Part shown: positions 1 to 64,000 of the stretch, in pieces
Position numbering within the stretch: the stretch's first letter is position 1
How the letters are laid out: every line of letters starts with the position of its first letter
Source of the DNA: a virus
Taxonomy: Duplodnaviria; Caudoviricetes
Direction: 5' to 3' (one strand)
Length of the DNA: 64,000 nt
Virus record (IMG/VR): IMGVR_UViG_3300020577_002562
Coordinates: 64,001 to 128,000 of that record
Notes under the pieces: generated by a model
Database searches by the model: none
What the model was told of the DNA's origin: nothing
What the model saw: only the letters and a program-made list of their open reading frames with translations
Translations under genes and position numbers: made by a program

Positions 1-297
1 CAGTAGATCGCACGCATCGACGATCACTCGGTTGCGCTCTAGAGGAGACAACTCTGCTAGCTTACGAAAATAGCCTGACAGCAGCGCCTTCTTGCTTGCA
101 GCAACCCCACTAGCCGGGTGAACGATGATCGGCAGATCGCCATGCTCGATTAACCACAACTCATGCATCTGTTCATCTGCCCCGACACAGCCGCCATGAT
201 GAAGCTCAGAATATTTGCGGGTGCGCAGAAGTCGTCTTACAGCGATGTGCTGATCTTTGGTCATTCCGGCCTGTGTTCCCGTGAATCCGACGATCAT
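1..297 (-). CDS. SLOG-superfamily protein (YspA/DprA-like), truncated by window edge
   Basis: Hand translation (absent from the ORF track): MIVGFTGTQAGMTKDQ...ELHHGGCVGADEQMH...ERNRVIVDACDLL. ATGA overlap with the upstream gene; open to base 1. Confidence 0.75.
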   Translation of the reverse strand, partial: MIVGFTGTQAGMTKDQHIAVRRLLRTRKYSELHHGGCVGADEQMHELWLIEHGDLPIIVHPASGVAASKKALLSGYFRKLAELSPLERNRVIVDACDLL

Positions 298-737
298 GTC
301 GCTTTCTCCTGCAGAAACGGTACCCACTCTTCCGGCACACTGCAATTGGTGCCAACACCCTTGAACATCGGAGCGATGTCTGAGTCACTGTACCCAGCAA
401 GACCACAACCGACTCGCGTGATCCAGAAACGGTACTGTGGGTTGTTCTGCGTGTACTTGACGAACGTCGTCACATCCACTTGAATGTCCTTCAGGGATCG
501 CGTTTCGATCCGCTTGTCCTTGGTCGGAATGCCGTAGCTGCGGCCAGTAGAGAAGCCAGAGGCTTGCGTGAACCCCATCAAACCACGAGCACGCCCCATT
601 TGTGCTCCGTAGTTCTTGTAGGCTTCCAACGCAGCGCCGCCACCGTGGCGACCAGCCAGGTTTGATCCGAAGACGAAGATCCACGATTTGTCAGGTGCGA
701 CGCCGTCCTTGTGGACTTGAAATGCAAGCTCGGTCAC
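294..737 (-). CDS. A1S_2505-family phage protein (macrodomain-like)
   Basis: WIFVFGSNLAGRHGGGAA, SYGIPT and TRVGCGLAGY motifs; GTG start at 737 overlaps the upstream TGA. Confidence 0.75.
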   Translation of the reverse strand: MTELAFQVHKDGVAPDKSWIFVFGSNLAGRHGGGAALEAYKNYGAQMGRARGLMGFTQASGFSTGRSYGIPTKDKRIETRSLKDIQVDVTTFVKYTQNNPQYRFWITRVGCGLAGYSDSDIAPMFKGVGTNCSVPEEWVPFLQEKAT

Positions 738-949
738 GTTGGTACCTCCGATTGTCCCGGAACACCGTGGATCTTTTCGATCTGGCAGATGCGCAAGACG
801 CACACGCTGTTGACGTTGACCCACAAGACCTTGTCTTTCGCAGAGTATGAAACTCCTACGTATGCCGCGCCTGTGATGTCTAGATGGTTGTCTGCCAGTG
901 CGTCGAACTGGGCTCTGTTGGCCGGATCATTGGCTTGTAGGTACTTCAT
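734..949 (-). CDS. hypothetical protein
   Basis: Packed in the minus-strand run with coupled stop/start. Confidence 0.6.
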   Translation of the reverse strand: MKYLQANDPANRAQFDALADNHLDITGAAYVGVSYSAKDKVLWVNVNSVCVLRICQIEKIHGVPGQSEVPT

Positions 950-1286
950 TTGCTGTCCTTTGAAAGCGGTTGCGCAGTTCTTGGATTGCCTCTTGGACCA
1001 AGGATTGCGTCACTTGACTGTGACCTTCGGTACGAACCCGAGCAAGCAGCTGCCTTATTTCTGCGCGGCGTTGGTACTCGGGCTTTCGGTGCAGCCAACC
1101 CGGAGTGTGGTTGCTTGCATAGATTTCGGCTGCGTTGATTGGTAGCCAGTTGACAGGCCGGATCGTTTGGCCGCGCACATCGTGAGTCTGGGTGATGTAA
1201 GACATCGCCAATTCTTGTGTGCTCCCGCGAGTGATGTGGTAGTAGCGACCGTCGTCGAACATGAAAAGCGGATAGAGTTGAGGCAT
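927..1286 (-). CDS. hypothetical protein
   Basis: Packed minus-strand ORF. Confidence 0.6.
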   Translation of the reverse strand: MPQLYPLFMFDDGRYYHITRGSTQELAMSYITQTHDVRGQTIRPVNWLPINAAEIYASNHTPGWLHRKPEYQRRAEIRQLLARVRTEGHSQVTQSLVQEAIQELRNRFQRTANEVPTSQ

Positions 1287-1291
1287 GTGGT

Positions 1292-1513
1292 TTACTCGAT
1301 GAGTTCGGCCAGTAGTTGTTCTGCCATGTCCCAGAACAGCCGATTGACCTTGAAGACTGGATCCCCTAGCTCAGGAAGAGCATCGATAGCGGCTTTCCAC
1401 TCCAGCATAAACTTCTCACCCGCAGGAACTTCCTTCACAGCATCGTTCCAAGCCCGTAACATTTCTCGTTGCACGGCACGGCGCTGCGATACAGTTGCAG
1501 TCAGCAGACTCAT
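1292..1513 (-). CDS. hypothetical protein
   Basis: ATGA overlap with upstream gene. Confidence 0.6.
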   Translation of the reverse strand: MSLLTATVSQRRAVQREMLRAWNDAVKEVPAGEKFMLEWKAAIDALPELGDPVFKVNRLFWDMAEQLLAELIE

Positions 1514-2055
1514 ACTTTACCGTTCAGGGTTTGTTCGATGAGTTCAAAGCCACGGGCCGTTGCGCATGAGAAAGGCCGGTCGTGGTGAATTCCTTGATGG
1601 TAGCACGCAGCTGCCTGCGCAATTTCACACCGCGTTCTGTACGGACAAACGGTGTTCGCCGGGATCTTGCCGTCGATTAGTTCGGTGTGGGCAGACTGCG
1701 GATCATTCGGCACATTCGGCACATTCGGCACATTCGGTACTGTCTGGTCTGCTGCCTGATCCATGTCGATGGCCGAATACATCTTCAGATCATCGACGCG
1801 CCGGGAGCGCCAGCCGCAGCCGTCCGGGCCGGGCACGAACAGTCCAGAGTCGCGTAGACGAACGTACCGGTCAGCGTTCTTGCGCGTTTCGGCCTGCTTG
1901 TCTTCGAAGGCATCACGGCTCTCCGTAGATAGAAGAGCAGCTATTGCTTTTTCGTAGGAGCCATACCTGTCCAGCGCATCACTACAGTCTCGCAGACCCA
2001 TACCAGTTGCAGCACGCAGCGCCTTGAGATCTATCGCACGTTGTTGCATAATCAC
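1510..2055 (-). CDS. protein with EF-Ts N-terminal (UBA-like) domain and VPN repeats
   Basis: DLKALRAATGMGLRDCSDALDRYGSYEKAIAAL matches the EF-Ts N-terminal pattern (K.LR..TG.G..DC..AL......EKAI..L); Cys-rich C-terminus. Confidence 0.55.
   Translation of the reverse strand: MIMQQRAIDLKALRAATGMGLRDCSDALDRYGSYEKAIAALLSTESRDAFEDKQAETRKNADRYVRLRDSGLFVPGPDGCGWRSRRVDDLKMYSAIDMDQAADQTVPNVPNVPNVPNDPQSAHTELIDGKIPANTVCPYRTRCEIAQAAACYHQGIHHDRPFSCATARGFELIEQTLNGKV
1704..1739. repeat. 9-bp coding tandem repeat (CATTCGGCA x4), encoding VPN x4
   Basis: Three exact copies plus one with a single mismatch. Confidence 0.95.
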
Positions 2056-2690
2056 TCCTCGGTGATGGTGAAATTGAACTTGACCTTCTTGACCGACTTG
2101 ATCGTGTCGAGGTAGCGGTGGTTCTCGTCCACGTAGGGACCGCGTTCGACGCGAACGAACTGGATTAGGTTGTCGGCAAACAGCGGCCGACCCATACGAC
2201 CCTGTACATCAGCGGCGATGGCGGCGATGGGCGGTTTCCTCAGATGCTTCGGCAGTTCGTCGAAGTTATAGCAATGGTGAGCCGCTTCGATATAGACCTC
2301 GAAGAGCTTGCGCTGTACTCCATCTTGGCGCCAGCAACTGTCGTGGTTGCTCGTGTTCTCGAACAGGCCGACGGGAACGTCTTCGAGTCGACCTGCGTCC
2401 GAAACAGCTACGTAGACCCGTCTGCCGGACAGGACAATGTAGTGCAGAAACTTGCGGTAGTGACGTTCCAACTCTGGACGACGGGTATGGCCGTCGTTCT
2501 CGTATCCGTAGTTGTCACAGGTCACTTCGACAGGGAAGTACATACCTAGCGTTCTGTCACGGATGAATGGATTGTCGATTCGGTCGAGCAGGGTACGGCC
2601 CTCGAAGTTGCCGTAGATGGGGTTCATTTCACGGAACTGCTCGAACAGTGCGACGATGATGGCGGACGGGTCAACGATATGAGTGCTCAT
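2052..2690 (-). CDS. hypothetical protein
   Basis: GAGGTG RBS before ATG 2690. Confidence 0.65.
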   Translation of the reverse strand: MSTHIVDPSAIIVALFEQFREMNPIYGNFEGRTLLDRIDNPFIRDRTLGMYFPVEVTCDNYGYENDGHTRRPELERHYRKFLHYIVLSGRRVYVAVSDAGRLEDVPVGLFENTSNHDSCWRQDGVQRKLFEVYIEAAHHCYNFDELPKHLRKPPIAAIAADVQGRMGRPLFADNLIQFVRVERGPYVDENHRYLDTIKSVKKVKFNFTITEE

Positions 2691-2700
2691 GTGATTCACC

Positions 2701-3132
2701 TCAGTAGAAATCGGAACGGAGGACAGTGCCCTTATCGACACCGTTCTGGGCAGCTCGATCTAGCGCGATGGGCAGAGCTGTCATCTGGCCCGCACGGCGT
2801 AAGGTCCAACCCACACCATCAGAAGCGGGAGTGAACAAACTGCTGTTCGTATCCACCAGCATGTTGTAGAACTCGATCTTCCAGATGTCACCCGGCTTTG
2901 GCAGCCGTTTCGGAGCCTCTTCCAGCTTCTTAGGGAACCATCTGATCAGAGTGGACTGCTTGTACTTGGTGAAGGCCACCGTGTTGGCGACGACGAACAT
3001 AATGTCACCGTCCTGATCGACTTTCCAGGTGAATAGCCACAGATTCCAGAAGCGCCACCAGCCCCCGGCCCAGGCACCAGCGAGTTGCCAACGCAGTTGG
3101 CTGAGGCGTGAACGCAAAGTCCAATAGTTCAT
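2701..3132 (-). CDS. hypothetical Trp-rich protein
   Basis: GGAG RBS; ATGA overlap at 3129-3132. Confidence 0.55.
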   Translation of the reverse strand: MNYWTLRSRLSQLRWQLAGAWAGGWWRFWNLWLFTWKVDQDGDIMFVVANTVAFTKYKQSTLIRWFPKKLEEAPKRLPKPGDIWKIEFYNMLVDTNSSLFTPASDGVGWTLRRAGQMTALPIALDRAAQNGVDKGTVLRSDFY

Positions 3133-3599
3133 TTGAGGCTCTCCTTGCTCCGTTCGTTGATCCACGAGTCCAGTGTTCCATCTTGTTTACGCCGACGGAT
3201 CTCACCCTTGCTGACGTTGAACTTGGTAGCCAGTTGGGCCACGGTGCCCAGCGGGTGTTGTTGGTTGTGTTGCAGAAACTCGGTTTGCAGTTGCAGCCGT
3301 AGCGCCTCTTGTTGAAGAATCCGTCGGTTGCGCTCCTCCTCGTCAGCTTGCTCGAAGATCCCCTGCACAGCTTGGCGGATGCGCTCTTTCACGACCTCCA
3401 CCGTGGTGTTGCCGAAGGGACCGCTGATGTCAGGGTTCATCGCCAGTAGCGCTCGGATGTCGTCATCGAAACGACCTGTCAGAACGTGCATCGACATCTC
3501 GACGTCCTGCTTGTCTGCCACGCCTAGGCAGAACTTGCCGACGCAGCCGAGTACGGTCAGCCCCATCAACGGACTTGGAGTCTTCACTTGGTCTGTCAT
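3129..3599 (-). CDS. hypothetical protein, possible C-terminal helix-turn-helix
   Basis: C-terminus TVAQLATKFNVSKGEIRRRK resembles an HTH. Confidence 0.55.
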   Translation of the reverse strand: MTDQVKTPSPLMGLTVLGCVGKFCLGVADKQDVEMSMHVLTGRFDDDIRALLAMNPDISGPFGNTTVEVVKERIRQAVQGIFEQADEEERNRRILQQEALRLQLQTEFLQHNQQHPLGTVAQLATKFNVSKGEIRRRKQDGTLDSWINERSKESLK

Positions 3600-3943
3600 G
3601 CTTTCCTCGGCAGGATTGGTTGTGGGGGTTGCTTCGTGGTGTAGTGCTTGATCACCATAGCCAGCCAGTCAGGATCCGGGTATACGTTGTGATCTTCGAT
3701 GTAGTGCTTGTATCCGGACGGCCAGGTGAAACCCTTGAACGTGAACTCCTCGCTGCCGTTGATACGACCACAGATGCGACAGCAGGAGAAGCCTCGGTAG
3801 GCAACGCATCTTGCCTCCTTCTCCACGTAGTCAATGGCATCGAGCACCAAAGACTTGTGCATCATTGGAGTACCTGGCTTAGGCTTTAGTAGCTCAGGTT
3901 CATGTGTCGAGTACCAGAAGCCAACCTTCTTTACCGGGTTCAC
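3596..3943 (-). CDS. conserved phage-type hypothetical protein (CxxC, W-P...HY...H)
   Basis: YRGFSCCRICG...WPSGYKHYIEDHNVYP motif. Confidence 0.65.
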   Translation of the reverse strand: MNPVKKVGFWYSTHEPELLKPKPGTPMMHKSLVLDAIDYVEKEARCVAYRGFSCCRICGRINGSEEFTFKGFTWPSGYKHYIEDHNVYPDPDWLAMVIKHYTTKQPPQPILPRKA

Positions 3944-4419
3944 GCCGGATCTCCTTCGTTCAGCAGTTTGAGCAGTTGCTCATTGGACTCGATCACCTTG
4001 GCGCCAGGATAGAAATGCGTCAAATGCTCACGCCACGATTGGAAGTTCTTGTGCGCCGTTCCACAGTGCCTGAAGCTGCATGCGTGCCAGCCCAGTTCCT
4101 TCAGAATCTTCCAGCCGAACATCGCATCGTCGGTCATGAACACGTGGGTATCGGCACCGATTGGGCCGACAGCGTAGCAACAGATGCCACCACTGGACGC
4201 CAGATAGTCTTGACCGGTGTCGCCTGCAGTGCCGAAACGCTTGGGGCCGAACCAAAAGCCATCGACTTCAGCGATGGACAACACGCGCGAGAAGCAGGTG
4301 TCGGGGTGCCGACGGCATTCCATAAACTTGTCAAGTGCGCCGGCCGCTTTGAAGTCTGCCAGCACTTCTTCCTGGCGAGCCTTGGTAGACGAGGTATATA
4401 GCATTTCGAGGGTGATCAT
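3940..4419 (-). CDS. hypothetical protein
   Basis: AAGGA RBS before ATG 4419; coupled to the next gene. Confidence 0.6.
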   Translation of the reverse strand: MITLEMLYTSSTKARQEEVLADFKAAGALDKFMECRRHPDTCFSRVLSIAEVDGFWFGPKRFGTAGDTGQDYLASSGGICCYAVGPIGADTHVFMTDDAMFGWKILKELGWHACSFRHCGTAHKNFQSWREHLTHFYPGAKVIESNEQLLKLLNEGDPA

Positions 4420-4430
4420 GGTGATTCCTT

Positions 4431-4778
4431 TCAGACGTTGATGCTTTGAAGCGGTTCGATGCGCCCTCCGCTGGTTTTCGACCAGTACGTGAACCGTTTC
4501 ATGTAGCAAGCAGCTTCTAGCACATCCTCGAAGCGGCCGCTCAGGTAGGCCAGCGTTGGTGTATGTGAACTGTGGTAGCTGCCGCTCTGATCATCTCCGA
4601 TGATGCGGAAAACTCCACTCTTTCCCCGACAGTCCACGTAGTAATCTGACAGGTACGGCGTGTCCAGTCGCTTGATGTAGTCGGCCTTGATCTGAGCCGC
4701 GACTTCCGGCGTGACTTTCTTGTCGAACAGATCAGGGTGTTCTTGCTTGAGTTGTTCGAGGTTCATGATGTTCCTCAC
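4431..4778 (-). CDS. hypothetical protein
   Basis: Packed minus-strand ORF; GAGGA RBS. Confidence 0.6.
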   Translation of the reverse strand: MRNIMNLEQLKQEHPDLFDKKVTPEVAAQIKADYIKRLDTPYLSDYYVDCRGKSGVFRIIGDDQSGSYHSSHTPTLAYLSGRFEDVLEAACYMKRFTYWSKTSGGRIEPLQSINV

Positions 4779-5059
4779 AGTGGATCGTTGATAAGTCGCT
4801 TGAGGGTGCCCTCAAAATCGAGCACGGGATCGTTACCCGACATGCACGGGAAGTCAAAGTTCACCCAAAGTTCGCCATCTTCTTTGTACAGCCGGGCAAA
4901 ACTCTGGTAACCTCGTGCGCTATCGCTAAGATACATGCACCGCCGAGTGCGACTGAAGGTCACCCGTTTGAAGTGACGCTTGGCAAAGTCAACGGTTCGT
5001 TGCATGCATTGGGCTTGCCGTGTGTTTCTGTTCATAGACATGTCGTGTTTACTGTTCAT
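4775..5059 (-). CDS. hypothetical protein
   Basis: Packed minus-strand ORF. Confidence 0.55.
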   Translation of the reverse strand: MNSKHDMSMNRNTRQAQCMQRTVDFAKRHFKRVTFSRTRRCMYLSDSARGYQSFARLYKEDGELWVNFDFPCMSGNDPVLDFEGTLKRLINDPL

Positions 5060-5094
5060 ATTGACTAGGAAACGAGGTTCCCTTTGCTCCTGTG

Positions 5095-5502
5095 TCAGAT
5101 GTCGATCTTGGGCAGCACGATGCCGCCGAGTTCCAGGGCGCGTTGCGTGGCCTTGCTTTTCAGCCGGATTGCCAAGTCGCGGCGGCGTTGGCTCTCCTGC
5201 TGCATCGCAACCGGAAGTTCACGGGTAGTGAGCATCGTCTCGATCTCTCGGGCATCTGCCAGCAGCAAGGTGGCGCACAGCACCATCTCATTGATCGACA
5301 TCGAAATGGACTCAGGGGCATGCGGCACGTTGCCGACGTAGTCCTTGGAAAAGTCCACTTCTTTGTCTTCAGGGGTGGCTGGCTCATCGATGAAGCAATC
5401 GATGCTGCCGCAGACTTGGCAGCGCCCCCCTTCCGGTTGCTTGCCGGCAGGCAGTTCAGTGAAGCACGAATCGCAGACGGTGCGTACTTGGGTGATGGGC
5501 AT
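5095..5502 (-). CDS. hypothetical protein with N-terminal Zn ribbon
   Basis: CDSC...CQVC; AAGGA RBS. Confidence 0.6.
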   Translation of the reverse strand: MPITQVRTVCDSCFTELPAGKQPEGGRCQVCGSIDCFIDEPATPEDKEVDFSKDYVGNVPHAPESISMSINEMVLCATLLLADAREIETMLTTRELPVAMQQESQRRRDLAIRLKSKATQRALELGGIVLPKIDI

Positions 5503-5514
5503 GATGCGGTCCTT

Positions 5515-5919
5515 TCAGAATGAATTGAACATGGCAGCTTCGGCGGCACGGTCGACCTTGCGACCGTGAACGTCCAAGTCAGTGAACTCGCGCCACAGGG
5601 TGTAGGCCAACTCGGAACTGACGATCATAGGCTCGCTCTGTGAGAGTGCTTGTCTTGCCGCGATGCGGGCGCCGATGACACTTTCCAACTTGGTTGCGTC
5701 TTGTGTGGCAAGCAGACTGTACTTGCTCCATCTGGAGGCAGACAGCCAGCGAACTGCCGACTCCCGAGTTGAGCAAGGAAAGATCCACCGATTCATGGCC
5801 TTCTGGATCTCTACTTCGCGCTGTGCTTGGATACGTTGGTACCGCCGTTCGATCCAGCGATCACAGGCCTTCTCGATTTCGGCTGCTGGGACGTAGAGAT
5901 ATGCGATTGCGCGGTGCAT
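5515..5919 (-). CDS. hypothetical protein
   Basis: TGATG coupling with upstream gene. Confidence 0.6.
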   Translation of the reverse strand: MHRAIAYLYVPAAEIEKACDRWIERRYQRIQAQREVEIQKAMNRWIFPCSTRESAVRWLSASRWSKYSLLATQDATKLESVIGARIAARQALSQSEPMIVSSELAYTLWREFTDLDVHGRKVDRAAEAAMFNSF

Positions 5920-6335
5920 CAGTAGACCTCACCGGATTGACGCTTCGCGTCATAGCTGGCGTTCCATTCTGCCTCTGTCGGCTCGAACATGCACGCTTGC
6001 TCTTCGTCCTCCGCGTCGCGGTTCCAGATGAACTTGCAGCCATTGCCGGAGTATTGGTTCTCGTTGCAGTGGCCGGTGTTCGTGCCCGGCGGATGCAGGC
6101 TGGTGCCGAAGTGGTGACTACCGCACAGCGGGCATGTGAAGCCGGGCTGGCGAACGTCGTCCAACTTGAAGACGCGAAAGTCCTGACTACTGAGATGCAT
6201 GGAGTTGCACAGTTCAGTGAACGACGGGTAGGTGCTGGCCCAGACCATCATAGTGAGTGCATGTTCCGGCGAATCGGCCTCGTAGTCGCCGAGTACGGTC
6301 TGGTCCGTGATACGAACGATGCGAAACTTGGGCAT
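5919..6335 (-). CDS. hypothetical protein with Zn-finger
   Basis: CPLCGSHHFGT...C...C; GAGGAG RBS. Confidence 0.65.
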   Translation of the reverse strand: MPKFRIVRITDQTVLGDYEADSPEHALTMMVWASTYPSFTELCNSMHLSSQDFRVFKLDDVRQPGFTCPLCGSHHFGTSLHPPGTNTGHCNENQYSGNGCKFIWNRDAEDEEQACMFEPTEAEWNASYDAKRQSGEVY

Positions 6336-6344
6336 GTGCTCTCC

Positions 6345-6677
6345 TCAGTTCAAACCCTTGAAGTCGTTGATTGCGGCTGCCGCCACTTGGCATGCCAGTT
6401 CTTCCAGCAGCCTCGGGGTGAGCGGCTCCTTTACTCTCAGAACGTCGTCGGAACCCCAGGTCACGTCAGAGCCATTCAAGCAGTTCCATTGCATCCAGTT
6501 GCGAACAGCGGCCATATGACTACCGCCTTGCTCGGCAAGTTCTGGCGCAGTGGTGTATTGAGACAGCAAGTCCACTTGTTCGGCGATGCTCGCCTTGATG
6601 AAGACTTCGACTTCTGGCGTTGCTTCGCGCAGAAGCTCTAGCGCCTTCAGAATCCGTCGTTGGTTCAGCTTGTTCAT
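6345..6677 (-). CDS. hypothetical protein
   Basis: Packed ORF; VRNWMQWNCLNG..VTWGS. Confidence 0.6.
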   Translation of the reverse strand: MNKLNQRRILKALELLREATPEVEVFIKASIAEQVDLLSQYTTAPELAEQGGSHMAAVRNWMQWNCLNGSDVTWGSDDVLRVKEPLTPRLLEELACQVAAAAINDFKGLN

Positions 6678-6683
6678 AGAGGT

Positions 6684-7001
6684 TCATTCCATGGTGATGG
6701 TTTCGGTATTGACGTTATGCGCCCAACCGTCGCGGAACTCGGTGACTTCGATGACGAACGCCAGGCTCTTCCGAGCCAGCATCTTCAACTCGTCGTTGAA
6801 GGTAGGAGGGACGCCGACTTGCTGAGTCCGCCACCGTTGGACGACTTCGGTGCGAGTCGAGGCCAGTGCGGCAGTTGTGTTATTGGGAGTGGTCCACTGC
6901 TTGGCCCAATCTTCCAGACGTTGACGATCACGTTGGCTGATTGCCAACGTATTGGGGATGCACAGAATGTGGCGCACGCCACGGCAAACGAACATGGACA
7001 T
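6684..7001 (-). CDS. hypothetical protein
   Basis: GAGGAG RBS before ATG 7001. Confidence 0.55.
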   Translation of the reverse strand: MSMFVCRGVRHILCIPNTLAISQRDRQRLEDWAKQWTTPNNTTAALASTRTEVVQRWRTQQVGVPPTFNDELKMLARKSLAFVIEVTEFRDGWAHNVNTETITME

Positions 7002-7012
7002 GATGTTGCTCC

Positions 7013-7267
7013 TCAGTGGATGGTTTCGTACTGCATGATGTACGCACCATGCGTGCCGAATTCTGGTGCCAGAAAAGCCATGTAGCCATCCGTATGGTGG
7101 GGCCACGGATCTACCGGCACCAGGCTTCCGTAGTCATCGATCAAGTAGCAACCGGGCCACGGGGTGCCAAGCCGGCGATGAAGACCCCACTCGTCATAGT
7201 CAGCAGACGGTGGTGGCATCACGAAGCGGAAACCGACCTCGGCGTAGTGCTTGGAGTAGTCGATCAT
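7013..7267 (-). CDS. hypothetical protein
   Basis: GAGGT RBS. Confidence 0.55.
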   Translation of the reverse strand: MIDYSKHYAEVGFRFVMPPPSADYDEWGLHRRLGTPWPGCYLIDDYGSLVPVDPWPHHTDGYMAFLAPEFGTHGAYIMQYETIH

Positions 7268-7294
7268 GTGGACCTCAATCTGAGTGGTGGATGT

Positions 7295-7906
7295 TCAGGC
7301 ATCGATGCAGAAGCCCGCCGACTCGACTCGAACCAGGCCGTCTGCGGTCGTGCTGATCTTAGGTACGCGGTTGTGGATGTCCTCGATGGCTTGATGCAAG
7401 CACATCAAGTTCATCGGACCGGGGTTGTCGATGATGATGTCGATGGGCAGTCGCCAGTACAGTGGGTGCTTCACCTGGTCGAAGCACATCTGCTTCTGCT
7501 CGGCAGAGAACTGGTGATCGGGCTTCAACTCAGGTGGCTGTGCTTGAATGATCGCGGTGATGCCTTTGCCAGCACCAGGCGCCACCATCACGTAGGCGTT
7601 CTGCGCTCGCAGTTGCTCCACGATCTTCTTTTGGTGGAGATGCAGCTTCGGCTTCAACTTGGTTTTCCGGGGGACTGGCGGAGGCGGCGGAACCTCCTCG
7701 AGAATGTTCTGTTCGTTGATCCGCGCATGCGTGATGCCCAACAGAATCAAGATGTTGCGAGCATGGTCCATCGCACGCGGACCATCGTCGTTGCCCTTGG
7801 TGAAATCGCGCACATGCTGGCTCCATTGCGGACCATCGAGGTTGCGCTTCTGGGCAAGTTGCCGCAGTTGATGGATCGAGCATGCAGAAAGAGGGATCTT
7901 GTTCAC
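7295..7906 (-). CDS. hypothetical protein; N-terminal domain shared with 8715..9509, plus a helicase-like fragment
   Basis: LSACSIHQLRQLA..RNLD; LHLHQKKIV...VAPGAGKG. Confidence 0.6.
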   Translation of the reverse strand: MNKIPLSACSIHQLRQLAQKRNLDGPQWSQHVRDFTKGNDDGPRAMDHARNILILLGITHARINEQNILEEVPPPPPVPRKTKLKPKLHLHQKKIVEQLRAQNAYVMVAPGAGKGITAIIQAQPPELKPDHQFSAEQKQMCFDQVKHPLYWRLPIDIIIDNPGPMNLMCLHQAIEDIHNRVPKISTTADGLVRVESAGFCIDA

Positions 7907-8012
7907 TCGGGGTTCTCCAGGTTGATCACTGTGGCATCACGGAACACTTGCCAGTCGTTCATAGGTCCGTGAGGACTCGGCTTGGTGTCTTCCACACCCA
8001 CCGCATGAAACG

Positions 8013-8285
8013 TCAGCTCAGGTAGTGGCTCCGATGGAGACTTGACGCGGAGTCGAGCGAACGCTTCAGCTCGAAGTGGGCCAGCATCTGCTTCACTTCA
8101 TCTTCTGTGAGGTTGAAGGTGGCGCAGACTCCTGTGTTGGTTGCCAGATTGGCGGTGGCGGCTTGCGCCCCAACCACTTCGTACATGCTCCATCCACGGT
8201 CCCACGTGATTGACAACACCAGATAGCGGATGACTTCGTTCTTGCGGGCAGTGGACTTGGTACGAGCGGACTTGGCAGTTTTCAT
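8013..8285 (-). CDS. hypothetical protein
   Basis: ATG 8285 directly after the upstream stop. Confidence 0.5.
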   Translation of the reverse strand: MKTAKSARTKSTARKNEVIRYLVLSITWDRGWSMYEVVGAQAATANLATNTGVCATFNLTEDEVKQMLAHFELKRSLDSASSLHRSHYLS

Positions 8286-8286
8286 G

Positions 8287-8682
8287 TCAGAACCCCACGG
8301 AGCGGAGAGATTGAAGATAGACGCGGATGACAACCCACGTGGTCGTGTCGTTCTGCACTCGGCAGTTTTCGATCACGTAGAAGGTCAGAGGCAGCCGAGT
8401 CAGCACTCGGACGATCCAGCTATCGGCACGCAGCACACACTCGAACACGGGCCGCTGCGGCTGGCACAACTTGGCGATTTCCGCCTTCGACAGCAGCCGG
8501 CACTCGGCGGCAGCTTCGACGTAGGTGACTTCACCGAGTCTCGGGCTGCCAAGATACATCGCATTGTAGTGGAAGTGCGGCGTGCCGGGCATGCCGATCT
8601 TCATGAACTTCGGATTCGGCGGGCCGAACCACGTATTGACCAACTCGAACGATTCGCCGACAGGGACTTCACGTACCAACAT
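8287..8682 (-). CDS. hypothetical protein
   Basis: GGAG RBS before ATG 8682. Confidence 0.55.
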   Translation of the reverse strand: MLVREVPVGESFELVNTWFGPPNPKFMKIGMPGTPHFHYNAMYLGSPRLGEVTYVEAAAECRLLSKAEIAKLCQPQRPVFECVLRADSWIVRVLTRLPLTFYVIENCRVQNDTTTWVVIRVYLQSLRSVGF

Positions 8683-8714
8683 GGTGTTCTCCAGTGAGTG
8701 TGGATTCTGACGTC

Positions 8715-9509
8715 TCAGGCCAACGCCTTGACTGCTAGACGTGCTGCTGACTTGAGTTGAGCAACCGTCTGCCAATCCAAGGTGCTGTGGAAGATCGAGT
8801 GTCGCATGCAGTCCTCGATTTCCGCCAGCTTCTTCTTGTCGGTCACACAAGTCGCTTCGGAGATGATCTTGGCATAGCCGGTCAGTTTCTGGTCTTTTGG
8901 AGCAATGATCGGCTTCAGGAACTTCGGATTGGAGATGTCCACGCCGGTGACGCCGAGCTTCACCAGGGCCGCATACGTCTTCGTGTAGGCCACCCGGCTC
9001 ACGTTGTCACCGTATATGAAGCCAACGATTGTCTGACTGGGAGACTCGTCCAGCCCCATCGACTTGGCGATGATGCGGAGTTGCTCGCTGCTGCAGGCCG
9101 CCAAGTCGATGATCTTGGCCGACTTGTGCGTCTTGTCGTTGCGGGACGGAGCAGCGTCCGCTGCGTGGACCGTGGACTTGGCGGACTTGACTGCCGTCTT
9201 GCCCTTCGTGACTGCCAGGGCGGCAGCGGCGAACTTCTTGAAGCTGGGGAACGTCTTGCCGGTGAGCGCACCCGCAGCGGCCCCGAAGCTGATCTTGTCG
9301 AAGTGTTCGAGAACAGCCGTCATCGACTTCTTCTCGCTACGTGCCCACATCACGAATGCCTGGTAGATGGAAGTCGGCGCGATCATCGAGAAGCCCAGGG
9401 ACGAGCGCGAGATGTAGAAGTTGACTCGTGCGTCGTTTTCCCAGCGAACCGTGATCGAGCAACGGTCGTGTTGCAGACGAGAAGCGACGGTGACGGGCAT
9501 ATATGACAT
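8715..9509 (-). CDS. hypothetical Lys/Ala-rich multidomain early protein
   Basis: GGAG RBS; strong GC3 codon bias; C-terminal HSTLDW motif. Confidence 0.7.
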   Translation of the reverse strand: MSYMPVTVASRLQHDRCSITVRWENDARVNFYISRSSLGFSMIAPTSIYQAFVMWARSEKKSMTAVLEHFDKISFGAAAGALTGKTFPSFKKFAAAALAVTKGKTAVKSAKSTVHAADAAPSRNDKTHKSAKIIDLAACSSEQLRIIAKSMGLDESPSQTIVGFIYGDNVSRVAYTKTYAALVKLGVTGVDISNPKFLKPIIAPKDQKLTGYAKIISEATCVTDKKKLAEIEDCMRHSIFHSTLDWQTVAQLKSAARLAVKALA

Positions 9510-9557
9510 GATGTACTCCGATTGACAGTGGTTGACGGTGGGCGGATTGAACGGCGC

Positions 9558-9875
9558 TTACTTCATGCGCAGGCCGGTGACGTGGCACAGATCGCCGGTC
9601 TTGAGCGGGCCGACGGTGCAAGTCGCGCTGTGAGTCAGCACGTCGATTGCTTCTTGCGGAGAAATCAGCCCGGATTCCATTTGTCGGTAGACCGAGCGGA
9701 ACAGGGCACAAATGCGCACGTTGTTGACTTCGCGCATGATCCGCTCCAGGTCGGCCAGCAGACGTTCGTCATCGTGTTCGGCCTCGATCTTCCGCGCCGT
9801 GTGCCAGACAAAGTTGTCGGCCAGAATGATGTGGGCGCCGGTGATCGGCTTGGCAGAATGGGAGACATTGGACAT
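9558..9875 (-). CDS. hypothetical protein, first gene of the early run
   Basis: GGAG RBS, downstream of the sigma70-like promoter. Confidence 0.6.
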   Translation of the reverse strand: MSNVSHSAKPITGAHIILADNFVWHTARKIEAEHDDERLLADLERIMREVNNVRICALFRSVYRQMESGLISPQEAIDVLTHSATCTVGPLKTGDLCHVTGLRMK

Positions 9876-9971
9876 GGTGGTTGCTCCGGGTGGTTCGGGT
9901 AGAAAGGGGCATTCGGATCGCCGTCGAAAATGTAACGATTTGTAACAGACGGTCGGCTACTCCGTGATTCT

Positions 9972-10000
9972 ATTTTAGCACAATCTGGCCGACCATGCAA
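9972..10000 (-). promoter_or_regulatory. sigma70-type early promoter
   Basis: Minus strand TTGCAT-17 nt-TAAAAT with an extended -10 TG, about 100 bp upstream of the early gene run. Confidence 0.7.
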
Positions 10001-10168
10001 GTGCAGATTGTGCAGCGCAGCATGCCTTGTTACAAAACTGACATCAATTTTTTCACTCGTAGAACAGCCCCAAAATCACCCAATTTCTGCGCCATACGCA
10101 GTCAGTCTGCATATGTCTACTTTACAGCGTGCGCCCAGCAATCGGAAAATTACCAGGAATTGCGATAG

Positions 10169-10177
10169 CTAATTTCA
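10169..10177 (+). promoter_or_regulatory. candidate late promoter CTAATTTCA
   Basis: Intergenic, about 75 bp upstream of the head operon; the motif recurs before other late genes. Confidence 0.55.
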
Positions 10178-10252
10178 CTGTGTCCGCCACGGAAGACCAG
10201 TGCACGGTCAATCGTCGGCGAACATTTCGTCATTCCACAGGAGCCCTAAGAT

Positions 10253-11656
10253 ATGCGCAAGCAACTTGCACTAGAGCGGGCCTCGGTTGTCAGCGCCGCT
10301 GCAAAAGACGGTGACTTGATCGTAATTGCGTCGGCGGAGCCGAAGTACGATCCGAAGGTCGCAACTGCATCGTATCACTGCACCCAGTGCAAGACGGTGT
10401 TTGCGTCCTTGGCGAACTTCCAACCGTTCTGCATCACATGCGGAATGGATGCTGTCGACCCAGTAAGCGAGCAACAAGAGGTTACGCTTCCACCCACCGA
10501 CGAAACCATGTGCGTGAGTACGTGTGATTCGTGCGATGCCAACACGATGATCCCGGTCCACCACGCCAAAGCGTTGTCTGGTTTGATGCACTGCGCAGCT
10601 TGCGGTGCGCAGATCACCTACGCGATGGACGGCGAAGAACCCACGTTGCTGGACGCAGCGGACGAAGACGATCTGCATCAGATCGAAGCAACGGCTGAGA
10701 AGGCTGAGAAGGCTGACACTTCGTTGCCGACTGATCCGCCTGAAGTCATCGACCAGGCGAACGACGATGACGTGATTGAGATGGTCGAAGCCTCCGACGA
10801 TTCGTTGGACGACGCGGGGCAACAATCCCCATTGGATGATGCGATGTCAGAAGATGACGTTGCTACCAACTCTGATCCTGCGGCCGGTGCCACTGATCTG
10901 CAAGTGGCTGCGATTGCCGGTGCCAAGGACGGCGACATTCAACTGTGCAAGCTTGGTGACGCCACGATGGCTTTTGTGGGGGAGACGCATGTCGCCACTC
11001 TCCACAAGTCGGACATGAGTCCTGAAGTTGCTGCGCTCGATCTGGCATCGCTGCAAGATGCGGTGATCCACAGCACTGAACGTGAAGGACTGCGTGCTAC
11101 GCTTGCGGCCCTTGGCTTTCAGCTTGCGAAAGTGAAGTTCTCTGTCAAGAAGACTGTCAAGGCGGCGCTGGAAACTCAGCTCAAGTCTGAGCGTTCGGCA
11201 ATCGAACAAGCCTCGGCGAAGATGCAAGAGCGTTTCGAGCAATCGCTGAAGCTGGCCGCGATGGCAATCGCCCGCAACGCAGCGCCAAAGACCTACGTGA
11301 ATCCGATCCGCGATTCACTGGTCGAAACGTTGGCGTCAGCGGGTGTGCAATCGCCTAAGCATGTGGTTGACACAGCGCTGGCGACTTCGCTTGATAGCTA
11401 CAACCGAAACCTGATTCAGTACGCAACTGAGTTGTTCTCCAAGAGCGACGAGGTTCGCAACGAACTGGCAGCGACCATCGGGAACGTAGGCATCTACCAA
11501 GAAACCTCTTCGGAACAAGACGGCACAGTTCTGCCGTTCAGACCAGCAAGCTCTGGTGAAAAACCAGGGAAAACCTCAGCGACTGCGGCAGTGAACACTG
11601 TACGTGCGTCAGCGGTAGCAAGTGTTCGTGGCACATTCGGGCGTGCCGCCCTGTAA
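10253..11656 (+). CDS. putative prohead scaffolding/core protein
   Basis: Four CxxC pairs, acidic linker and coiled-coil C-terminus; upstream of the capsid genes. Confidence 0.55.
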   Translation: MRKQLALERASVVSAAAKDGDLIVIASAEPKYDPKVATASYHCTQCKTVFASLANFQPFCITCGMDAVDPVSEQQEVTLPPTDETMCVSTCDSCDANTMIPVHHAKALSGLMHCAACGAQITYAMDGEEPTLLDAADEDDLHQIEATAEKAEKADTSLPTDPPEVIDQANDDDVIEMVEASDDSLDDAGQQSPLDDAMSEDDVATNSDPAAGATDLQVAAIAGAKDGDIQLCKLGDATMAFVGETHVATLHKSDMSPEVAALDLASLQDAVIHSTEREGLRATLAALGFQLAKVKFSVKKTVKAALETQLKSERSAIEQASAKMQERFEQSLKLAAMAIARNAAPKTYVNPIRDSLVETLASAGVQSPKHVVDTALATSLDSYNRNLIQYATELFSKSDEVRNELAATIGNVGIYQETSSEQDGTVLPFRPASSGEKPGKTSATAAVNTVRASAVASVRGTFGRAAL

Positions 11657-11674
11657 CAATCTCGGAGATCATCC

Positions 11675-12364
11675 ATGATTCTTTTCCCTAACACCAAGAT
11701 CATTGAGGCGGTGGAGCGTCCTGTAGCTTCTGGACAAACCGTTGACCAAGAAGGTCGTGCTCTCGTAGGTCTGCTGACGGCTGGCGTCTTTGGCGTCAAG
11801 TTCGCAGCGGGTTCCGGTTCGGAGTCGTTCGTCGGCGTGTCGGTCAATACACCGGCGGTGCTGACGCGCATTCCGATCATCGAAGACAAGGTGCAGTCGT
11901 CTGCCAACACCATCGTCATCTCGCAAACACCTAGTGCTTCGACGCTGCGTGTGCAGAACATGACGACTGGTACAGTGCAGGCCGCTGGCAACCCCAGCAA
12001 CGCGAACGAGTACAGCATCAGCGGTACCACGATCACGTTGAACTCGGCCGGTACAGGCCAGTCGATCCGCGTGTGGTACGCCTACGCGCCGACAACCGTG
12101 CAAGCCGTGGCGCTGTTCGGCAATACGCATCCAGGCGGCCAAGCTGGTCTGGTGCTCGGCCAAGTGGGCGTCATCACTCGTGGTGACGTGTACACTTGCG
12201 AGTTTGACACCACGCAAGACTGGGTCACTGGTGGCACGGTCAAGCTGGCGGCGAACGGTCTGTTCACCTTGACTGGTGGCGGCAACTCCCTCACCAACGT
12301 GTCGATCATCAGTGTGCCGTCCATCGGCTCTGGTGTGCCGGCCCTTGGCCTCCAAATCCGCTGA
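11675..12364 (+). CDS. putative head decoration/cement protein
   Basis: Beta-rich, Gly/Thr-rich; directly upstream of the major capsid gene; strong codon bias. Confidence 0.55.
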   Translation: MILFPNTKIIEAVERPVASGQTVDQEGRALVGLLTAGVFGVKFAAGSGSESFVGVSVNTPAVLTRIPIIEDKVQSSANTIVISQTPSASTLRVQNMTTGTVQAAGNPSNANEYSISGTTITLNSAGTGQSIRVWYAYAPTTVQAVALFGNTHPGGQAGLVLGQVGVITRGDVYTCEFDTTQDWVTGGTVKLAANGLFTLTGGGNSLTNVSIISVPSIGSGVPALGLQIR

Positions 12365-12382
12365 TAGACGAGGTAACCAGCA

Positions 12383-13456
12383 ATGAAGACGATTTCTTTC
12401 CGCAACCCTGTAGTCGCTACTGAACTGCGCTCGAACGGCGGCCGTGGCTCCCGTTTCGTCGGAGCGAATGGCGAACTAAACGCTTCGTCGAAGAAGGAAC
12501 TGCTTCAGCAAATCACCGCATTTGCGCAAGCCGTTTCGGAACACGGCGCTGTGACTGAAGAAACCGCTGCCGAGCGTGCCGAACTGGCGTCCCGCCATCG
12601 TGAAGCGCTGATGGCTGCGTTCCACGACAACGGTGCTCACCGTGAACTGGGCGAAGTGATGGCCGACGAGCTGTATCAAGCAGCGAACCGTTCGGGCTTC
12701 ATGCGCCGTCTGCTGGCGAAGCAAGATCTGAAGCAAGGTCAGTTCCCTCAAGTGCGCATGCGCATGAAGGACGTAACGGCTGTGGTCGCCAGCTCGCCTG
12801 TGACGGTGTTCGCGCAACTCATCCGTGACAACCTGTACACTCCGCCAGAGTTCTACATTACGGCCCGTCCGTTCGTGGAACAGCGCGAAATCGAGCAGTC
12901 GCTCGGTGACGTTCTGGAAGAGAAGTACCTGGAAGGTCTGGAAGGCGGCATGGTCGCTGAAGACCGTGTGTGGCGCAACATGGCCCTGCAGACAGTGAAC
13001 GTGGCGAACCCACTGACGCTGTTCAGCGGTACCATGAACGTCGCCGGTCTGAACACCCTGCGCAACCAGGTCTCTGGTTGGGGTCTGAGTGCTCGGACTT
13101 GGCTGCTCGCCAACGATCTGTGGACAGACGTTGCCTCGGAAACGACATTCCAAAACGCCCTGGACCCCGTCAGCCAGCATGAACTGCTGATGACTGGTCT
13201 GATGGCGCGCCTGTACGGCATGGAGATCGTGTCCGATGCGTTCCGTCATCCGCAGCACAAGGTGCTGGATCAGGGTGAAATGTTCGTGGTGGCCGACCCG
13301 GTCACCCACGGCATGTACACTGATCGCGGCGGTATCGTGTCGAGCCCAATCGACATCACCACAGAACGTGTGCCGGGCCGTGGATGGGTAATGACGGAAA
13401 CCATGTCGATGGTGATCGCCAATGCCCGTTCCGTCGCACGCGGTTCGCGTTCGTGA
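12383..13456 (+). CDS. major capsid protein (HK97 fold)
   Basis: 357 aa, very strong codon bias, GAGG RBS, downstream hairpin, HK97-like C-terminal GLMARLYGMEIV segment, position in head module. Confidence 0.8.
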   Translation: MKTISFRNPVVATELRSNGGRGSRFVGANGELNASSKKELLQQITAFAQAVSEHGAVTEETAAERAELASRHREALMAAFHDNGAHRELGEVMADELYQAANRSGFMRRLLAKQDLKQGQFPQVRMRMKDVTAVVASSPVTVFAQLIRDNLYTPPEFYITARPFVEQREIEQSLGDVLEEKYLEGLEGGMVAEDRVWRNMALQTVNVANPLTLFSGTMNVAGLNTLRNQVSGWGLSARTWLLANDLWTDVASETTFQNALDPVSQHELLMTGLMARLYGMEIVSDAFRHPQHKVLDQGEMFVVADPVTHGMYTDRGGIVSSPIDITTERVPGRGWVMTETMSMVIANARSVARGSRS

Positions 13457-13464
13457 TAGCTAGT

Positions 13465-13480
13465 AGGGGCTTCGGCCCCT
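13465..13480 (+). terminator. GC-rich hairpin after the capsid gene
   Basis: AGGGGC-TTCG-GCCCCT; no U-tract. Confidence 0.5.
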
Positions 13481-13510
13481 CCACTGTCTAACCGGTAGAG
13501 GAACAGGCAC

Positions 13511-14029
13511 ATGAAGACATACTCCCGACCACTCGATCTCTTGATCCAAGCTGCGGCGTTTGCCAAGGCCGGTGACACAGAGAAGGCTGCTGTGAAGCTC
13601 ATCAAGGCGACACAAGAGCCGGACTTCGACGACTCCATCGATCAACTGAACGAGATGCAGGACGACAACCTGCAACAGCAGCAACAGCAAGTGCAGGGCT
13701 CGGTTCGTAAGAACAACGCTCAAACACTGGCGCGAGCCCTGGCGCGGCTGCAACGTGGCAAGTCGGCAAAGGCTGATCTGCAAGATGATCAGCTTGATCA
13801 ATCCGACGAAGAGCTGGATCTTGGCCTCGATGAACAGGCCGGCATCGATGACATGGACTCGGATACCGTCGCCGACGAGGACGAGTTCACCATCGAAACC
13901 GCTGGTGACGATGACGACCAGGATCAAGAGGACGACCAGCAGCAACAAGACAAGCAACAGCAGCAGTCTAGCGTGCGTCGTGCACGCGCCTCTGCCAATG
14001 CGCGTCTGCTGCGATCCTCGAAGAAGTAA
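13511..14029 (+). CDS. acidic, Gln-rich putative internal head protein
   Basis: Low-complexity D/E/Q centre with a basic C-terminus; follows the capsid gene. Confidence 0.6.
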   Translation: MKTYSRPLDLLIQAAAFAKAGDTEKAAVKLIKATQEPDFDDSIDQLNEMQDDNLQQQQQQVQGSVRKNNAQTLARALARLQRGKSAKADLQDDQLDQSDEELDLGLDEQAGIDDMDSDTVADEDEFTIETAGDDDDQDQEDDQQQQDKQQQQSSVRRARASANARLLRSSKK

Positions 14030-14047
14030 ACCAGCATCACGGCAATA

Positions 14048-14084
14048 GCAGGGGCCTACCGGAACTACGCCGGTCGGCCCCTGC
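14048..14084 (+). terminator. long intergenic hairpin
   Basis: GCAGGGGCC-T-ACCGG...CCGGT-C-GGCCCCTGC. Confidence 0.5.
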
Positions 14085-14105
14085 CCACATTGATTGGCGA
14101 ATTTC

Positions 14106-14756
14106 ATGAAACTACCACGCATGACACTTGTAGGGTCTGTGCAACGGTTAGCAGAAGTCTTCAAGTTGAAGCCTACTCAGATACTGCTGACCAACGCTAA
14201 CGACCGGACTCGACGCTTGAAGGAACTGGCAGACAAGGCAATTGGATCAGTGCCTGCAGAATTCCCGCGTGTCTTCGTGGTACCGACGACCATTGCCTAT
14301 GTACCAGATACTTCAGGGTATAGAGCCCGACAACTGAAGCGAGTTGGCGTCTACACCCAAGGCACAGACAATGCCACCGCTCTGATGCGCAAGGAGTTCA
14401 TACCTGTACAGATCGGTGCCAATCTGTTCTACCAAGACGACAACTTTGATCGAGCAGTGGAATTCGGGGTGACTTGGTTGTCGGAAGTGGTCGTCAGCAG
14501 TCGCTTGAACTTCACACTTGAGTATGGCGCCATACCAGTGGACATCAAGGTGACATCGGAGTCTACGAGCATTGACATGCCAGAGTTGGACGCTACAGCG
14601 GAAAACCCAACACCGTTCTATGAGATGGCCCTGAGCTTCCAGATCAACGGATATGGAGAGGCGAATGTAGACGACGCCAATGCTATGGTTCCGATCATCA
14701 GGAGCTCAGAAATCAACGTCAGCTACGAGACTGTAGCTGGTAACCCACAAGCTTAA
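14106..14756 (+). CDS. putative neck/tail terminator protein
   Basis: Position between head and sheath genes, size; function inferred from position only. Confidence 0.4.
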   Translation: MKLPRMTLVGSVQRLAEVFKLKPTQILLTNANDRTRRLKELADKAIGSVPAEFPRVFVVPTTIAYVPDTSGYRARQLKRVGVYTQGTDNATALMRKEFIPVQIGANLFYQDDNFDRAVEFGVTWLSEVVVSSRLNFTLEYGAIPVDIKVTSESTSIDMPELDATAENPTPFYEMALSFQINGYGEANVDDANAMVPIIRSSEINVSYETVAGNPQA

Positions 14757-14770
14757 CAGGAAACCATATC

Positions 14771-15193
14771 ATGGGTGCTCCAATCATCACAGACACACCA
14801 ACTGGTTTCCAGCAGGTTAACGCATTACAGACCATCGATAGTGCGATGATCTTGGACCTTAAGTGCAGCATGGCTAACGACCGTATGCTCAGAAACGTCT
14901 TGAGCACCCGGGTCGGAGTCAAGTCTGACACCCAGACACACCACGAAATATCGTTCATCCTGGCGGCAGTCACCAGTGGGCCAAACAACTTTCTGACGCA
15001 TGCGCTTCCCGCTTCTGCTAAGGCTCTGGTGATCGTCAGCAATCGTGATGTTCAGGTCAGCATCACCAATGGCAACGGCACTCTCAATCTTGGCGTCGGT
15101 ACCCTGTTCGTCTTTACCAGTAATTTGACAAGTGTGACGGTGACAAACACTGAGAACGCTGGCACCGCTGAGGTGTCGCTTGTGTCGATCTAG
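14771..15193 (+). CDS. putative virion structural protein
   Basis: AGGA RBS; beta-rich. Confidence 0.55.
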   Translation: MGAPIITDTPTGFQQVNALQTIDSAMILDLKCSMANDRMLRNVLSTRVGVKSDTQTHHEISFILAAVTSGPNNFLTHALPASAKALVIVSNRDVQVSITNGNGTLNLGVGTLFVFTSNLTSVTVTNTENAGTAEVSLVSI

Positions 15194-15211
15194 AACCCTG
15201 GAGCCTAATCT

Positions 15212-15394
15212 ATGATCTACGTCGTTAACAACAACCCGCACATGGTAGACGTACCATTTGTGGATCAGGCCGGAGAACGGCACGAGGTTGCCGTGATGCC
15301 CAAGTCACGTCTGCCGGTCAAACAAGCAGACTGGAAGCCCGTCGATCTTCCGGCACAAGTGTCTGTCATTGACGATCAACCTGTAGGTGAGTGA
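15212..15394 (+). CDS. small protein upstream of the sheath gene
   Basis: GGAG RBS; GTGA overlap with the sheath gene. Confidence 0.55.
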   Translation: MIYVVNNNPHMVDVPFVDQAGERHEVAVMPKSRLPVKQADWKPVDLPAQVSVIDDQPVGE

Positions 15395-17334
15395 GCATGG
15401 CTTTGAACTACTTTAGCTCCAACACGTACCTCGAAGAGCGTGATCTCAGCCGCGAGTTGTCGGTTGTTGAAACGTCAACGGGTGCCATCGTGTACGTAGG
15501 TTCTCGTGGTCGGCTGGAACCACAGTTCTTCACGTCGGATCAGGAGTGGCTAGACTACAATGGCTCTCCTGATCCGACAGTCTCGTTCGCGCCGTATTGC
15601 GCTCGCCGCTTCATGCGGTCCAGCGCAAGTCTGTGGGCCGTTCGCGCTGTAGGCACCGGTTACAGCTTCGGCGGTGTGTTCCTGTGGAAGCCTGCAGCCA
15701 CGCCGATTGCGCTGGCGGCCGATACGGAATCCGATCCACGCACCGGAAACATTGACTGGGTTGCTGGCGGATCTGCAACGCTGGACCTGCAAAATGTGGT
15801 GTACTTCTACGCAGACGGTCCAGGCTCATACAGTTCGCAACTGTCCATCGAAATCAAGAGCAAGAATCTGGCAGTACCAAGTGGCCTGACTGCTGTCGAT
15901 GCTGGAACAGTCACTCTACCTGCAGGTGTCGTGTCTACTGGTACACTTGGCGCCGGCACTTACAGCTACCGCGTATCCGCTTTCAATGAAGTAGGTGAAA
16001 CACTTGCTTGTGTGGCCTTCACTGTAGTAATCTCGGGCTCCAACAAGTCGGTATACATTGCACTGCCTGCAGTCGAGTTCGTCAGTGGCTACAAGATCTA
16101 TGGGCGCACTGGCGGATCAGAACTTCTTATAGCTACCGTCGGCATGACGGACGGCTACTACATTGATCGCGGAACCATCACACCTGCAGGTGTTGTTCCT
16201 GTGGCACAGACATTCACATCTCAGTTCACTGTGAATGTGTATGACTCGACGATCTCTACGTCTCGGGCTGTGGAAGTGTTCGAGTGCAGCCTTACGAGTC
16301 AAGTTGACGGTTACGGTCAACAGATGGAAATCGAAAGCCGCATCAATGGGCAGAGTCGATTCATTCGATGCGCTAACCATGCGGCTTCCTTCATCTCGAT
16401 TCCAACGGTCTATTCCATCACGAAGACAGCGATGGCGTCCGGATCATCTGGGGCGGCAGTGACCAATGCGCAGATCGCGGCGGCTTGGGACAACTTTGCG
16501 GACGTTGACCGCTATGACATCCGTTTGCTGATCAATGGTGGGTACACCAGTTCGACAGTACAACTTGCTATGCTCACCCTGGCGACAAGTCGCGGTGACG
16601 CATTCGCCATCTTGGATACGCCACCTACGCAACAGACAATGCAAGGTGCACTAGACCATCGTCGAGTGACGCTGAACACCACATCCAATCGTGGTGCTCT
16701 GTACACACCTGATGTGTTGATCGCTGACGAATTCACTGGTAAGCAACTGTACATCCCACCCTCTGGCGACGTGGCTGGCGTGTTTGCTTACACCGACCGC
16801 ACGACGTATCCGTGGTACGCACCTGCTGGTCCGAATCGTGGTCTAGTCAGTGTAGAAGGCATTCGCACCAAGTACAACCAGAATGAGCGTGACGAATTGC
16901 AGAAGGGGCAAGTGAATTACTTGTTCTCGGCACCTGGACTTGGCATCAGCGTCTGGGAAGCAAGAACGCTGCAAGCCACGCTGTCGGCCTTCTCGTTCAT
17001 CAACGTGCGGCGTCTGGTGGACAACATCGGCATTGCGGCACGTCGCTCGGAGCGTGCGTTCCTGCAAGAGCCGAACGATGACTTCACACGGTTGCAGGTC
17101 AAGACTACGCTTGAACGGTATCTGGAAATCGTCAAGCAGAGTCGTGGCATCTCCAACTACCTGGTTGTGGTGGACAGCCGCAACAACCGACCGATAGTAA
17201 CTGCGAATGGGCTGCTGGTGGTTGACATCATCATCACTCCGATCCTGCCAGCGGAGAAGATTCTGATCCGTCTGAACGTCACTCGACAAGGTGTGAACCT
17301 TGAAGAGTTGGTGGCAAACGGCGCTCTCAATTGA
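15391..17334 (+). CDS. contractile tail sheath protein
   Basis: PPSGDVAG, PWYAPAGPNRG, INVRRL and EPND motifs of gp18-type sheaths. Confidence 0.92.
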   Translation: MSMALNYFSSNTYLEERDLSRELSVVETSTGAIVYVGSRGRLEPQFFTSDQEWLDYNGSPDPTVSFAPYCARRFMRSSASLWAVRAVGTGYSFGGVFLWKPAATPIALAADTESDPRTGNIDWVAGGSATLDLQNVVYFYADGPGSYSSQLSIEIKSKNLAVPSGLTAVDAGTVTLPAGVVSTGTLGAGTYSYRVSAFNEVGETLACVAFTVVISGSNKSVYIALPAVEFVSGYKIYGRTGGSELLIATVGMTDGYYIDRGTITPAGVVPVAQTFTSQFTVNVYDSTISTSRAVEVFECSLTSQVDGYGQQMEIESRINGQSRFIRCANHAASFISIPTVYSITKTAMASGSSGAAVTNAQIAAAWDNFADVDRYDIRLLINGGYTSSTVQLAMLTLATSRGDAFAILDTPPTQQTMQGALDHRRVTLNTTSNRGALYTPDVLIADEFTGKQLYIPPSGDVAGVFAYTDRTTYPWYAPAGPNRGLVSVEGIRTKYNQNERDELQKGQVNYLFSAPGLGISVWEARTLQATLSAFSFINVRRLVDNIGIAARRSERAFLQEPNDDFTRLQVKTTLERYLEIVKQSRGISNYLVVVDSRNNRPIVTANGLLVVDIIITPILPAEKILIRLNVTRQGVNLEELVANGALN

Positions 17335-17348
17335 ACTGAGGACATGAC

Positions 17349-17864
17349 ATGGCACGGTTGAATCTCTCTCAAGCGCAGAGTATTACTGATCCGTTCATCA
17401 CGCATGATTGGAACATCATCTTCACCAGCATCCCAGGTGCTGCTGGACTCGATCTACGCCAGTTGTCGATGCGTGCGCAGACCTCTTCGATCCCTGGTAT
17501 CACGGTTGAACCAACCGTAGTGGCGCTCAAGGATGTCGAAGTCAGTTTCGCATTGCGTCAGACGTGGCCAAAGACGTTGTCCTGCACCTTCTTGGAAGTG
17601 CGCGATATGACCACGCGCGATGCTTTCTTGGCGTGGGCCAAGTTCGCAAAGAACATGCGGACTGGAGTAGGTGCGTACAAGTCCGAGTACGCAATTGACG
17701 TGATCATGGAACTGTACGATGCGACGGACAGTGTGATCCGTATCGTCAAACTACTCAGCGCCTGGCCATCAGAAGTTGGTGAGCTTGGGCTTGAGAGCCC
17801 TGGTAATCCTGGCTACCTGCCAGTGACGTTCACCTATGATGCCACCGACGAGAACGGAGAGTAA
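17349..17864 (+). CDS. tail tube protein (T4 gp19-like)
   Basis: Follows the sheath gene; AWPSEVGEL..., VTFTYD motifs. Confidence 0.85.
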   Translation: MARLNLSQAQSITDPFITHDWNIIFTSIPGAAGLDLRQLSMRAQTSSIPGITVEPTVVALKDVEVSFALRQTWPKTLSCTFLEVRDMTTRDAFLAWAKFAKNMRTGVGAYKSEYAIDVIMELYDATDSVIRIVKLLSAWPSEVGELGLESPGNPGYLPVTFTYDATDENGE

Positions 17865-18044
17865 ATCATGCACACTATGCAGACCACTAGACAAGAACTT
17901 GCTTTGATCAAGGGCTCTGACAAGTACTCCTGGTGTACGTACAAGGGCAAACGCGTAGTGCTCGTGTCCGGCTTCCCACATGGATACCAGTTCACGCGAT
18001 CAAGTTCCAGATAAGGTCTGGGATTGGATTCAGGATAATCTCAG

Positions 18045-18758
18045 ATGAGCCTACTCGACACACTGTTGTCTCACCCAACAGTGCTGCGAACCAAGCTACC
18101 GAATCCGCTGCCGCCAGGGCTTCAATCAAGTGTGCGGAAGCTGAATACGAACGTAGAGAAGGTTCGCGGCGCTATTGAGACAGTCAAACGCGCGATTGAC
18201 GGTAGACCAGATATACCCAGTCAGAAACTGGTAGAGCCTGGTGCGACATGGAAGATGGTTGCGGAGCGCGAAGATCCGCAATTCAACTTCAACTGGGACG
18301 TCTTTCTGCTGGTCAATGGTTTGAGCTTTGATCTTGGACCCTACATCGAAGAGGTACAACTGCCGTCCGTATCGATCCAGAGTCAAGAAGTCTTCCGTGA
18401 AGGACAGATGATTCCGCACGGAGAGCACGAGAACGTAGGCGATGTGTCGTTACGCGTCTACGAGGATGTGAACCAATCGGCCATGCGGTTCTTCCGTCGT
18501 TGGAAGATGATGATCCGCACACCAGAAGGTCATTACGCCACGACAGCAGAGTACATGGGAACTCTGATCCTGTACACGAAGGACCAGACTGGCAAGCGAA
18601 TCGCCAGCTACATCTGTTCAGACGTGTGGCCGACCACCATTGGTGGATACACATGGGCTAGTGGACAAGGCGAACGACAGATTCTGGACGTAACGCTATC
18701 GGTAGCCAAGTTCGCTATCCGTGACATTGGAGAAAAACCAGACCCAGTGAACTTCTAG
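18045..18758 (+). CDS. tail-tube-like baseplate protein (gp54/gp19-like initiator)
   Basis: VSLRVYED, RRW, DVWPTTIGG tube-family motifs. Confidence 0.65.
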   Translation: MSLLDTLLSHPTVLRTKLPNPLPPGLQSSVRKLNTNVEKVRGAIETVKRAIDGRPDIPSQKLVEPGATWKMVAEREDPQFNFNWDVFLLVNGLSFDLGPYIEEVQLPSVSIQSQEVFREGQMIPHGEHENVGDVSLRVYEDVNQSAMRFFRRWKMMIRTPEGHYATTAEYMGTLILYTKDQTGKRIASYICSDVWPTTIGGYTWASGQGERQILDVTLSVAKFAIRDIGEKPDPVNF

Positions 18759-18797
18759 AACAGACCATAAACCATTTCTTAACCCACGAGGGTAGCT

Positions 18798-19709
18798 ATG
18801 ACAGACAAGCCAGTCAAATCCATCGCTCTGGAGTTTCCATCTCTGGACGAGGCGCAACCAATCCAAGCCGGCACCGTACAAGAGCCGAGTTCAAGAGAAG
18901 CGCCTACCAATACCGGCCTAGAGCCACCTCCCAACTTTGACACTCGCCGTCAAAGTATCGCACTCCCCTCATCGTTTGCTTTCTATGACTTCAAGACCGC
19001 GTTCTTGAGGTTCTTGACTCCGCGCGATCAGTTCAGTCTGTATCGAGGCCAAGTCAATAAGACGGTGCGTAACACCGTTGAAGTAGTCAGCGCTTGCATG
19101 CACCAAGACGCGTACAAGCTGACCATAGGTGACTTCCATTACGTGCTGTACGAGCTTCGCATTCACTCGTATACCAAGGCACCGATGACTGTCTCCTGGA
19201 TTTGCACTGCGGATCAGCACTTGCTGGATGTAGAGGCTAAAAAGAAAACGCCCGAGTCTGTACAGCAGAGAAGTAGACTGACTTCGAGCGATCTAGTGAT
19301 AACGCAGTTGACACCAGAGAGGATAGAAGAAGCTGAAGCGCTCCGGGCTTCTATCTTAGAGGAATTCAAGTTCCATGTGCGCCCGACACTTGTAGCAGAC
19401 TGGGTTACTAGCGTAGAGACTCTAGAAGAACAACCCATTGAAGATAGAGCCGTCATAGAGTACATGGACGGGTACGCCACTCTCCTTGATGATAGACACG
19501 GCACCTTGGCGGAGCGTCGAGAGTTGATTGTCAATGCGGAGTCTCCTGATCTATTGTCAGATCTAGACCGTTACTCAGAATTGACAGATCACGGAGTCAG
19601 CGAGTTCTTCAACGTCAAATGCAAGGAGTGCGGAACTACAGAGCGCGTAAGACATGCTCTAGACGTTCCGCACTTCTTTCCCGTCAGTCAAGCCAGAGAC
19701 TCTACTTGA
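18798..19709 (+). CDS. baseplate hub/tail assembly chaperone (T4 gp26-like)
   Basis: LTIGDFHYVLYELRIHSY, C-terminal CKEC and FF; upstream of the tape measure gene. Confidence 0.65.
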   Translation: MTDKPVKSIALEFPSLDEAQPIQAGTVQEPSSREAPTNTGLEPPPNFDTRRQSIALPSSFAFYDFKTAFLRFLTPRDQFSLYRGQVNKTVRNTVEVVSACMHQDAYKLTIGDFHYVLYELRIHSYTKAPMTVSWICTADQHLLDVEAKKKTPESVQQRSRLTSSDLVITQLTPERIEEAEALRASILEEFKFHVRPTLVADWVTSVETLEEQPIEDRAVIEYMDGYATLLDDRHGTLAERRELIVNAESPDLLSDLDRYSELTDHGVSEFFNVKCKECGTTERVRHALDVPHFFPVSQARDST

Positions 19710-19875
19710 CATAGCATACAACATGATGGCCCACTTGCACTGCAAGCCGGATTTTGACCATGACATTATCGGCCATCTACTGTACTGGAACGGCAAGTTA
19801 GAAGGCGACATCGAGAAGATTGAGCAAGACAAGGCTAGACGAGCTAGTATGGCACAAAGATCTCCAAAGAGGTAA
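19663..19875 (+). CDS. gp51/GT-like downstream chaperone ORF, possibly reached by +1 frameshift
   Basis: +1 frame open 19663-19875 (…PSVKPETLLDIAYNMMAHLH…EQDKARR…), filling the gap before the tape measure gene; ATG 19723 lacks a clear RBS. Confidence 0.55.
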   Translation, partial: TFRTSFPSVKPETLLDIAYNMMAHLHCKPDFDHDIIGHLLYWNGKLEGDIEKIEQDKARRASMAQRSPKR

Positions 19876-19879
19876 CTAG

Positions 19880-21829
19880 ATGACCACGTTAAGAGAGGCC
19901 CTTGCCCATTTGAAGCGCGTACTGGATGGTCCTGATTTTCGGACCATGCAGACCAAATTCACGCGCCAAGATGAGAAGGAACTCGTCGAGGCCATGAAAG
20001 ACCCCTCTTTCCGTGGTCAAGTTGCTCGGATGAGTACGGCTGCTTTGCAAAAATCTGTGCACAAGATGCGCGGCACCAATGTGAAGGAGCTGGTAGATAA
20101 CTTGGATAAGATCCTGGAGCAAACGGCACTGCGTAACCAAAAGGGAGGTTACCAGTCTGCTGAGATTCGCCAGGTATCTGGTACATTGAAGACGGTGGCT
20201 ACTCTGTTGGAGAAGAACGAGCAGAACCAGGAGCTCACCAACATTCAAACTCTGACTGTGATTAAAGGTCTAGAGCAGTTGGAACGCTTCCTGATCCAAA
20301 CTAAGCGAGGAGATCTGAAGAATACAGGAGAAGCTAGACTGGAGCGAGAAATCGCTAGACAGCTAAAGGAAAACTCCAATGAAATGCTCACATCGAAGAA
20401 CCTGACTCGTGTACTTCATGGTAAGAATCCTAAACAAGAAGGCGACCGGATTAACTTTGAAGAGAAGACACGCGGGGCTAGAAATATTCTCTACTCCATG
20501 CTCGGTCCACTAGGGCCCGTAGTCAAGTCGATAGATGATCTTGTGTTGGAGATGGGTGAGCACAAGGAGACTTTCAAGAAGGTTGGTGGCGGTCTGATCA
20601 AGAGCTTCAAGACTGGGTGGCAAGCTCTAAAGAAGTTTGGCGGAGCTGGCGCTGATATGACAACGGGCTTGTTTGGACGTATTGGTGGTCGGCTAGGAGG
20701 TTTGTTTGGAAAGGGTGCTGGAAGGGCTGGTTCGGTTATTGGAAAAACTGCGGGCGCAGCTGGTCTTCTGTACGGTGCTTTTGAACTTGGTCAGTTGATA
20801 GGTAAGGTACTGAACGAGTTTCTTCCGGAAGACTTCAAGGAGAAACTTGGAAATGCCATCGGTTTTCTAGTTGATGAGCTCCCAGCCAAACTAGGTAAGA
20901 TGACAGAAGAGTTCATCAAGACCACGAAGCAATGGTTTGAAGATACGCTTGATTGGCTCAAGAACGCGCCGGGTCGAGCGAAAGATGCTATTCAGAAGGC
21001 CTTACCAACTTGGCTCGGTGGCACACCAGAACCACCAAAGACAGACTTGCAGAGAGAGGCTGAGACTGCGCGGGCAAAATGGTCTAAACGCGCTCCAGGT
21101 TGGCTGTCTAACAAGTACGAAGGCAACGATAAGTCCATCTTCAAAGATGTGAACGGCTCGTACTCGATGGGCAAATTCCAGTTGAACGAGAAGGGCGCGT
21201 ATCAAGCTTTCTTGAGTCAGAATCCGCAATATGCTGAAGCACTTAAGGGGCTAGCACCAGGATCTGCCGAGTTCAAAGCCAAGTGGGAGGAACTGACCGA
21301 CAAAGATCCCAACTTCGTAGCAGCGCAGGCCAGAGCCGCCAACTCTGTATACGTACCTATACTCAAGCAAGCTAAGGGATTAGGTTTCTCGACCGAAGTA
21401 GAAGGTGTTAGAGAAGCTATCATTAGCGGTGCTATACAACACAGTCCGCAAGGGAACACTTCCATTCTAAAGGCTGCGGCTGCTGACCCTCAGTTCTCGG
21501 AGGGCCCCGGCGGCCAGATCCGCGCATACTACAAAGCACGACGCTCGTACTTCGACACTGCTAAGATGGACGCGTCGGCTACCCCTAAATTCAGGGCCAA
21601 TGTTCAGTCCCGCTATAATCGAGAAGAAAAGGAAGCTCTAGCTATGGTAGAAGCACCGGCCGTGAATAGACTACCAATATCTGCTCCAATCCCAAGTGGA
21701 AGTACGGCTAACAGTGGGCCGGCCAATGACAGCACGACGGCAGGGGGTCATGCTGTTAGTGTAGCTTCCATTCCACTCGTAAGCGAGGATGCCGGTATGC
21801 TGCTGGTAGGATCTAATCTGGTGTATTGA
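19880..21829 (+). CDS. tape measure protein with C-terminal lysozyme-like (VgrG3-type) peptidoglycan hydrolase
   Basis: Helical N-terminus and Gly-rich hydrophobic stretch, then SNKYEG...SYSMGKFQL...PGSAEF...AIQH. Confidence 0.7.
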   Translation: MTTLREALAHLKRVLDGPDFRTMQTKFTRQDEKELVEAMKDPSFRGQVARMSTAALQKSVHKMRGTNVKELVDNLDKILEQTALRNQKGGYQSAEIRQVSGTLKTVATLLEKNEQNQELTNIQTLTVIKGLEQLERFLIQTKRGDLKNTGEARLEREIARQLKENSNEMLTSKNLTRVLHGKNPKQEGDRINFEEKTRGARNILYSMLGPLGPVVKSIDDLVLEMGEHKETFKKVGGGLIKSFKTGWQALKKFGGAGADMTTGLFGRIGGRLGGLFGKGAGRAGSVIGKTAGAAGLLYGAFELGQLIGKVLNEFLPEDFKEKLGNAIGFLVDELPAKLGKMTEEFIKTTKQWFEDTLDWLKNAPGRAKDAIQKALPTWLGGTPEPPKTDLQREAETARAKWSKRAPGWLSNKYEGNDKSIFKDVNGSYSMGKFQLNEKGAYQAFLSQNPQYAEALKGLAPGSAEFKAKWEELTDKDPNFVAAQARAANSVYVPILKQAKGLGFSTEVEGVREAIISGAIQHSPQGNTSILKAAAADPQFSEGPGGQIRAYYKARRSYFDTAKMDASATPKFRANVQSRYNREEKEALAMVEAPAVNRLPISAPIPSGSTANSGPANDSTTAGGHAVSVASIPLVSEDAGMLLVGSNLVY

Positions 21830-21860
21830 TGTGATCTGACAAGCTTCTAGTGAGACTATC

Positions 21861-22625
21861 ATGCCTCGTGTAGCATCGCTTGATTTCCCTGACGAGAACG
21901 GCGAATCGTCTGGTCCTAACCCAAACTATCTGTGTCGCATCACGGCTAACGATCTTGGGTTCAATGACCGTGCCAAGATACCTGCAGGTTCGACACCGAC
22001 CATTCTGTTGAGCCTTCCGGAGCAATTCCAGTTCTCGGTAGCATCAGCATATGAGACTCCGTTCGCGCAAGGCTTGATCAATAGTGAGGGGCTCAAGAAC
22101 TTCTCTCGGATCATGGGCATCACTAACTTTGTAAGCCAGGGGTTGACTGCTCAAGTGTGGCAGGGCACGAACGAAGTGAACTTCTCGTTGACATTTGAGT
22201 TGGTAGCCAAGAACGACCCCGATGAGGATGTTGTGCAACTGATCAAGCGATTGATGTTGCTGACGATGCCGGATGAGAACGCAGTCGGACTACTCACACC
22301 ACCTGGCCCTACTATTGATTTCGTCGCCAGCGCTGAACAACTAGGTTTCTCAGCATTGAAGGAAGCTTTCAAAAACAGTAGAGCCCCAGAACTCAAGTAC
22401 AAGAACATAATCACCTTGGAGATAGGGCGGTTCCTCCGCTTTGAGAGCGTGGTCGTAGAGAATGTGAGCATGACAGGCAAGTCACTGTTTCACAAATCTG
22501 GTCTACCGATTGCCGCTTCTGTTGACGTGAGCTTCAAGACGTTCGTGGTGCCAATCAAGAAGGACTTGAACAATATGTTCCCGTACTCGAAGCCAACTCG
22601 CATCTCTAACAAGGGGACATCGTGA
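21861..22625 (+). CDS. baseplate tube-cap protein (gp48-like)
   Basis: Position; VWQG..FSLTFEL, PIAASVDVSF. Confidence 0.55.
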   Translation: MPRVASLDFPDENGESSGPNPNYLCRITANDLGFNDRAKIPAGSTPTILLSLPEQFQFSVASAYETPFAQGLINSEGLKNFSRIMGITNFVSQGLTAQVWQGTNEVNFSLTFELVAKNDPDEDVVQLIKRLMLLTMPDENAVGLLTPPGPTIDFVASAEQLGFSALKEAFKNSRAPELKYKNIITLEIGRFLRFESVVVENVSMTGKSLFHKSGLPIAASVDVSFKTFVVPIKKDLNNMFPYSKPTRISNKGTS

Positions 22626-22978
22626 GTCGCGGTCAGTACATTCCAGTGGTTGACTACCAAGTGAGTAGAGGGTCACCTGCCAGAGAACAGGTACTCGATT
22701 TCTTGGCTGCGACATACACCACGTTGCGCGAGTCCATTTCGTCTGCCGCGCTCCACAAAGTACGTGAGACTGAAGTTGGACAGCCCGATCAGATCAGCTA
22801 CATCTACTACGGTCAAGAACAGTTGTGGTGGATCATCACTCTGTATAACGGCTTAGTGGACCCAATTTCCGAACTGACAGTCGGACGTGTACTGCACATC
22901 CCTGATCTGAGCGAAGTGAACCGTCTGCTCACCAAGTCCAGTGCGGCAGCGGCCCGAGTAAGTGCGACTGTGATCTAA
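22622..22978 (+). CDS. LysM-like baseplate wedge protein (gp53-like)
   Basis: PDQISYIYYG...LWWII..YN...P...G..L.IP. Confidence 0.85.
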   Translation: MSRGQYIPVVDYQVSRGSPAREQVLDFLAATYTTLRESISSAALHKVRETEVGQPDQISYIYYGQEQLWWIITLYNGLVDPISELTVGRVLHIPDLSEVNRLLTKSSAAAARVSATVI

Positions 22979-22998
22979 ACAAAAGCGACTGCATCACC

Positions 22999-24123
22999 AT
23001 GTATCAGGTCAAGGGCAACGTATGGTTGGACATCAAGATTGGTGAGAAGGTCTATCCGATTGAGCGTCTGGGCTTTCAATCGGTGACGTTGATCGAGAAC
23101 AACCGTCTGCTCATGCCTACAGCGAACATCGTGATAGCTGACGGCATGAATTGGATTGAGGATAACGCCAAGTTGGTGGACGGCACACCTATCTCTATCT
23201 CTGTGGGCGAGACGGAGACTGATGTCAAGACCTACGACTTCCGGTTGTTCCGTTACCGACGTGAGCTGTTCAATGGAACTATCCAGTACACACTTGAGTG
23301 CTACTTGGACGTGCCCCGCTATCTGTACGATTCGGTGGCTAATGGATTCCAAGGGACAAGTTCAGAGGCTCTCAGCTACATTGCTTCCCTGTCCGGACTG
23401 AAGACCAACATGGTCAACACAGCAGACTCCCAATACTGGCGGTGTGGGGGTCGGAGACTTGGTGCGTGGGCTTCGGATATTGCAAGACACGGATACGCCA
23501 GTGGCACTAGCTTGATGCAGTTGTGTGTGACACTAGATGGCACCATGCTGTACAAGGACATCAATGCTCCAGCAGTGTTAGCTGGCAACCCAGTATTGAA
23601 AGTAGGTCGTGGTTTGATACCAGATACCATCGAGATGATGGACTCGCGATCACTGAATACGAGTGGTCTACAGAATTCCATAGGCGGCTACAAGATGCGA
23701 CTGGTCGAGCAGCCGCGCACTCAATTTCAGACTGAGTGGGAGCAAGTCACTGTTCAAGCACTGGGCACACTTGATCGTAATGCTGACGTGTCTGCTGAGA
23801 TTCAAGACGGTAGGATCATGTTTGCTCCGATTGATTGTGGCAACACTCACGCCAACTACCAGAGAGCGGCACATCAGAATGAACGGGGCGCATTGGTTTG
23901 GAGCCTCGGTTACGAGATACTGATCTCTTCACCTCATGTGGCGACACTACTGGACTTGGCACAGTTGACTGAGTTCTCAGTAGGCCGTGGCATTGAGGAG
24001 AGTCGCGTCGGTAGCGGTCTGTATCTAGTTACTGCGCATGCTATCCACATCAACGGAAGTAACTACTATGAGAAGTATGCCTTGTGGACAACTAGCTCAT
24101 CGCAGCGTAGGAGCACGACGTGA
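22999..24123 (+). CDS. baseplate hub protein (gp27-like)
   Basis: Between the gp53-like and spike genes; C-terminal GLYLVT...H. Confidence 0.65.
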   Translation: MYQVKGNVWLDIKIGEKVYPIERLGFQSVTLIENNRLLMPTANIVIADGMNWIEDNAKLVDGTPISISVGETETDVKTYDFRLFRYRRELFNGTIQYTLECYLDVPRYLYDSVANGFQGTSSEALSYIASLSGLKTNMVNTADSQYWRCGGRRLGAWASDIARHGYASGTSLMQLCVTLDGTMLYKDINAPAVLAGNPVLKVGRGLIPDTIEMMDSRSLNTSGLQNSIGGYKMRLVEQPRTQFQTEWEQVTVQALGTLDRNADVSAEIQDGRIMFAPIDCGNTHANYQRAAHQNERGALVWSLGYEILISSPHVATLLDLAQLTEFSVGRGIEESRVGSGLYLVTAHAIHINGSNYYEKYALWTTSSSQRRSTT

Positions 24124-24680
24124 GTGGCATGACGAACCCAACGGACATCCACGGTAGCAAATTCATACCGTCCGACCATCTGTTCATTGCTCAGGTAGTA
24201 GACAACAATGATCCGGCGAAGCAGCAACGGCTGCGGATCACAGTACCGAATCTTGTGGAAGGCGAAACAGCAGCGTTGCCATGGGCCATCCCAATGGGAC
24301 GATCTTCCGGCGCCGACAACGTTGAGCTGGACGTGCCAGACGTAGGCTCTTATGTGATTGTCATGTTCCAGAAGGGAGACACTAATTTCCCCGTATGGTT
24401 CGGTGGTCTACATGCAAACTATACAGGCAGCTCGACAATCACGGGTACCAACTATCCGAATCGGATTGGACGACAGACTCAAGCCACTACGTACTGGTAC
24501 GTAGACAAGACTACAAATCAGGTGCATATCTGTCACGGCACAACGACAGTAACGATCAACTCGAATGGGTCCATCAATGTCAGCGCCAGTAACCAGATCG
24601 ACATCACCGCAGCAGGGACTGTGAACATCACTGCCAGCGGCAATGTGAACATCAACGCACCGCAGATCAACTTGAATTGA
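24120..24680 (+). CDS. baseplate central spike (gp5/gpV OB-fold plus beta-helix)
   Basis: VVDNNDP...RLRITVP...LPWA...P.VGS.V.V.F..GD...P.W.G; C-terminal 8-residue beta repeats. Confidence 0.88.
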   Translation: MSGMTNPTDIHGSKFIPSDHLFIAQVVDNNDPAKQQRLRITVPNLVEGETAALPWAIPMGRSSGADNVELDVPDVGSYVIVMFQKGDTNFPVWFGGLHANYTGSSTITGTNYPNRIGRQTQATTYWYVDKTTNQVHICHGTTTVTINSNGSINVSASNQIDITAAGTVNITASGNVNINAPQINLN

Positions 24681-24697
24681 ATGACAGAGTAGTCACT

Positions 24698-24967
24698 ATG
24701 GGACTTCAAGTATTGCGACTAAACGACCCCGGTATTCATCCAGAGGGGTGGGGTGGAAGTGTGGCGTCAGCATCATCCAACGTGTTCGCTGAAGGCGTGG
24801 CCGTGACACACGACGGAAAAGCCTACAACTGTTCCAGACATGGATTCCAAGTGATCAGAGCGTCAGGAACCAATCGAGTGAACGGTCAGAAGATTGCACG
24901 TGAAGGTGATACAGCAGTGTGTGGTGCCGTAATTCACGCTACGCAATCCACCGTGTTCTCGGATTGA
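24698..24967 (+). CDS. PAAR-like spike tip protein
   Basis: LRLND...H, C..HG, IAREGD...CGA. Confidence 0.8.
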   Translation: MGLQVLRLNDPGIHPEGWGGSVASASSNVFAEGVAVTHDGKAYNCSRHGFQVIRASGTNRVNGQKIAREGDTAVCGAVIHATQSTVFSD

Positions 24968-24985
24968 TCTACAAAGAGAAGGATC

Positions 24986-25390
24986 ATGGCGACTACGTTT
25001 GAGCTAGCCTATGACTCTGCTGTATGGATTGATGTCAATGCTGACTATGGTGTACTAAGTGGGGCGGAACTGCTGCTCGATGAGAAGGCTATCAACGGTA
25101 GCTTGCGCAACCTCATGCGATGCCACATCGGAAGCCGTCGGATGCTGCGAGAGTACGGCACTTACATAGCCTACTACTTGCAAGAACCGTTGATCCCGCT
25201 GACAGCAGACTCGATGCTCAGTTCTCTAGTTCAGAGTATCACACGTTGGGAACCGCGTGTGCAGGTAGACATTGCCAATTCGTCTGTGGAAGCGGACACC
25301 AGATTGCCTGGATACCGAGTGACTCTTAGCTACCAGATCCTCAAGACGAATAACACTGGACAGTTTCAGTTCAGCGTGAAGCGGATGTAA
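24986..25390 (+). CDS. baseplate wedge protein (gp25/gpW-like)
   Basis: SLRNL...GSR...EYGT...L.EP, RWEPRV. Confidence 0.9.
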   Translation: MATTFELAYDSAVWIDVNADYGVLSGAELLLDEKAINGSLRNLMRCHIGSRRMLREYGTYIAYYLQEPLIPLTADSMLSSLVQSITRWEPRVQVDIANSSVEADTRLPGYRVTLSYQILKTNNTGQFQFSVKRM

Positions 25391-25413
25391 GACCCAAGAC
25401 TTGAAAGAGCCTC

Positions 25414-27117
25414 ATGTCAACTACTGCCCTCAGTGCCATCACCCCTGACTTTGCCGGTTTGAATACGCAGCTTCAAACACTGCTGGCTGCCCGCGACACA
25501 TGGAAGGACTTGATCAAGTCTAGCACTGGACAGACTATTATCGAAATGGTAGCTCAGATAGGCGAGCTTGATCAGTACATGATTGAGCAGCAACTGCGGC
25601 AAGCATTCATCGACACTGCCTTGACTGATAGTGCGGTACGTGCAATGGCACGAAGCCTAGGAGTGCGACTGAAGCGTCGGACACCAACTCAGATTGATGT
25701 GACGATCACACCCTCAGGTGCCGGATTCACTATCCCTGCGTACCGCACGTTCGATGTGAACGGGGTGACATTGTTTAACCGGACAGCCATCACCGTAGCC
25801 AACAACCCCGCAGTAACAACGGCGACTCTGTACGAAGGTACCATTGTCACCAAGTCTCTGGTATCTGACGGCTCCAATTTCCAGTTGTTCAAGTCTGAGG
25901 ACACTGCGTTCACTGTCAGTGATCTGGATGTGACGATGACTGTCAGTGCGACGCCCATTCCAGTGACTCAATCAGGTCTGTGGAACTACCCTGGCACTGA
26001 TACTGTGTCAGACACCACCACTGATGCGGGTGAATTGCTGCTCACGTTTGGATCTGATGACTACGGATACAAGCCAGGTAATGGCATCACCGTTGATGTA
26101 AAGTACACGGTCACGTCTGGTACAGACGCAGTGAACTCCTCGTTGAGTGGTAAGACAGTGACGCCCACCATTGCATTGGCAGCCACTATTGTTTCTACCT
26201 CCGGTCTGTACGGTGGCGGTAACGAGTGGAGCGTGACCACGATGCGTCGGCTGTCGCCCCTGCTGTTCGTTAGTCGTGATCGAGCAACCACAGAGACAGA
26301 CTTTAACGCAGTCGCGGCCACGTATCCTGGCGTACAAGATGCCGTGATCAATGGGCAACACAAGATTGCGCCGACCAACGTAGCGTTTATGAATGTAGCC
26401 AGAGTGACGCTGCTGACGCCGGCACCGATGACTTCAGGGGAGTGGACTACGTTTGAGGCCTGGCTGAGAGCGCGTACTATGTACCCTGTGCGCTTTTACC
26501 GGAAAGACCCAGTGTCATCGAATGTGAACATCACGGCCAATGTCTACTGTCGCCCGCAGAGTGATCTAACGGCGCTTCAAGCTGAGGTAACCACAAGTAT
26601 CAGTGCGCTGTTCGCACGAGAGCCTGGCATTCTCAACAAGAACATCTTTAGATCAGACATCTATAGAGCTATCCAGTCTGTATCGAATGACATTGAGTAC
26701 AGCGAGTTGCTTCTACCGACGAGCGATGTCCTGCTCGACGTGGAACTCACTGGACAAACTATCACCCCAGAAGTCAGCGGCGGTACTTTGGTGGTAGGCA
26801 ATTTCTACAGCTATGCTATTACCGTAGTCACGGCTGCCGGAGAGAGTCTGGTCAAAGCTGTTCTAGGAGCCACATTGCCTGCAGGCAATTCCAAGCTAAA
26901 GTTGGATTGGAACGCCATTGCGACTGCTACTAGCTACAAGGTATATGGTAGAGGGCCGACTACATATGGTTTGTTGGCGACAGTGACCAGCCCTACGTAC
27001 ACTGATACTGGTGGTGTAACTCCAGGCGGACTGGCTCCTACTTTGGATAGTGCCGGCATTTACTACCCAGCGCTAGGAACATTGTCCTTGACCATGCGAT
27101 ACACAGAACGCGACTAA
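25414..27117 (+). CDS. baseplate wedge protein (gp6/gpJ-like) with C-terminal FN3-like insertion
   Basis: FIDTA...SA...ARSLG, FGSDDYG.KP, RATTETDF motifs. Confidence 0.85.
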   Translation: MSTTALSAITPDFAGLNTQLQTLLAARDTWKDLIKSSTGQTIIEMVAQIGELDQYMIEQQLRQAFIDTALTDSAVRAMARSLGVRLKRRTPTQIDVTITPSGAGFTIPAYRTFDVNGVTLFNRTAITVANNPAVTTATLYEGTIVTKSLVSDGSNFQLFKSEDTAFTVSDLDVTMTVSATPIPVTQSGLWNYPGTDTVSDTTTDAGELLLTFGSDDYGYKPGNGITVDVKYTVTSGTDAVNSSLSGKTVTPTIALAATIVSTSGLYGGGNEWSVTTMRRLSPLLFVSRDRATTETDFNAVAATYPGVQDAVINGQHKIAPTNVAFMNVARVTLLTPAPMTSGEWTTFEAWLRARTMYPVRFYRKDPVSSNVNITANVYCRPQSDLTALQAEVTTSISALFAREPGILNKNIFRSDIYRAIQSVSNDIEYSELLLPTSDVLLDVELTGQTITPEVSGGTLVVGNFYSYAITVVTAAGESLVKAVLGATLPAGNSKLKLDWNAIATATSYKVYGRGPTTYGLLATVTSPTYTDTGGVTPGGLAPTLDSAGIYYPALGTLSLTMRYTERD

Positions 27118-27158
27118 ACCGACTGACTGCGATTGAGCACAAGAGAGCGAACATAGTC

Positions 27159-27824
27159 ATGGCAATCAACAGAACCATCCTGGTCCCAGAGCACTTGGAG
27201 CATAACCAAGTGTGGGAAGACCTGATGACGGAAGTGAACATTGCGTTCACAGCCATCGACCAGGGCATCTCCGATATGGGTTTGCTGAGAAAGCCCATTG
27301 ACACTGGCGATTCCATCTTTGCCTCTAACCGCACGGCGGGTAAGCTCACCAGACTGGACGCGATTCGTACATTGGAACGTAGTCTGACTGTTCAGAGTTG
27401 CAACAATTTGGGATTCACGTTCAAAACCAGCAACGTGTTGGATGCTGAGGACTACACACGTATAGCCATCAATCTTGGCGCGTACTATGCATCTACTAAG
27501 GGCACTCAAGGATGGCAGAATTTTCTGGCGTTCTGTCTCAACGCAGTGTTCACGGTCGAACAGTTGTGGACTACAGACTATGTGACGTTCGTCACGGAAG
27601 GTAGTGCTGGAACTCCTGTATGGGATGGCGGTGCCTGGTATCCGACGACTCACGTCAACTTGTCATATGCAGGGGAGTTCTCCGGACTGACCTCAGCAAC
27701 CATCCAAGACTTCTTCTACTACTTTGCGAACATCAACCTCGTGTTGGAGTCGATCTCTGTTGACTACATGGTGAACTATGCGCTGAATGCAAGCATCAGT
27801 TGCATGGTCGAGATTTGGGTCTGA
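27159..27824 (+). CDS. baseplate wedge protein (gp7/gpI-like)
   Basis: YY.S.KGT motif; follows the gpJ-like gene. Confidence 0.6.
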   Translation: MAINRTILVPEHLEHNQVWEDLMTEVNIAFTAIDQGISDMGLLRKPIDTGDSIFASNRTAGKLTRLDAIRTLERSLTVQSCNNLGFTFKTSNVLDAEDYTRIAINLGAYYASTKGTQGWQNFLAFCLNAVFTVEQLWTTDYVTFVTEGSAGTPVWDGGAWYPTTHVNLSYAGEFSGLTSATIQDFFYYFANINLVLESISVDYMVNYALNASISCMVEIWV

Positions 27825-27858
27825 TTGGACCTGGTAGATCTGCTTAGGAGCACATTGC

Positions 27859-29877
27859 ATGTCTGAACTCATCACTACCGCCGGTATTGCCGCTGCTGTT
27901 GCTGCTGGCTCGTCGGGCCCACTCATTGATGTGGCTACCATTCGACTTGGTAGCGGATACAACTATACACCAACGTTGGGACAAACAGCTTTCGTTGGCA
28001 CTCAGGTGTACTCGGCAGCGCCGTCTGCGTACACCATCATTGACGCAAACACTGTCGAATTTCGGTTGACCCTAAATCCGGACTTGGGTGGATTCTCTTT
28101 CGGTGAGATTGGTTTGTTCTTGGCGGATGGTACTCTGTTTGCCATCAAGGCGCTACCGACGTTGGAAGTGAAGATCGCAGAGCCTACAGTTGGTTGGAAC
28201 GTAATTGTCTGCCGGATGCGGCTGCAATTGACCAATCTGCCGGGCCTCATCAACTGGAACTTCTACAACACCTCCATTGGCCGGATCATGGAACTGGCTA
28301 ACTGGACATTGCTGGAGGAACCAGATTCGGTTACGTTGCAATCCAATGCGTTCATTGTCCACCAGCCTGATGAATATGGTACGGAACCCCTGGTCTATCT
28401 GCATGGTACTACTTGGAATGTAAGCACGCACCAGATTGTCAAAATTGCCGCCGGCTCTAGATCAATCGTTTCTCGCACCTCGTCACAGATCGTAGCAAAC
28501 TCTAGCTTGGGTATCAGTTCCGTAGCCGCAGGACGCTACATCATTCAATTGATGACCGGTACACAAGCAGGGCAAATTCGTGCAGTCACCTCGGTTAGCG
28601 GAGCGACAGTCAACTGGTCGCCGGCGTTCAATGCGACACCCGCGTTGACTGACCAATTCGAAATTCGGGAAAGCAATTCGTACTTTGCTGCATTCTCTGC
28701 TGCAACCCAAGGTCGCCAAGTAGGCGATGTGTACTACCGCGCCGCCAACGATGTACCTGACTCGCTGTCCAAGCCTGCGGATGGTCGTCTGTTGGATCGC
28801 ACGTACTATGCAGCGTTGTTTGCTAAGATCGGAACTACGTATAGCGCAGGTGATGGTACAACCTTCGGTTTGCCTGATCTACGTGGTGTGGTCATTCGTG
28901 GTTACGATGGAGGTCGCGGTAAAGATGCTGGTCGTGTGTTTGGTTCGTATCAAGATGATGCAGTTCAGAACATTACTGGTGCGTTCAATACTGGCGGCCG
29001 TGATGTTCCTGCCGTGAGCGGAGCTTTCGCTCTAGGTGGTGGCCTAAGTGAACCTACTGCAGTATCCGACGTAGGCGCTACCGATACATCTCGTTCCATA
29101 TCATTGGATGCAAGCCGAGTTGTCAGGACTGCTTCAGAAACGCGTATGAAGAACGTGGCATTGCTGCCGTGTATCGTAGTATTGACAGGTAATGAAGTGG
29201 GCGATCCACCTGCAGACGCCATACCACTAGGTACGTTGGTGATTACACCAACCACAGCCAGTAGATCATACGCAAAAGACGCCTCTGTTGGTACAGACAC
29301 GGTAGCTACGTACACACCAACTGGAGCGGTGACTATCACCTTGACGAGCGGTACATTGGCAACTGGATTGGCAATCAGTGCTAGTGGCGGGAACATTCAA
29401 ATAACTGGTACGCCGACCGTTGCGGGGTCCACATCAGCTACCTACCACGTCTATAGTGGAACACACGAAGGATATTTTGTACTGAATGTGACGGTGATAG
29501 ACGGGTCCGTAAACATCACAGACCAAACGGTTACTGCTTATTCGATAGCTGGAGTGGCTACGGCAGGCTATAGACTGAACTCGAATGGCAAGGTTCAAAC
29601 AGAACCGTATGATCCAAACTGGACGGACGCGGAGACATGGTTGCTGACTGGAACAAACTCTTCCTTTGAAGGTCGAGCTACTCTAGTGTCTGGTGACACG
29701 CCGACCACAGGAACGCTTGCTACGTGGCAAGTTTTGAGTTCGACTAGAGCATGGACCTTGCAACAAATTGGTGGTGGCACTCTTTCTTGTCATCTGACGA
29801 TTGAGATCCGTAACGCGGGTGGCCCGGGAGTTCTAGACTCTGCGGAAGTTTACTTGACGGCTGATGTTGGTGTATGA
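27859..29877 (+). CDS. tail fibre protein with tail-collar domain
   Basis: N-terminal ITTAG...F.FGEIGLF..DGTLFA; collar motif YAALFAKIGTTY...TTFGLPDLRG...RG.D.GRG.D.GR.FGS.Q; ETRMKNVA. Confidence 0.9.
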   Translation: MSELITTAGIAAAVAAGSSGPLIDVATIRLGSGYNYTPTLGQTAFVGTQVYSAAPSAYTIIDANTVEFRLTLNPDLGGFSFGEIGLFLADGTLFAIKALPTLEVKIAEPTVGWNVIVCRMRLQLTNLPGLINWNFYNTSIGRIMELANWTLLEEPDSVTLQSNAFIVHQPDEYGTEPLVYLHGTTWNVSTHQIVKIAAGSRSIVSRTSSQIVANSSLGISSVAAGRYIIQLMTGTQAGQIRAVTSVSGATVNWSPAFNATPALTDQFEIRESNSYFAAFSAATQGRQVGDVYYRAANDVPDSLSKPADGRLLDRTYYAALFAKIGTTYSAGDGTTFGLPDLRGVVIRGYDGGRGKDAGRVFGSYQDDAVQNITGAFNTGGRDVPAVSGAFALGGGLSEPTAVSDVGATDTSRSISLDASRVVRTASETRMKNVALLPCIVVLTGNEVGDPPADAIPLGTLVITPTTASRSYAKDASVGTDTVATYTPTGAVTITLTSGTLATGLAISASGGNIQITGTPTVAGSTSATYHVYSGTHEGYFVLNVTVIDGSVNITDQTVTAYSIAGVATAGYRLNSNGKVQTEPYDPNWTDAETWLLTGTNSSFEGRATLVSGDTPTTGTLATWQVLSSTRAWTLQQIGGGTLSCHLTIEIRNAGGPGVLDSAEVYLTADVGV

Positions 29878-30683
29878 CATTCGTAAGTGGGGATAGCTGG
29901 AGATCGGTGTTTGCGAAAAACACCCTACCACAACGAGGGAACGGCTCTGCGCAAACCGTTCTCTCAGAATGGTATGCGTTGGAACGTCAAGAAGATGACA
30001 AAGGTCTTATTCACGCTTCCCACATCATTGAGTTTGAGGAGAGGTTATCCATCAGTCGCGCGACCTTTCAATATACTGATGGCTTACTTGTGTTCTCCTC
30101 TGGTGGTGTATGTTCATTTGGAGGTCTGTGGAAAACTGGTAATGAGTCACCGGAAGTAATAAGCATGCCATCATCTACGTTGGCATACGTACCGCAGGCT
30201 TTTGTTATCCGACACTCATCTCCATTGATGTTGATACTAGGTGCAGCAATGGGCTTCAGCAATGTGCGCGTAAACATACCCGCTCAAGCACCGGTAGTTG
30301 TATCTGGTAAAGTTCCACTCGCACAGTACGCACGTTCCCTCCGATTGATGTCTGTTCTGTCAAAGTTCACAGGTGCTAGTCTGAAATCGGATGTGTCAGA
30401 CCACAAGCGTATACAGCTACGTGACCCATCTTCCCAGCACTACGGACTAGCATGTGAAGCATGTGGAATGTGTGTTAAGTGCGCTATCACTTCACTTGAG
30501 AATCAGTTACTAGACAGACCATCCGCACTGAAACACCTCGAGATGGCACAGAAATTGAAGGCAGCCTGGTACGAGTACCTGGATACAGGTGCATGGTTGC
30601 AACTTGATGAGGAAGACATTGACTATCCATACATCACCTGGCTATACGAAAGTGGAGCACACTTCCGTTCATTGGTAGTCTGA
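29874..30683 (+). CDS. hypothetical protein, possible degenerate PP-loop/QueC-like fold
   Basis: VFSSGGVCS (cf. SGGxDS) and CEACGMCVKC. Confidence 0.4.
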   Translation: MTFVSGDSWRSVFAKNTLPQRGNGSAQTVLSEWYALERQEDDKGLIHASHIIEFEERLSISRATFQYTDGLLVFSSGGVCSFGGLWKTGNESPEVISMPSSTLAYVPQAFVIRHSSPLMLILGAAMGFSNVRVNIPAQAPVVVSGKVPLAQYARSLRLMSVLSKFTGASLKSDVSDHKRIQLRDPSSQHYGLACEACGMCVKCAITSLENQLLDRPSALKHLEMAQKLKAAWYEYLDTGAWLQLDEEDIDYPYITWLYESGAHFRSLVV

Positions 30684-30704
30684 CAGATTGATGTGAATGC
30701 TGAT

Positions 30705-30752
30705 GGAAAGCAAAGAGGGCAAGTGGAATTCCACTTGCCCTCTTTGCTTTCC
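30705..30752. repeat. perfect 48-bp palindrome between convergent gene blocks
   Basis: GGAAAGCAAAGAGGGCAAGTGGAA|TTCCACTTGCCCTCTTTGCTTTCC; two 24-bp arms, no spacer. Confidence 0.95.
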
Positions 30753-30774
30753 CTTCGTTACTACACCAACCACT

Positions 30775-31200
30775 TCACAGCATCACACCGTGCTTCAAAC
30801 ACATATTGTAGACCAGAGGATTCACTACGCCCCACTGCAACAGATTCTTCGGATGCGCAGCAAACTTGACACCTGACACTCGCTCTATCAATGAAGCAAA
30901 ATAGTGGAACTGAGCTGGTCTGTAGTCAAGTAGATGCACTACACTGACGTAGCCTATCACATGCTTCTTGACTTGATGTACCTTCCACATCTGTAGATTC
31001 GACGGCCAATCGTCTCCCGGTAACCATGACACCTTGCAACCACGATTAAGTTCTCTGGATAGATCTACCAGTGAGTGTGATCCACACCGTGAGCACTTCC
31101 ACTGTCTGTTTGAATGACCCTCATGCGGCATCCAAAGACATGGATCAGCGACAGGCATTATCTTATGGTGACACAGTATTGGTGGAAGAACGCGGTGCAT
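30775..31200 (-). CDS. hypothetical protein
   Basis: GAGGT RBS. Confidence 0.5.
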   Translation of the reverse strand: MHRVLPPILCHHKIMPVADPCLWMPHEGHSNRQWKCSRCGSHSLVDLSRELNRGCKVSWLPGDDWPSNLQMWKVHQVKKHVIGYVSVVHLLDYRPAQFHYFASLIERVSGVKFAAHPKNLLQWGVVNPLVYNMCLKHGVML

Positions 31201-31220
31201 AGCAACCTCGAACTGGCTAG

Positions 31221-31583
31221 CTAGACTACTCTGTAGCCAATCACTATGCCCTGGTAGTTGGTAGACCTTGACGCTCCAGCATTGATGGTAAACCTCTGGC
31301 TACCCTTTACGAACAGAACAGTGCCTTTGGCTTTGCTCCGCTCTTTCAAGTAGCCCATACGCAAGAACGAGTTGACCACTGTGTCAGACGGAATGAACAT
31401 CTGCCTAGAACGTTCACTACCAGTTGGCTTCCAAAGTTGAAGTGAGAACGTACTGTCGTCGCGGGCATTGATCACTACAGTACGTCCACCATCAGGGGCT
31501 TCAGTGTCCATCACCACTGTTGCTCCCAACTTCTTCAGCGTGCGGATCAGTACGTTGCAGTCATCTTGCTTTAGTTGTCGCAT
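31221..31583 (-). CDS. hypothetical protein
   Basis: Packed minus-strand ORF. Confidence 0.55.
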   Translation of the reverse strand: MRQLKQDDCNVLIRTLKKLGATVVMDTEAPDGGRTVVINARDDSTFSLQLWKPTGSERSRQMFIPSDTVVNSFLRMGYLKERSKAKGTVLFVKGSQRFTINAGASRSTNYQGIVIGYRVV

Positions 31584-31614
31584 GATCTTAGTTCCACTGT
31601 TTACCTGTTCTGGT

Positions 31615-33072
31615 TTACGGTGCAGGAAATACTTGGATCAACAGCATACCTTGGATCACGTAGTCTGTGGCAGCCGTGTTGTTGTAGTCAGCCGAGGTCA
31701 CGTTTATGTCATTGGAGGTGTTGATAGTTGCCATAACCGGCGCATTGTTGTTAGTGCCGTCTGCCAAACTACCTCCGATCCAGTTGACCGCTGCGTTGTT
31801 TATATTCTTGACGAACGAACGGTCCTGTCTGGTGACGTTCGTCGTCATAGACGCATTGTAGATGGTTGTGCCTGCATACCGAAGGCCATTTGTCTTCGTG
31901 TTGGCATTGTTGACGGTGTGCCAATCCCTAGTGGCATGGATAGTTCCGTTTGGCCCAACCAGTCCACCTGGAATCTGAATCCCAGTAGCTGTCGGCGCTA
32001 CTTGTCCATAGCCGATTAGATTCTGCGCGTTGCCAGAACCAGTAACCTGTGTGATAGAACCCCCGACGGAGAAGTTGAACGCCGAAGACCCCGGACCAGC
32101 AGTAAACAACGTTCCTACTGTAGTAGTCGTCATCACTACCCAATACCAACCTGATGGCACCGCGGGTGTTGTGCCGGCAGCGGCTGCGCCCCACCACACC
32201 CAAAGACCAGATGTGTAGGCAACTGGTAGAGCTGTAGCGAACGTAAGATGTCCAGATGAACCAGTACCGATGGTCACGTTGCACCCAACCATACGGAAGT
32301 CTGGATCCCTAAACGTCACAACACCAGATACCGGCAACCACATTGTTCCATTCGACTGGAACTGCTGGTAGATTCTGTAGGTGTTGTCATGAATCGAGAT
32401 GATCGCCCCAGTGCCAGCGGCCGCTGCGCTTGGCTTGCTGGACCAGGTGTATGTCACTGGCTGCGGGTCTCCACGCATGACATATTGAGATCCTGTCCAC
32501 TGGAACTCAATCATCACGGTGCTGGAAGCTGGCACCAGCATTGTACTGACCGTTGCCTGCCTCTTCTCGCTGTAAACAGACGCAGGCAATGTCACTGTAC
32601 GGGCTGTACCGTCAGTGGTCAACCTCCAGTAGAAGAATTGCGGTGAAGATGCGGGGGCGCCGCTGAAGGTGACCGTCGTGTCGGCTGCGATGGACTGCAC
32701 ATTCAGTGCTTGGCTCAACGTACTCAGAACATTGCCTGACACGTTGTTCTGAATCAATGCCCCACCAAACGGAATGTATCCACCAACACCATCTGCTTGA
32801 CCATAGACACCGTAGGTCGGATCAGTCAGTAGCGTTCCTAGAGTCTTGCCAGCAGTAGAGGTACCTCTAGTTACCGCCGCAGTAGACGCCGAACGTCCCT
32901 GGACCAAGCCAGCCAACTTGATAACACCCGCAGTAATAGCGCTAGCAACCGCCACTTCGTCTGCTGTACCTTCCAACACGGTAATGTTGGTTACCTTGTC
33001 CGGGTGAACTTGCTGACCGGCAATTGCAAGATTGCTAGCTGCTGTTATAACTGGATAGACTAGAAGTCCCAT
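31615..33072 (-). CDS. putative virion appendage/fibre protein
   Basis: Thr/Gly/Ala-rich beta protein, preceded by CTAATTTCA; N-terminus resembles that of 35920..36537. Confidence 0.6.
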   Translation of the reverse strand: MGLLVYPVITAASNLAIAGQQVHPDKVTNITVLEGTADEVAVASAITAGVIKLAGLVQGRSASTAAVTRGTSTAGKTLGTLLTDPTYGVYGQADGVGGYIPFGGALIQNNVSGNVLSTLSQALNVQSIAADTTVTFSGAPASSPQFFYWRLTTDGTARTVTLPASVYSEKRQATVSTMLVPASSTVMIEFQWTGSQYVMRGDPQPVTYTWSSKPSAAAAGTGAIISIHDNTYRIYQQFQSNGTMWLPVSGVVTFRDPDFRMVGCNVTIGTGSSGHLTFATALPVAYTSGLWVWWGAAAAGTTPAVPSGWYWVVMTTTTVGTLFTAGPGSSAFNFSVGGSITQVTGSGNAQNLIGYGQVAPTATGIQIPGGLVGPNGTIHATRDWHTVNNANTKTNGLRYAGTTIYNASMTTNVTRQDRSFVKNINNAAVNWIGGSLADGTNNNAPVMATINTSNDINVTSADYNNTAATDYVIQGMLLIQVFPAP

Positions 33073-33118
33073 GATTCGTTCCTGTGAAGTGGAGACAGTA
33101 GAGCGTTTGCTGTCAGAG

Positions 33119-33127
33119 TGAAATTAG
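33119..33127 (-). promoter_or_regulatory. candidate late promoter CTAATTTCA
   Basis: Intergenic, about 47 bp upstream of start 33072. Confidence 0.55.
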
Positions 33128-33148
33128 AGTGCACACGTAATCATGTAA

Positions 33149-35908
33149 TCACCGAACAAGCAGACGGGGATGTTGCGGTTGCACATACAGAAAGCCGCCA
33201 GAGAAGCTATCACCAGGGGCTACCAATTGTTGCGTAACTCCGTTAACCTGTTGGTAAACTCCTTGGCCAGAAGTCATAGCTAACTTGACCTCTAGACCGT
33301 CTCGCAAGACAAATCCAGGCTGAACTTCAGCAGACAAGCTAGAACTGTACCCTTGATCCAACAGATGCTGTCTAGTTGTGGTCAGCATGGCGAACTGCTG
33401 ATTTTCATCTCGTGGATAGCAGAATGTGTAGACCCTACTCTTTCCGATCCCAAGCGCTAGACCGTCTTCACTTGCCCACACCACTACACCGTACCAGTGA
33501 AAGCCATCTTTGACGCTGACTTGCATCTTGTTCAACGTCAAACCAGCGCCAGGTATACGCCCCAACACCATATGGAAGGTTGGAGTCTCTACTGTGATGT
33601 ATCCAGTGTTTCTATGAACCAGCACCTTACAAACAGCCGCGTTAGTCTTGTCGCCGGCCGTCTGCCCAGCACCTGCCAATGCGTAGGTAACATTGGTCTG
33701 CGCAGCCACGCTCTGGATGTCATACCGAAGTCTTGCGTGAATGTAGGACCAATACTGACCGTCCTCACCAGCAAGCTCCAAGGTACTGACTAGAGCCGAA
33801 TAACCGGGCGTCGGTTGGTATCCGGAGATGTTGTCGGCCTTCGCGTAATGGTCATACAGAATCGGTAACGTAGCAACCGTCTTGTCTTCGGTTGTCAGTT
33901 TGCTGATTCCACCATATCTGTTCATCAGGGTGATGATCTCAGCCATTAGCCAGTAGTTGTTGGCTTGGAAATTGTGATCACCCCCTGCTTGCATAGGCCA
34001 AGTAGCATTGATGAAGCAGAACCAATAGAACCCACTTGTGTTCTGCAACAGTCCATAGAGATTCACTAGGAACCAATGTTGACAGTGGCCCAACACGGAC
34101 AAGCCGTTGACCCCTGTCTCAGTACACATAGCTGGCTTGTTGGTCAGCGTGGTCCCCTTGCGGAACGTTATCGAGTATATGGATCCTAGAGAGGTTGCGT
34201 CACCAGATGCGCTTCCTGTGAAGTCAACATTCTGCATGGTGCCGTTCACATTCGCATGAACGCGTGTATTGGCAGTGTCCGACGCAAAGTTGGCATGCAA
34301 TGCGCTATAGTTAACAGCATGGGCAGGTAAAACCACGGAACAGGTCCCAGAGTACGCCGGGTCTGAAGAGGTTGCCGTAAACTGTGTGGTGGCTTGTGTA
34401 GCTATGGTAACTTGCTCGGACCAGATATACGCCCACGTCACCGTCCCGTCTGCAATACTGGCTCCAGTTCCAATTGGACCTGCACCAGTTGCTGCGGTTG
34501 TGCCGCCAGTAGTGGCCTTGTAGACGCGATTGTCATTCGTCAGGCAGAAGTTGCCTGTCGAGAAAGCCTTGTTTGGACGCCACCGGGATACGTTGGCTGA
34601 CGTGTACGTGTTGTCTTTGACCACGCGGACTGGTTGACCTACCACAAGACCGTGTGTCGTGTCAATGCCAGATATACCTGTCACAGTCAATGTGCCAGCC
34701 GCCCAACTCATGGACGTAGCAGTAGTCGTCTGCCAGTTACCGTTGCGGACTAATGAACCGTCCGATGGGTAGTGATAGCAGTGGACATCCAAGATGTCCG
34801 AAACGCTACCCGCATAGTGACCAATGTACCCACTCTGACCAGCAGAGTATAGATGATGCGGGCTCAATGTCTTCAGATAGTCCCGAAGCTCTGTATTGAG
34901 GTCTCTCTCCAGTTCTTCCCAGAACTGAGCTATACGCATGCGTTCCGTATAGTATGGCTCTGTTGTTGAGGCTGCACCTACGTTGCTCTTGAAGGATTTG
35001 GCAGATCGATCTGCTATGCCAGAGCCCGTTGTGCTTGTATACGCATACGTTGGCATATAGGTGATTGGCGTCCCGCCGTATGTCGGACCGCTACCGAAGG
35101 TAGCTGTGTGCCACGCCACGAATTTCGCATCGATGGCGGCTACATACGTGCTATTCGGGGAGCCACCTGTCTGCACCATCTTGTCAAATGTACTACTGGT
35201 GGGACTTGAGATGTTAGATGTGTTGTAGTAGAACTGGTAGACTCCCATTTCATTGAATGGGTTGATCGAGAACAGCGTGTATTCACTTCCATAAGTCCTA
35301 CCGGTGTACTTGTTGACCCGGTTAAGAAACACCGCCATATGATCTTTGACGGCCTGCTTAACGTTTGGTGTGCCGTTTGTACCGTCGAACCACCATAGAC
35401 CAATCCACTTCGAGTTGGCGCTGCCGTTCGGGGCGGTGAACCCGCGGTTCTGCATGACCAACCCCCATTGGTCAAAGCGAAGAGATATATAGAGCCCACG
35501 TTCGGTACAAGCTTTCCAGAAGTAGTCCCAACCACAAGCACCCGCCACGTCACCCGACCAAAACGCGTCTACGTATGCGGTTGCGCTGGCATCGGACCAG
35601 CAACCGGACTGTCTACCGGCTAGACTCCCGCTCGGCACAACAGACACAGCATCAAATTCCATCAAACAGATCGAGTTGATGCCGTACTTAACAAGCGAAT
35701 TCAAGGCATCGTCGACCGATGACTTGTCAGGTGTGCAGCTCATGTTACCGAAAGACTGCCCTGTCATTAGTAAGCCGTGCAGTCTAAAGGGAGATCCGTT
35801 CAGCAGAAGAGATTCACCATTGGCGACCAGTGGTGTTGTGACAGGTGACACTGACGTCAGGTCAATGCCAAGCAGTGGTTCATTGTCAAAGCGGTAACGT
35901 GTCCACAT
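33149..35908 (-). CDS. clan GH-A (GH5-like) glycoside hydrolase / depolymerase with inserted binding modules
   Basis: NGSPFRLHG, YGINSI, RVNKYTGRTY, NPFNE (acid/base), DVHCY, KPAMCTETG (nucleophile); inserted WRPNKAF...RVYKATTGGTT...DGTVTW module. Confidence 0.72.
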   Translation of the reverse strand: MWTRYRFDNEPLLGIDLTSVSPVTTPLVANGESLLLNGSPFRLHGLLMTGQSFGNMSCTPDKSSVDDALNSLVKYGINSICLMEFDAVSVVPSGSLAGRQSGCWSDASATAYVDAFWSGDVAGACGWDYFWKACTERGLYISLRFDQWGLVMQNRGFTAPNGSANSKWIGLWWFDGTNGTPNVKQAVKDHMAVFLNRVNKYTGRTYGSEYTLFSINPFNEMGVYQFYYNTSNISSPTSSTFDKMVQTGGSPNSTYVAAIDAKFVAWHTATFGSGPTYGGTPITYMPTYAYTSTTGSGIADRSAKSFKSNVGAASTTEPYYTERMRIAQFWEELERDLNTELRDYLKTLSPHHLYSAGQSGYIGHYAGSVSDILDVHCYHYPSDGSLVRNGNWQTTTATSMSWAAGTLTVTGISGIDTTHGLVVGQPVRVVKDNTYTSANVSRWRPNKAFSTGNFCLTNDNRVYKATTGGTTAATGAGPIGTGASIADGTVTWAYIWSEQVTIATQATTQFTATSSDPAYSGTCSVVLPAHAVNYSALHANFASDTANTRVHANVNGTMQNVDFTGSASGDATSLGSIYSITFRKGTTLTNKPAMCTETGVNGLSVLGHCQHWFLVNLYGLLQNTSGFYWFCFINATWPMQAGGDHNFQANNYWLMAEIITLMNRYGGISKLTTEDKTVATLPILYDHYAKADNISGYQPTPGYSALVSTLELAGEDGQYWSYIHARLRYDIQSVAAQTNVTYALAGAGQTAGDKTNAAVCKVLVHRNTGYITVETPTFHMVLGRIPGAGLTLNKMQVSVKDGFHWYGVVVWASEDGLALGIGKSRVYTFCYPRDENQQFAMLTTTRQHLLDQGYSSSLSAEVQPGFVLRDGLEVKLAMTSGQGVYQQVNGVTQQLVAPGDSFSGGFLYVQPQHPRLLVR

Positions 35909-35919
35909 GGTTCAGGCAC

Positions 35920-36537
35920 TCACTGGTAGAAGAGGACGAATGAGCCTGTGCCACTAACGTCAGCGTACAGGCCGCTGATGGAATCCGTAGCGATTGTAGC
36001 GGCAGCATACGGTGTGTTCACACTCAAAGACAGCGCTGACCACCCTGTCAGTGCAGGAGCACCGCCGGAAGTTCCGTTCCTAAGAGTGATGGTTGCTGTG
36101 CCGCTCACCATCACCAAAGAATACACTTTTGCCGGCCCGCTCTTGATAAGCGTTGACGCCGAAAAAGACACTGTAGAGATAACGTCACTAGCCGAGGTGA
36201 GCGATCTGTACGTACTGGTCGTCAGCGGAATATAGACTGTTGAGCCTACTCGATATAACGAGTAGAGTGATAGACCGCTAGCGGCAACGAGTGCCGCTAG
36301 CTGGGCTGCTGTTACGTCTGTGATCAGCAGAGACGAAACGTTCTGAACGTTGTTCCCAGGAGTCAACCCACGAATCTGAAGACCTCCGATGGAGTTCTGA
36401 CGCAGAAGTTCTGTCTCCTCTGCTGATCCATCTACTACCGAGATCGTCTTATACCCAACGTTGGGTGCAAGTTTGTTGGTTCCGATCCAAATGATGGATT
36501 GGCCGGGATTCAGTACATCGTAGGTGGCGATTGACAT
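35920..36537 (-). CDS. putative virion structural protein
   Basis: AGGA RBS; beta-rich C-terminus; N-terminal domain shared with 31615..33072. Confidence 0.55.
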   Translation of the reverse strand: MSIATYDVLNPGQSIIWIGTNKLAPNVGYKTISVVDGSAEETELLRQNSIGGLQIRGLTPGNNVQNVSSLLITDVTAAQLAALVAASGLSLYSLYRVGSTVYIPLTTSTYRSLTSASDVISTVSFSASTLIKSGPAKVYSLVMVSGTATITLRNGTSGGAPALTGWSALSLSVNTPYAAATIATDSISGLYADVSGTGSFVLFYQ

Positions 36538-36560
36538 GAGTTGGTCCTAGTGAATGTGGA

Positions 36561-37148
36561 TTACCGCTTGGTGAGGGTTACGTGAAGATCCAACACTGAG
36601 TTGTTGTAGAACTTGACCGCCTCGGTTTGGTATTGCTGGTTACGAACAGAAACATCTTGGTCCAGAATGTAGCCGTATCCGAAATCGAAATCACACGTCA
36701 TTTCGTATGTACCGTGGGTCAGACGGTTGGCAGTACGCCAATTCTTGTTGAAGTACAGGAAGCTAGACTCGCACACTGGCGGCCACTCATGATTGAAGTC
36801 CTGCACCGAACGCATGCTGCTCCAATACGGGACAATGACAACCATTTGTCCGCCCGGTTGCAACACGCGATAGGCTTCGTCCATGAATCGAGGCCGAAGC
36901 AACGCTGGGATATGCTCGAAGAAATGGGAGCAGTGAAGGAGCTTGGCACACCCCTCTGCCACCGGCCATGGGAACTGAAGCAGATCGAAAACGTGATCGG
37001 TCGAATTGGTCTTGAACTTGTCAATGCCAATGAAGCCTTCACGCTTGCTATCTCCGCAAGCCAAGTCGAGTTGAAGGTCTTTTCCTTCCAACAGAAGTCC
37101 GGCAGAGGCGCTGGGTGTATCGGCTGGAACAAGATTCTCTGTAGTCAT
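36561..37148 (-). CDS. class I SAM-dependent methyltransferase
   Basis: LDLACG...GFIGID, SHFFEHI, EAYRVLQPGG. Confidence 0.88.
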   Translation of the reverse strand: MTTENLVPADTPSASAGLLLEGKDLQLDLACGDSKREGFIGIDKFKTNSTDHVFDLLQFPWPVAEGCAKLLHCSHFFEHIPALLRPRFMDEAYRVLQPGGQMVVIVPYWSSMRSVQDFNHEWPPVCESSFLYFNKNWRTANRLTHGTYEMTCDFDFGYGYILDQDVSVRNQQYQTEAVKFYNNSVLDLHVTLTKR

Positions 37149-37208
37149 GGTGCTGATTACCGTGGTTAGATTGATGGTTTTACCGTTGTCTGATTGAGTA
37201 GGCTCGGC

Positions 37209-37931
37209 CTACCACATGGTATCAGACTGAAGATCGTAGTGTCCGACTTTGATGGAACAGTCGATGGCACAACGATAGCCGTGCTTCTTGGCATCCGCCC
37301 AGAAGTACAGATCTTGGGTGGACACGCCTTCTGTAGAGCTAGCCGTAGTCTTGAACCACGGTTTACGAAGACGCTCGTCCTTGAACATCGAAAGTCTGAA
37401 TGCGGTGAACCCCATGCCGGTGCCGTTGCACTCAACTAGACCCCCATTCGGATCAGGTCGGCATGGCTTAAAGTTCAGTGGATGCTCGTGAGGGTTGCCC
37501 CAAATCTGAGGCTGTCCACCAAACCCCTTCGTAAAGTACAAGCCACCAATGGCAGCAAACTCTGGGTGGTTCTCCATCTGCGACAGCAATCGTACAACAC
37601 CATCAGGTGGTGGTGCGTTGTCGTGCTCCATCATCAGCAGATACTTGAAATTAGCCAGATCTGGGTTCGCCAGTATGGCAGTGATGGTTCTGCTGTACGC
37701 GTCACCCACTTCCATGTTCAGCGGCCAGAAGCGTGCATACTTTTGGTTGGGTGGTGTAAACAGTTGTATCCAAGCCGCCACCACTTTGGTTGGTACCTGA
37801 CCGAACGCTGGAACAATCTGGATGCAGCTCAAGTCTTTGTAGGCTGCTGTTTGTTCCAAGCGTTGCATCGTCGCATCCAAGTCTCGGTTGTGGATGCCTG
37901 GATCATATGAGCTGACGATTTGCGGTTCCAT
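37209..37931 (-). CDS. GT-A fold (GT2-like) glycosyltransferase
   Basis: YLLMMEHDN (DxD-like), GGLYF, GTGMGF...F....PWF, QDLYFW..AKKHGY...D.SIKVGH. Confidence 0.8.
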   Translation of the reverse strand: MEPQIVSSYDPGIHNRDLDATMQRLEQTAAYKDLSCIQIVPAFGQVPTKVVAAWIQLFTPPNQKYARFWPLNMEVGDAYSRTITAILANPDLANFKYLLMMEHDNAPPPDGVVRLLSQMENHPEFAAIGGLYFTKGFGGQPQIWGNPHEHPLNFKPCRPDPNGGLVECNGTGMGFTAFRLSMFKDERLRKPWFKTTASSTEGVSTQDLYFWADAKKHGYRCAIDCSIKVGHYDLQSDTMW

Positions 37932-37964
37932 GACTTGCGTGTTCCCGTATCTTGGGGTTGAAGA

Positions 37965-40900
37965 TTAGCCGATTGTGGCATTCAGCATCTGCATGTAGAA
38001 CAGATGTTGAGTATTAGTGCTGATAGCCGATAGAGACATTGTGCCGGTGGTTCCTGTTGCTGCTCCAGGTATTGCTCCTAAAAGAAGTTGTTTAGATGCT
38101 GCGGATGCTTGACCGAATGTACCAAAGCTCAACGAGCCTTGCTGCGTCACTATGAAGTTCGAGACGTTCAGCAAGCCTGATTGCGACGAACCACCGCCAG
38201 TTGTAGCAGCACTGGATACTCTGTGTGCCATCCAGTATTCGCCCGCCGTTAGAGTAGTCACCAACGGTATGGCAACAGCTTTGTAGCCGGTGAGAGCAGA
38301 TGCCCACGAGGTGTTGGTAGACTGGCTATTCGAGAAACCTAGAACACCGCCAGTGCTGTCGGTCACCCACTGCATCTGGAACGACGCCGACGATGACGAC
38401 TGTGACAGACTAGCAGTAACTGCCCAGCTTCCACTCGCTACAGACACTAGGTTTGAACTGTTAGCACCGTAGTCTTGTCTTGAGAAGAAGGTGACCCCGT
38501 GGAACTGAACTTGGGTAATTGAGCAGCTAGAGTTTGCTGTGGACAGTGCTGGTATCACTGCCGACATAGACTTACTTACAACCACAACCTTCATCGCCAA
38601 ATCTTCTTGGATATTGAACGGGTTGAAGTAGTAGCTGGTCGTGTGCGAGGATGTCGAGCTACCTGTGATACGCGGATACGGCTCAAAGAACTGCTGTTGC
38701 GTAGCATTCCCTTGAATGATCAGCGTATCATTGCTCACGCCTACTGACACACCGCTCTGTCCAGAGATGATCTGGCTCAGGTGCGATACTGTGCCGCTGG
38801 TGTTCTTACCAGCAACCGTGTTGGCGCCTGTCGCATACCAGGTGCTGTTGGCAAGCGCTGCGGTAACGATGCTAGAGTTCGACATCCCAAACGAGATGTT
38901 GTTGCTGTTACTAAAGACAATCGTACCACTGGTAGCAGTCTGCGTGCCTGCCGCAATGTTCGGCCCCGTCTGATTTATGACGCCACCGCCACCGCTGATT
39001 ATCAGCGTATTGCTGCTGACACCTACCGATACGCCACCAGCACCACTGATGATGTACTGATCATTATTGAAGGCTCCAGAAGTGTTCGTACCTGCAATGG
39101 TGTTGGCGCCAGTCGCAAACCACGAGTCACTACCCTCAGATATGGAGAGTGCCAAGTTCAGGCCGTTGCTGTTTAGCGTAGCAGAGGCATTTATGTTGGT
39201 TAGCCCAAGCGTTGTTCCAGTACCAGCATAGCCTCTAGCGTCTAGAGAAATACCACCACTGTTGACCGACCAGGTGACATTAGACTGAGCAGTATTCAAG
39301 CCAACGGCATCAGTCGATGCGCGTGCCGTAGTCAACCATGCCGGATGCTGGAACCAAACAGTGTTGGGACCACCAACCGCCGTGGATTGAGACAGAGTGA
39401 TGGATTGAGATCCTGCCAGAACCCAGTCAACCCCCGTGCTTACACCTGTATTACCGGCGGTCTGTCCTGTATTCGATACGCCTAATGCTTTGATAGCAGA
39501 TTGATTGCTCTGCGCAACCGTGTTGGGTCCACTGATGGTCAGCGACACAGAGCTGCCATTTGAGGACTGGCGCAAAGTGATGTTGTTGCCGCCGATCAGG
39601 ATGTACCGAAGTCCGGCTCCGTCGAATGTTCCTGTAGTACCAGCGGTGTTGCCATTGGTACTCATGCCGATGTTGATCGGATCGAATGAGGCAGTTATCA
39701 CACTGCTATTCGACATCCCAAACGTGATTTTGTTGCTGTTGCTAAAGACAACAGTACCACTGGTAGCGGTTTGTGTACCCGCTGCAGCGCTCGGCCCACC
39801 TCCAGCGCCACCAGTCTGTGAAATAACAACCGACCCCCCAGACATACCGACACTGATGTTGCCAGCACCACTGAAACTCAGTGATCGGGCATCAACAGTG
39901 GAGCTACTTGACTGCCCAGTCGTGTTACCGACGTGGTACAGCCCAACTGTTTGATTAGTTTGTGCTGCGTAAGAAGCACTGGCAGTAATGACACCTGCGG
40001 CCAACCCAAAGCTAACGTTGTTGCCGTCAGACAGAGTGAGTGTTGTCGAAACAGTAGATACACCCCCATTAACCGCCAGCGCGTTCACACCATCCGCCGC
40101 CCCTGCCGCCCCTCCGCTAATGGTGATGGCATTACCGTTCTGACTCAGAGTGATATTGTTGCCACCTGCCAATGACAGTACGCCACTAGAGACCTGCGCC
40201 ATTACGCCAGCAGTGTTGCCACTTAGCGTGAGGTTGAAGCGATCTTGGGTCTGTACGGTCTGTGCCGCAGTGGTTGCCGAGATGCGCAACGACCCATTAG
40301 ACATACCCACGGACACAATACCCGCGCCATCATAACTGATGGACCTGGCGTCAACTGTGGAACTAGAAGACTGTCCGGTGGTGTTCCCTACTTGGTACAG
40401 CCCTACCGTCTGGTTGGTTTGAGCTACTGTATTGGGACCACTGATCGTGACGGCATTACCATTCTGCGACAGGGTGATGTTGTTACCACCCGCCAAAGAC
40501 ATGGTCCCAGAACTGATCTGAGCCATCACCCCAGCCGTGTTGCCACTCAACGTGACATTGTGCAGGTTCTGGGTCTGGACTGTTTGTGCAGCAGTGCTAA
40601 CGGACAGCACCACTGATCCGCCAGACATACCGACACTAATGTTGCCAGTGCCTTGAAAGCTCAAGCTACGCGCATCTACGGTGGAGCTACTGGATTGTCC
40701 TGTGGTGTTACCGACACCATAAACCCCAACGGTTTGTGCTGTTTGCGCCGGGACCGTCGCAGAAATTCTGAGCGACCCGGCAGACATGCCGACCGACACA
40801 ATACCTGCGCCATCGTAACTGATCGAACGAGCATCAACTGTACTGCTACTGGATTGTCCTGTTGTGTTTCCTACACCATACAGTCCAACTGTTTGATTGG

Positions 40901-43145
40901 TCTGATCACTACCTGTAGCAGAGATGACGAAACTGCCATTGGAGTGCCCAACCGAGATGATGCCCGAACCTCTAATCGACAGGGTTCTAGCATCTACTGT
41001 TGAACTACTAGACACACCTGTAGTGTTACCAACACCATACAAGCCGATGGTCTGATTTGTCTGAGGTACATGGCTGGCACCACTGATAGTGACAGCATTG
41101 CCGACCTGGCTCAGGGTGATGTTATTGCCACCGGCAAGTGTGAGTGTTCCACTCGATACAGCAGCAAGTGTACCTGAGGTGTTTCCACTAAGCGTGACGT
41201 TGTGTAGGTTTTGTGTTTGAACGGTTTGCGCTACAGTGTTCGGACCGCTGATAGTGACAGCGTTACCGACCTGACTCAGGGTGATGTTATTGCCACCGGC
41301 CAAGGACAGCGTTCCGCTAGAGACTTGAGCCAATGTTCCCGACGTGTTACCACTCAACGTCAGATTGAATCGACTTTGGGTCTGTACCGTTTGCGCTGCA
41401 CTTGTGGCAGACACAACCACAGATCCTCCGGACATGCCGACTGACACCAGCCCAGCACCACTGAAGGACAAACTGCGGGCATCAACTGTGCTACTGCTAG
41501 ACTGTCCTGTGGTGTTACCGACTTCGTAGAGGCCGATTGTCTGGTTGGACTGCACTGCGGCCGATGGCCCACTGATGGTGACAGCGTTACCAACCTGGCT
41601 CAGGGTGATGTTCGGACCACCCGCTAAAGACAGTGTTCCGCTAGAAATCTGAGCCAATGTACCGGAGGTGTTACCGCCCAGAGTGACGTTGTGCAGATTC
41701 TGGGTTTGGACAGTTTGCGATGCAGTAGTGACTGAAACGACTAGCTGCCCACCAGACATGCCAACAGATGCAATACCCGCCCCGCTGACACTAAGACTGC
41801 GAGCATCAATCGTACTAGAGCTGGACTGCCCAGTAGTGTTGCCGACCTGGTACAGACCTACAGTCTGATTGGTCTGTGCCACAGTGTTAGGACCACTGAT
41901 AGTGACAGCATTGCCTGCTTGGCTCAACGTGATGTTGTTTCCACCAGCCAAGGACAGTACACCGGAGCTAACAAGTGCCAGCGTGCCAGAAGTATTGCCG
42001 CTCAGTGACAGGTTGAATCGACTCTGTGTTTGTAGGGTCTGCGCCGCAGTGGTGGCAGATACAACCACCTGATTGTTGGTCATGCCAACAGAGATGATTC
42101 CGGCACCACTCAATGAAATGGAACGCGCATCGAACGTCCCACTAGAGGCTTCACCGGTGGTATTACCTGCTTGGTATACGCGCAGAGACTGTACCGACTG
42201 AGCTACTGTGTTCGGACCACTGATCGTGATTGCATTGCCAACCTGCGACAGAGTGATGTTATTACCACCCGCGAGAGACAATGTGCCGCTAGATACTTGA
42301 GCCAACGTACCGGACGTGTTCCCGGCCAGCGTTACGTTATGCAGATTCTGCGTCTGAACGGTCTGTGCCACAGTGTTAGGACCACTGATAGTGACAGCAT
42401 TGCCTGCTTGGCTCAACGTGATGTTGTTTCCACCAGCTAGCACCAGGGTTCCGCTCGATACTTGTGCCAGTGTTCCTGACGTGTTCCCGGCCAGAGCAAC
42501 ATCCAGAGCATGTTGAGTCTGTACCGTTTGCGCTACTGTGTTAGGGCCACTGATCGTTACCGCGTTACCATTCTGCGACAGGGTGATGTTGTTACCGCCA
42601 GCAAGCGTGAGCGTTCCGCTTGATACCTGCGCTACCACCCCAGCAGTGTTGCCACTCAGGGACAGGTTGAATCGATCCTGAGTTTGCGCTGACTGCGCAA
42701 CGGTATTAGCACCACTGATCGTGACGTTGTTGCCTGCTTGGCTCAACGTGATGTTGTTGCCGCCTATCAACACCAGCGTACCGCTGGAAACCAAAGACAA
42801 TGTGCCTGAGGTATTGCCTGCTAGACTTACGTCGTGCACGTGCTGGGTCTGAACTGTCTGCGACGGGAATGTGGCTGTTGCCGTAATCACACCGCCAGCC
42901 ATCCCAAAGCTGACGTTGTTCGAGTTTGACAGAGTGAGTGTTGTGGCGGAGGTGCTAACCCCAGCGTTCACCACCAGAGCGTTGGCACCGTCTGTTGGTA
43001 CGGTAGTCCAAACACCGTCACCCCGAAGGAAATTGGACGTAGCTGGTGTTCCGGTTCCAAGAACAGCCGGGTCTACAGTATTCGGCGGTAGCAGCCGCTC
43101 CGGGTCGCCTTGCGTATTCAGAAAGATAGGCTTTTCAGCCATCAC
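37965..43145 (-). CDS. giant Ser/Thr/Gly/Asn-rich repetitive fibre protein
   Basis: 1726 aa; N-terminal LGTGT...FLRGDG.W fibre motif; two interleaved repeat units; non-repetitive C-terminal domain. Confidence 0.8.
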   Translation of the reverse strand: MMAEKPIFLNTQGDPERLLPPNTVDPAVLGTGTPATSNFLRGDGVWTTVPTDGANALVVNAGVSTSATTLTLSNSNNVSFGMAGGVITATATFPSQTVQTQHVHDVSLAGNTSGTLSLVSSGTLVLIGGNNITLSQAGNNVTISGANTVAQSAQTQDRFNLSLSGNTAGVVAQVSSGTLTLAGGNNITLSQNGNAVTISGPNTVAQTVQTQHALDVALAGNTSGTLAQVSSGTLVLAGGNNITLSQAGNAVTISGPNTVAQTVQTQNLHNVTLAGNTSGTLAQVSSGTLSLAGGNNITLSQVGNAITISGPNTVAQSVQSLRVYQAGNTTGEASSGTFDARSISLSGAGIISVGMTNNQVVVSATTAAQTLQTQSRFNLSLSGNTSGTLALVSSGVLSLAGGNNITLSQAGNAVTISGPNTVAQTNQTVGLYQVGNTTGQSSSSTIDARSLSVSGAGIASVGMSGGQLVVSVTTASQTVQTQNLHNVTLGGNTSGTLAQISSGTLSLAGGPNITLSQVGNAVTISGPSAAVQSNQTIGLYEVGNTTGQSSSSTVDARSLSFSGAGLVSVGMSGGSVVVSATSAAQTVQTQSRFNLTLSGNTSGTLAQVSSGTLSLAGGNNITLSQVGNAVTISGPNTVAQTVQTQNLHNVTLSGNTSGTLAAVSSGTLTLAGGNNITLSQVGNAVTISGASHVPQTNQTIGLYGVGNTTGVSSSSTVDARTLSIRGSGIISVGHSNGSFVISATGSDQTNQTVGLYGVGNTTGQSSSSTVDARSISYDGAGIVSVGMSAGSLRISATVPAQTAQTVGVYGVGNTTGQSSSSTVDARSLSFQGTGNISVGMSGGSVVLSVSTAAQTVQTQNLHNVTLSGNTAGVMAQISSGTMSLAGGNNITLSQNGNAVTISGPNTVAQTNQTVGLYQVGNTTGQSSSSTVDARSISYDGAGIVSVGMSNGSLRISATTAAQTVQTQDRFNLTLSGNTAGVMAQVSSGVLSLAGGNNITLSQNGNAITISGGAAGAADGVNALAVNGGVSTVSTTLTLSDGNNVSFGLAAGVITASASYAAQTNQTVGLYHVGNTTGQSSSSTVDARSLSFSGAGNISVGMSGGSVVISQTGGAGGGPSAAAGTQTATSGTVVFSNSNKITFGMSNSSVITASFDPINIGMSTNGNTAGTTGTFDGAGLRYILIGGNNITLRQSSNGSSVSLTISGPNTVAQSNQSAIKALGVSNTGQTAGNTGVSTGVDWVLAGSQSITLSQSTAVGGPNTVWFQHPAWLTTARASTDAVGLNTAQSNVTWSVNSGGISLDARGYAGTGTTLGLTNINASATLNSNGLNLALSISEGSDSWFATGANTIAGTNTSGAFNNDQYIISGAGGVSVGVSSNTLIISGGGGVINQTGPNIAAGTQTATSGTIVFSNSNNISFGMSNSSIVTAALANSTWYATGANTVAGKNTSGTVSHLSQIISGQSGVSVGVSNDTLIIQGNATQQQFFEPYPRITGSSTSSHTTSYYFNPFNIQEDLAMKVVVVSKSMSAVIPALSTANSSCSITQVQFHGVTFFSRQDYGANSSNLVSVASGSWAVTASLSQSSSSASFQMQWVTDSTGGVLGFSNSQSTNTSWASALTGYKAVAIPLVTTLTAGEYWMAHRVSSAATTGGGSSQSGLLNVSNFIVTQQGSLSFGTFGQASAASKQLLLGAIPGAATGTTGTMSLSAISTNTQHLFYMQMLNATIG
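39800..42860 (-). repeat. coding array of ~55-aa (A) and ~53-aa (B) units
   Basis: 10 A units (…GNTSGTLAQVSSGTLSLAGGNNITLSQ…) and 8 B units (…GNTTGQSSSSTVDARS…) counted in the translation. Confidence 0.9.
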
Positions 43146-43155
43146 GCTCTCCAGG

Positions 43156-43704
43156 TCATGTCAGACGGATAGGAAGAGTGTCCAGCATCAGTTGAAGATG
43201 CGTGGTCGAAATAGCTTTTCCTACACGTACTTGCCATCCAGTTGTTGGGAGTGTTGACGTAATAGAGCCTGCTACCGTTGTGCTCAGGTAGTAGAATGCG
43301 TTGGGTGCAAGACCACCGCTTCCACCTGTTACTGTATCCCACTGACCAGTGGTTGCGGACATTGTGCCATCGATGGCTATTGTTGCGCTTGCATTGTTTA
43401 GTACAGACACGTCAGTCACAAAACCTGTCGGGCGACGAGTGCCGTCCGCATTGGCCTGTGCCAACCCGACTGTGCCGTTACCGTTGGTGTAGACAATTTG
43501 CCCGATCACCATAGTCGAACCGCTCGTATTCAGCAGCGACTCGGTGTTTGTGTTGCTACCCATTGGTCCAGGCGGGCCAGCGGGTCCTTGTTCATTGACA
43601 CTGGTCAAAGTCACCACCTGCTCAGTGGTATCTACGCTGACTACAGTGTCACTGACTTCGACGATGGTGGTCGGTGCTGTAGGCACCAGTACAACGTCAA
43701 CCAT
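43156..43704 (-). CDS. putative fibre/adaptor protein with short collagen-like motif
   Basis: QGPAGPPGPMG followed by a beta domain (GQIVY...LAQAN...YYLSTT..G...VGKAIS). Confidence 0.6.
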   Translation of the reverse strand: MVDVVLVPTAPTTIVEVSDTVVSVDTTEQVVTLTSVNEQGPAGPPGPMGSNTNTESLLNTSGSTMVIGQIVYTNGNGTVGLAQANADGTRRPTGFVTDVSVLNNASATIAIDGTMSATTGQWDTVTGGSGGLAPNAFYYLSTTVAGSITSTLPTTGWQVRVGKAISTTHLQLMLDTLPIRLT

Positions 43705-44050
43705 GTACGGCTCCAGGCACAATCGTCATCACACCCTCTATAAGAGACAGTGTATCTCCTTGAGTGTCAACTACATGCAGACCGTAGTGATAGTGATCCT
43801 CAGTAAGTGCTAGCATCTGAACGTCTGTTGCCAGCATCGTCAGTGAGCCAGTCAAGTTCACAATGAGAATGCCAGATGGGCTCGTCAACTCAAGCGCAAC
43901 CGGAGCAGTCAATGCCGTCGATATGCGGAATTGAGCCTTAGCCGTGTAACCAGTCAAGTTGACAGGAGTTCCGTTGGAAGTCCAAAGGAACGTCTTGCGG
44001 AGAGTAGCACCACGATAGATGCTAAAGTTGTGGATGCCTGGCGTGATCAT
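43697..44050 (-). CDS. small phage structural/adaptor protein
   Basis: I.RGAT...PVNLTGYTAKAQFR...G pattern often found upstream of fibre genes. Confidence 0.6.
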   Translation of the reverse strand: MITPGIHNFSIYRGATLRKTFLWTSNGTPVNLTGYTAKAQFRISTALTAPVALELTSPSGILIVNLTGSLTMLATDVQMLALTEDHYHYGLHVVDTQGDTLSLIEGVMTIVPGAVHG

Positions 44051-44062
44051 CAGATCCTCACT

Positions 44063-45184
44063 TCAACGGCCCCAAGGTAGCAAGCCTTTTCTCAGAGCAC
44101 TGCGGTCTTTTCTGCGTTGCAGTCTCTCTTCATTTTGACGGAAGGCATCGATGGCAGCTTTCAAAAGGTTCTGATCCATCTTCTCTGGGTTTGGATGCTT
44201 GAACAACTTGTCCAACTGTACAACCTTCATCTGCCTTTGGTATGGCCATTCCATCACTGTCCAACCGCGACCATAAGGGTACGCCAACGCTCCGTCAATC
44301 TGCTCACCATTCCATACACCCTTGACAAACATGCCAGCAGTTGGGTTGTAGACAGGAGATAGCGTCTGAAGCTTCTTCATGTTCTGGTGCTCGCCCTCAC
44401 GAATCTTCTGCACCTTCTGCTCGTGGGCTTTCCGTTCACCCTCTTTCATGTATACGGTGTTAGGATTCGGATCGTAGCGTAGTGGATTCAGACCGACCTT
44501 ACGCATCCACTTTTGCCACGTAGGTCCGTGCCCCTTATTCACATTTTCGATCACACGGTCAATCTCGCTCACAGCCTGATGGCACATCTCATGAAGAAGG
44601 ATCTCAACAAAGAAGTTCTGATGCCCGTTGAACAGGCGAGGCGACAGCCCAATGACACGGCGACTTGCACTCCAGTAGCCACGCCGACGCATGTTCTCGC
44701 CCATATCCTTGGTCAAGAGAAAGTTCGGTGCCTTCATCCGGCTCTGGAACTTCTCACGATTCAAGTAGTCCCACAACTTGCGGACGAATCGGCCAGCTTC
44801 TGGGCTGTTGCGAACGTTGTTCGTTGGCACCTCAGCATACATCTCTTCCAGATGCACGGGGATGCGAACGACCGGTACATTCTTGTCGTCGTTCTCCCGC
44901 GAAGTGCGGATCTTAGGTGGTTTGGGAGCTATTGATGGCTTACCGACCGTGATGGCCTTGATCGATACGTCCGTGTAGATCTTCTTGCTCAATGGGACGT
45001 TGACTTTGACCAGTATACGCCCAACATCGCCTACCGGATAACGTTCCACGTCACCGTCTGCATGCTTGACCTGTACCGCACCTGACGGAAAGACTTTGGT
45101 GACTACGCCCAAATGCCAAGGGCCGCTGAATCGTCCAGCTACTACATCGTTGATGTTGAGTTTGATGGTCTGCATTGTTGACAT
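44063..45184 (-). CDS. SprT-like zinc metalloprotease with Tudor/SH3-like N-terminal domain
   Basis: LNREKF, ILLHEMCHQA, GHGPTWQKWM; AAGGAG RBS. Confidence 0.85.
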   Translation of the reverse strand: MSTMQTIKLNINDVVAGRFSGPWHLGVVTKVFPSGAVQVKHADGDVERYPVGDVGRILVKVNVPLSKKIYTDVSIKAITVGKPSIAPKPPKIRTSRENDDKNVPVVRIPVHLEEMYAEVPTNNVRNSPEAGRFVRKLWDYLNREKFQSRMKAPNFLLTKDMGENMRRRGYWSASRRVIGLSPRLFNGHQNFFVEILLHEMCHQAVSEIDRVIENVNKGHGPTWQKWMRKVGLNPLRYDPNPNTVYMKEGERKAHEQKVQKIREGEHQNMKKLQTLSPVYNPTAGMFVKGVWNGEQIDGALAYPYGRGWTVMEWPYQRQMKVVQLDKLFKHPNPEKMDQNLLKAAIDAFRQNEERLQRRKDRSALRKGLLPWGR

Positions 45185-45214
45185 CTTGCTTCTCCTTTTA
45201 GCTACCCAACCGGG

Positions 45215-46006
45215 TTACTTACCGCGCCAGATAATCAGTTGATCTGACAGTGCCGTTGTGAACGCAGGCGTAGCCACGCTGCTAGTCTCGAAGAACACGA
45301 GGTTGTGTACGTTCTTGAACACCAGGATACCATTACGGATCTCGAACTGTCCGATGGCATTGATGTCCAAGTGAGAGCACTTACCTACTTCAGAACCGCA
45401 GTAGCTGCAGGAGTAACCAGGCTCTTCTTCAATAGTGCCGACCCAGGCGCCCATCGAGTACGAGTTCTGCTCACCGGTCAGAATCCTGTTCGCCAGTACA
45501 CTGTTCTTGGTGCGGTCCAGCGCCAGCAATGCAATCAACTTGTAGACCGGGCGGCCGTTACCATATCCGTGCACCAAACGTAGAGCACAGTCAACGATGA
45601 CCCCAATTGCCTTGGTTGGATCTTGGTTGTCATGCTCTACGTGCATCGGTTTGCCGATCAGAGTACGATAGGCCAAACAACCGTGCTCCAAGTTGAACTT
45701 GACCAGTTCCTTGAGCGGGAATGCCACTGCGTTCCGATTCGGCAAATCGGCTGGCATAATGACAACTGGCACTAGAACATAGTCTTCTAGTGCCGAGCTG
45801 ATTTGATACCTAGGAGCAGCAAACGGGAGCCACTGGCTGAACTCGACCTCGATACCAGCGCCCTTGGAGAAGCCGAGGTCCGAAGCGGCGGTCACAAGTG
45901 AAGCCGTGGCCTTCCGACGCAAACCGTATACGTCGATAGGCTTGGCGTATTGTTCACAGTCGGAGTAGACTGCGAATCCTCGATGAGAGAGCAACTTGCT
46001 AGTCAT
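45215..46006 (-). CDS. prohead maturation protease (HK97/assemblin-like clan SH)
   Basis: PNRN..AFP, GKPMHVEH, YSMGA, CSYCG..CSH, FFETSSVATPA. Confidence 0.78.
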   Translation of the reverse strand: MTSKLLSHRGFAVYSDCEQYAKPIDVYGLRRKATASLVTAASDLGFSKGAGIEVEFSQWLPFAAPRYQISSALEDYVLVPVVIMPADLPNRNAVAFPLKELVKFNLEHGCLAYRTLIGKPMHVEHDNQDPTKAIGVIVDCALRLVHGYGNGRPVYKLIALLALDRTKNSVLANRILTGEQNSYSMGAWVGTIEEEPGYSCSYCGSEVGKCSHLDINAIGQFEIRNGILVFKNVHNLVFFETSSVATPAFTTALSDQLIIWRGK

Positions 46007-46538
46007 TCGGATTCCTTGGTGGACGGAAGTCTACGCGCAGACGAGTTTGCAGTCCTTGATTCGGCATATGCACCATCTTACGCTCTACCTTCTCAAGAGC
46101 ATGGAACCACTTGTTCGCCAGCGGTTCATATGCCAGAGGGTCTTCACGCTTGCCTGGATCTTCGATAGAGCGTTCGATCCACTCTTTGTCTGTCTCAAGC
46201 ATCATGTCCTGTACGAACGTGTGGTCTTCTTCTGGCCTAACGTACAACACTGCTAGATCACACGCAGCAACCGCTTCCTTAGTCGGCGACACAGTGAACT
46301 TCTGAATCACACCTCGAGTTTCTGGAAGGGTGCGCAGCGTGTAGTGCCACACAACCGAACTGACGGGCTGCACCATCGAACTGAGAACTGGAAGTAGCCA
46401 CAGGCTGCTGTCCAGAATGATCGGCTCGATGCGTCTACGTAGTGACAAGCTCTTCAAGTCCTGAATGACCAAAGCCTTAACACGTTCCGAGACTACATCT
46501 GAGCTTTGCTTATAGCAACAGATGAGTACCTTCATCAT
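45999..46538 (-). CDS. hypothetical protein
   Basis: Coupled between the portal and protease genes. Confidence 0.55.
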   Translation of the reverse strand: MMKVLICCYKQSSDVVSERVKALVIQDLKSLSLRRRIEPIILDSSLWLLPVLSSMVQPVSSVVWHYTLRTLPETRGVIQKFTVSPTKEAVAACDLAVLYVRPEEDHTFVQDMMLETDKEWIERSIEDPGKREDPLAYEPLANKWFHALEKVERKMVHMPNQGLQTRLRVDFRPPRNPND

Positions 46539-48352
46539 AGCCTCAAAGGTTTGATTCCAGCCGCCATAGCACGCTTCGCAACTTCATTCGCGTACTTAGG
46601 ATCGGAGTGCAAGCGTGCTGCCGCTGCGGCAATGGCAATGTCTGCCTTCTCATTTGCCATGCGTTGATTGTGGATGTACTTGAGCTTTCCGGTGCGTGTT
46701 GTGCCTACAACTTCTTGCTGCTCGTGTTTACGACCCAAGAAGCTTCGACGGTGCGATGTCAGTTGTTGCGCTGAACTGAACTCGCCCATATTGGATTCGT
46801 CGTCTGCTGCATCGGCGCCGTCACCTGACTCGCCTTGGATCTGTTTCCAAGCCGCTTTCATCTTCTGCTCACGACGCAGGTCATCTTCTAGCCCATCCAG
46901 CGATACACCAGCAGAGGCTGCAAGCATGCGCATGGTAATCGGAACACCAAGATCACGAAGCTCCTTCAGCAAATCGAACGTATCGCGATCCAGATCACGA
47001 CCCAGTGGTCGATGCCACTGCACTTCAGGAATGTCCCACTTCGACGTATCGTTCAGTTGTTGCAACAGAGTGCGTGTCGAATTGGCTACGAACGCATGCT
47101 CCTTGTCATGCTTGCCGCTCAAGAATCCTTTGGATGCCGCGACCAGCGGAAATATCTTATTGATCAAGGCTGCTTGCGTCATGCGGTTGCGATGAGCACG
47201 CAGACCTTGAATGAACACAGAGATGGCAGCGTCCGCGTTGGCAAACGAGGCGTCACCAGACAAGAATGCTTCGCTGATGCCGAGAGCGCGAAGCTTCATG
47301 GCACCTGTGACATCGGACAAGTCTGTGAACTTCCAAAAGTCACCACCCTGCCGCACTTCGCTAGGCGTCACGCCTTGACGTGTGGCAACGATAGCTCCTA
47401 GAGGATCTAGATCAGCTTGCTGCATCAGACTGACAACAGCAGCTAACTCGTCGTTCGTTGGTTCCCAAGTGTCATTGCCGCACTCCAGGTGCAGCATAGC
47501 TCGTTGGCGTCTGGCAGCTTCCGTCATCGTCCCTTTGTACAGCGCCTTCTCCAAGAAGTAGATGGGCAGAATACGCTTGAAGATCGATGTGCCGAGTTGA
47601 TCGTAGGAGAATGTGCGTCGTGCTACGTACAATGTGAGCAGCGGTTCCAGCTCTACGTTTCCGCCCGACAGCACTCGAATGATGTCCATACCAAGCTTCT
47701 TACGAAGCTTCTGGGCAGCTTGACTGTTGTTCGACACGAACTGCTCAATCGCTTGACTCCGCTTCACTGTGATAAGCGGGTCTGCAGACCTCATCGGAAC
47801 AGATTGCCGTGTGACGTTGGTGGGCTCGTGACTGATGCAGTCCGTAAACTGCGTCAAGTTCCTGTCATAGATTAGGCTACAAACCGAGTAGCCATTTGCC
47901 AGTACATCAACTGTGAGTTCCGGGAACAATGCGCCTATGTTCAACTGCGCAGTGGCAGAATTGTAGACCTGCAGACGTTCAGCAGATACGCCCGACAGAG
48001 TGAATTCGCCGAATGGCATGGCCGCGATCAAGTCAACTGCGGAGCCTGCTGTTGTATCGTACCAGTAGATGTCTCGGTAGAAGCGTTGATTCGCCTCGTC
48101 CGTATCACCGGCAAAGCCAGTGAGCAACGTATCGTAAAAGACAGGGCTCGCCCCCATCTGTGATGCGGAGAACGAATTGAGCCCTTGCGGCTCACCCCAG
48201 TAATCAGCACGCTCTTGTCTGCCTACTCTACTAGACGCAGCCGCATACACTGATTGAAGACCCACCGCTGCCATAGCATCGCGAGTAGCTGCGGGTGCTC
48301 CGGCTACGATCTGAGAGTCTACAACTCGGATGTGGTTTCGGGTGCGAATCAT
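46535..48352 (-). CDS. portal protein
   Basis: 605 aa between terminase and protease; FYRDIY..D...GSAVDL...PF, GTSI, ALGISEAFLSG.ASF. Confidence 0.75.
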   Translation of the reverse strand: MIRTRNHIRVVDSQIVAGAPAATRDAMAAVGLQSVYAAASSRVGRQERADYWGEPQGLNSFSASQMGASPVFYDTLLTGFAGDTDEANQRFYRDIYWYDTTAGSAVDLIAAMPFGEFTLSGVSAERLQVYNSATAQLNIGALFPELTVDVLANGYSVCSLIYDRNLTQFTDCISHEPTNVTRQSVPMRSADPLITVKRSQAIEQFVSNNSQAAQKLRKKLGMDIIRVLSGGNVELEPLLTLYVARRTFSYDQLGTSIFKRILPIYFLEKALYKGTMTEAARRQRAMLHLECGNDTWEPTNDELAAVVSLMQQADLDPLGAIVATRQGVTPSEVRQGGDFWKFTDLSDVTGAMKLRALGISEAFLSGDASFANADAAISVFIQGLRAHRNRMTQAALINKIFPLVAASKGFLSGKHDKEHAFVANSTRTLLQQLNDTSKWDIPEVQWHRPLGRDLDRDTFDLLKELRDLGVPITMRMLAASAGVSLDGLEDDLRREQKMKAAWKQIQGESGDGADAADDESNMGEFSSAQQLTSHRRSFLGRKHEQQEVVGTTRTGKLKYIHNQRMANEKADIAIAAAAARLHSDPKYANEVAKRAMAAGIKPLRL

Positions 48353-48567
48353 TGACGTGCCACGCGATCTTCAATTGGGAGGGCCACACGATGCTCAAGA
48401 CAGGCGTATGACGGAATACCGTTGGCCTGTACTTCTTTCATTCTGCTGTTGCACACCGGACACAATCCAGTTGGACTTGGCTCCCAACGTGCGGACTCTT
48501 GCCTCGATGTTTTCGCCGTTTCAGTTTTCGAGCCTGACGCAGTTTCAAATGGGTCGATCAACTTCAT
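48349..48567 (-). CDS. small Zn-finger protein
   Basis: CPVC...CLEH; ATGA overlap with the portal gene. Confidence 0.6.
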   Translation of the reverse strand: MKLIDPFETASGSKTETAKTSRQESARWEPSPTGLCPVCNSRMKEVQANGIPSYACLEHRVALPIEDRVARQ

Positions 48568-48592
48568 GTCTATTCCAATCCAGTGCGTGTCT

Positions 48593-48601
48593 TGAAATTA
48601 G
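48593..48601 (-). promoter_or_regulatory. candidate late promoter CTAATTTCA
   Basis: Intergenic, about 26 bp upstream of the portal operon. Confidence 0.55.
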
Positions 48602-48619
48602 TGGATGCGTGCGTAGGTT

Positions 48620-50983
48620 CTACTTAGAAGCAGCTCCTAAACCAGCCGGATTAGATGCTGGACCCCCGCCAATCGATCCAATATTCGACGGAACGGGATT
48701 ACTACTAAATCGTAATCCCGAAGCGGTCGGTACTGCAATGCCCATCGTGGAAGAACCTGCGCCAATACCAGCAGAAATTCCACGTTGACGTGGAGGTTTG
48801 ATGTGCTTCTTGCACCACTCATCGTCCAACAAGAACTTGGTACCGAGTGCCCATGCTCTCCAAATATCATCTGTAAGCCCAGGTGCCTTTTCGATTGTAC
48901 GGCCTCCATCGCGAATGGTAGCCAACTGAAGCAAGAAGTGTTCCACAGGTAGATACTGGAAACACTGTGGATAGTTGTCCTGCATCAACAGTATCTCTTG
49001 AAGAGGAATTCCAGAGGCTGGAATCCTGAATGACCGGTCCAGAATGTGATTCTGCACCAGTAGCATATCATCCCTCTTCAATGAGTATCGTTCCGCTGGA
49101 ATACCAAGAGCCTGTGACAAATCATGCAACAACTTGATGCTATTCCACTGATCAGCAAACACGTAGCACACGTTGAAAGCCTTAGCTAACGGAAGCAATA
49201 CATGCTCATAGACCAGAGAGAAGTTCACCACGGAGTTACCAATAGAGGGCGCAATCTCAAGCATCACATCTGTGATGACTTTGATAGGGTCTCTTCTATT
49301 AGGGTTGCGATGAGAGATGGTGCAGGTAAATGAGTTGTTAGACAAGCCTGCGTCGATGGTCATTACCGATGAGATAACCAGAGCCGGCGGATTGCATGCC
49401 ACTTTGGCGTAACGATACTTGACTCCGTGCCGTTCGACCTTATGGTAGTTGTACACCACTCTGTTAGGCACTTTGCCAGGCAGCGCCGATATTGCATCGT
49501 GATCCTGAATAAACGCAGAGTCTACGAGAGGTGGTTGTGCACCAAAGTCACGCATTGCCTTGGCTTCACTACTTTGGAAGTAGGAGTCCAGAGCTTTGCG
49601 GCTGAGTTTAGGGTGAATGTCCCAAGTAGCCAGATGCAACGCCAATATCTTCCGACTGTTGGCGTTGGACTTTACGTGACGCATCATCACGTCACGTCTA
49701 TGCTGAGGGCTAGAGCCTATGATGAACACGGCATTCGGAACATCGTAGTACCCGGATTTCACTCGGTCTTTCCAACCGACGCGCACGTTCAGCATGCTGT
49801 TGTCGAGTGAGGTATAGACTTCACTACCGTTCATGCGAACGGTCTGATCTTCCTCATTACCGTCAGAGAAAAATGCCCACTCGTCCAACAGACAGTTGTG
49901 AACCAGAATGCCGTTGGCAGAGAACATATGGATGTCCTCCACCTCGATGTCATATACGTCGTGCTCTCCTTCCAGTTCTTCGCTGCGCCACAGACGATCA
50001 CGGACGATGTGATTGTTGTCTCGCACCTGGTAGTCGAACGGATTGTCAAGTAGGACGCGAAATGCAGTTGTAGAGTTGCGGTGAATCTGAAGTGTACTGG
50101 GGCGTCGGACAGACAAAACACCAAGGCTCAGCAGCAGAATCTGAGTCTGCTGCATGCGCTTGTCTTCACCGAACAAGACAAAGCTATCCTGGAACAGCGC
50201 AGATAGATAGGCACTGACATGGATCAAAGATGACCGTAGAATCACCCATGGTACTTCGCCTCTAGGAAAGCCCCATTCGGATTCTGCGTATTCGTCATCT
50301 GCTAGCTGTGAGGCTAATTCGCTGGTCATGCGATGTCTAGTTCCATCCTTTTTTCGGAACTGGTCCAAGTTCTTTCTGGAAGCCCCGTTCGCACCGGCTA
50401 CAATGACCACATCGCTAGGTTTGATGTGCTGTGCTTGACGCCACACCATATCATTGTGCTCATCCGAACACATCACCAGATGAGCAGGAGTCAGATCCAA
50501 ACTGAACCCAAATGTGGTTGTCAAACGTATCAGCTTCTTCGCACCTGTACGCATAGCTCTAAGTACAGTAGCTGGAGCCCCAGCTACGCACACACGATTT
50601 TGGTCTGGTATGATACGTTGCATCTCTATGAGACCCAAGTCCGTTTGGACAAGTGCATCACCTCGAATGCATAGCCAACGTGTCTTACCACGCAGCAGCT
50701 TACGGTTTGGACCTGCTGGATACAGCATCAATTGCCGATGAGGATAGTGAAGCATCTGTGTCTGAAACTTCAGAAGCTCCTCGCCATTGCGATTACCCTC
50801 ATGCTTGAGCATGTCGTGATAGCCGCAATTATGTACATTCATGCCACCTGCGTAGTAGTTGTGCGTCCCTGCTACCTCGAAATCGTACACCTTGTGCTTA
50901 CTCAAGTCCGTTACCGACCTGACCTTAACCGCCTTGATAGTCTTACCATTAACGGTAATGATCTTACTTGATTCGGTTTCCAT
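48620..50983 (-). CDS. terL: terminase large subunit, C-terminal part (split-intein C half, 52-aa extein, cis intein, then Walker B and nuclease)
   Basis: After splicing reads RGKTRWL|CLLDEW (Walker B); SSP motif, IDAG, DQWNS, DDIWRA nuclease residues. Confidence 0.88.
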   Translation of the reverse strand: METESSKIITVNGKTIKAVKVRSVTDLSKHKVYDFEVAGTHNYYAGGMNVHNCGYHDMLKHEGNRNGEELLKFQTQMLHYPHRQLMLYPAGPNRKLLRGKTRWLCIRGDALVQTDLGLIEMQRIIPDQNRVCVAGAPATVLRAMRTGAKKLIRLTTTFGFSLDLTPAHLVMCSDEHNDMVWRQAQHIKPSDVVIVAGANGASRKNLDQFRKKDGTRHRMTSELASQLADDEYAESEWGFPRGEVPWVILRSSLIHVSAYLSALFQDSFVLFGEDKRMQQTQILLLSLGVLSVRRPSTLQIHRNSTTAFRVLLDNPFDYQVRDNNHIVRDRLWRSEELEGEHDVYDIEVEDIHMFSANGILVHNCLLDEWAFFSDGNEEDQTVRMNGSEVYTSLDNSMLNVRVGWKDRVKSGYYDVPNAVFIIGSSPQHRRDVMMRHVKSNANSRKILALHLATWDIHPKLSRKALDSYFQSSEAKAMRDFGAQPPLVDSAFIQDHDAISALPGKVPNRVVYNYHKVERHGVKYRYAKVACNPPALVISSVMTIDAGLSNNSFTCTISHRNPNRRDPIKVITDVMLEIAPSIGNSVVNFSLVYEHVLLPLAKAFNVCYVFADQWNSIKLLHDLSQALGIPAERYSLKRDDMLLVQNHILDRSFRIPASGIPLQEILLMQDNYPQCFQYLPVEHFLLQLATIRDGGRTIEKAPGLTDDIWRAWALGTKFLLDDEWCKKHIKPPRQRGISAGIGAGSSTMGIAVPTASGLRFSSNPVPSNIGSIGGGPASNPAGLGAASK
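49895..50671 (-). mobile_element. contiguous (cis) intein, 259 aa, with degenerate LAGLIDADG remnant
   Basis: CIRGDALVQTDLG (block A), LTPAH (B), VYDIEV...HMFSANGILVHN|C (F/G); remnant YLSALFQD...ILLLSLGV. Confidence 0.92.
50828..50983 (-). mobile_element. split intein C-half (52 aa) of TerL
   Basis: KVYDFEVAGTHNYYAGGMNVHN|C at the N-terminus of the ORF. Confidence 0.92.
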
Positions 50984-51845
50984 ATTTGTCCATTACTAAG
51001 AAGGAAAATTTGAAGCCTTGCGCTCGACACGCACGTCGTTTAGCTCGATTCACTTCCTTGCTTGCTTTGAGTGTGTAATCACTCTTGACCTCGTAGATTT
51101 TATTCCAACGAGGTACGTAAATGTCCGGATGGTATATCCTTCGCTTGCCATCAAAAACATATTCAATACTGGGCAATTGTTTGTCACCGATGCCGCAACG
51201 AATGTCTGATGGCTGTAGTCTCGTGTTCGACAAAAGCCACTCAATAGCCTGAGGCTCATAACCTTGGACTTGAACCATTCGCTGACCGAGTTTGATTCGT
51301 TTGCATTTATAGGCAGTAGCCAGATTTTTGTCGAACAATTCCTTACTCTGAAGTGCGTGAATCACTCCATATCGTTTACGCATTGTACGTCTAATCTTAC
51401 TCTGAATTTCAGTACGTTGCGTGGAGTATTCGACTCCGTACTTGCGTAAGTTGTATTGCTTAAGCTTCTCTTGAGAACACGGCGGACAGCCACTTCCTTT
51501 TCGCACATTGCCCAAGTATGGCGACCACTCGTGTTTGCACACTAAACATTTCACACGAGTGCGCGTGTTCATGTTAACGAACTCACCTACGCGCTTTATA
51601 TTCTGTTGTCGCAGAAACTTGTCTAGCTCATTCAGGTCGAAGCGTTTACTCTGACTTATGTTGCGATTCCGGGTACAGGCACATCCATATCTGAGCCAAT
51701 AACTGAAATGTTGGGAGGACTGCCGATCACAATCTTGGCAGCGCACTACCAGTTTGTACTGGTGCTGTGGGTCAACACCAACTACTAACAATGACGAACC
51801 GCTACTTTTCAGGTAGGACTTCACAATTTTTAGATTATCACTCAT
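50964..51845 (-). CDS. free-standing Zn-ribbon / PD-(D/E)XK putative homing endonuclease
   Basis: CQDC..., CLVCKHEW...CPPC, KYGVEY repeats, QGYEPQA...YHPDIY...YEVKS; lies between the split-intein halves; AT-rich by eye. Confidence 0.8.
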   Translation of the reverse strand: MSDNLKIVKSYLKSSGSSLLVVGVDPQHQYKLVVRCQDCDRQSSQHFSYWLRYGCACTRNRNISQSKRFDLNELDKFLRQQNIKRVGEFVNMNTRTRVKCLVCKHEWSPYLGNVRKGSGCPPCSQEKLKQYNLRKYGVEYSTQRTEIQSKIRRTMRKRYGVIHALQSKELFDKNLATAYKCKRIKLGQRMVQVQGYEPQAIEWLLSNTRLQPSDIRCGIGDKQLPSIEYVFDGKRRIYHPDIYVPRWNKIYEVKSDYTLKASKEVNRAKRRACRAQGFKFSFLVMDKYGNRIK

Positions 51846-51890
51846 GGTACTCACCGAATCACATACATCAAATTAGTCGGAGTACCATGA
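51842..51890 (-). promoter_or_regulatory. RBS/start-sequestering hairpin with an internal candidate late promoter
   Basis: 11-bp perfect inverted repeat TCATGGTACTC (51842-51852)/GAGTACCATGA (51880-51890) covers the ATG at 51845; CTAATTTGA at 51868-51876 lies between the arms. Confidence 0.75.
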
Positions 51891-51895
51891 CATGC

Positions 51896-52891
51896 TTAAT
51901 CTTCTGTCACCACGTAATCATCTTCCGTTAGCAGATGGATTTCCTTCCACATAATAGCCATACCATCCGGTGTGAGAACGCGAATGCAGTGATCTCCTGT
52001 GGCGACCAGCTTCTTATCGTCTTCCAGAGTTATCTCCTTACAACTGCGCACGCCATTGTCAAAATGACACAGGACTTTGCTTGATCCTTCAAATGTTTTG
52101 ACCATATCACCCGGCTTTATCTGCTCGATTGGAACAGTATTGCCGTTCTCCAGTGTGATCGGTGTACCCTCAGCAATACAGAACCATTGACAGCCCTCAA
52201 TGTAAGTCTTGATCGGTAGCCACTGCTGCTCGTAGGCGTTTGCGAACGTCTGAGCTACTGCCGTACCGACCATAGTGGTTGGCTCAAGATCATACACCTC
52301 GTAGGGGCGTTGAAGCTTAATCATGCGATGCAACTGATAGACTGCGGCAGGCGCTTCAAACTGAGTCGTCTTACCTACTCGCTGGCCGGCTAGCAAGGCT
52401 AGCTCGTGGTACGGCATCATCTCTTTGGCACGCAATAGCTCTAGCCGCGTAGCTTTGCACTTTGGGCACTTGCCGTGTTTTAGCAGTTGGAAGTGCTCAG
52501 GGAATGCATCACTCTTGATCTTCAGTGGCACATCTAGAATGTTGCCTGTGTGGTACTTTGGATTGGAGCACCGTGGACAGATTTCGCCGAACAACATGGA
52601 CAACGCCCACAGTTGGCGTGCGAATGGGCGCAAACGCAAACCAGTGGGCGAAGTTGAGAACTCCCAGTAATTCGGGAATAGCTTAAAGTCACGGTCGTCG
52701 ATCCGCAGATCGCGAACCATCCGTGTGGTAGGATCGATTGCATCCGCTACCATACTCTCAAGATCTAACTCAAGATTCTGGTCTACAGCGAACGTTGTCT
52801 TGATCGGTGTGGGTGCTTCAACTTCACCAAACAACTCGTCGATGAACCCTCGCCTGTCTTTGAGCTTCACTTTGCAATCTCCTGAGGCCAC
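51896..52891 (-). CDS. terL: terminase large subunit, N-terminal part plus split-intein N half
   Basis: PFARQ, Zn-ribbon insert, AGQRVGKTT Walker A. Confidence 0.85.
   Translation of the reverse strand: MASGDCKVKLKDRRGFIDELFGEVEAPTPIKTTFAVDQNLELDLESMVADAIDPTTRMVRDLRIDDRDFKLFPNYWEFSTSPTGLRLRPFARQLWALSMLFGEICPRCSNPKYHTGNILDVPLKIKSDAFPEHFQLLKHGKCPKCKATRLELLRAKEMMPYHELALLAGQRVGKTTQFEAPAAVYQLHRMIKLQRPYEVYDLEPTTMVGTAVAQTFANAYEQQWLPIKTYIEGCQWFCIAEGTPITLENGNTVPIEQIKPGDMVKTFEGSSKVLCHFDNGVRSCKEITLEDDKKLVATGDHCIRVLTPDGMAIMWKEIHLLTEDDYVVTED
51899..52180 (-). mobile_element. split intein N-half (94 aa) of TerL
   Basis: WF|CIAEGTPITLENG..PIEQI..GD.V (block A), ATGDH (block B); ends acidic EDDYVVTED, then stop. 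Confidence 0.92.
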
Positions 52892-53583
52892 AGTCTCATC
52901 AGAACACGCTCCAGATCCTCTGGGTGCGCTTTAAGTTGTCCTGCCAAGTGTCGTATAACTGACAACTCGATAAGCTGATCTGTAGCCTTGGTTACTCGGT
53001 CACTGGTGACGTTGATCTGTCTGTTGTTCGTCAACAGTCTCAGAGTCTCCTCCATATCCGCGTAAGCGGTTGGTAGACTTAGCTCCAAGGCAGAGATACG
53101 GACCAACAGTTCATATAGCGTCTTGTGGTTCTTCTTCAGACGAGTTGTGAACTCTCCGCGCAGCTTCTTGTCTACTTCCTTGAGCGTGATGTCTGGGACT
53201 GATGACTGTGGTTGCGTCTTTACCAGTTCGACCAGTTTTCGTTTGCGCTTTCGTTTGTTCAGTAGAGCGTCAGCATCCCACCAATCATCTCGCGTTCGCT
53301 TTTCCGGCTGCGGCAGCTTAGTAGCAATCTTGGGGCTCTCTTTATGAATGACCCCGAAGATTGGGTCATTCAACGTCGCTGAGGTCTTCGAGGTATTTCT
53401 CGTCTTTGTCCGTTTGGTCTTTCCGTCTTCCGTCGTTCGACCGATGCTTGTTTCTTCCATTAGCTGGGCGAACACTCTTGCCTGTTGTTCGGAAGCCAGA
53501 CTTTCCTGATCCTGCGTGTCGGCCGCTGGAACTGGAACCGGACCCTCGTTTGGTTTTACCTCTACTGGTACTGTCTTCTTCAT
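52867..53583 (-). CDS. hypothetical protein directly upstream of TerL (possible terminase small subunit)
   Basis: GGAG 6 nt before ATG 53583; overlaps the DnaB 3' end; function inferred from position only. Confidence 0.45.
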   Translation of the reverse strand: MKKTVPVEVKPNEGPVPVPAADTQDQESLASEQQARVFAQLMEETSIGRTTEDGKTKRTKTRNTSKTSATLNDPIFGVIHKESPKIATKLPQPEKRTRDDWWDADALLNKRKRKRKLVELVKTQPQSSVPDITLKEVDKKLRGEFTTRLKKNHKTLYELLVRISALELSLPTAYADMEETLRLLTNNRQINVTSDRVTKATDQLIELSVIRHLAGQLKAHPEDLERVLMRLWPQEIAK

Positions 53584-54862
53584 CGTCATCTCCGCCATCA
53601 GGCAGCATATTACGGTCTACGTCCTTGTATTGCATCGGCGCGTTGATAGCCATGATTTGGAACGGGAACTTCTTCTGGTTACGCGCCTTCTGTTGCTCGA
53701 TGTCCAAGATCGATACATCGCTAATCTCGGCCGGGGCAGTCCACGACCACAGGTTGTTTGCATTCTCTTTGATGCCACCAGAGTAACGCACCAGACCCTC
53801 TTTCGATAGCTGTGCCACTAGAATGACTACAGTGTTCGTGTTCTTGGCCCAGATCTTGGCAAACCGACTGATCTTTGTCAACTGCTTCCATTGCTCATCA
53901 CCGTCCGCACCCTTCAGTAGTGAGATGTAGTCAACGATGACAACCTTGTATCCGTAGGGCTTCAACGAGAACAGCACCTCTTCGATTGATACGTCTTCAT
54001 CCGGTGACAGGATCGAGTACCGGGTGCCTATCTCTTTGAGTTCCTTGACAAAGGCTACATAACTACTCTTGATTAGCTTGCGTTCACTGTTGGACAACCG
54101 GCCCTGAGATATTCGGTTGACATCTATACCAGAGAGCACACCAAGCTCACGCGCCTTCATCTGCGTAGCGGTCATCTCCAACGGCACTATGGCAACGTCA
54201 TGCCCGCGCCGAGCCATGTTGATGCCAAGTTGGTTTGCCACTGCTGACTTACCGCCTCCGGAATCCGCAGCCAGCACTACCAACGAACCTTCTAGAAAAC
54301 CGCCATTCTCTCGGTCAAAGTCATCAAAGCCAGTTGGTACTACTTTGGGCTTCTTGGCTGACAGCAAGTCCTTAACCAACTTGACCGAGTTGTTGCCCTT
54401 TCCAGTGTGGAATAGACTCTGGGTCAAGTCGACCTTGGTCTGGCTCTTGACTAACTTGGTGTGCAAGGCTTCGGTCAGCTTCTCGACATCTAGTTGATCG
54501 CCCTCAATCTCGTTGTAGATCTGTTCAGCAATCGAATAGAGCCCCCGTACTCTCCGCATCTTGTCCAGCGTGCGGATCATGCTTCGGGCATCACGCCTCG
54601 AATCTGTGGTTTCAGCGTCTGACCCCTTCAATAGCTTCCGGTACTTCTCCGATAGCTTGGGGTCTGAACACAGTTCAGTCCACGAGGGTATCTCACCTGA
54701 CTGACGAACGCTTGCCATCACTGCTTCATAGGCCGCTTTCGTTGGCGGGTGGAAGAAGCAGTCTTCGTTCAATGAAGCAAGCACCAGACTTCGCAGCTTG
54801 TCAGAGGCATCGCATATCGTGCGCAATGCCTGGTACTCTAACCTGGTACTAACGATTTTCAT
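53366..54862 (-). CDS. dnaB: DnaB-like replicative helicase
   Basis: PTGF..FD...GG, LAADSGGGKS, LEM, IVDYISLL, VAQLS, KARNQ. Confidence 0.92.
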   Translation of the reverse strand: MKIVSTRLEYQALRTICDASDKLRSLVLASLNEDCFFHPPTKAAYEAVMASVRQSGEIPSWTELCSDPKLSEKYRKLLKGSDAETTDSRRDARSMIRTLDKMRRVRGLYSIAEQIYNEIEGDQLDVEKLTEALHTKLVKSQTKVDLTQSLFHTGKGNNSVKLVKDLLSAKKPKVVPTGFDDFDRENGGFLEGSLVVLAADSGGGKSAVANQLGINMARRGHDVAIVPLEMTATQMKARELGVLSGIDVNRISQGRLSNSERKLIKSSYVAFVKELKEIGTRYSILSPDEDVSIEEVLFSLKPYGYKVVIVDYISLLKGADGDEQWKQLTKISRFAKIWAKNTNTVVILVAQLSKEGLVRYSGGIKENANNLWSWTAPAEISDVSILDIEQQKARNQKKFPFQIMAINAPMQYKDVDRNMLPDGGDDDEEDSTSRGKTKRGSGSSSSGRHAGSGKSGFRTTGKSVRPANGRNKHRSNDGRRKDQTDKDEKYLEDLSDVE

Positions 54863-55428
54863 AGGACTTGTACAGTCTCAACGTGACCTAGATTCATGCA
54901 GTATTGAATAGCCATGTGCAGCTTGCTATTGGCTATCGTTAGTGGATCACATCCACTACAAACCACGATGCGAGGGATGTTGCTGTATTGGGTTAGCAAG
55001 TCTCTCACCTTCTCAAACTTAACGGCTGTGCTATCAACCACCAGATTGCTCAAGACCAACATGCTAGGCCTGAACTCTGCTGGCTTGTCGCGGAGCTTGT
55101 CTGCGAACGAACCGTTGACCCAATGCCATAGAGGCGGCTCGAAGCCCGGGCGCCGAAGTTTGAATGCCAGCCCCATCATGTGAGCGGCCAAAAGTCTAGC
55201 TCGCTGGTCGTTAGGATTCGATGCGATGACCATGATGTACGGGTCAGCATCTTTGACACAGTGTTCATAGCGCATCAACTGCGCTGCCCTAGTAATACGC
55301 TTGTCAGCGTGGCGGAACGATTTGGCTGCACGATCAAGCACAAAAGGCCGCACACGAAACAAGTCTCGTGGCAGCCCTCTGTTCAGCATCTGCTGCTGTA
55401 ACGTCGTGTCTGACGGTAATTGGATCAC
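54859..55428 (-). CDS. hypothetical protein, possible degenerate helicase loader
   Basis: ATGA overlap with the DnaB start; P-loop-like secondary pattern without an intact Walker A. Confidence 0.4.
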   Translation of the reverse strand: MIQLPSDTTLQQQMLNRGLPRDLFRVRPFVLDRAAKSFRHADKRITRAAQLMRYEHCVKDADPYIMVIASNPNDQRARLLAAHMMGLAFKLRRPGFEPPLWHWVNGSFADKLRDKPAEFRPSMLVLSNLVVDSTAVKFEKVRDLLTQYSNIPRIVVCSGCDPLTIANSKLHMAIQYCMNLGHVETVQVL

Positions 55429-55486
55429 ACGCCTCTCCGGCTTTGAAGTCTACTACTTTACCGATTCGTCAGTCAGACTAATCGGT

Positions 55487-56293
55487 TCACTTGGATCCTT
55501 TTTCTGGTCGCATACCCATGCGCTTATACCGAATCTCCATCAGCAATTTTCCAAGTTGATTCTCGCCACGACCGTTGCACACACCCCAGAAAATGTCACC
55601 CCAATGGTTGCCCTCAATGAGCTTGTCTGGGTACGTTTCAATCAACCGCCTGGTCAGCGTCTTGCCTGGAGCAAATTTCTGCCCCAACAATTGCCGCATC
55701 ACATCTATCTTGATGCGCTCCCAGTTTGGCGAAAGCCGAACTCGGCTGCCCTTTCTCTTGGCCTGTCCGGCAGTGCAAGTCTCGTAGATCTCTCGTTCCG
55801 TTGTTGGCGACTTGGCTGCTTGGTAGGCGTTCTCTACAGTCGGGTACGTCTTGCCGTCTAACACAACCTCACTAGCCCAGAAGTTACTGAGCCAAGCATA
55901 TTCACCGTCAAAGCGTGTTATGGCCGTAGTTGGTTTCATCTCTCGAGGCTTTCTGTCTCTTCGGTCAGTCGAATCTAGCAATCCGCTGCCTACTGTGTTA
56001 CCGTCACTATCCAATTTCAGGTTGTAGACTGAGGTGAGCGCAGCTATTGCCAACAATTCTGCTCTAGAGAATACGGTCAATGGCTTACCGCAGTACCCTA
56101 GTTGCTGTGCTATCATCAGACCAGTTTTTAACAGGTCTAATGGTAGTCTACTTTCTGTGCTACCCTGACACCCTTCTATGTTGCATAGATCGGTTAGTGT
56201 GCAAGCGTCGCATGGGATCTTGACTTCTTTTTTTGGCTCTGTGGACTCCTCTTTGTTAAAGTCTGGTGTTGGCGATACCAAAGGCTTGTCCAT
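55487..56293 (-). CDS. NADAR-domain protein with unrelated N-terminal extension
   Basis: WLSNFW...YPTVENAYQAAK...KF...LIEGNHWGDIFWG...GENQLGKLLMEIR. Confidence 0.88.
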   Translation of the reverse strand: MDKPLVSPTPDFNKEESTEPKKEVKIPCDACTLTDLCNIEGCQGSTESRLPLDLLKTGLMIAQQLGYCGKPLTVFSRAELLAIAALTSVYNLKLDSDGNTVGSGLLDSTDRRDRKPREMKPTTAITRFDGEYAWLSNFWASEVVLDGKTYPTVENAYQAAKSPTTEREIYETCTAGQAKRKGSRVRLSPNWERIKIDVMRQLLGQKFAPGKTLTRRLIETYPDKLIEGNHWGDIFWGVCNGRGENQLGKLLMEIRYKRMGMRPEKGSK

Positions 56294-56300
56294 CAGAGTC

Positions 56301-56717
56301 TCAGTAGTTTGGGTTAGTCTCGAATGAGATTGGAGATGGTTTTGCGAGGTCGCTCGCTAACTTGAAGCCAAGCAACGGCCAAATCTTACTGACTGCATGC
56401 TGCCGCGCCACTTTGCGGCCAAACTCTGGGTCAAAGTTCTCAGCACTTACGCAAGCACTTTCTCCGGTCACGGTGTACCCATTCTGCAAGACCAGCACAC
56501 AGATCGTTAGCCTATCCAATGAACTAGGAAAATCTAATGAGACTCTTGTGCCTTCATTTACGGCATCTGGACCATCCCTGGCCGCTTCTCCTGCAGTGAA
56601 GTAGTGCTCAGATACAATTGCGTTCTCTATGTCACGCAGCGTCACTCGTGGAGCGTTCAGCCCACGGGCAAGAATCTCTTGTTCAACGTTGGTTACAGCC
56701 ACAATCCACTCCTTCAA
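56301..56717 (-). CDS. N4 gp49 / Sf6 gene 66 family protein
   Basis: APRVT..IE..I..EHYFT, LTICVLVL.NGYTVTGESAC...NFD.E.G. Confidence 0.85.
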   Translation of the reverse strand: MKEWIVAVTNVEQEILARGLNAPRVTLRDIENAIVSEHYFTAGEAARDGPDAVNEGTRVSLDFPSSLDRLTICVLVLQNGYTVTGESACVSAENFDPEFGRKVARQHAVSKIWPLLGFKLASDLAKPSPISFETNPNY

Positions 56718-57175
56718 CGTAGAGTATTGGCATCGCGCATAGCGCGGTACTTGTTCAGTTCTTCAACCACCAGATCTAGGTCAGAGACATCGATACTAAG
56801 CTCCTTTCCACTCAACTGAAGTTTGACTTGATCATCCACGAAGCCTGTACCACGCAGCAGATAGCTTCCGATTTGATATGTACGCACCATCTCTTTCATC
56901 ATCGGACTGAGCCCCCATCGACGTTCTCGTCCGGAACCCCCAAACTCTGTGGCATTCTTCTTGACCAATAAACCAGCATCCATTGCCTGTTCCAAGCAAG
57001 TACGAAGTCCGACTATAGGTCCGAAGAGATCTTGCATGAACTCGGTGCTGATCCAATCATTCGGGTGCATAGCCAAGTACATCATGATCTTGACACGAGG
57101 GGCAACTTCATAGCGTTGCCTAGTCTTTGATGTAGATTCGCTTTCGCGCACGGCGCGTCCGTTTTGATAGATCAC
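56714..57175 (-). CDS. hypothetical protein, possible winged-helix
   Basis: Packed ORF with ATGA coupling. Confidence 0.5.
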   Translation of the reverse strand: MIYQNGRAVRESESTSKTRQRYEVAPRVKIMMYLAMHPNDWISTEFMQDLFGPIVGLRTCLEQAMDAGLLVKKNATEFGGSGRERRWGLSPMMKEMVRTYQIGSYLLRGTGFVDDQVKLQLSGKELSIDVSDLDLVVEELNKYRAMRDANTLR

Positions 57176-57608
57176 CTGACCTCCATGCTAGTCTAGCCAG
57201 AATGGTAACTCGTACCTCTAGATCCATCGGACGCGAACGGGCTTTCGTGCGTATTCGACAGTAGCCAGTGTCGTCCAATACCAGTACGCCACAGTCTCCT
57301 AATCTTCGTTGGGTCAGTAGTTTAGCCGTCTGTGCCTTCTCGTACACTTTCTTGGTAACGCACAAGTACATGCGGTCGCAGAAAGGGCGGTACTCATGCA
57401 TCTTGTTGTCGGTGCGCAGATCCGCCAATGAGGACTTGACTTCAACAATGACGATCTGACCGCTGATCTTGTTGCCGATTACGTCTACGCGCCGGCGACC
57501 CCACGGCATCACTCCGACCTCGAAGTGACAACTGAAGCGGTACTTGAAGAAGAGGTACGCCGCAGCTTGCTTGAGCGCATCAGCTACTTGCTTACGTGAC
57601 GCTGCCAC
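57120..57608 (-). CDS. MmcB-like PD-(D/E)XK nuclease
   Basis: RRVDVIG...IVEVKSS.AD.R.D.K..EY..FCDR.Y. Confidence 0.78.
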   Translation of the reverse strand: MAASRKQVADALKQAAAYLFFKYRFSCHFEVGVMPWGRRRVDVIGNKISGQIVIVEVKSSLADLRTDNKMHEYRPFCDRMYLCVTKKVYEKAQTAKLLTQRRLGDCGVLVLDDTGYCRIRTKARSRPMDLEVRVTILARLAWRSGDLSKRTRRARKRIYIKD

Positions 57609-57612
57609 GCAT

Positions 57613-58020
57613 TTATCCCTTATACTCCAATAGTCTCAGATCTTTCTCGCGCAGTATGAACTGATGTCTACTGTCACCTTGTAGGAGATTGATAGTACCG
57701 CTTCTATCATCAATCCATGACTCATCATCGAACAGCACAGCGAAGCGAAATCCCTTCTCAGTGAACTCCACCTCTTGCACAGTCGCTTTAGCACCCGGCA
57801 CCAGGAAATGTGCGCAGTGTCTCCAGCCCGGCGCTTTGTTGTAGTCCGGGGCGGCAACCAGAGCTACACGATCACCAACCTTGAATGGTGCGTGTTTCTC
57901 GATCAGATGATTGTAGGCGGCTACAAGCTTACGCAAGTAGTAATCAAGAGGACCGCTGTTCAGGAGCCTTATCGCATCCGACATGAGCGATATTGCTTTC
58001 TCCACTTTCTCAATTCCCAT
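57613..58020 (-). CDS. hypothetical protein
   Basis: AAGGA RBS; PFKVGDRV. Confidence 0.6.
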   Translation of the reverse strand: MGIEKVEKAISLMSDAIRLLNSGPLDYYLRKLVAAYNHLIEKHAPFKVGDRVALVAAPDYNKAPGWRHCAHFLVPGAKATVQEVEFTEKGFRFAVLFDDESWIDDRSGTINLLQGDSRHQFILREKDLRLLEYKG

Positions 58021-58270
58021 GGAAGTCCTTAAATAGCGTCAAGCTGATATTACGATTGACGTCGTGTGTTTTAAGAGAATCTACCGAAGCAATCTCTTTG
58101 TCAGTAGCTAGCCTCCAGTAACGCGGCAGTATCATAGACCCAAACAACGGATCAATAACACAGCATCCACGATTACACGTCTTTACGATACGTTCGGAAT
58201 CCAGTACACTGTAGCGAACAGCAATCCAGGTCTGTTTAGGCGGTAGCTCCTCGTCAAACGATTTGAGCAT
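58010..58270 (-). CDS. hypothetical protein
   Basis: GGAG RBS. Confidence 0.5.
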   Translation of the reverse strand: MLKSFDEELPPKQTWIAVRYSVLDSERIVKTCNRGCCVIDPLFGSMILPRYWRLATDKEIASVDSLKTHDVNRNISLTLFKDFHGN

Positions 58271-58286
58271 TCTTCACTCCAGTATC

Positions 58287-58736
58287 TCACGCAACGCCAG
58301 TGGAGCCGATGCCGCCCTGACCGCGCTCAGTCTGGTCGAACTGGTCAACCACTGTGAATTGAGCTTGCATTACAGGTACGATGATCATCTGAGCTACGCG
58401 ATCCATAGGGGTGATGAAGAAGGGTACATTGGATCGGTTCCACATGCTGACCATCAAGGGTCCTTGGTAGTCACTATCGATCAGACCTACCAAGTTACCG
58501 AGCACGATTCCATTTCGGGCACCGAGTCCTGACCTAGGCAACAACATGGCGGCATAGCTTGGATCGCGGATGTAGATGGAGAGTCCAGTTGAAATTAGCT
58601 TAGATGCTCCTGGGTCCAAACAAGTCGGAAGATCGATGCATGCACGTAGATCGAGCCCCGCCGAACCGACAGTTGCGTATGTAGGCAACTGGTCACGCAT
58701 ACGCTCGTCCAGTATCTTCACTTCAACGTTGATCAT
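58287..58736 (-). CDS. dut: trimeric dUTPase
   Basis: [32 protein letters not shown] motifs. Confidence 0.97.
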
Positions 58737-59482
58737 GATTGGTCCTTGTCACATAGGGTAGTATTTCCAGAGCACTCACACTGGTTTCGTGGCAGACAAC
58801 TGTCTCGCCACATTACGTCAGAACACTTGTCGCAGGATACTGAACGGTCACCTCTCGTGACTAGCGTTGGTTCACGCTGCTCCTTAGTCGTCGCGTGCTC
58901 ACGGCAGTGGACCACGTAGTGCTTGTCTGTTCCGTAGTCACCAAAAGTCGAGCACCCGCAACTGCTAGTACCAGCATACCCCACGACGCGCTCTTGAAAT
59001 GAGCAGTCCGACAACTCATTCCACAAGGTCACACGACGGCCATCGTCCATCTTGACCTCATAGCGTCCGGCTCGAATCGTTACCGAGACAGGCAATGCTT
59101 GCTTGGCAGGTGGTGTTAGTGTGTGTGCTGCCACAGCTCTAGCTGCGTGGTTCTTTCCAAAGTGTTCTTTGGCGCAGACCTCGCACATGATGGCCCTACA
59201 ATCCAAGCATCGGATCACCGTGTTGAATGACAGTGCGGTCTTGCATTGGTAACAAACCTGTACAGTCTTGGTGAGCAGGTCGATTGCGTGCTGATAGACC
59301 AATGCGCCAATGTTCCAATCCCTCAAATTGATCTGTTGACCGCCTTCAGTCTTTTCCTTCTCAAAGCCGAATTGTGCATATGCCTTCTCAATGGCTTCCG
59401 CCAACTGCCGCCAATCGAATGTGGGTATGATGCGTTCCATGTCAACTGTCCCCTTCGTTGAATAGCTAGGCGTATTCATCAC
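58733..59482 (-). CDS. hypothetical Cys-rich protein
   Basis: Several CxxC pairs; ATGA overlap with dut. Confidence 0.55.
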
Positions 59483-59506
59483 CTACTAATTGATTCATCA
59501 TTTCCT

Positions 59507-59575
59507 TCACCTAGAGGCGAACCACGCCAGAGCCGCGATCAAACAAAACGCGAGAAAGGCGATGAAGTACATCAT
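59507..59575 (-). CDS. 22-aa hydrophobic microprotein
   Basis: MMYFIAFLAFCLIAALAWFASR; ATGA overlap with the upstream stop. Confidence 0.4.
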   Translation of the reverse strand: MMYFIAFLAFCLIAALAWFASR

Positions 59576-60561
59576 GTTTGCACCTCTCGCAGCATCACCA
59601 TCGTAGCTACAGGGCGCGAATGGATGGTAATGATCCGTAGCGAATAGTACACACGAATCACTCGCCATGTCCTGCAATGCAAACTCTTGACATGCTCAAG
59701 TGCCTCACTGTTCCACGCCTCTTCGTCATGGAGACTGCTATCAACACTAATATGCTCATCCGCACGCGGGACTGCCTTCCCTAGATTAGTTGACGTGACC
59801 AACTCCTCTACACTACGTTCATGCAGTTTAGCCATATCCTCTACCAGCTTGGTCATCTCTAGATCAGGCTCAACCAGTGCAGGGCCAATCTTGGTCTTGA
59901 TACAGTCTGTGCAGTACAGAGCATACATCGTGTCTTGCGTACTGGTCTTTCCACACTCGGAGCACCTGTGTTTCGGTTCATGACCTTCAGCTGTAGTCTC
60001 TACCTTTGGCTGTCGTGGCAAGATCGATAGGTCTACGAAACGAGGATCGGCAAATGTTTTGAACACGAACGTCCACGCCAGCCTACCATGTGGCTTTGTA
60101 CCTGGATTTGACGACAAACTCCTCAGATCAGTTGCGTCCACAATGCGGTTGATCAAGTGCTGGGGTTCACACGCATGCTCCGTCCACGGCACTGCCATCA
60201 GGTCCAAGTCTCTGGTGAACGAACCGTGTAGACCAACAGCATAGCCCTCATCCCAAGCGAGCTTGCGGATGATGGTGTAGACGCGACCGTAATCTGGGTC
60301 AATTATGCCATACACTTGACCATTGGTGTTAGGTGCTGGTTCTCGCCGATTCCAGTTGGCAATGGCATCTTGCTCGGTGATACTTATCACTTCAGCGCCG
60401 CAACCACCTTGAACTTCTGGGCACTGCGCGCACCAGTCTTGGTTGCCCAGTTCATCTGGTCGTGTGGTTGGATAGCAGAAGTCTGGGTCAGTCGTGTCGA
60501 TCACATGACCGCAGAAAGGACACGGTTTAGCTCGGTTCGGTGCTAGTTCTCGATCAGTCAT
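59572..60561 (-). CDS. Lar-type Zn-finger fused to a nucleotidyltransferase-like domain
   Basis: KPCPFCG...AIANWNRR; LHGSFTRDLDLMAVPW; AGGAG RBS. Confidence 0.6.
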   Translation of the reverse strand: MTDRELAPNRAKPCPFCGHVIDTTDPDFCYPTTRPDELGNQDWCAQCPEVQGGCGAEVISITEQDAIANWNRREPAPNTNGQVYGIIDPDYGRVYTIIRKLAWDEGYAVGLHGSFTRDLDLMAVPWTEHACEPQHLINRIVDATDLRSLSSNPGTKPHGRLAWTFVFKTFADPRFVDLSILPRQPKVETTAEGHEPKHRCSECGKTSTQDTMYALYCTDCIKTKIGPALVEPDLEMTKLVEDMAKLHERSVEELVTSTNLGKAVPRADEHISVDSSLHDEEAWNSEALEHVKSLHCRTWRVIRVYYSLRIITIHSRPVATMVMLREVQT

Positions 60562-60609
60562 AGTTTCTATCTCCTACCATAGAGACCCCACGCGCTTGAC
60601 GTTCCCTGG

Positions 60610-60858
60610 CTAACGTCTTTTCAACTTTGCTGTAGCCTCGCTGCTCATAGACCGAGCCTTGGTTTGAAGAGCCTTCATCCAAGCAACCCCAATTTCCTCA
60701 AGCTGTTCGTCGGTGAACATATAGATTGGCCTGCCATTACCATCTAGCTGTAAAATAGAGGTCGGCACTTTCGGAATGAGGTATTCAGTGGCGTATGTAC
60801 TATGGACTTTCACAACAGGCGGTGATTCTTTGATCTGCTTCATACATGCCCTTGTCAA
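60610..60858 (-). CDS. hypothetical protein
   Basis: Packed ORF. Confidence 0.45.
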   Translation of the reverse strand: MTRACMKQIKESPPVVKVHSTYATEYLIPKVPTSILQLDGNGRPIYMFTDEQLEEIGVAWMKALQTKARSMSSEATAKLKRR

Positions 60859-61140
60859 CTAGACTTGTGGTTGAAGGTGGCGGGTCTGCTCCATCAAGCA
60901 GTCAAGACACAAACCTGTAGAATTACATCCACCTTCATTAAAGACGACGATAACTCGTGGACATACCCAAAGAGTTTCAGACCAGGTAGTACCATCACCT
61001 CTGGTGTGTGTCTTGTTGTGTAAACCGTGGCAATGTTTGCACGGCGTTCCTCCACCATACTCTGAAACCTCCTCATTTTCATGAACAAACCAGTCTCCAC
61101 CTTCCCACATACTTCCAGAACTGAACGCATGCTTAGTCAT
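60859..61140 (-). CDS. hypothetical Cys-rich protein
   Basis: AAGGT RBS; CKHC, CLDC. Confidence 0.55.
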   Translation of the reverse strand: MTKHAFSSGSMWEGGDWFVHENEEVSEYGGGTPCKHCHGLHNKTHTRGDGTTWSETLWVCPRVIVVFNEGGCNSTGLCLDCLMEQTRHLQPQV

Positions 61141-61153
61141 CTGTACACCTTAC

Positions 61154-62116
61154 CTACCACTTGATTCCGATGGTTGGACTGTCGTCAACTACTCTACGCC
61201 CCTTGTTCATGTACTTCATGGCGACTTGTACCTGCTCTCGGTCGATCTTGAATCTCTCAGGCTTGTAGGTCTGCCAGAAGCAAGTGCGCAGACAGCCACG
61301 ACTAGGGCCGTAGTCCTCTATGAAATGCTTGATCAACGGTTGTTGCTTGCCGTCCACCACTGTCCGTATACGTGCAGTCTCTTGCGCCAGCTTAGGTGGA
61401 TTGGAAATCGGTATGACCTCGTAGATGGTGTCCCATCGCGGGATGTTCAAGCCGACTTGCACGATCCGTCGGATACCAACGATGATGCGAATGCGGCCGC
61501 TTCGCGCATCTTGCAGTATCTTAGGACGCTGCGTGTTCCGTTCGACCTGACCAGTGAATGCGGCAGCAATGTCGCGGTCTTTCCCAGTCATACGTCGGTA
61601 TGCCTTGTTCAGCACGTTGGTCAGCAGCATCGCGTGCTTCACTCGATCCACCGGGATGACGATTGACCGGTCGTGCTTGATAACGTCCTTCAGCGCGTGC
61701 TTGACTATCAGTGTGTTACGTTGCTCGTTGTTGGACAACCAAGTGATAGCACCCGGCCATGTCTTGTGACCGGCGTGCGTAACCCCAGTCTCTACGAACT
61801 GAACACTAGGCACCAGCGTATTGGCTTGCCCCTCGGCACGTACAGGACCGATCACCAACTGAGAGAGTATGATCTTGCCATCTTTGCGATCATACGTCCC
61901 CGTCAGTCCGATCATGTACAACGAGTTCAACTGAGCCACTACTTTGAGGTACTCATCCGCCGCAGTGTCGTGGCAATTATGAACGAGCACACCTTTGTCT
62001 GAGTCTGGGCCATAGACAAAGTAGTTGTGATGCTGCTCCACTCCTATATCGTACACATCTACAGGCGCATCCAGTTTGATATGCTCTACTGATGACACTC
62101 TCACTAATTTTGTCAT
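61154..62116 (-). CDS. SF2 (UvsW-like) helicase, C-terminal part with split-intein C half
   Basis: VHN|CH completes DECH; GLTGTYDRKDG (motif III), GLNIP (V), QETARIRT (VI). Confidence 0.88.
   Translation of the reverse strand: MTKLVRVSSVEHIKLDAPVDVYDIGVEQHHNYFVYGPDSDKGVLVHNCHDTAADEYLKVVAQLNSLYMIGLTGTYDRKDGKIILSQLVIGPVRAEGQANTLVPSVQFVETGVTHAGHKTWPGAITWLSNNEQRNTLIVKHALKDVIKHDRSIVIPVDRVKHAMLLTNVLNKAYRRMTGKDRDIAAAFTGQVERNTQRPKILQDARSGRIRIIVGIRRIVQVGLNIPRWDTIYEVIPISNPPKLAQETARIRTVVDGKQQPLIKHFIEDYGPSRGCLRTCFWQTYKPERFKIDREQVQVAMKYMNKGRRVVDDSPTIGIKW
61976..62116 (-). mobile_element. split intein C-half (47 aa) of the helicase
   Basis: VYDIGVEQHHNYFV...GVLVHN|C. Confidence 0.92.
62104..62112 (+). 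promoter_or_regulatory. candidate late promoter CTAATTTTG for the endonuclease
   Basis: About 35 bp upstream of ATG 62147; overlaps the antisense start of the helicase C gene. Confidence 0.4.
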
Positions 62117-62146
62117 ACTGGTGAATCATGTATTGGAGTTAAGGGC

Positions 62147-63175
62147 ATGTTACGTCAAGATCATCCGCGATTTCATCAAATGGTGTCCCGACATAGAGCC
62201 CTGTGCTCAGTAAGAAAGATAAAATTCACTGCCAAGATTGTTGACTTGAGCACTACACGTTATTTACATCGTTGTCACTGTGGTCATGCTTGGAAGCAAA
62301 CTATATCGAACTTTGTTGGCCGTACTGGATGTCCTGCTTGTGCGATGCGGCGTTTTCAACTAGCTGGAGCAGCTTCCGCGCGTGGAAAACCTGCGCATAC
62401 GAGACTAACAAAAGGGGAGTTTCTGAAGCGGCTTCCTAAAGGCTATCGTCTAATCGGATCTTACTCAGGACAACGCGAACTAGTCTCATTGAAATGCCCA
62501 CAAGGTCACATAAGACGAACTACAGCGGACAACGCCCATCGTTATGGCTGTGGTGTATGCTCGGGAGTTGAAGTTTCACTTGACTCCCACAACAAGCAAT
62601 TGGCTGCTCTGAATGACCGTGTTCGTTGCCTGCAGTATTTTGGGGCACGCACAGCATCCAGATACCATTGTCTACAGTGTAAGTTTCGCTGGTCTTGCAT
62701 CCCTACAAACATTTTGAAGACTAAACGATGTCATTGTCCGAGCTGTCAACCACCTGGCGTAACTGTCAGATGCGTCAAGCTTGGGCGTCGCAAAGTGCTT
62801 GTTCGTGGATACGAGCCACAAGCTCTAAACTATTTGATACAAGTGAAGGGGTACAAACCTAACCAGATTCGTACAGAGCTTGAGGGAACTGTCCCAAGAA
62901 TCAAAGTCAATGGGCGACTTCATAAACCCGACTTTTTCATCCCAAGCGATAACCGTCTGGTAGAAGTCAAGTCGATTTTCACTCTCGGACTCAACGGTGA
63001 GCTATATTTCAAAAGAGCATTCCAGAAGTTGAAGACTAACCACGCAAAAGCCCGGGAGGCAGGGTACCGATACAACTTGCTAGTTTTTCTCAAAGACGGA
63101 ACGCGAGTAGACATACCTAGTAAGTGGTATCTATTGAGCACTGAACAAATGCGACAGTTACTTCGACAACAATAG
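62147..63175 (+). CDS. free-standing Zn-ribbon / PD-(D/E)XK putative homing endonuclease, antisense to the helicase
   Basis: Three Cys/His ribbons (CGHAW..GCPAC; CPQGH..GCGVC; CLQC..W..CPSC); RGYEPQA...HKPDFF...VEVKS; GGAG RBS. Confidence 0.8.
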   Translation: MLRQDHPRFHQMVSRHRALCSVRKIKFTAKIVDLSTTRYLHRCHCGHAWKQTISNFVGRTGCPACAMRRFQLAGAASARGKPAHTRLTKGEFLKRLPKGYRLIGSYSGQRELVSLKCPQGHIRRTTADNAHRYGCGVCSGVEVSLDSHNKQLAALNDRVRCLQYFGARTASRYHCLQCKFRWSCIPTNILKTKRCHCPSCQPPGVTVRCVKLGRRKVLVRGYEPQALNYLIQVKGYKPNQIRTELEGTVPRIKVNGRLHKPDFFIPSDNRLVEVKSIFTLGLNGELYFKRAFQKLKTNHAKAREAGYRYNLLVFLKDGTRVDIPSKWYLLSTEQMRQLLRQQ

Positions 63176-64000
63176 CTCGTCATTTACCGTTAACTCCGAT
63201 GCCTTCACGTAATCTTGTCTAGTAACCGACCAAAACTTGTGGTTCGGAGTGCACAGAAGTTCTCTACCATCAATAGTGACGCGCACGAGATGGGTAACAG
63301 CTTTCTTTGTGAAGCTCTCTATGGGTTTGAATTCTCGTTTCCCAGATTGATGATTGAAGCACTCGACAGTCGTCTTGTAGCCGCTTTCTACAATATCACC
63401 TAAAGACATCAGCCCATTTTTGGTCTTTACTCTATGACCATAGGTGAAGCATTCATCTATGATGATGGTCCCAAAGTGATCCTTGATCTGTTCAAGCTTC
63501 TTCTTGCCACCAGCAGACAAGAACGTTTGATACGTACACAGCACGATGTCATACTTCAGCATATCCTTGACATCAGTGACTATGCCAGCGATCTTGCGTC
63601 CGTTGAACTTCTCTAGGTCGTCAATGTTGGTTACTGCATCCGCACCTTTGAGCGACAGCATGAACTGGCGCAACCAATCGATCTGGGCCGCAATGATCAG
63701 CGTGCGATACCCGATCTTGATCGAAGCAGCTATCGCCATCACTGTCTTGCCCGAACGCGGCGGAGACAGTAAGACACCCCGCTTCTTCTTGATGATCGTG
63801 CGTACAGGATCGCGTTGATTCTTCCAGAGCTTGCCTGTGAATTCGATGGCGTGACGAAACCGCTTGTATTCGGAAGCAGGCTTCTCTCTAGTGACAGTGA
63901 TCGGCTTACCAACTACTTCCTTGACGATTGACGGACGTCCCAACGGTAAACCAAGCATGCCATCTCGTTTGGTCCACAAGTGGTAAGTGCCCCGGAACTC
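63158..64000 (-). CDS. SF2 (UvsW-like) helicase, N-terminal part plus split-intein N half; 5' truncated
   Basis: LWKNQ (Q motif), SPPRSGKT (Walker A), TYQT, IIIDE; frame open to 64000. Confidence 0.88.
   Translation of the reverse strand, partial: EFRGTYHLWTKRDGMLGLPLGRPSIVKEVVGKPITVTREKPASEYKRFRHAIEFTGKLWKNQRDPVRTIIKKKRGVLLSPPRSGKTVMAIAASIKIGYRTLIIAAQIDWLRQFMLSLKGADAVTNIDDLEKFNGRKIAGIVTDVKDMLKYDIVLCTYQTFLSAGGKKKLEQIKDHFGTIIIDECFTYGHRVKTKNGLMSLGDIVESGYKTTVECFNHQSGKREFKPIESFTKKAVTHLVRVTIDGRELLCTPNHKFWSVTRQDYVKASELTVNDELLLSK
63161..63451 (-). mobile_element. split intein N-half (97 aa) of the helicase
   Basis: IIIDE|CFTYGHRVKT..G (block A), CTPNHKF (block B), then stop. Confidence 0.92.

Follow-up and report, generated by a model that had tools for sequence, protein, structure and literature searches.

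Why should the start codon of an endonuclease gene lie inside a perfect inverted repeat, with a promoter-like motif in the loop? The question is raised by a locus in which such a gene stands between the two halves of a split large terminase subunit (TerL) gene. The DNA analysed here, which we will call the window, is a stretch of 64,000 nucleotides. It covers bases 64001-128000 of an IMG/VR virus record of 187,209 bp, with a completeness of about 75%; the GC content is 52%. The phage is uncultured and belongs to a wastewater clade of jumbo phages related to PaBG and GR7B: the nearest cultured relatives of its portal protein, at 32-39% identity, are the jumbo phages Vibrio phage GR7B, Pseudomonas phage PaBG, Achromobacter phage Motura and Erwinia phage Yoloswag. 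No closely related DNA was found in the phage collection, and a search of IMG/VR proteins returned endonucleases at 33% identity only and no relative of the N-terminal TerL half (TerL-N). Contigs from four wastewater RNA libraries of one study lie over window positions 43501-63500, and the mixture of stretches that are 100% identical with others at 90-95% indicates that close strain variants of the phage co-occur in wastewater. These contigs are short, at 3-8x, and scattered across the whole 20 kb, and starts, strand and levels are unreadable from them; two (51682-51950 and 51732-52056) span the junction with the inverted repeat, possibly through DNA carry-over.

All the genes concerned are on the minus strand, in the order DnaB, 243-aa ORF, TerL-N/IntN, DUF7487 endonuclease, IntC/TerL-C, 72-aa ORF, portal and head maturation protease. 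The DnaB-type helicase gene (53366-54862) is followed by the 243-aa ORF and then by the TerL N-extein, which carries Walker A and is fused to the 94-aa N half of a split intein, IntN (51896..52891; phrog_17415, terminase large subunit, E=5e-44). Hint-domain matches fall at its residues 238-305, while residues 41-237 align to residues 69-274 of the TerL of GR7B, the alignment ending exactly at the intein junction. That protein, of 762 aa, is unsplit and free of inteins, and its gene sits directly behind DnaB, in the same operon position. The 787-aa IntC/TerL-C ORF (48620..50983; phrog_17415, E=1e-104, with an Intein_splicing match) begins with IntC (52 aa) and 52 aa of extein; a second intein, complete in itself, then precedes Walker B and the remaining TerL. 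In the alignment with GR7B TerL, residues 55-102 of the ORF product correspond to 277-325 and residues 366-723 to 330-704. Since both breakpoints fall at adjacent residues of the GR7B protein (274/277 and 325/330), the locus is a fractured terminase gene, with an extein-IntN gene and an IntC-extein gene that enclose a free-standing endonuclease gene. Dassa, London, Stoddard, Schueler-Furman and Pietrokovski (2009) described 26 fractured-gene loci, one of which is a terminase (PMC2677866).

The endonuclease gene occupies 50964..51845 (ORF 50964-51854), its ATG at 51845 being backed by the N-termini of homologues. The protein (PF24308, E=3.6e-30) combines zinc ribbons with a canonical PD-(D/E)xK core, in which GYE...PD...EVK is invariant in the alignment. 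Pfam returned DUF7487 and a weak TnsA-like match, neither Vsr nor GIY-YIG, and sequence and profile searches gave no significant relatives in the PDB. Two paralogues of this nuclease are encoded elsewhere in the same genome. On its downstream side the TerL-C gene is followed by the 72-aa ORF (48349-48567), which heads the portal/protease head operon.

The inverted repeat has arms at 51842-51852 and 51880-51890 that pair over 11 bp with 100% complementarity across a 27-nt loop (minus strand). The 5' arm (TCATGGTACTC, 51880..51890) starts 5 nt after the TerL-N stop codon (TAA, 51898-51896), and the 3' arm (GAGTACCATGA, 51842..51852) spans the GAG of an SD-like GGTGAG (51855-51850), a 4-nt spacer, the ATG (51845-51843) and one more base. 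Inside the loop lies the promoter-like CTAATTT (51870..51876, minus strand). An earlier note on this DNA had described just such an 11-bp perfect repeat, pairing the leader with part of the GGTGAG and with the ATG, and had placed CTAATTT between the arms; our repeat search recovers the same repeat, with the motif at 51876-51870. As RNA the element folds at -22.7 kcal/mol (z = -3.85, with none of 200 shuffles as stable), and outer pairs lengthen the stem into the last codons of TerL-N and into codons 3-5 of the endonuclease.

Could a palindrome of this kind be there by chance, or could it serve the TerL-N message as an intrinsic terminator or a processing site? Block shuffles of the 187-kb genome, searched for perfect inverted repeats of at least 11 bp with loops of 3-45 nt, lead one to expect about 2 of them genome-wide, which lends the chance reading some initial appeal, and about 0.05 on any translation start. 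Observed on starts were two, together with one of 10 bp, and all three are at putative endonuclease genes. When start-site pairing was ranked over all 249 ORFs, the five endonuclease genes came 2nd, 9th, 23rd, 68th and 232nd (Mann-Whitney p=0.03), in a noisy ranking where several of the top places are taken by spurious ORFs. Separately, a spurious ORF start was seen in tRNA-gene-like sequence (GGGGTGTAGCGCAGTCTGGTAGCGC...GGTTCGAATCC) at G000:C1:~168818-169123, outside the window. An intrinsic terminator was considered and rejected: the 3' arm runs on into GTGATAATC and not into a U-tract, and the terminator scan does not report the site. That scan found no terminator-like site between DnaB and the endonuclease gene, and over 46000-59000 both sigma-70-type promoters and intrinsic terminators are at or below shuffle expectation. 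As for processing, a stem of 11 bp is on the short side for RNase III. What decides the matter is that the same arrangement recurs, as described below, at homologous and non-homologous endonuclease genes, and we regard chance, termination and processing together as a highly improbable account.

Stems of another kind are present elsewhere in the genome, perfect over 16-22 bp and with loops of only 3-4 nt (window 30705-30752; G000 40606-40643, 56599-56635 and 157389-157424). Several of these share AGAAGGGG at the base and are probably strong terminators; one lies directly upstream of a CTAATTT promoter-like site (G000 40651).

A search with TerL-N yielded five metagenomic relatives, 38-44% identical in this protein. 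DNA of the endonuclease region is available for four of them (L009, L010, L012 and L013, with L011 a second contig of the L010 relative), and the fifth is a short contig, L015, which ends 21 codons into the endonuclease gene. The four share the gene order DnaB, ~260-aa gene, TerL-N/IntN, DUF7487 endonuclease, IntC/TerL-C, small ORF, portal, with an endonuclease/TerL-C overlap of 8-35 nt, and each of them has TAATTT 24-36 nt ahead of the ATG of the endonuclease, together with a stem that covers its SD or ATG. The stem is 18 bp long in L012 (z = -4.7), 11 bp plus 5 wobble-containing pairs in L009 (z = -4.7), 8 bp in L013 (z = -2.7) and 7 bp in L010, where it is no better than shuffles (z = +0.2); L015 keeps the motif, and a clear stem was not found in it. 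The arm sequences of these stems are unrelated to those of our phage. Whole stems have thus been replaced with position and pairing kept, which is strong evidence for a selected structure. Because the arrangement recurs in this way we conclude that the hairpin is real and conserved and not a product of chance. Farther afield, several of 28 distant metagenomic DUF7487-like loci have stems over the predicted start, some of them near TATAAATA, although with automatically predicted starts this is a hint only.

The way in which the stems vary also bears on whether the element acts as RNA or as DNA. A perfect DNA palindrome with a promoter motif at its centre could act as a promoter of the cruciform type, serve the endonuclease or a repressor as a palindromic operator, or be a scar that the endonuclease gene left on insertion, and I-TevI sets a precedent for autorepression, as it binds an operator overlapping its own late promoter (PMC2988022). 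However, among the homologous loci the loops range over 6-27 nt and the arms over 7-18 bp, which fits RNA pairing and not a dimeric protein site; the stem extension in L009 uses G-U pairs, which exist in RNA only; and copies of the motif at non-endonuclease genes lack the palindrome. In contrast to I-TevI, an operator mimicking the homing site was not found here: the leader showed no similarity to the presumed endonuclease-free target (score 9 against a shuffle mean of 7.5, with 93 of 500 shuffles as good), in a test that is weak, the true target being uncertain. A role at the DNA level is therefore, in our opinion, very unlikely.

The same design is found at two other putative endonuclease genes of this genome. 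[quoted passage not shown] A 136-aa HNH endonuclease gene has a 10-bp perfect stem (L006:1567-1598, G000:C1:176066-176097, also outside the window) whose 5' arm begins in the T-run of CTAATTT, with the SD in the loop and the AUG in the 3' arm. At the paralogous DUF7487 gene at 62147-63175 (plus strand), the one that breaks up the helicase gene, CTAATTT (62104..62110, plus strand) precedes the gene by 43 nt and is surrounded by an imperfect long-range stem that covers SD and ATG. The other DUF7487 paralogue (G000 130265-131104) has a weak, mismatched stem only. An SF2 helicase gene (window 61154-64000) is itself fractured by an antisense DUF7487 gene, as it is in L013 (1-2368), where GTAATTT stands 45-50 nt before the fracturing copy; in L010 the same helicase gene is intact (523 aa).

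What is the motif in the loop? The genome has 32 copies of TAATTT, of which 14 lie on the sense strand within the 10-90 nt that precede a start, where 5.4% would be expected (p=3.3e-10). This makes TAATTT the first of all 4096 hexamers for enrichment upstream of starts, above SD-like words. The flanks are conserved as well, giving the consensus CA[C/G]TAATTTnA, and no -35-like element was seen near the copies. Genes that follow the motif include five putative endonuclease genes, a gene for a PKD/LamG virion-type protein and the 72-aa ORF of the head operon, before which a second CTAATTT (48595..48601, minus strand) stands at a distance of 28 nt without a hairpin. This head-operon copy is kept in L009, L010 and L013, and it is from this copy only that the motif may be called late. 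Among the motif-bearing genes, start stems are present at the endonuclease genes and at none of the others, which speaks against the stem belonging to the promoter.

A phage sigma factor is encoded outside the window (L101:295-1284, G000:C1:30294-31283; phrog_17569, E=2e-38, with Sigma70_r2) and is a candidate reader of CA[C/G]TAATTTnA. No phage RNA polymerase (PF00940, PF00562, PF04997) was found in the 187 kb, though one could lie in the missing part of the record. The simplest reading would be a promoter that consists of a -10 element alone and is recognised by means of the phage sigma factor, in the manner of T4 late promoters, and the CACTAATTT sites would then be putative initiation sites for this factor together with the host core polymerase. 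A literature search for a phage TAATTT promoter turned up nothing relevant. Two further repeated words were noticed in the genome. One is a tandem decamer, GGGTGGTTGA, about five copies of which face one inverted copy at a divergent gene junction (G000:C1:149241-149302, outside the window). The other is an 8-mer, TTGAGTAG/CTACTCAA, with five of its six copies intergenic (for example at window 37194 and 38007) in no consistent orientation to genes; it may represent another class of signal.

Taken with the position of the stem, the placement and enrichment of TAATTT lead us to propose that the hairpin is a translational gate on the homing-type endonuclease gene that fractured the TerL gene, a switch of the I-TevI/mobE type. 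RNA reading through from TerL-N would bear both arms, and the stem would hide the SD and AUG of the endonuclease, allowing little enzyme to be made. CA[C/G]TAATTTnA in the loop would act as a -10-like promoter without a -35 element, probably for the polymerase of the host carrying the phage sigma factor, just as before the head operon. RNA begun a few bases past the motif would have a leader of about 17-20 nt from which the 5' arm is absent, leaving the start site open, and the endonuclease would be produced only while this class of promoter is active. The hairpin and internal-promoter design of the earlier note is strongly supported by its recurrence in four relatives and at two other putative endonuclease genes and by the enrichment of the motif. 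We consider the switch the likely function of the element and put it no higher, since promoter activity and the 5' ends of transcripts, read-through, timing and translation are what we infer from this arrangement.

The order of arm and motif could also be taken to suggest a simpler device, a constitutive attenuator that lowers endonuclease translation on all RNAs, TAATTT being some other signal or transcription starting ahead of the 5' arm. At three of the genes, those of L010 and L013 and the 136-aa HNH gene, the 5' arm starts at the motif or just behind it, so that RNA initiated at the motif could keep the stem; relief of the hairpin there would hinge on transcription starting 6-8 nt downstream of the motif, a position that we assume on the model of T4 late promoters. 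The computed accessibility of the start site likewise rises only modestly in the modelled short RNAs. However, at our terminase locus, in L009, in L012 and at the gene next to topoisomerase II the 5' arm lies upstream of the motif or across it, an order that makes little sense if initiation within the hairpin plays no part, and a promoter with a short leader would account for the enrichment of the motif and for its constant spacing of about 30 nt from the ATG. An attenuator that works on every transcript thus appears to us an unlikely explanation.

With such a putative gate in the middle of the terminase, one may ask further whether terminase assembly itself is timed. The earlier note had proposed a temporal AND gate, whereby TerL-N is made from the RNA of the replication operon and TerL-C only from motif-initiated RNA, through coupling to translation of the endonuclease, with trans-splicing delaying active terminase. 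The gene layout on which this rested is as that note described it: the TerL-C ORF (to 50983) begins 20 nt inside the endonuclease ORF (from 50964), giving an overlap at 50964..50983, and the RBS of TerL-C is weak, a GGA alone 5 nt before the ATG, with L010 similar. The overlap is present in all the relatives; TerL-N is packed right behind DnaB and the 243-aa gene, with neither the motif nor a terminator in between; and control of the downstream gene by the hairpin was also raised by Dassa et al. (PMC2677866). Against the gate, good SDs precede TerL-C in L009, L012 and L013 (AAGGAG, GGGAG and GGAG), that is, at three of the five homologous starts, so coupling is not a clade-wide need. The unsplit, intein-less TerL gene of GR7B is directly behind DnaB too, which shows that TerL in this clade ordinarily belongs to that operon with no gate involved. 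In phage operons it is common for a stop codon to overlap the next start, and nothing shows the DnaB operon to be early. The extension to an AND gate is therefore not carried beyond the gene layout, and we view it as improbable. If true, it would mean that the phage has turned a split intein into a timing device, with packaging-competent terminase appearing only after both promoter classes have fired.

Returning to the proposed switch on the endonuclease gene itself, how does it compare with known systems? Experiments have established the design for I-TevI, which lies in the T4 td intron, and for mobE in Aeh1 nrdA (Gott 1988; Gibb and Edgell 2007, 2009), where a late promoter just upstream of the endonuclease gives rise to RNA that is unable to form the hairpin (PMC2988022). 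The mobE gene likewise splits its host gene into two genes. In the T4 late genes soc, e, 25 and 26, too, hairpins that sequester the RBS form only on long early/middle transcripts (PMC2988022), although these are ordinary phage genes, whereas here stems are confined to the endonuclease genes among those bearing the motif. In contrast to I-TevI, intron and RNA splicing are absent from our locus, which removes the rationale of protecting splicing. Our locus also departs from I-TevI and mobE in its promoter class and likely sigma factor, and it is known from its sequence where those two were established by experiment. The mechanism can nevertheless match theirs, even though the class of promoter is different.

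The closest likeness is to the fractured genes of Dassa et al., which share with our locus the split-intein halves around a free-standing endonuclease, the hairpin in the 5' UTR and the downstream overlap. In that set hairpins were found upstream of 15 of 16 endonuclease ORFs, ten of them holding the late-promoter element TATAAATA, and the endonuclease gene overlaps the downstream IntC gene by 6-69 bp (PMC2677866). The differences are in the components. The promoter is CA[C/G]TAATTTnA here and the T4-type TATAAATA there, with TATAAATA absent from our leader; the nuclease is of the DUF7487 type (E...PD...EVK) and not GIY-YIG or Vsr-like; the host genome belongs to the PaBG/GR7B-related jumbo-phage clade and not to marine T4-like phage; and our TerL carries a second, contiguous intein in addition to the split one. 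The design has thus already been described for T4-type phages and for fractured genes, and what is new here is the promoter motif, the nuclease family and the phage lineage.

The locus leaves existing knowledge of how such switches work unchanged. As a by-product, CA[C/G]TAATTTnA is put forward as a candidate promoter consensus of an uncultured clade with a sigma factor of its own, and six stems that have varied in nature can serve as compensatory mutants already made. What it adds is reach: a start-site hairpin with a putative promoter inside now extends beyond the T4-like phages to a distant clade of jumbo phages. This spread across clades suggests that either the design arose by convergent evolution or the endonuclease gene carries a control cassette along with it.
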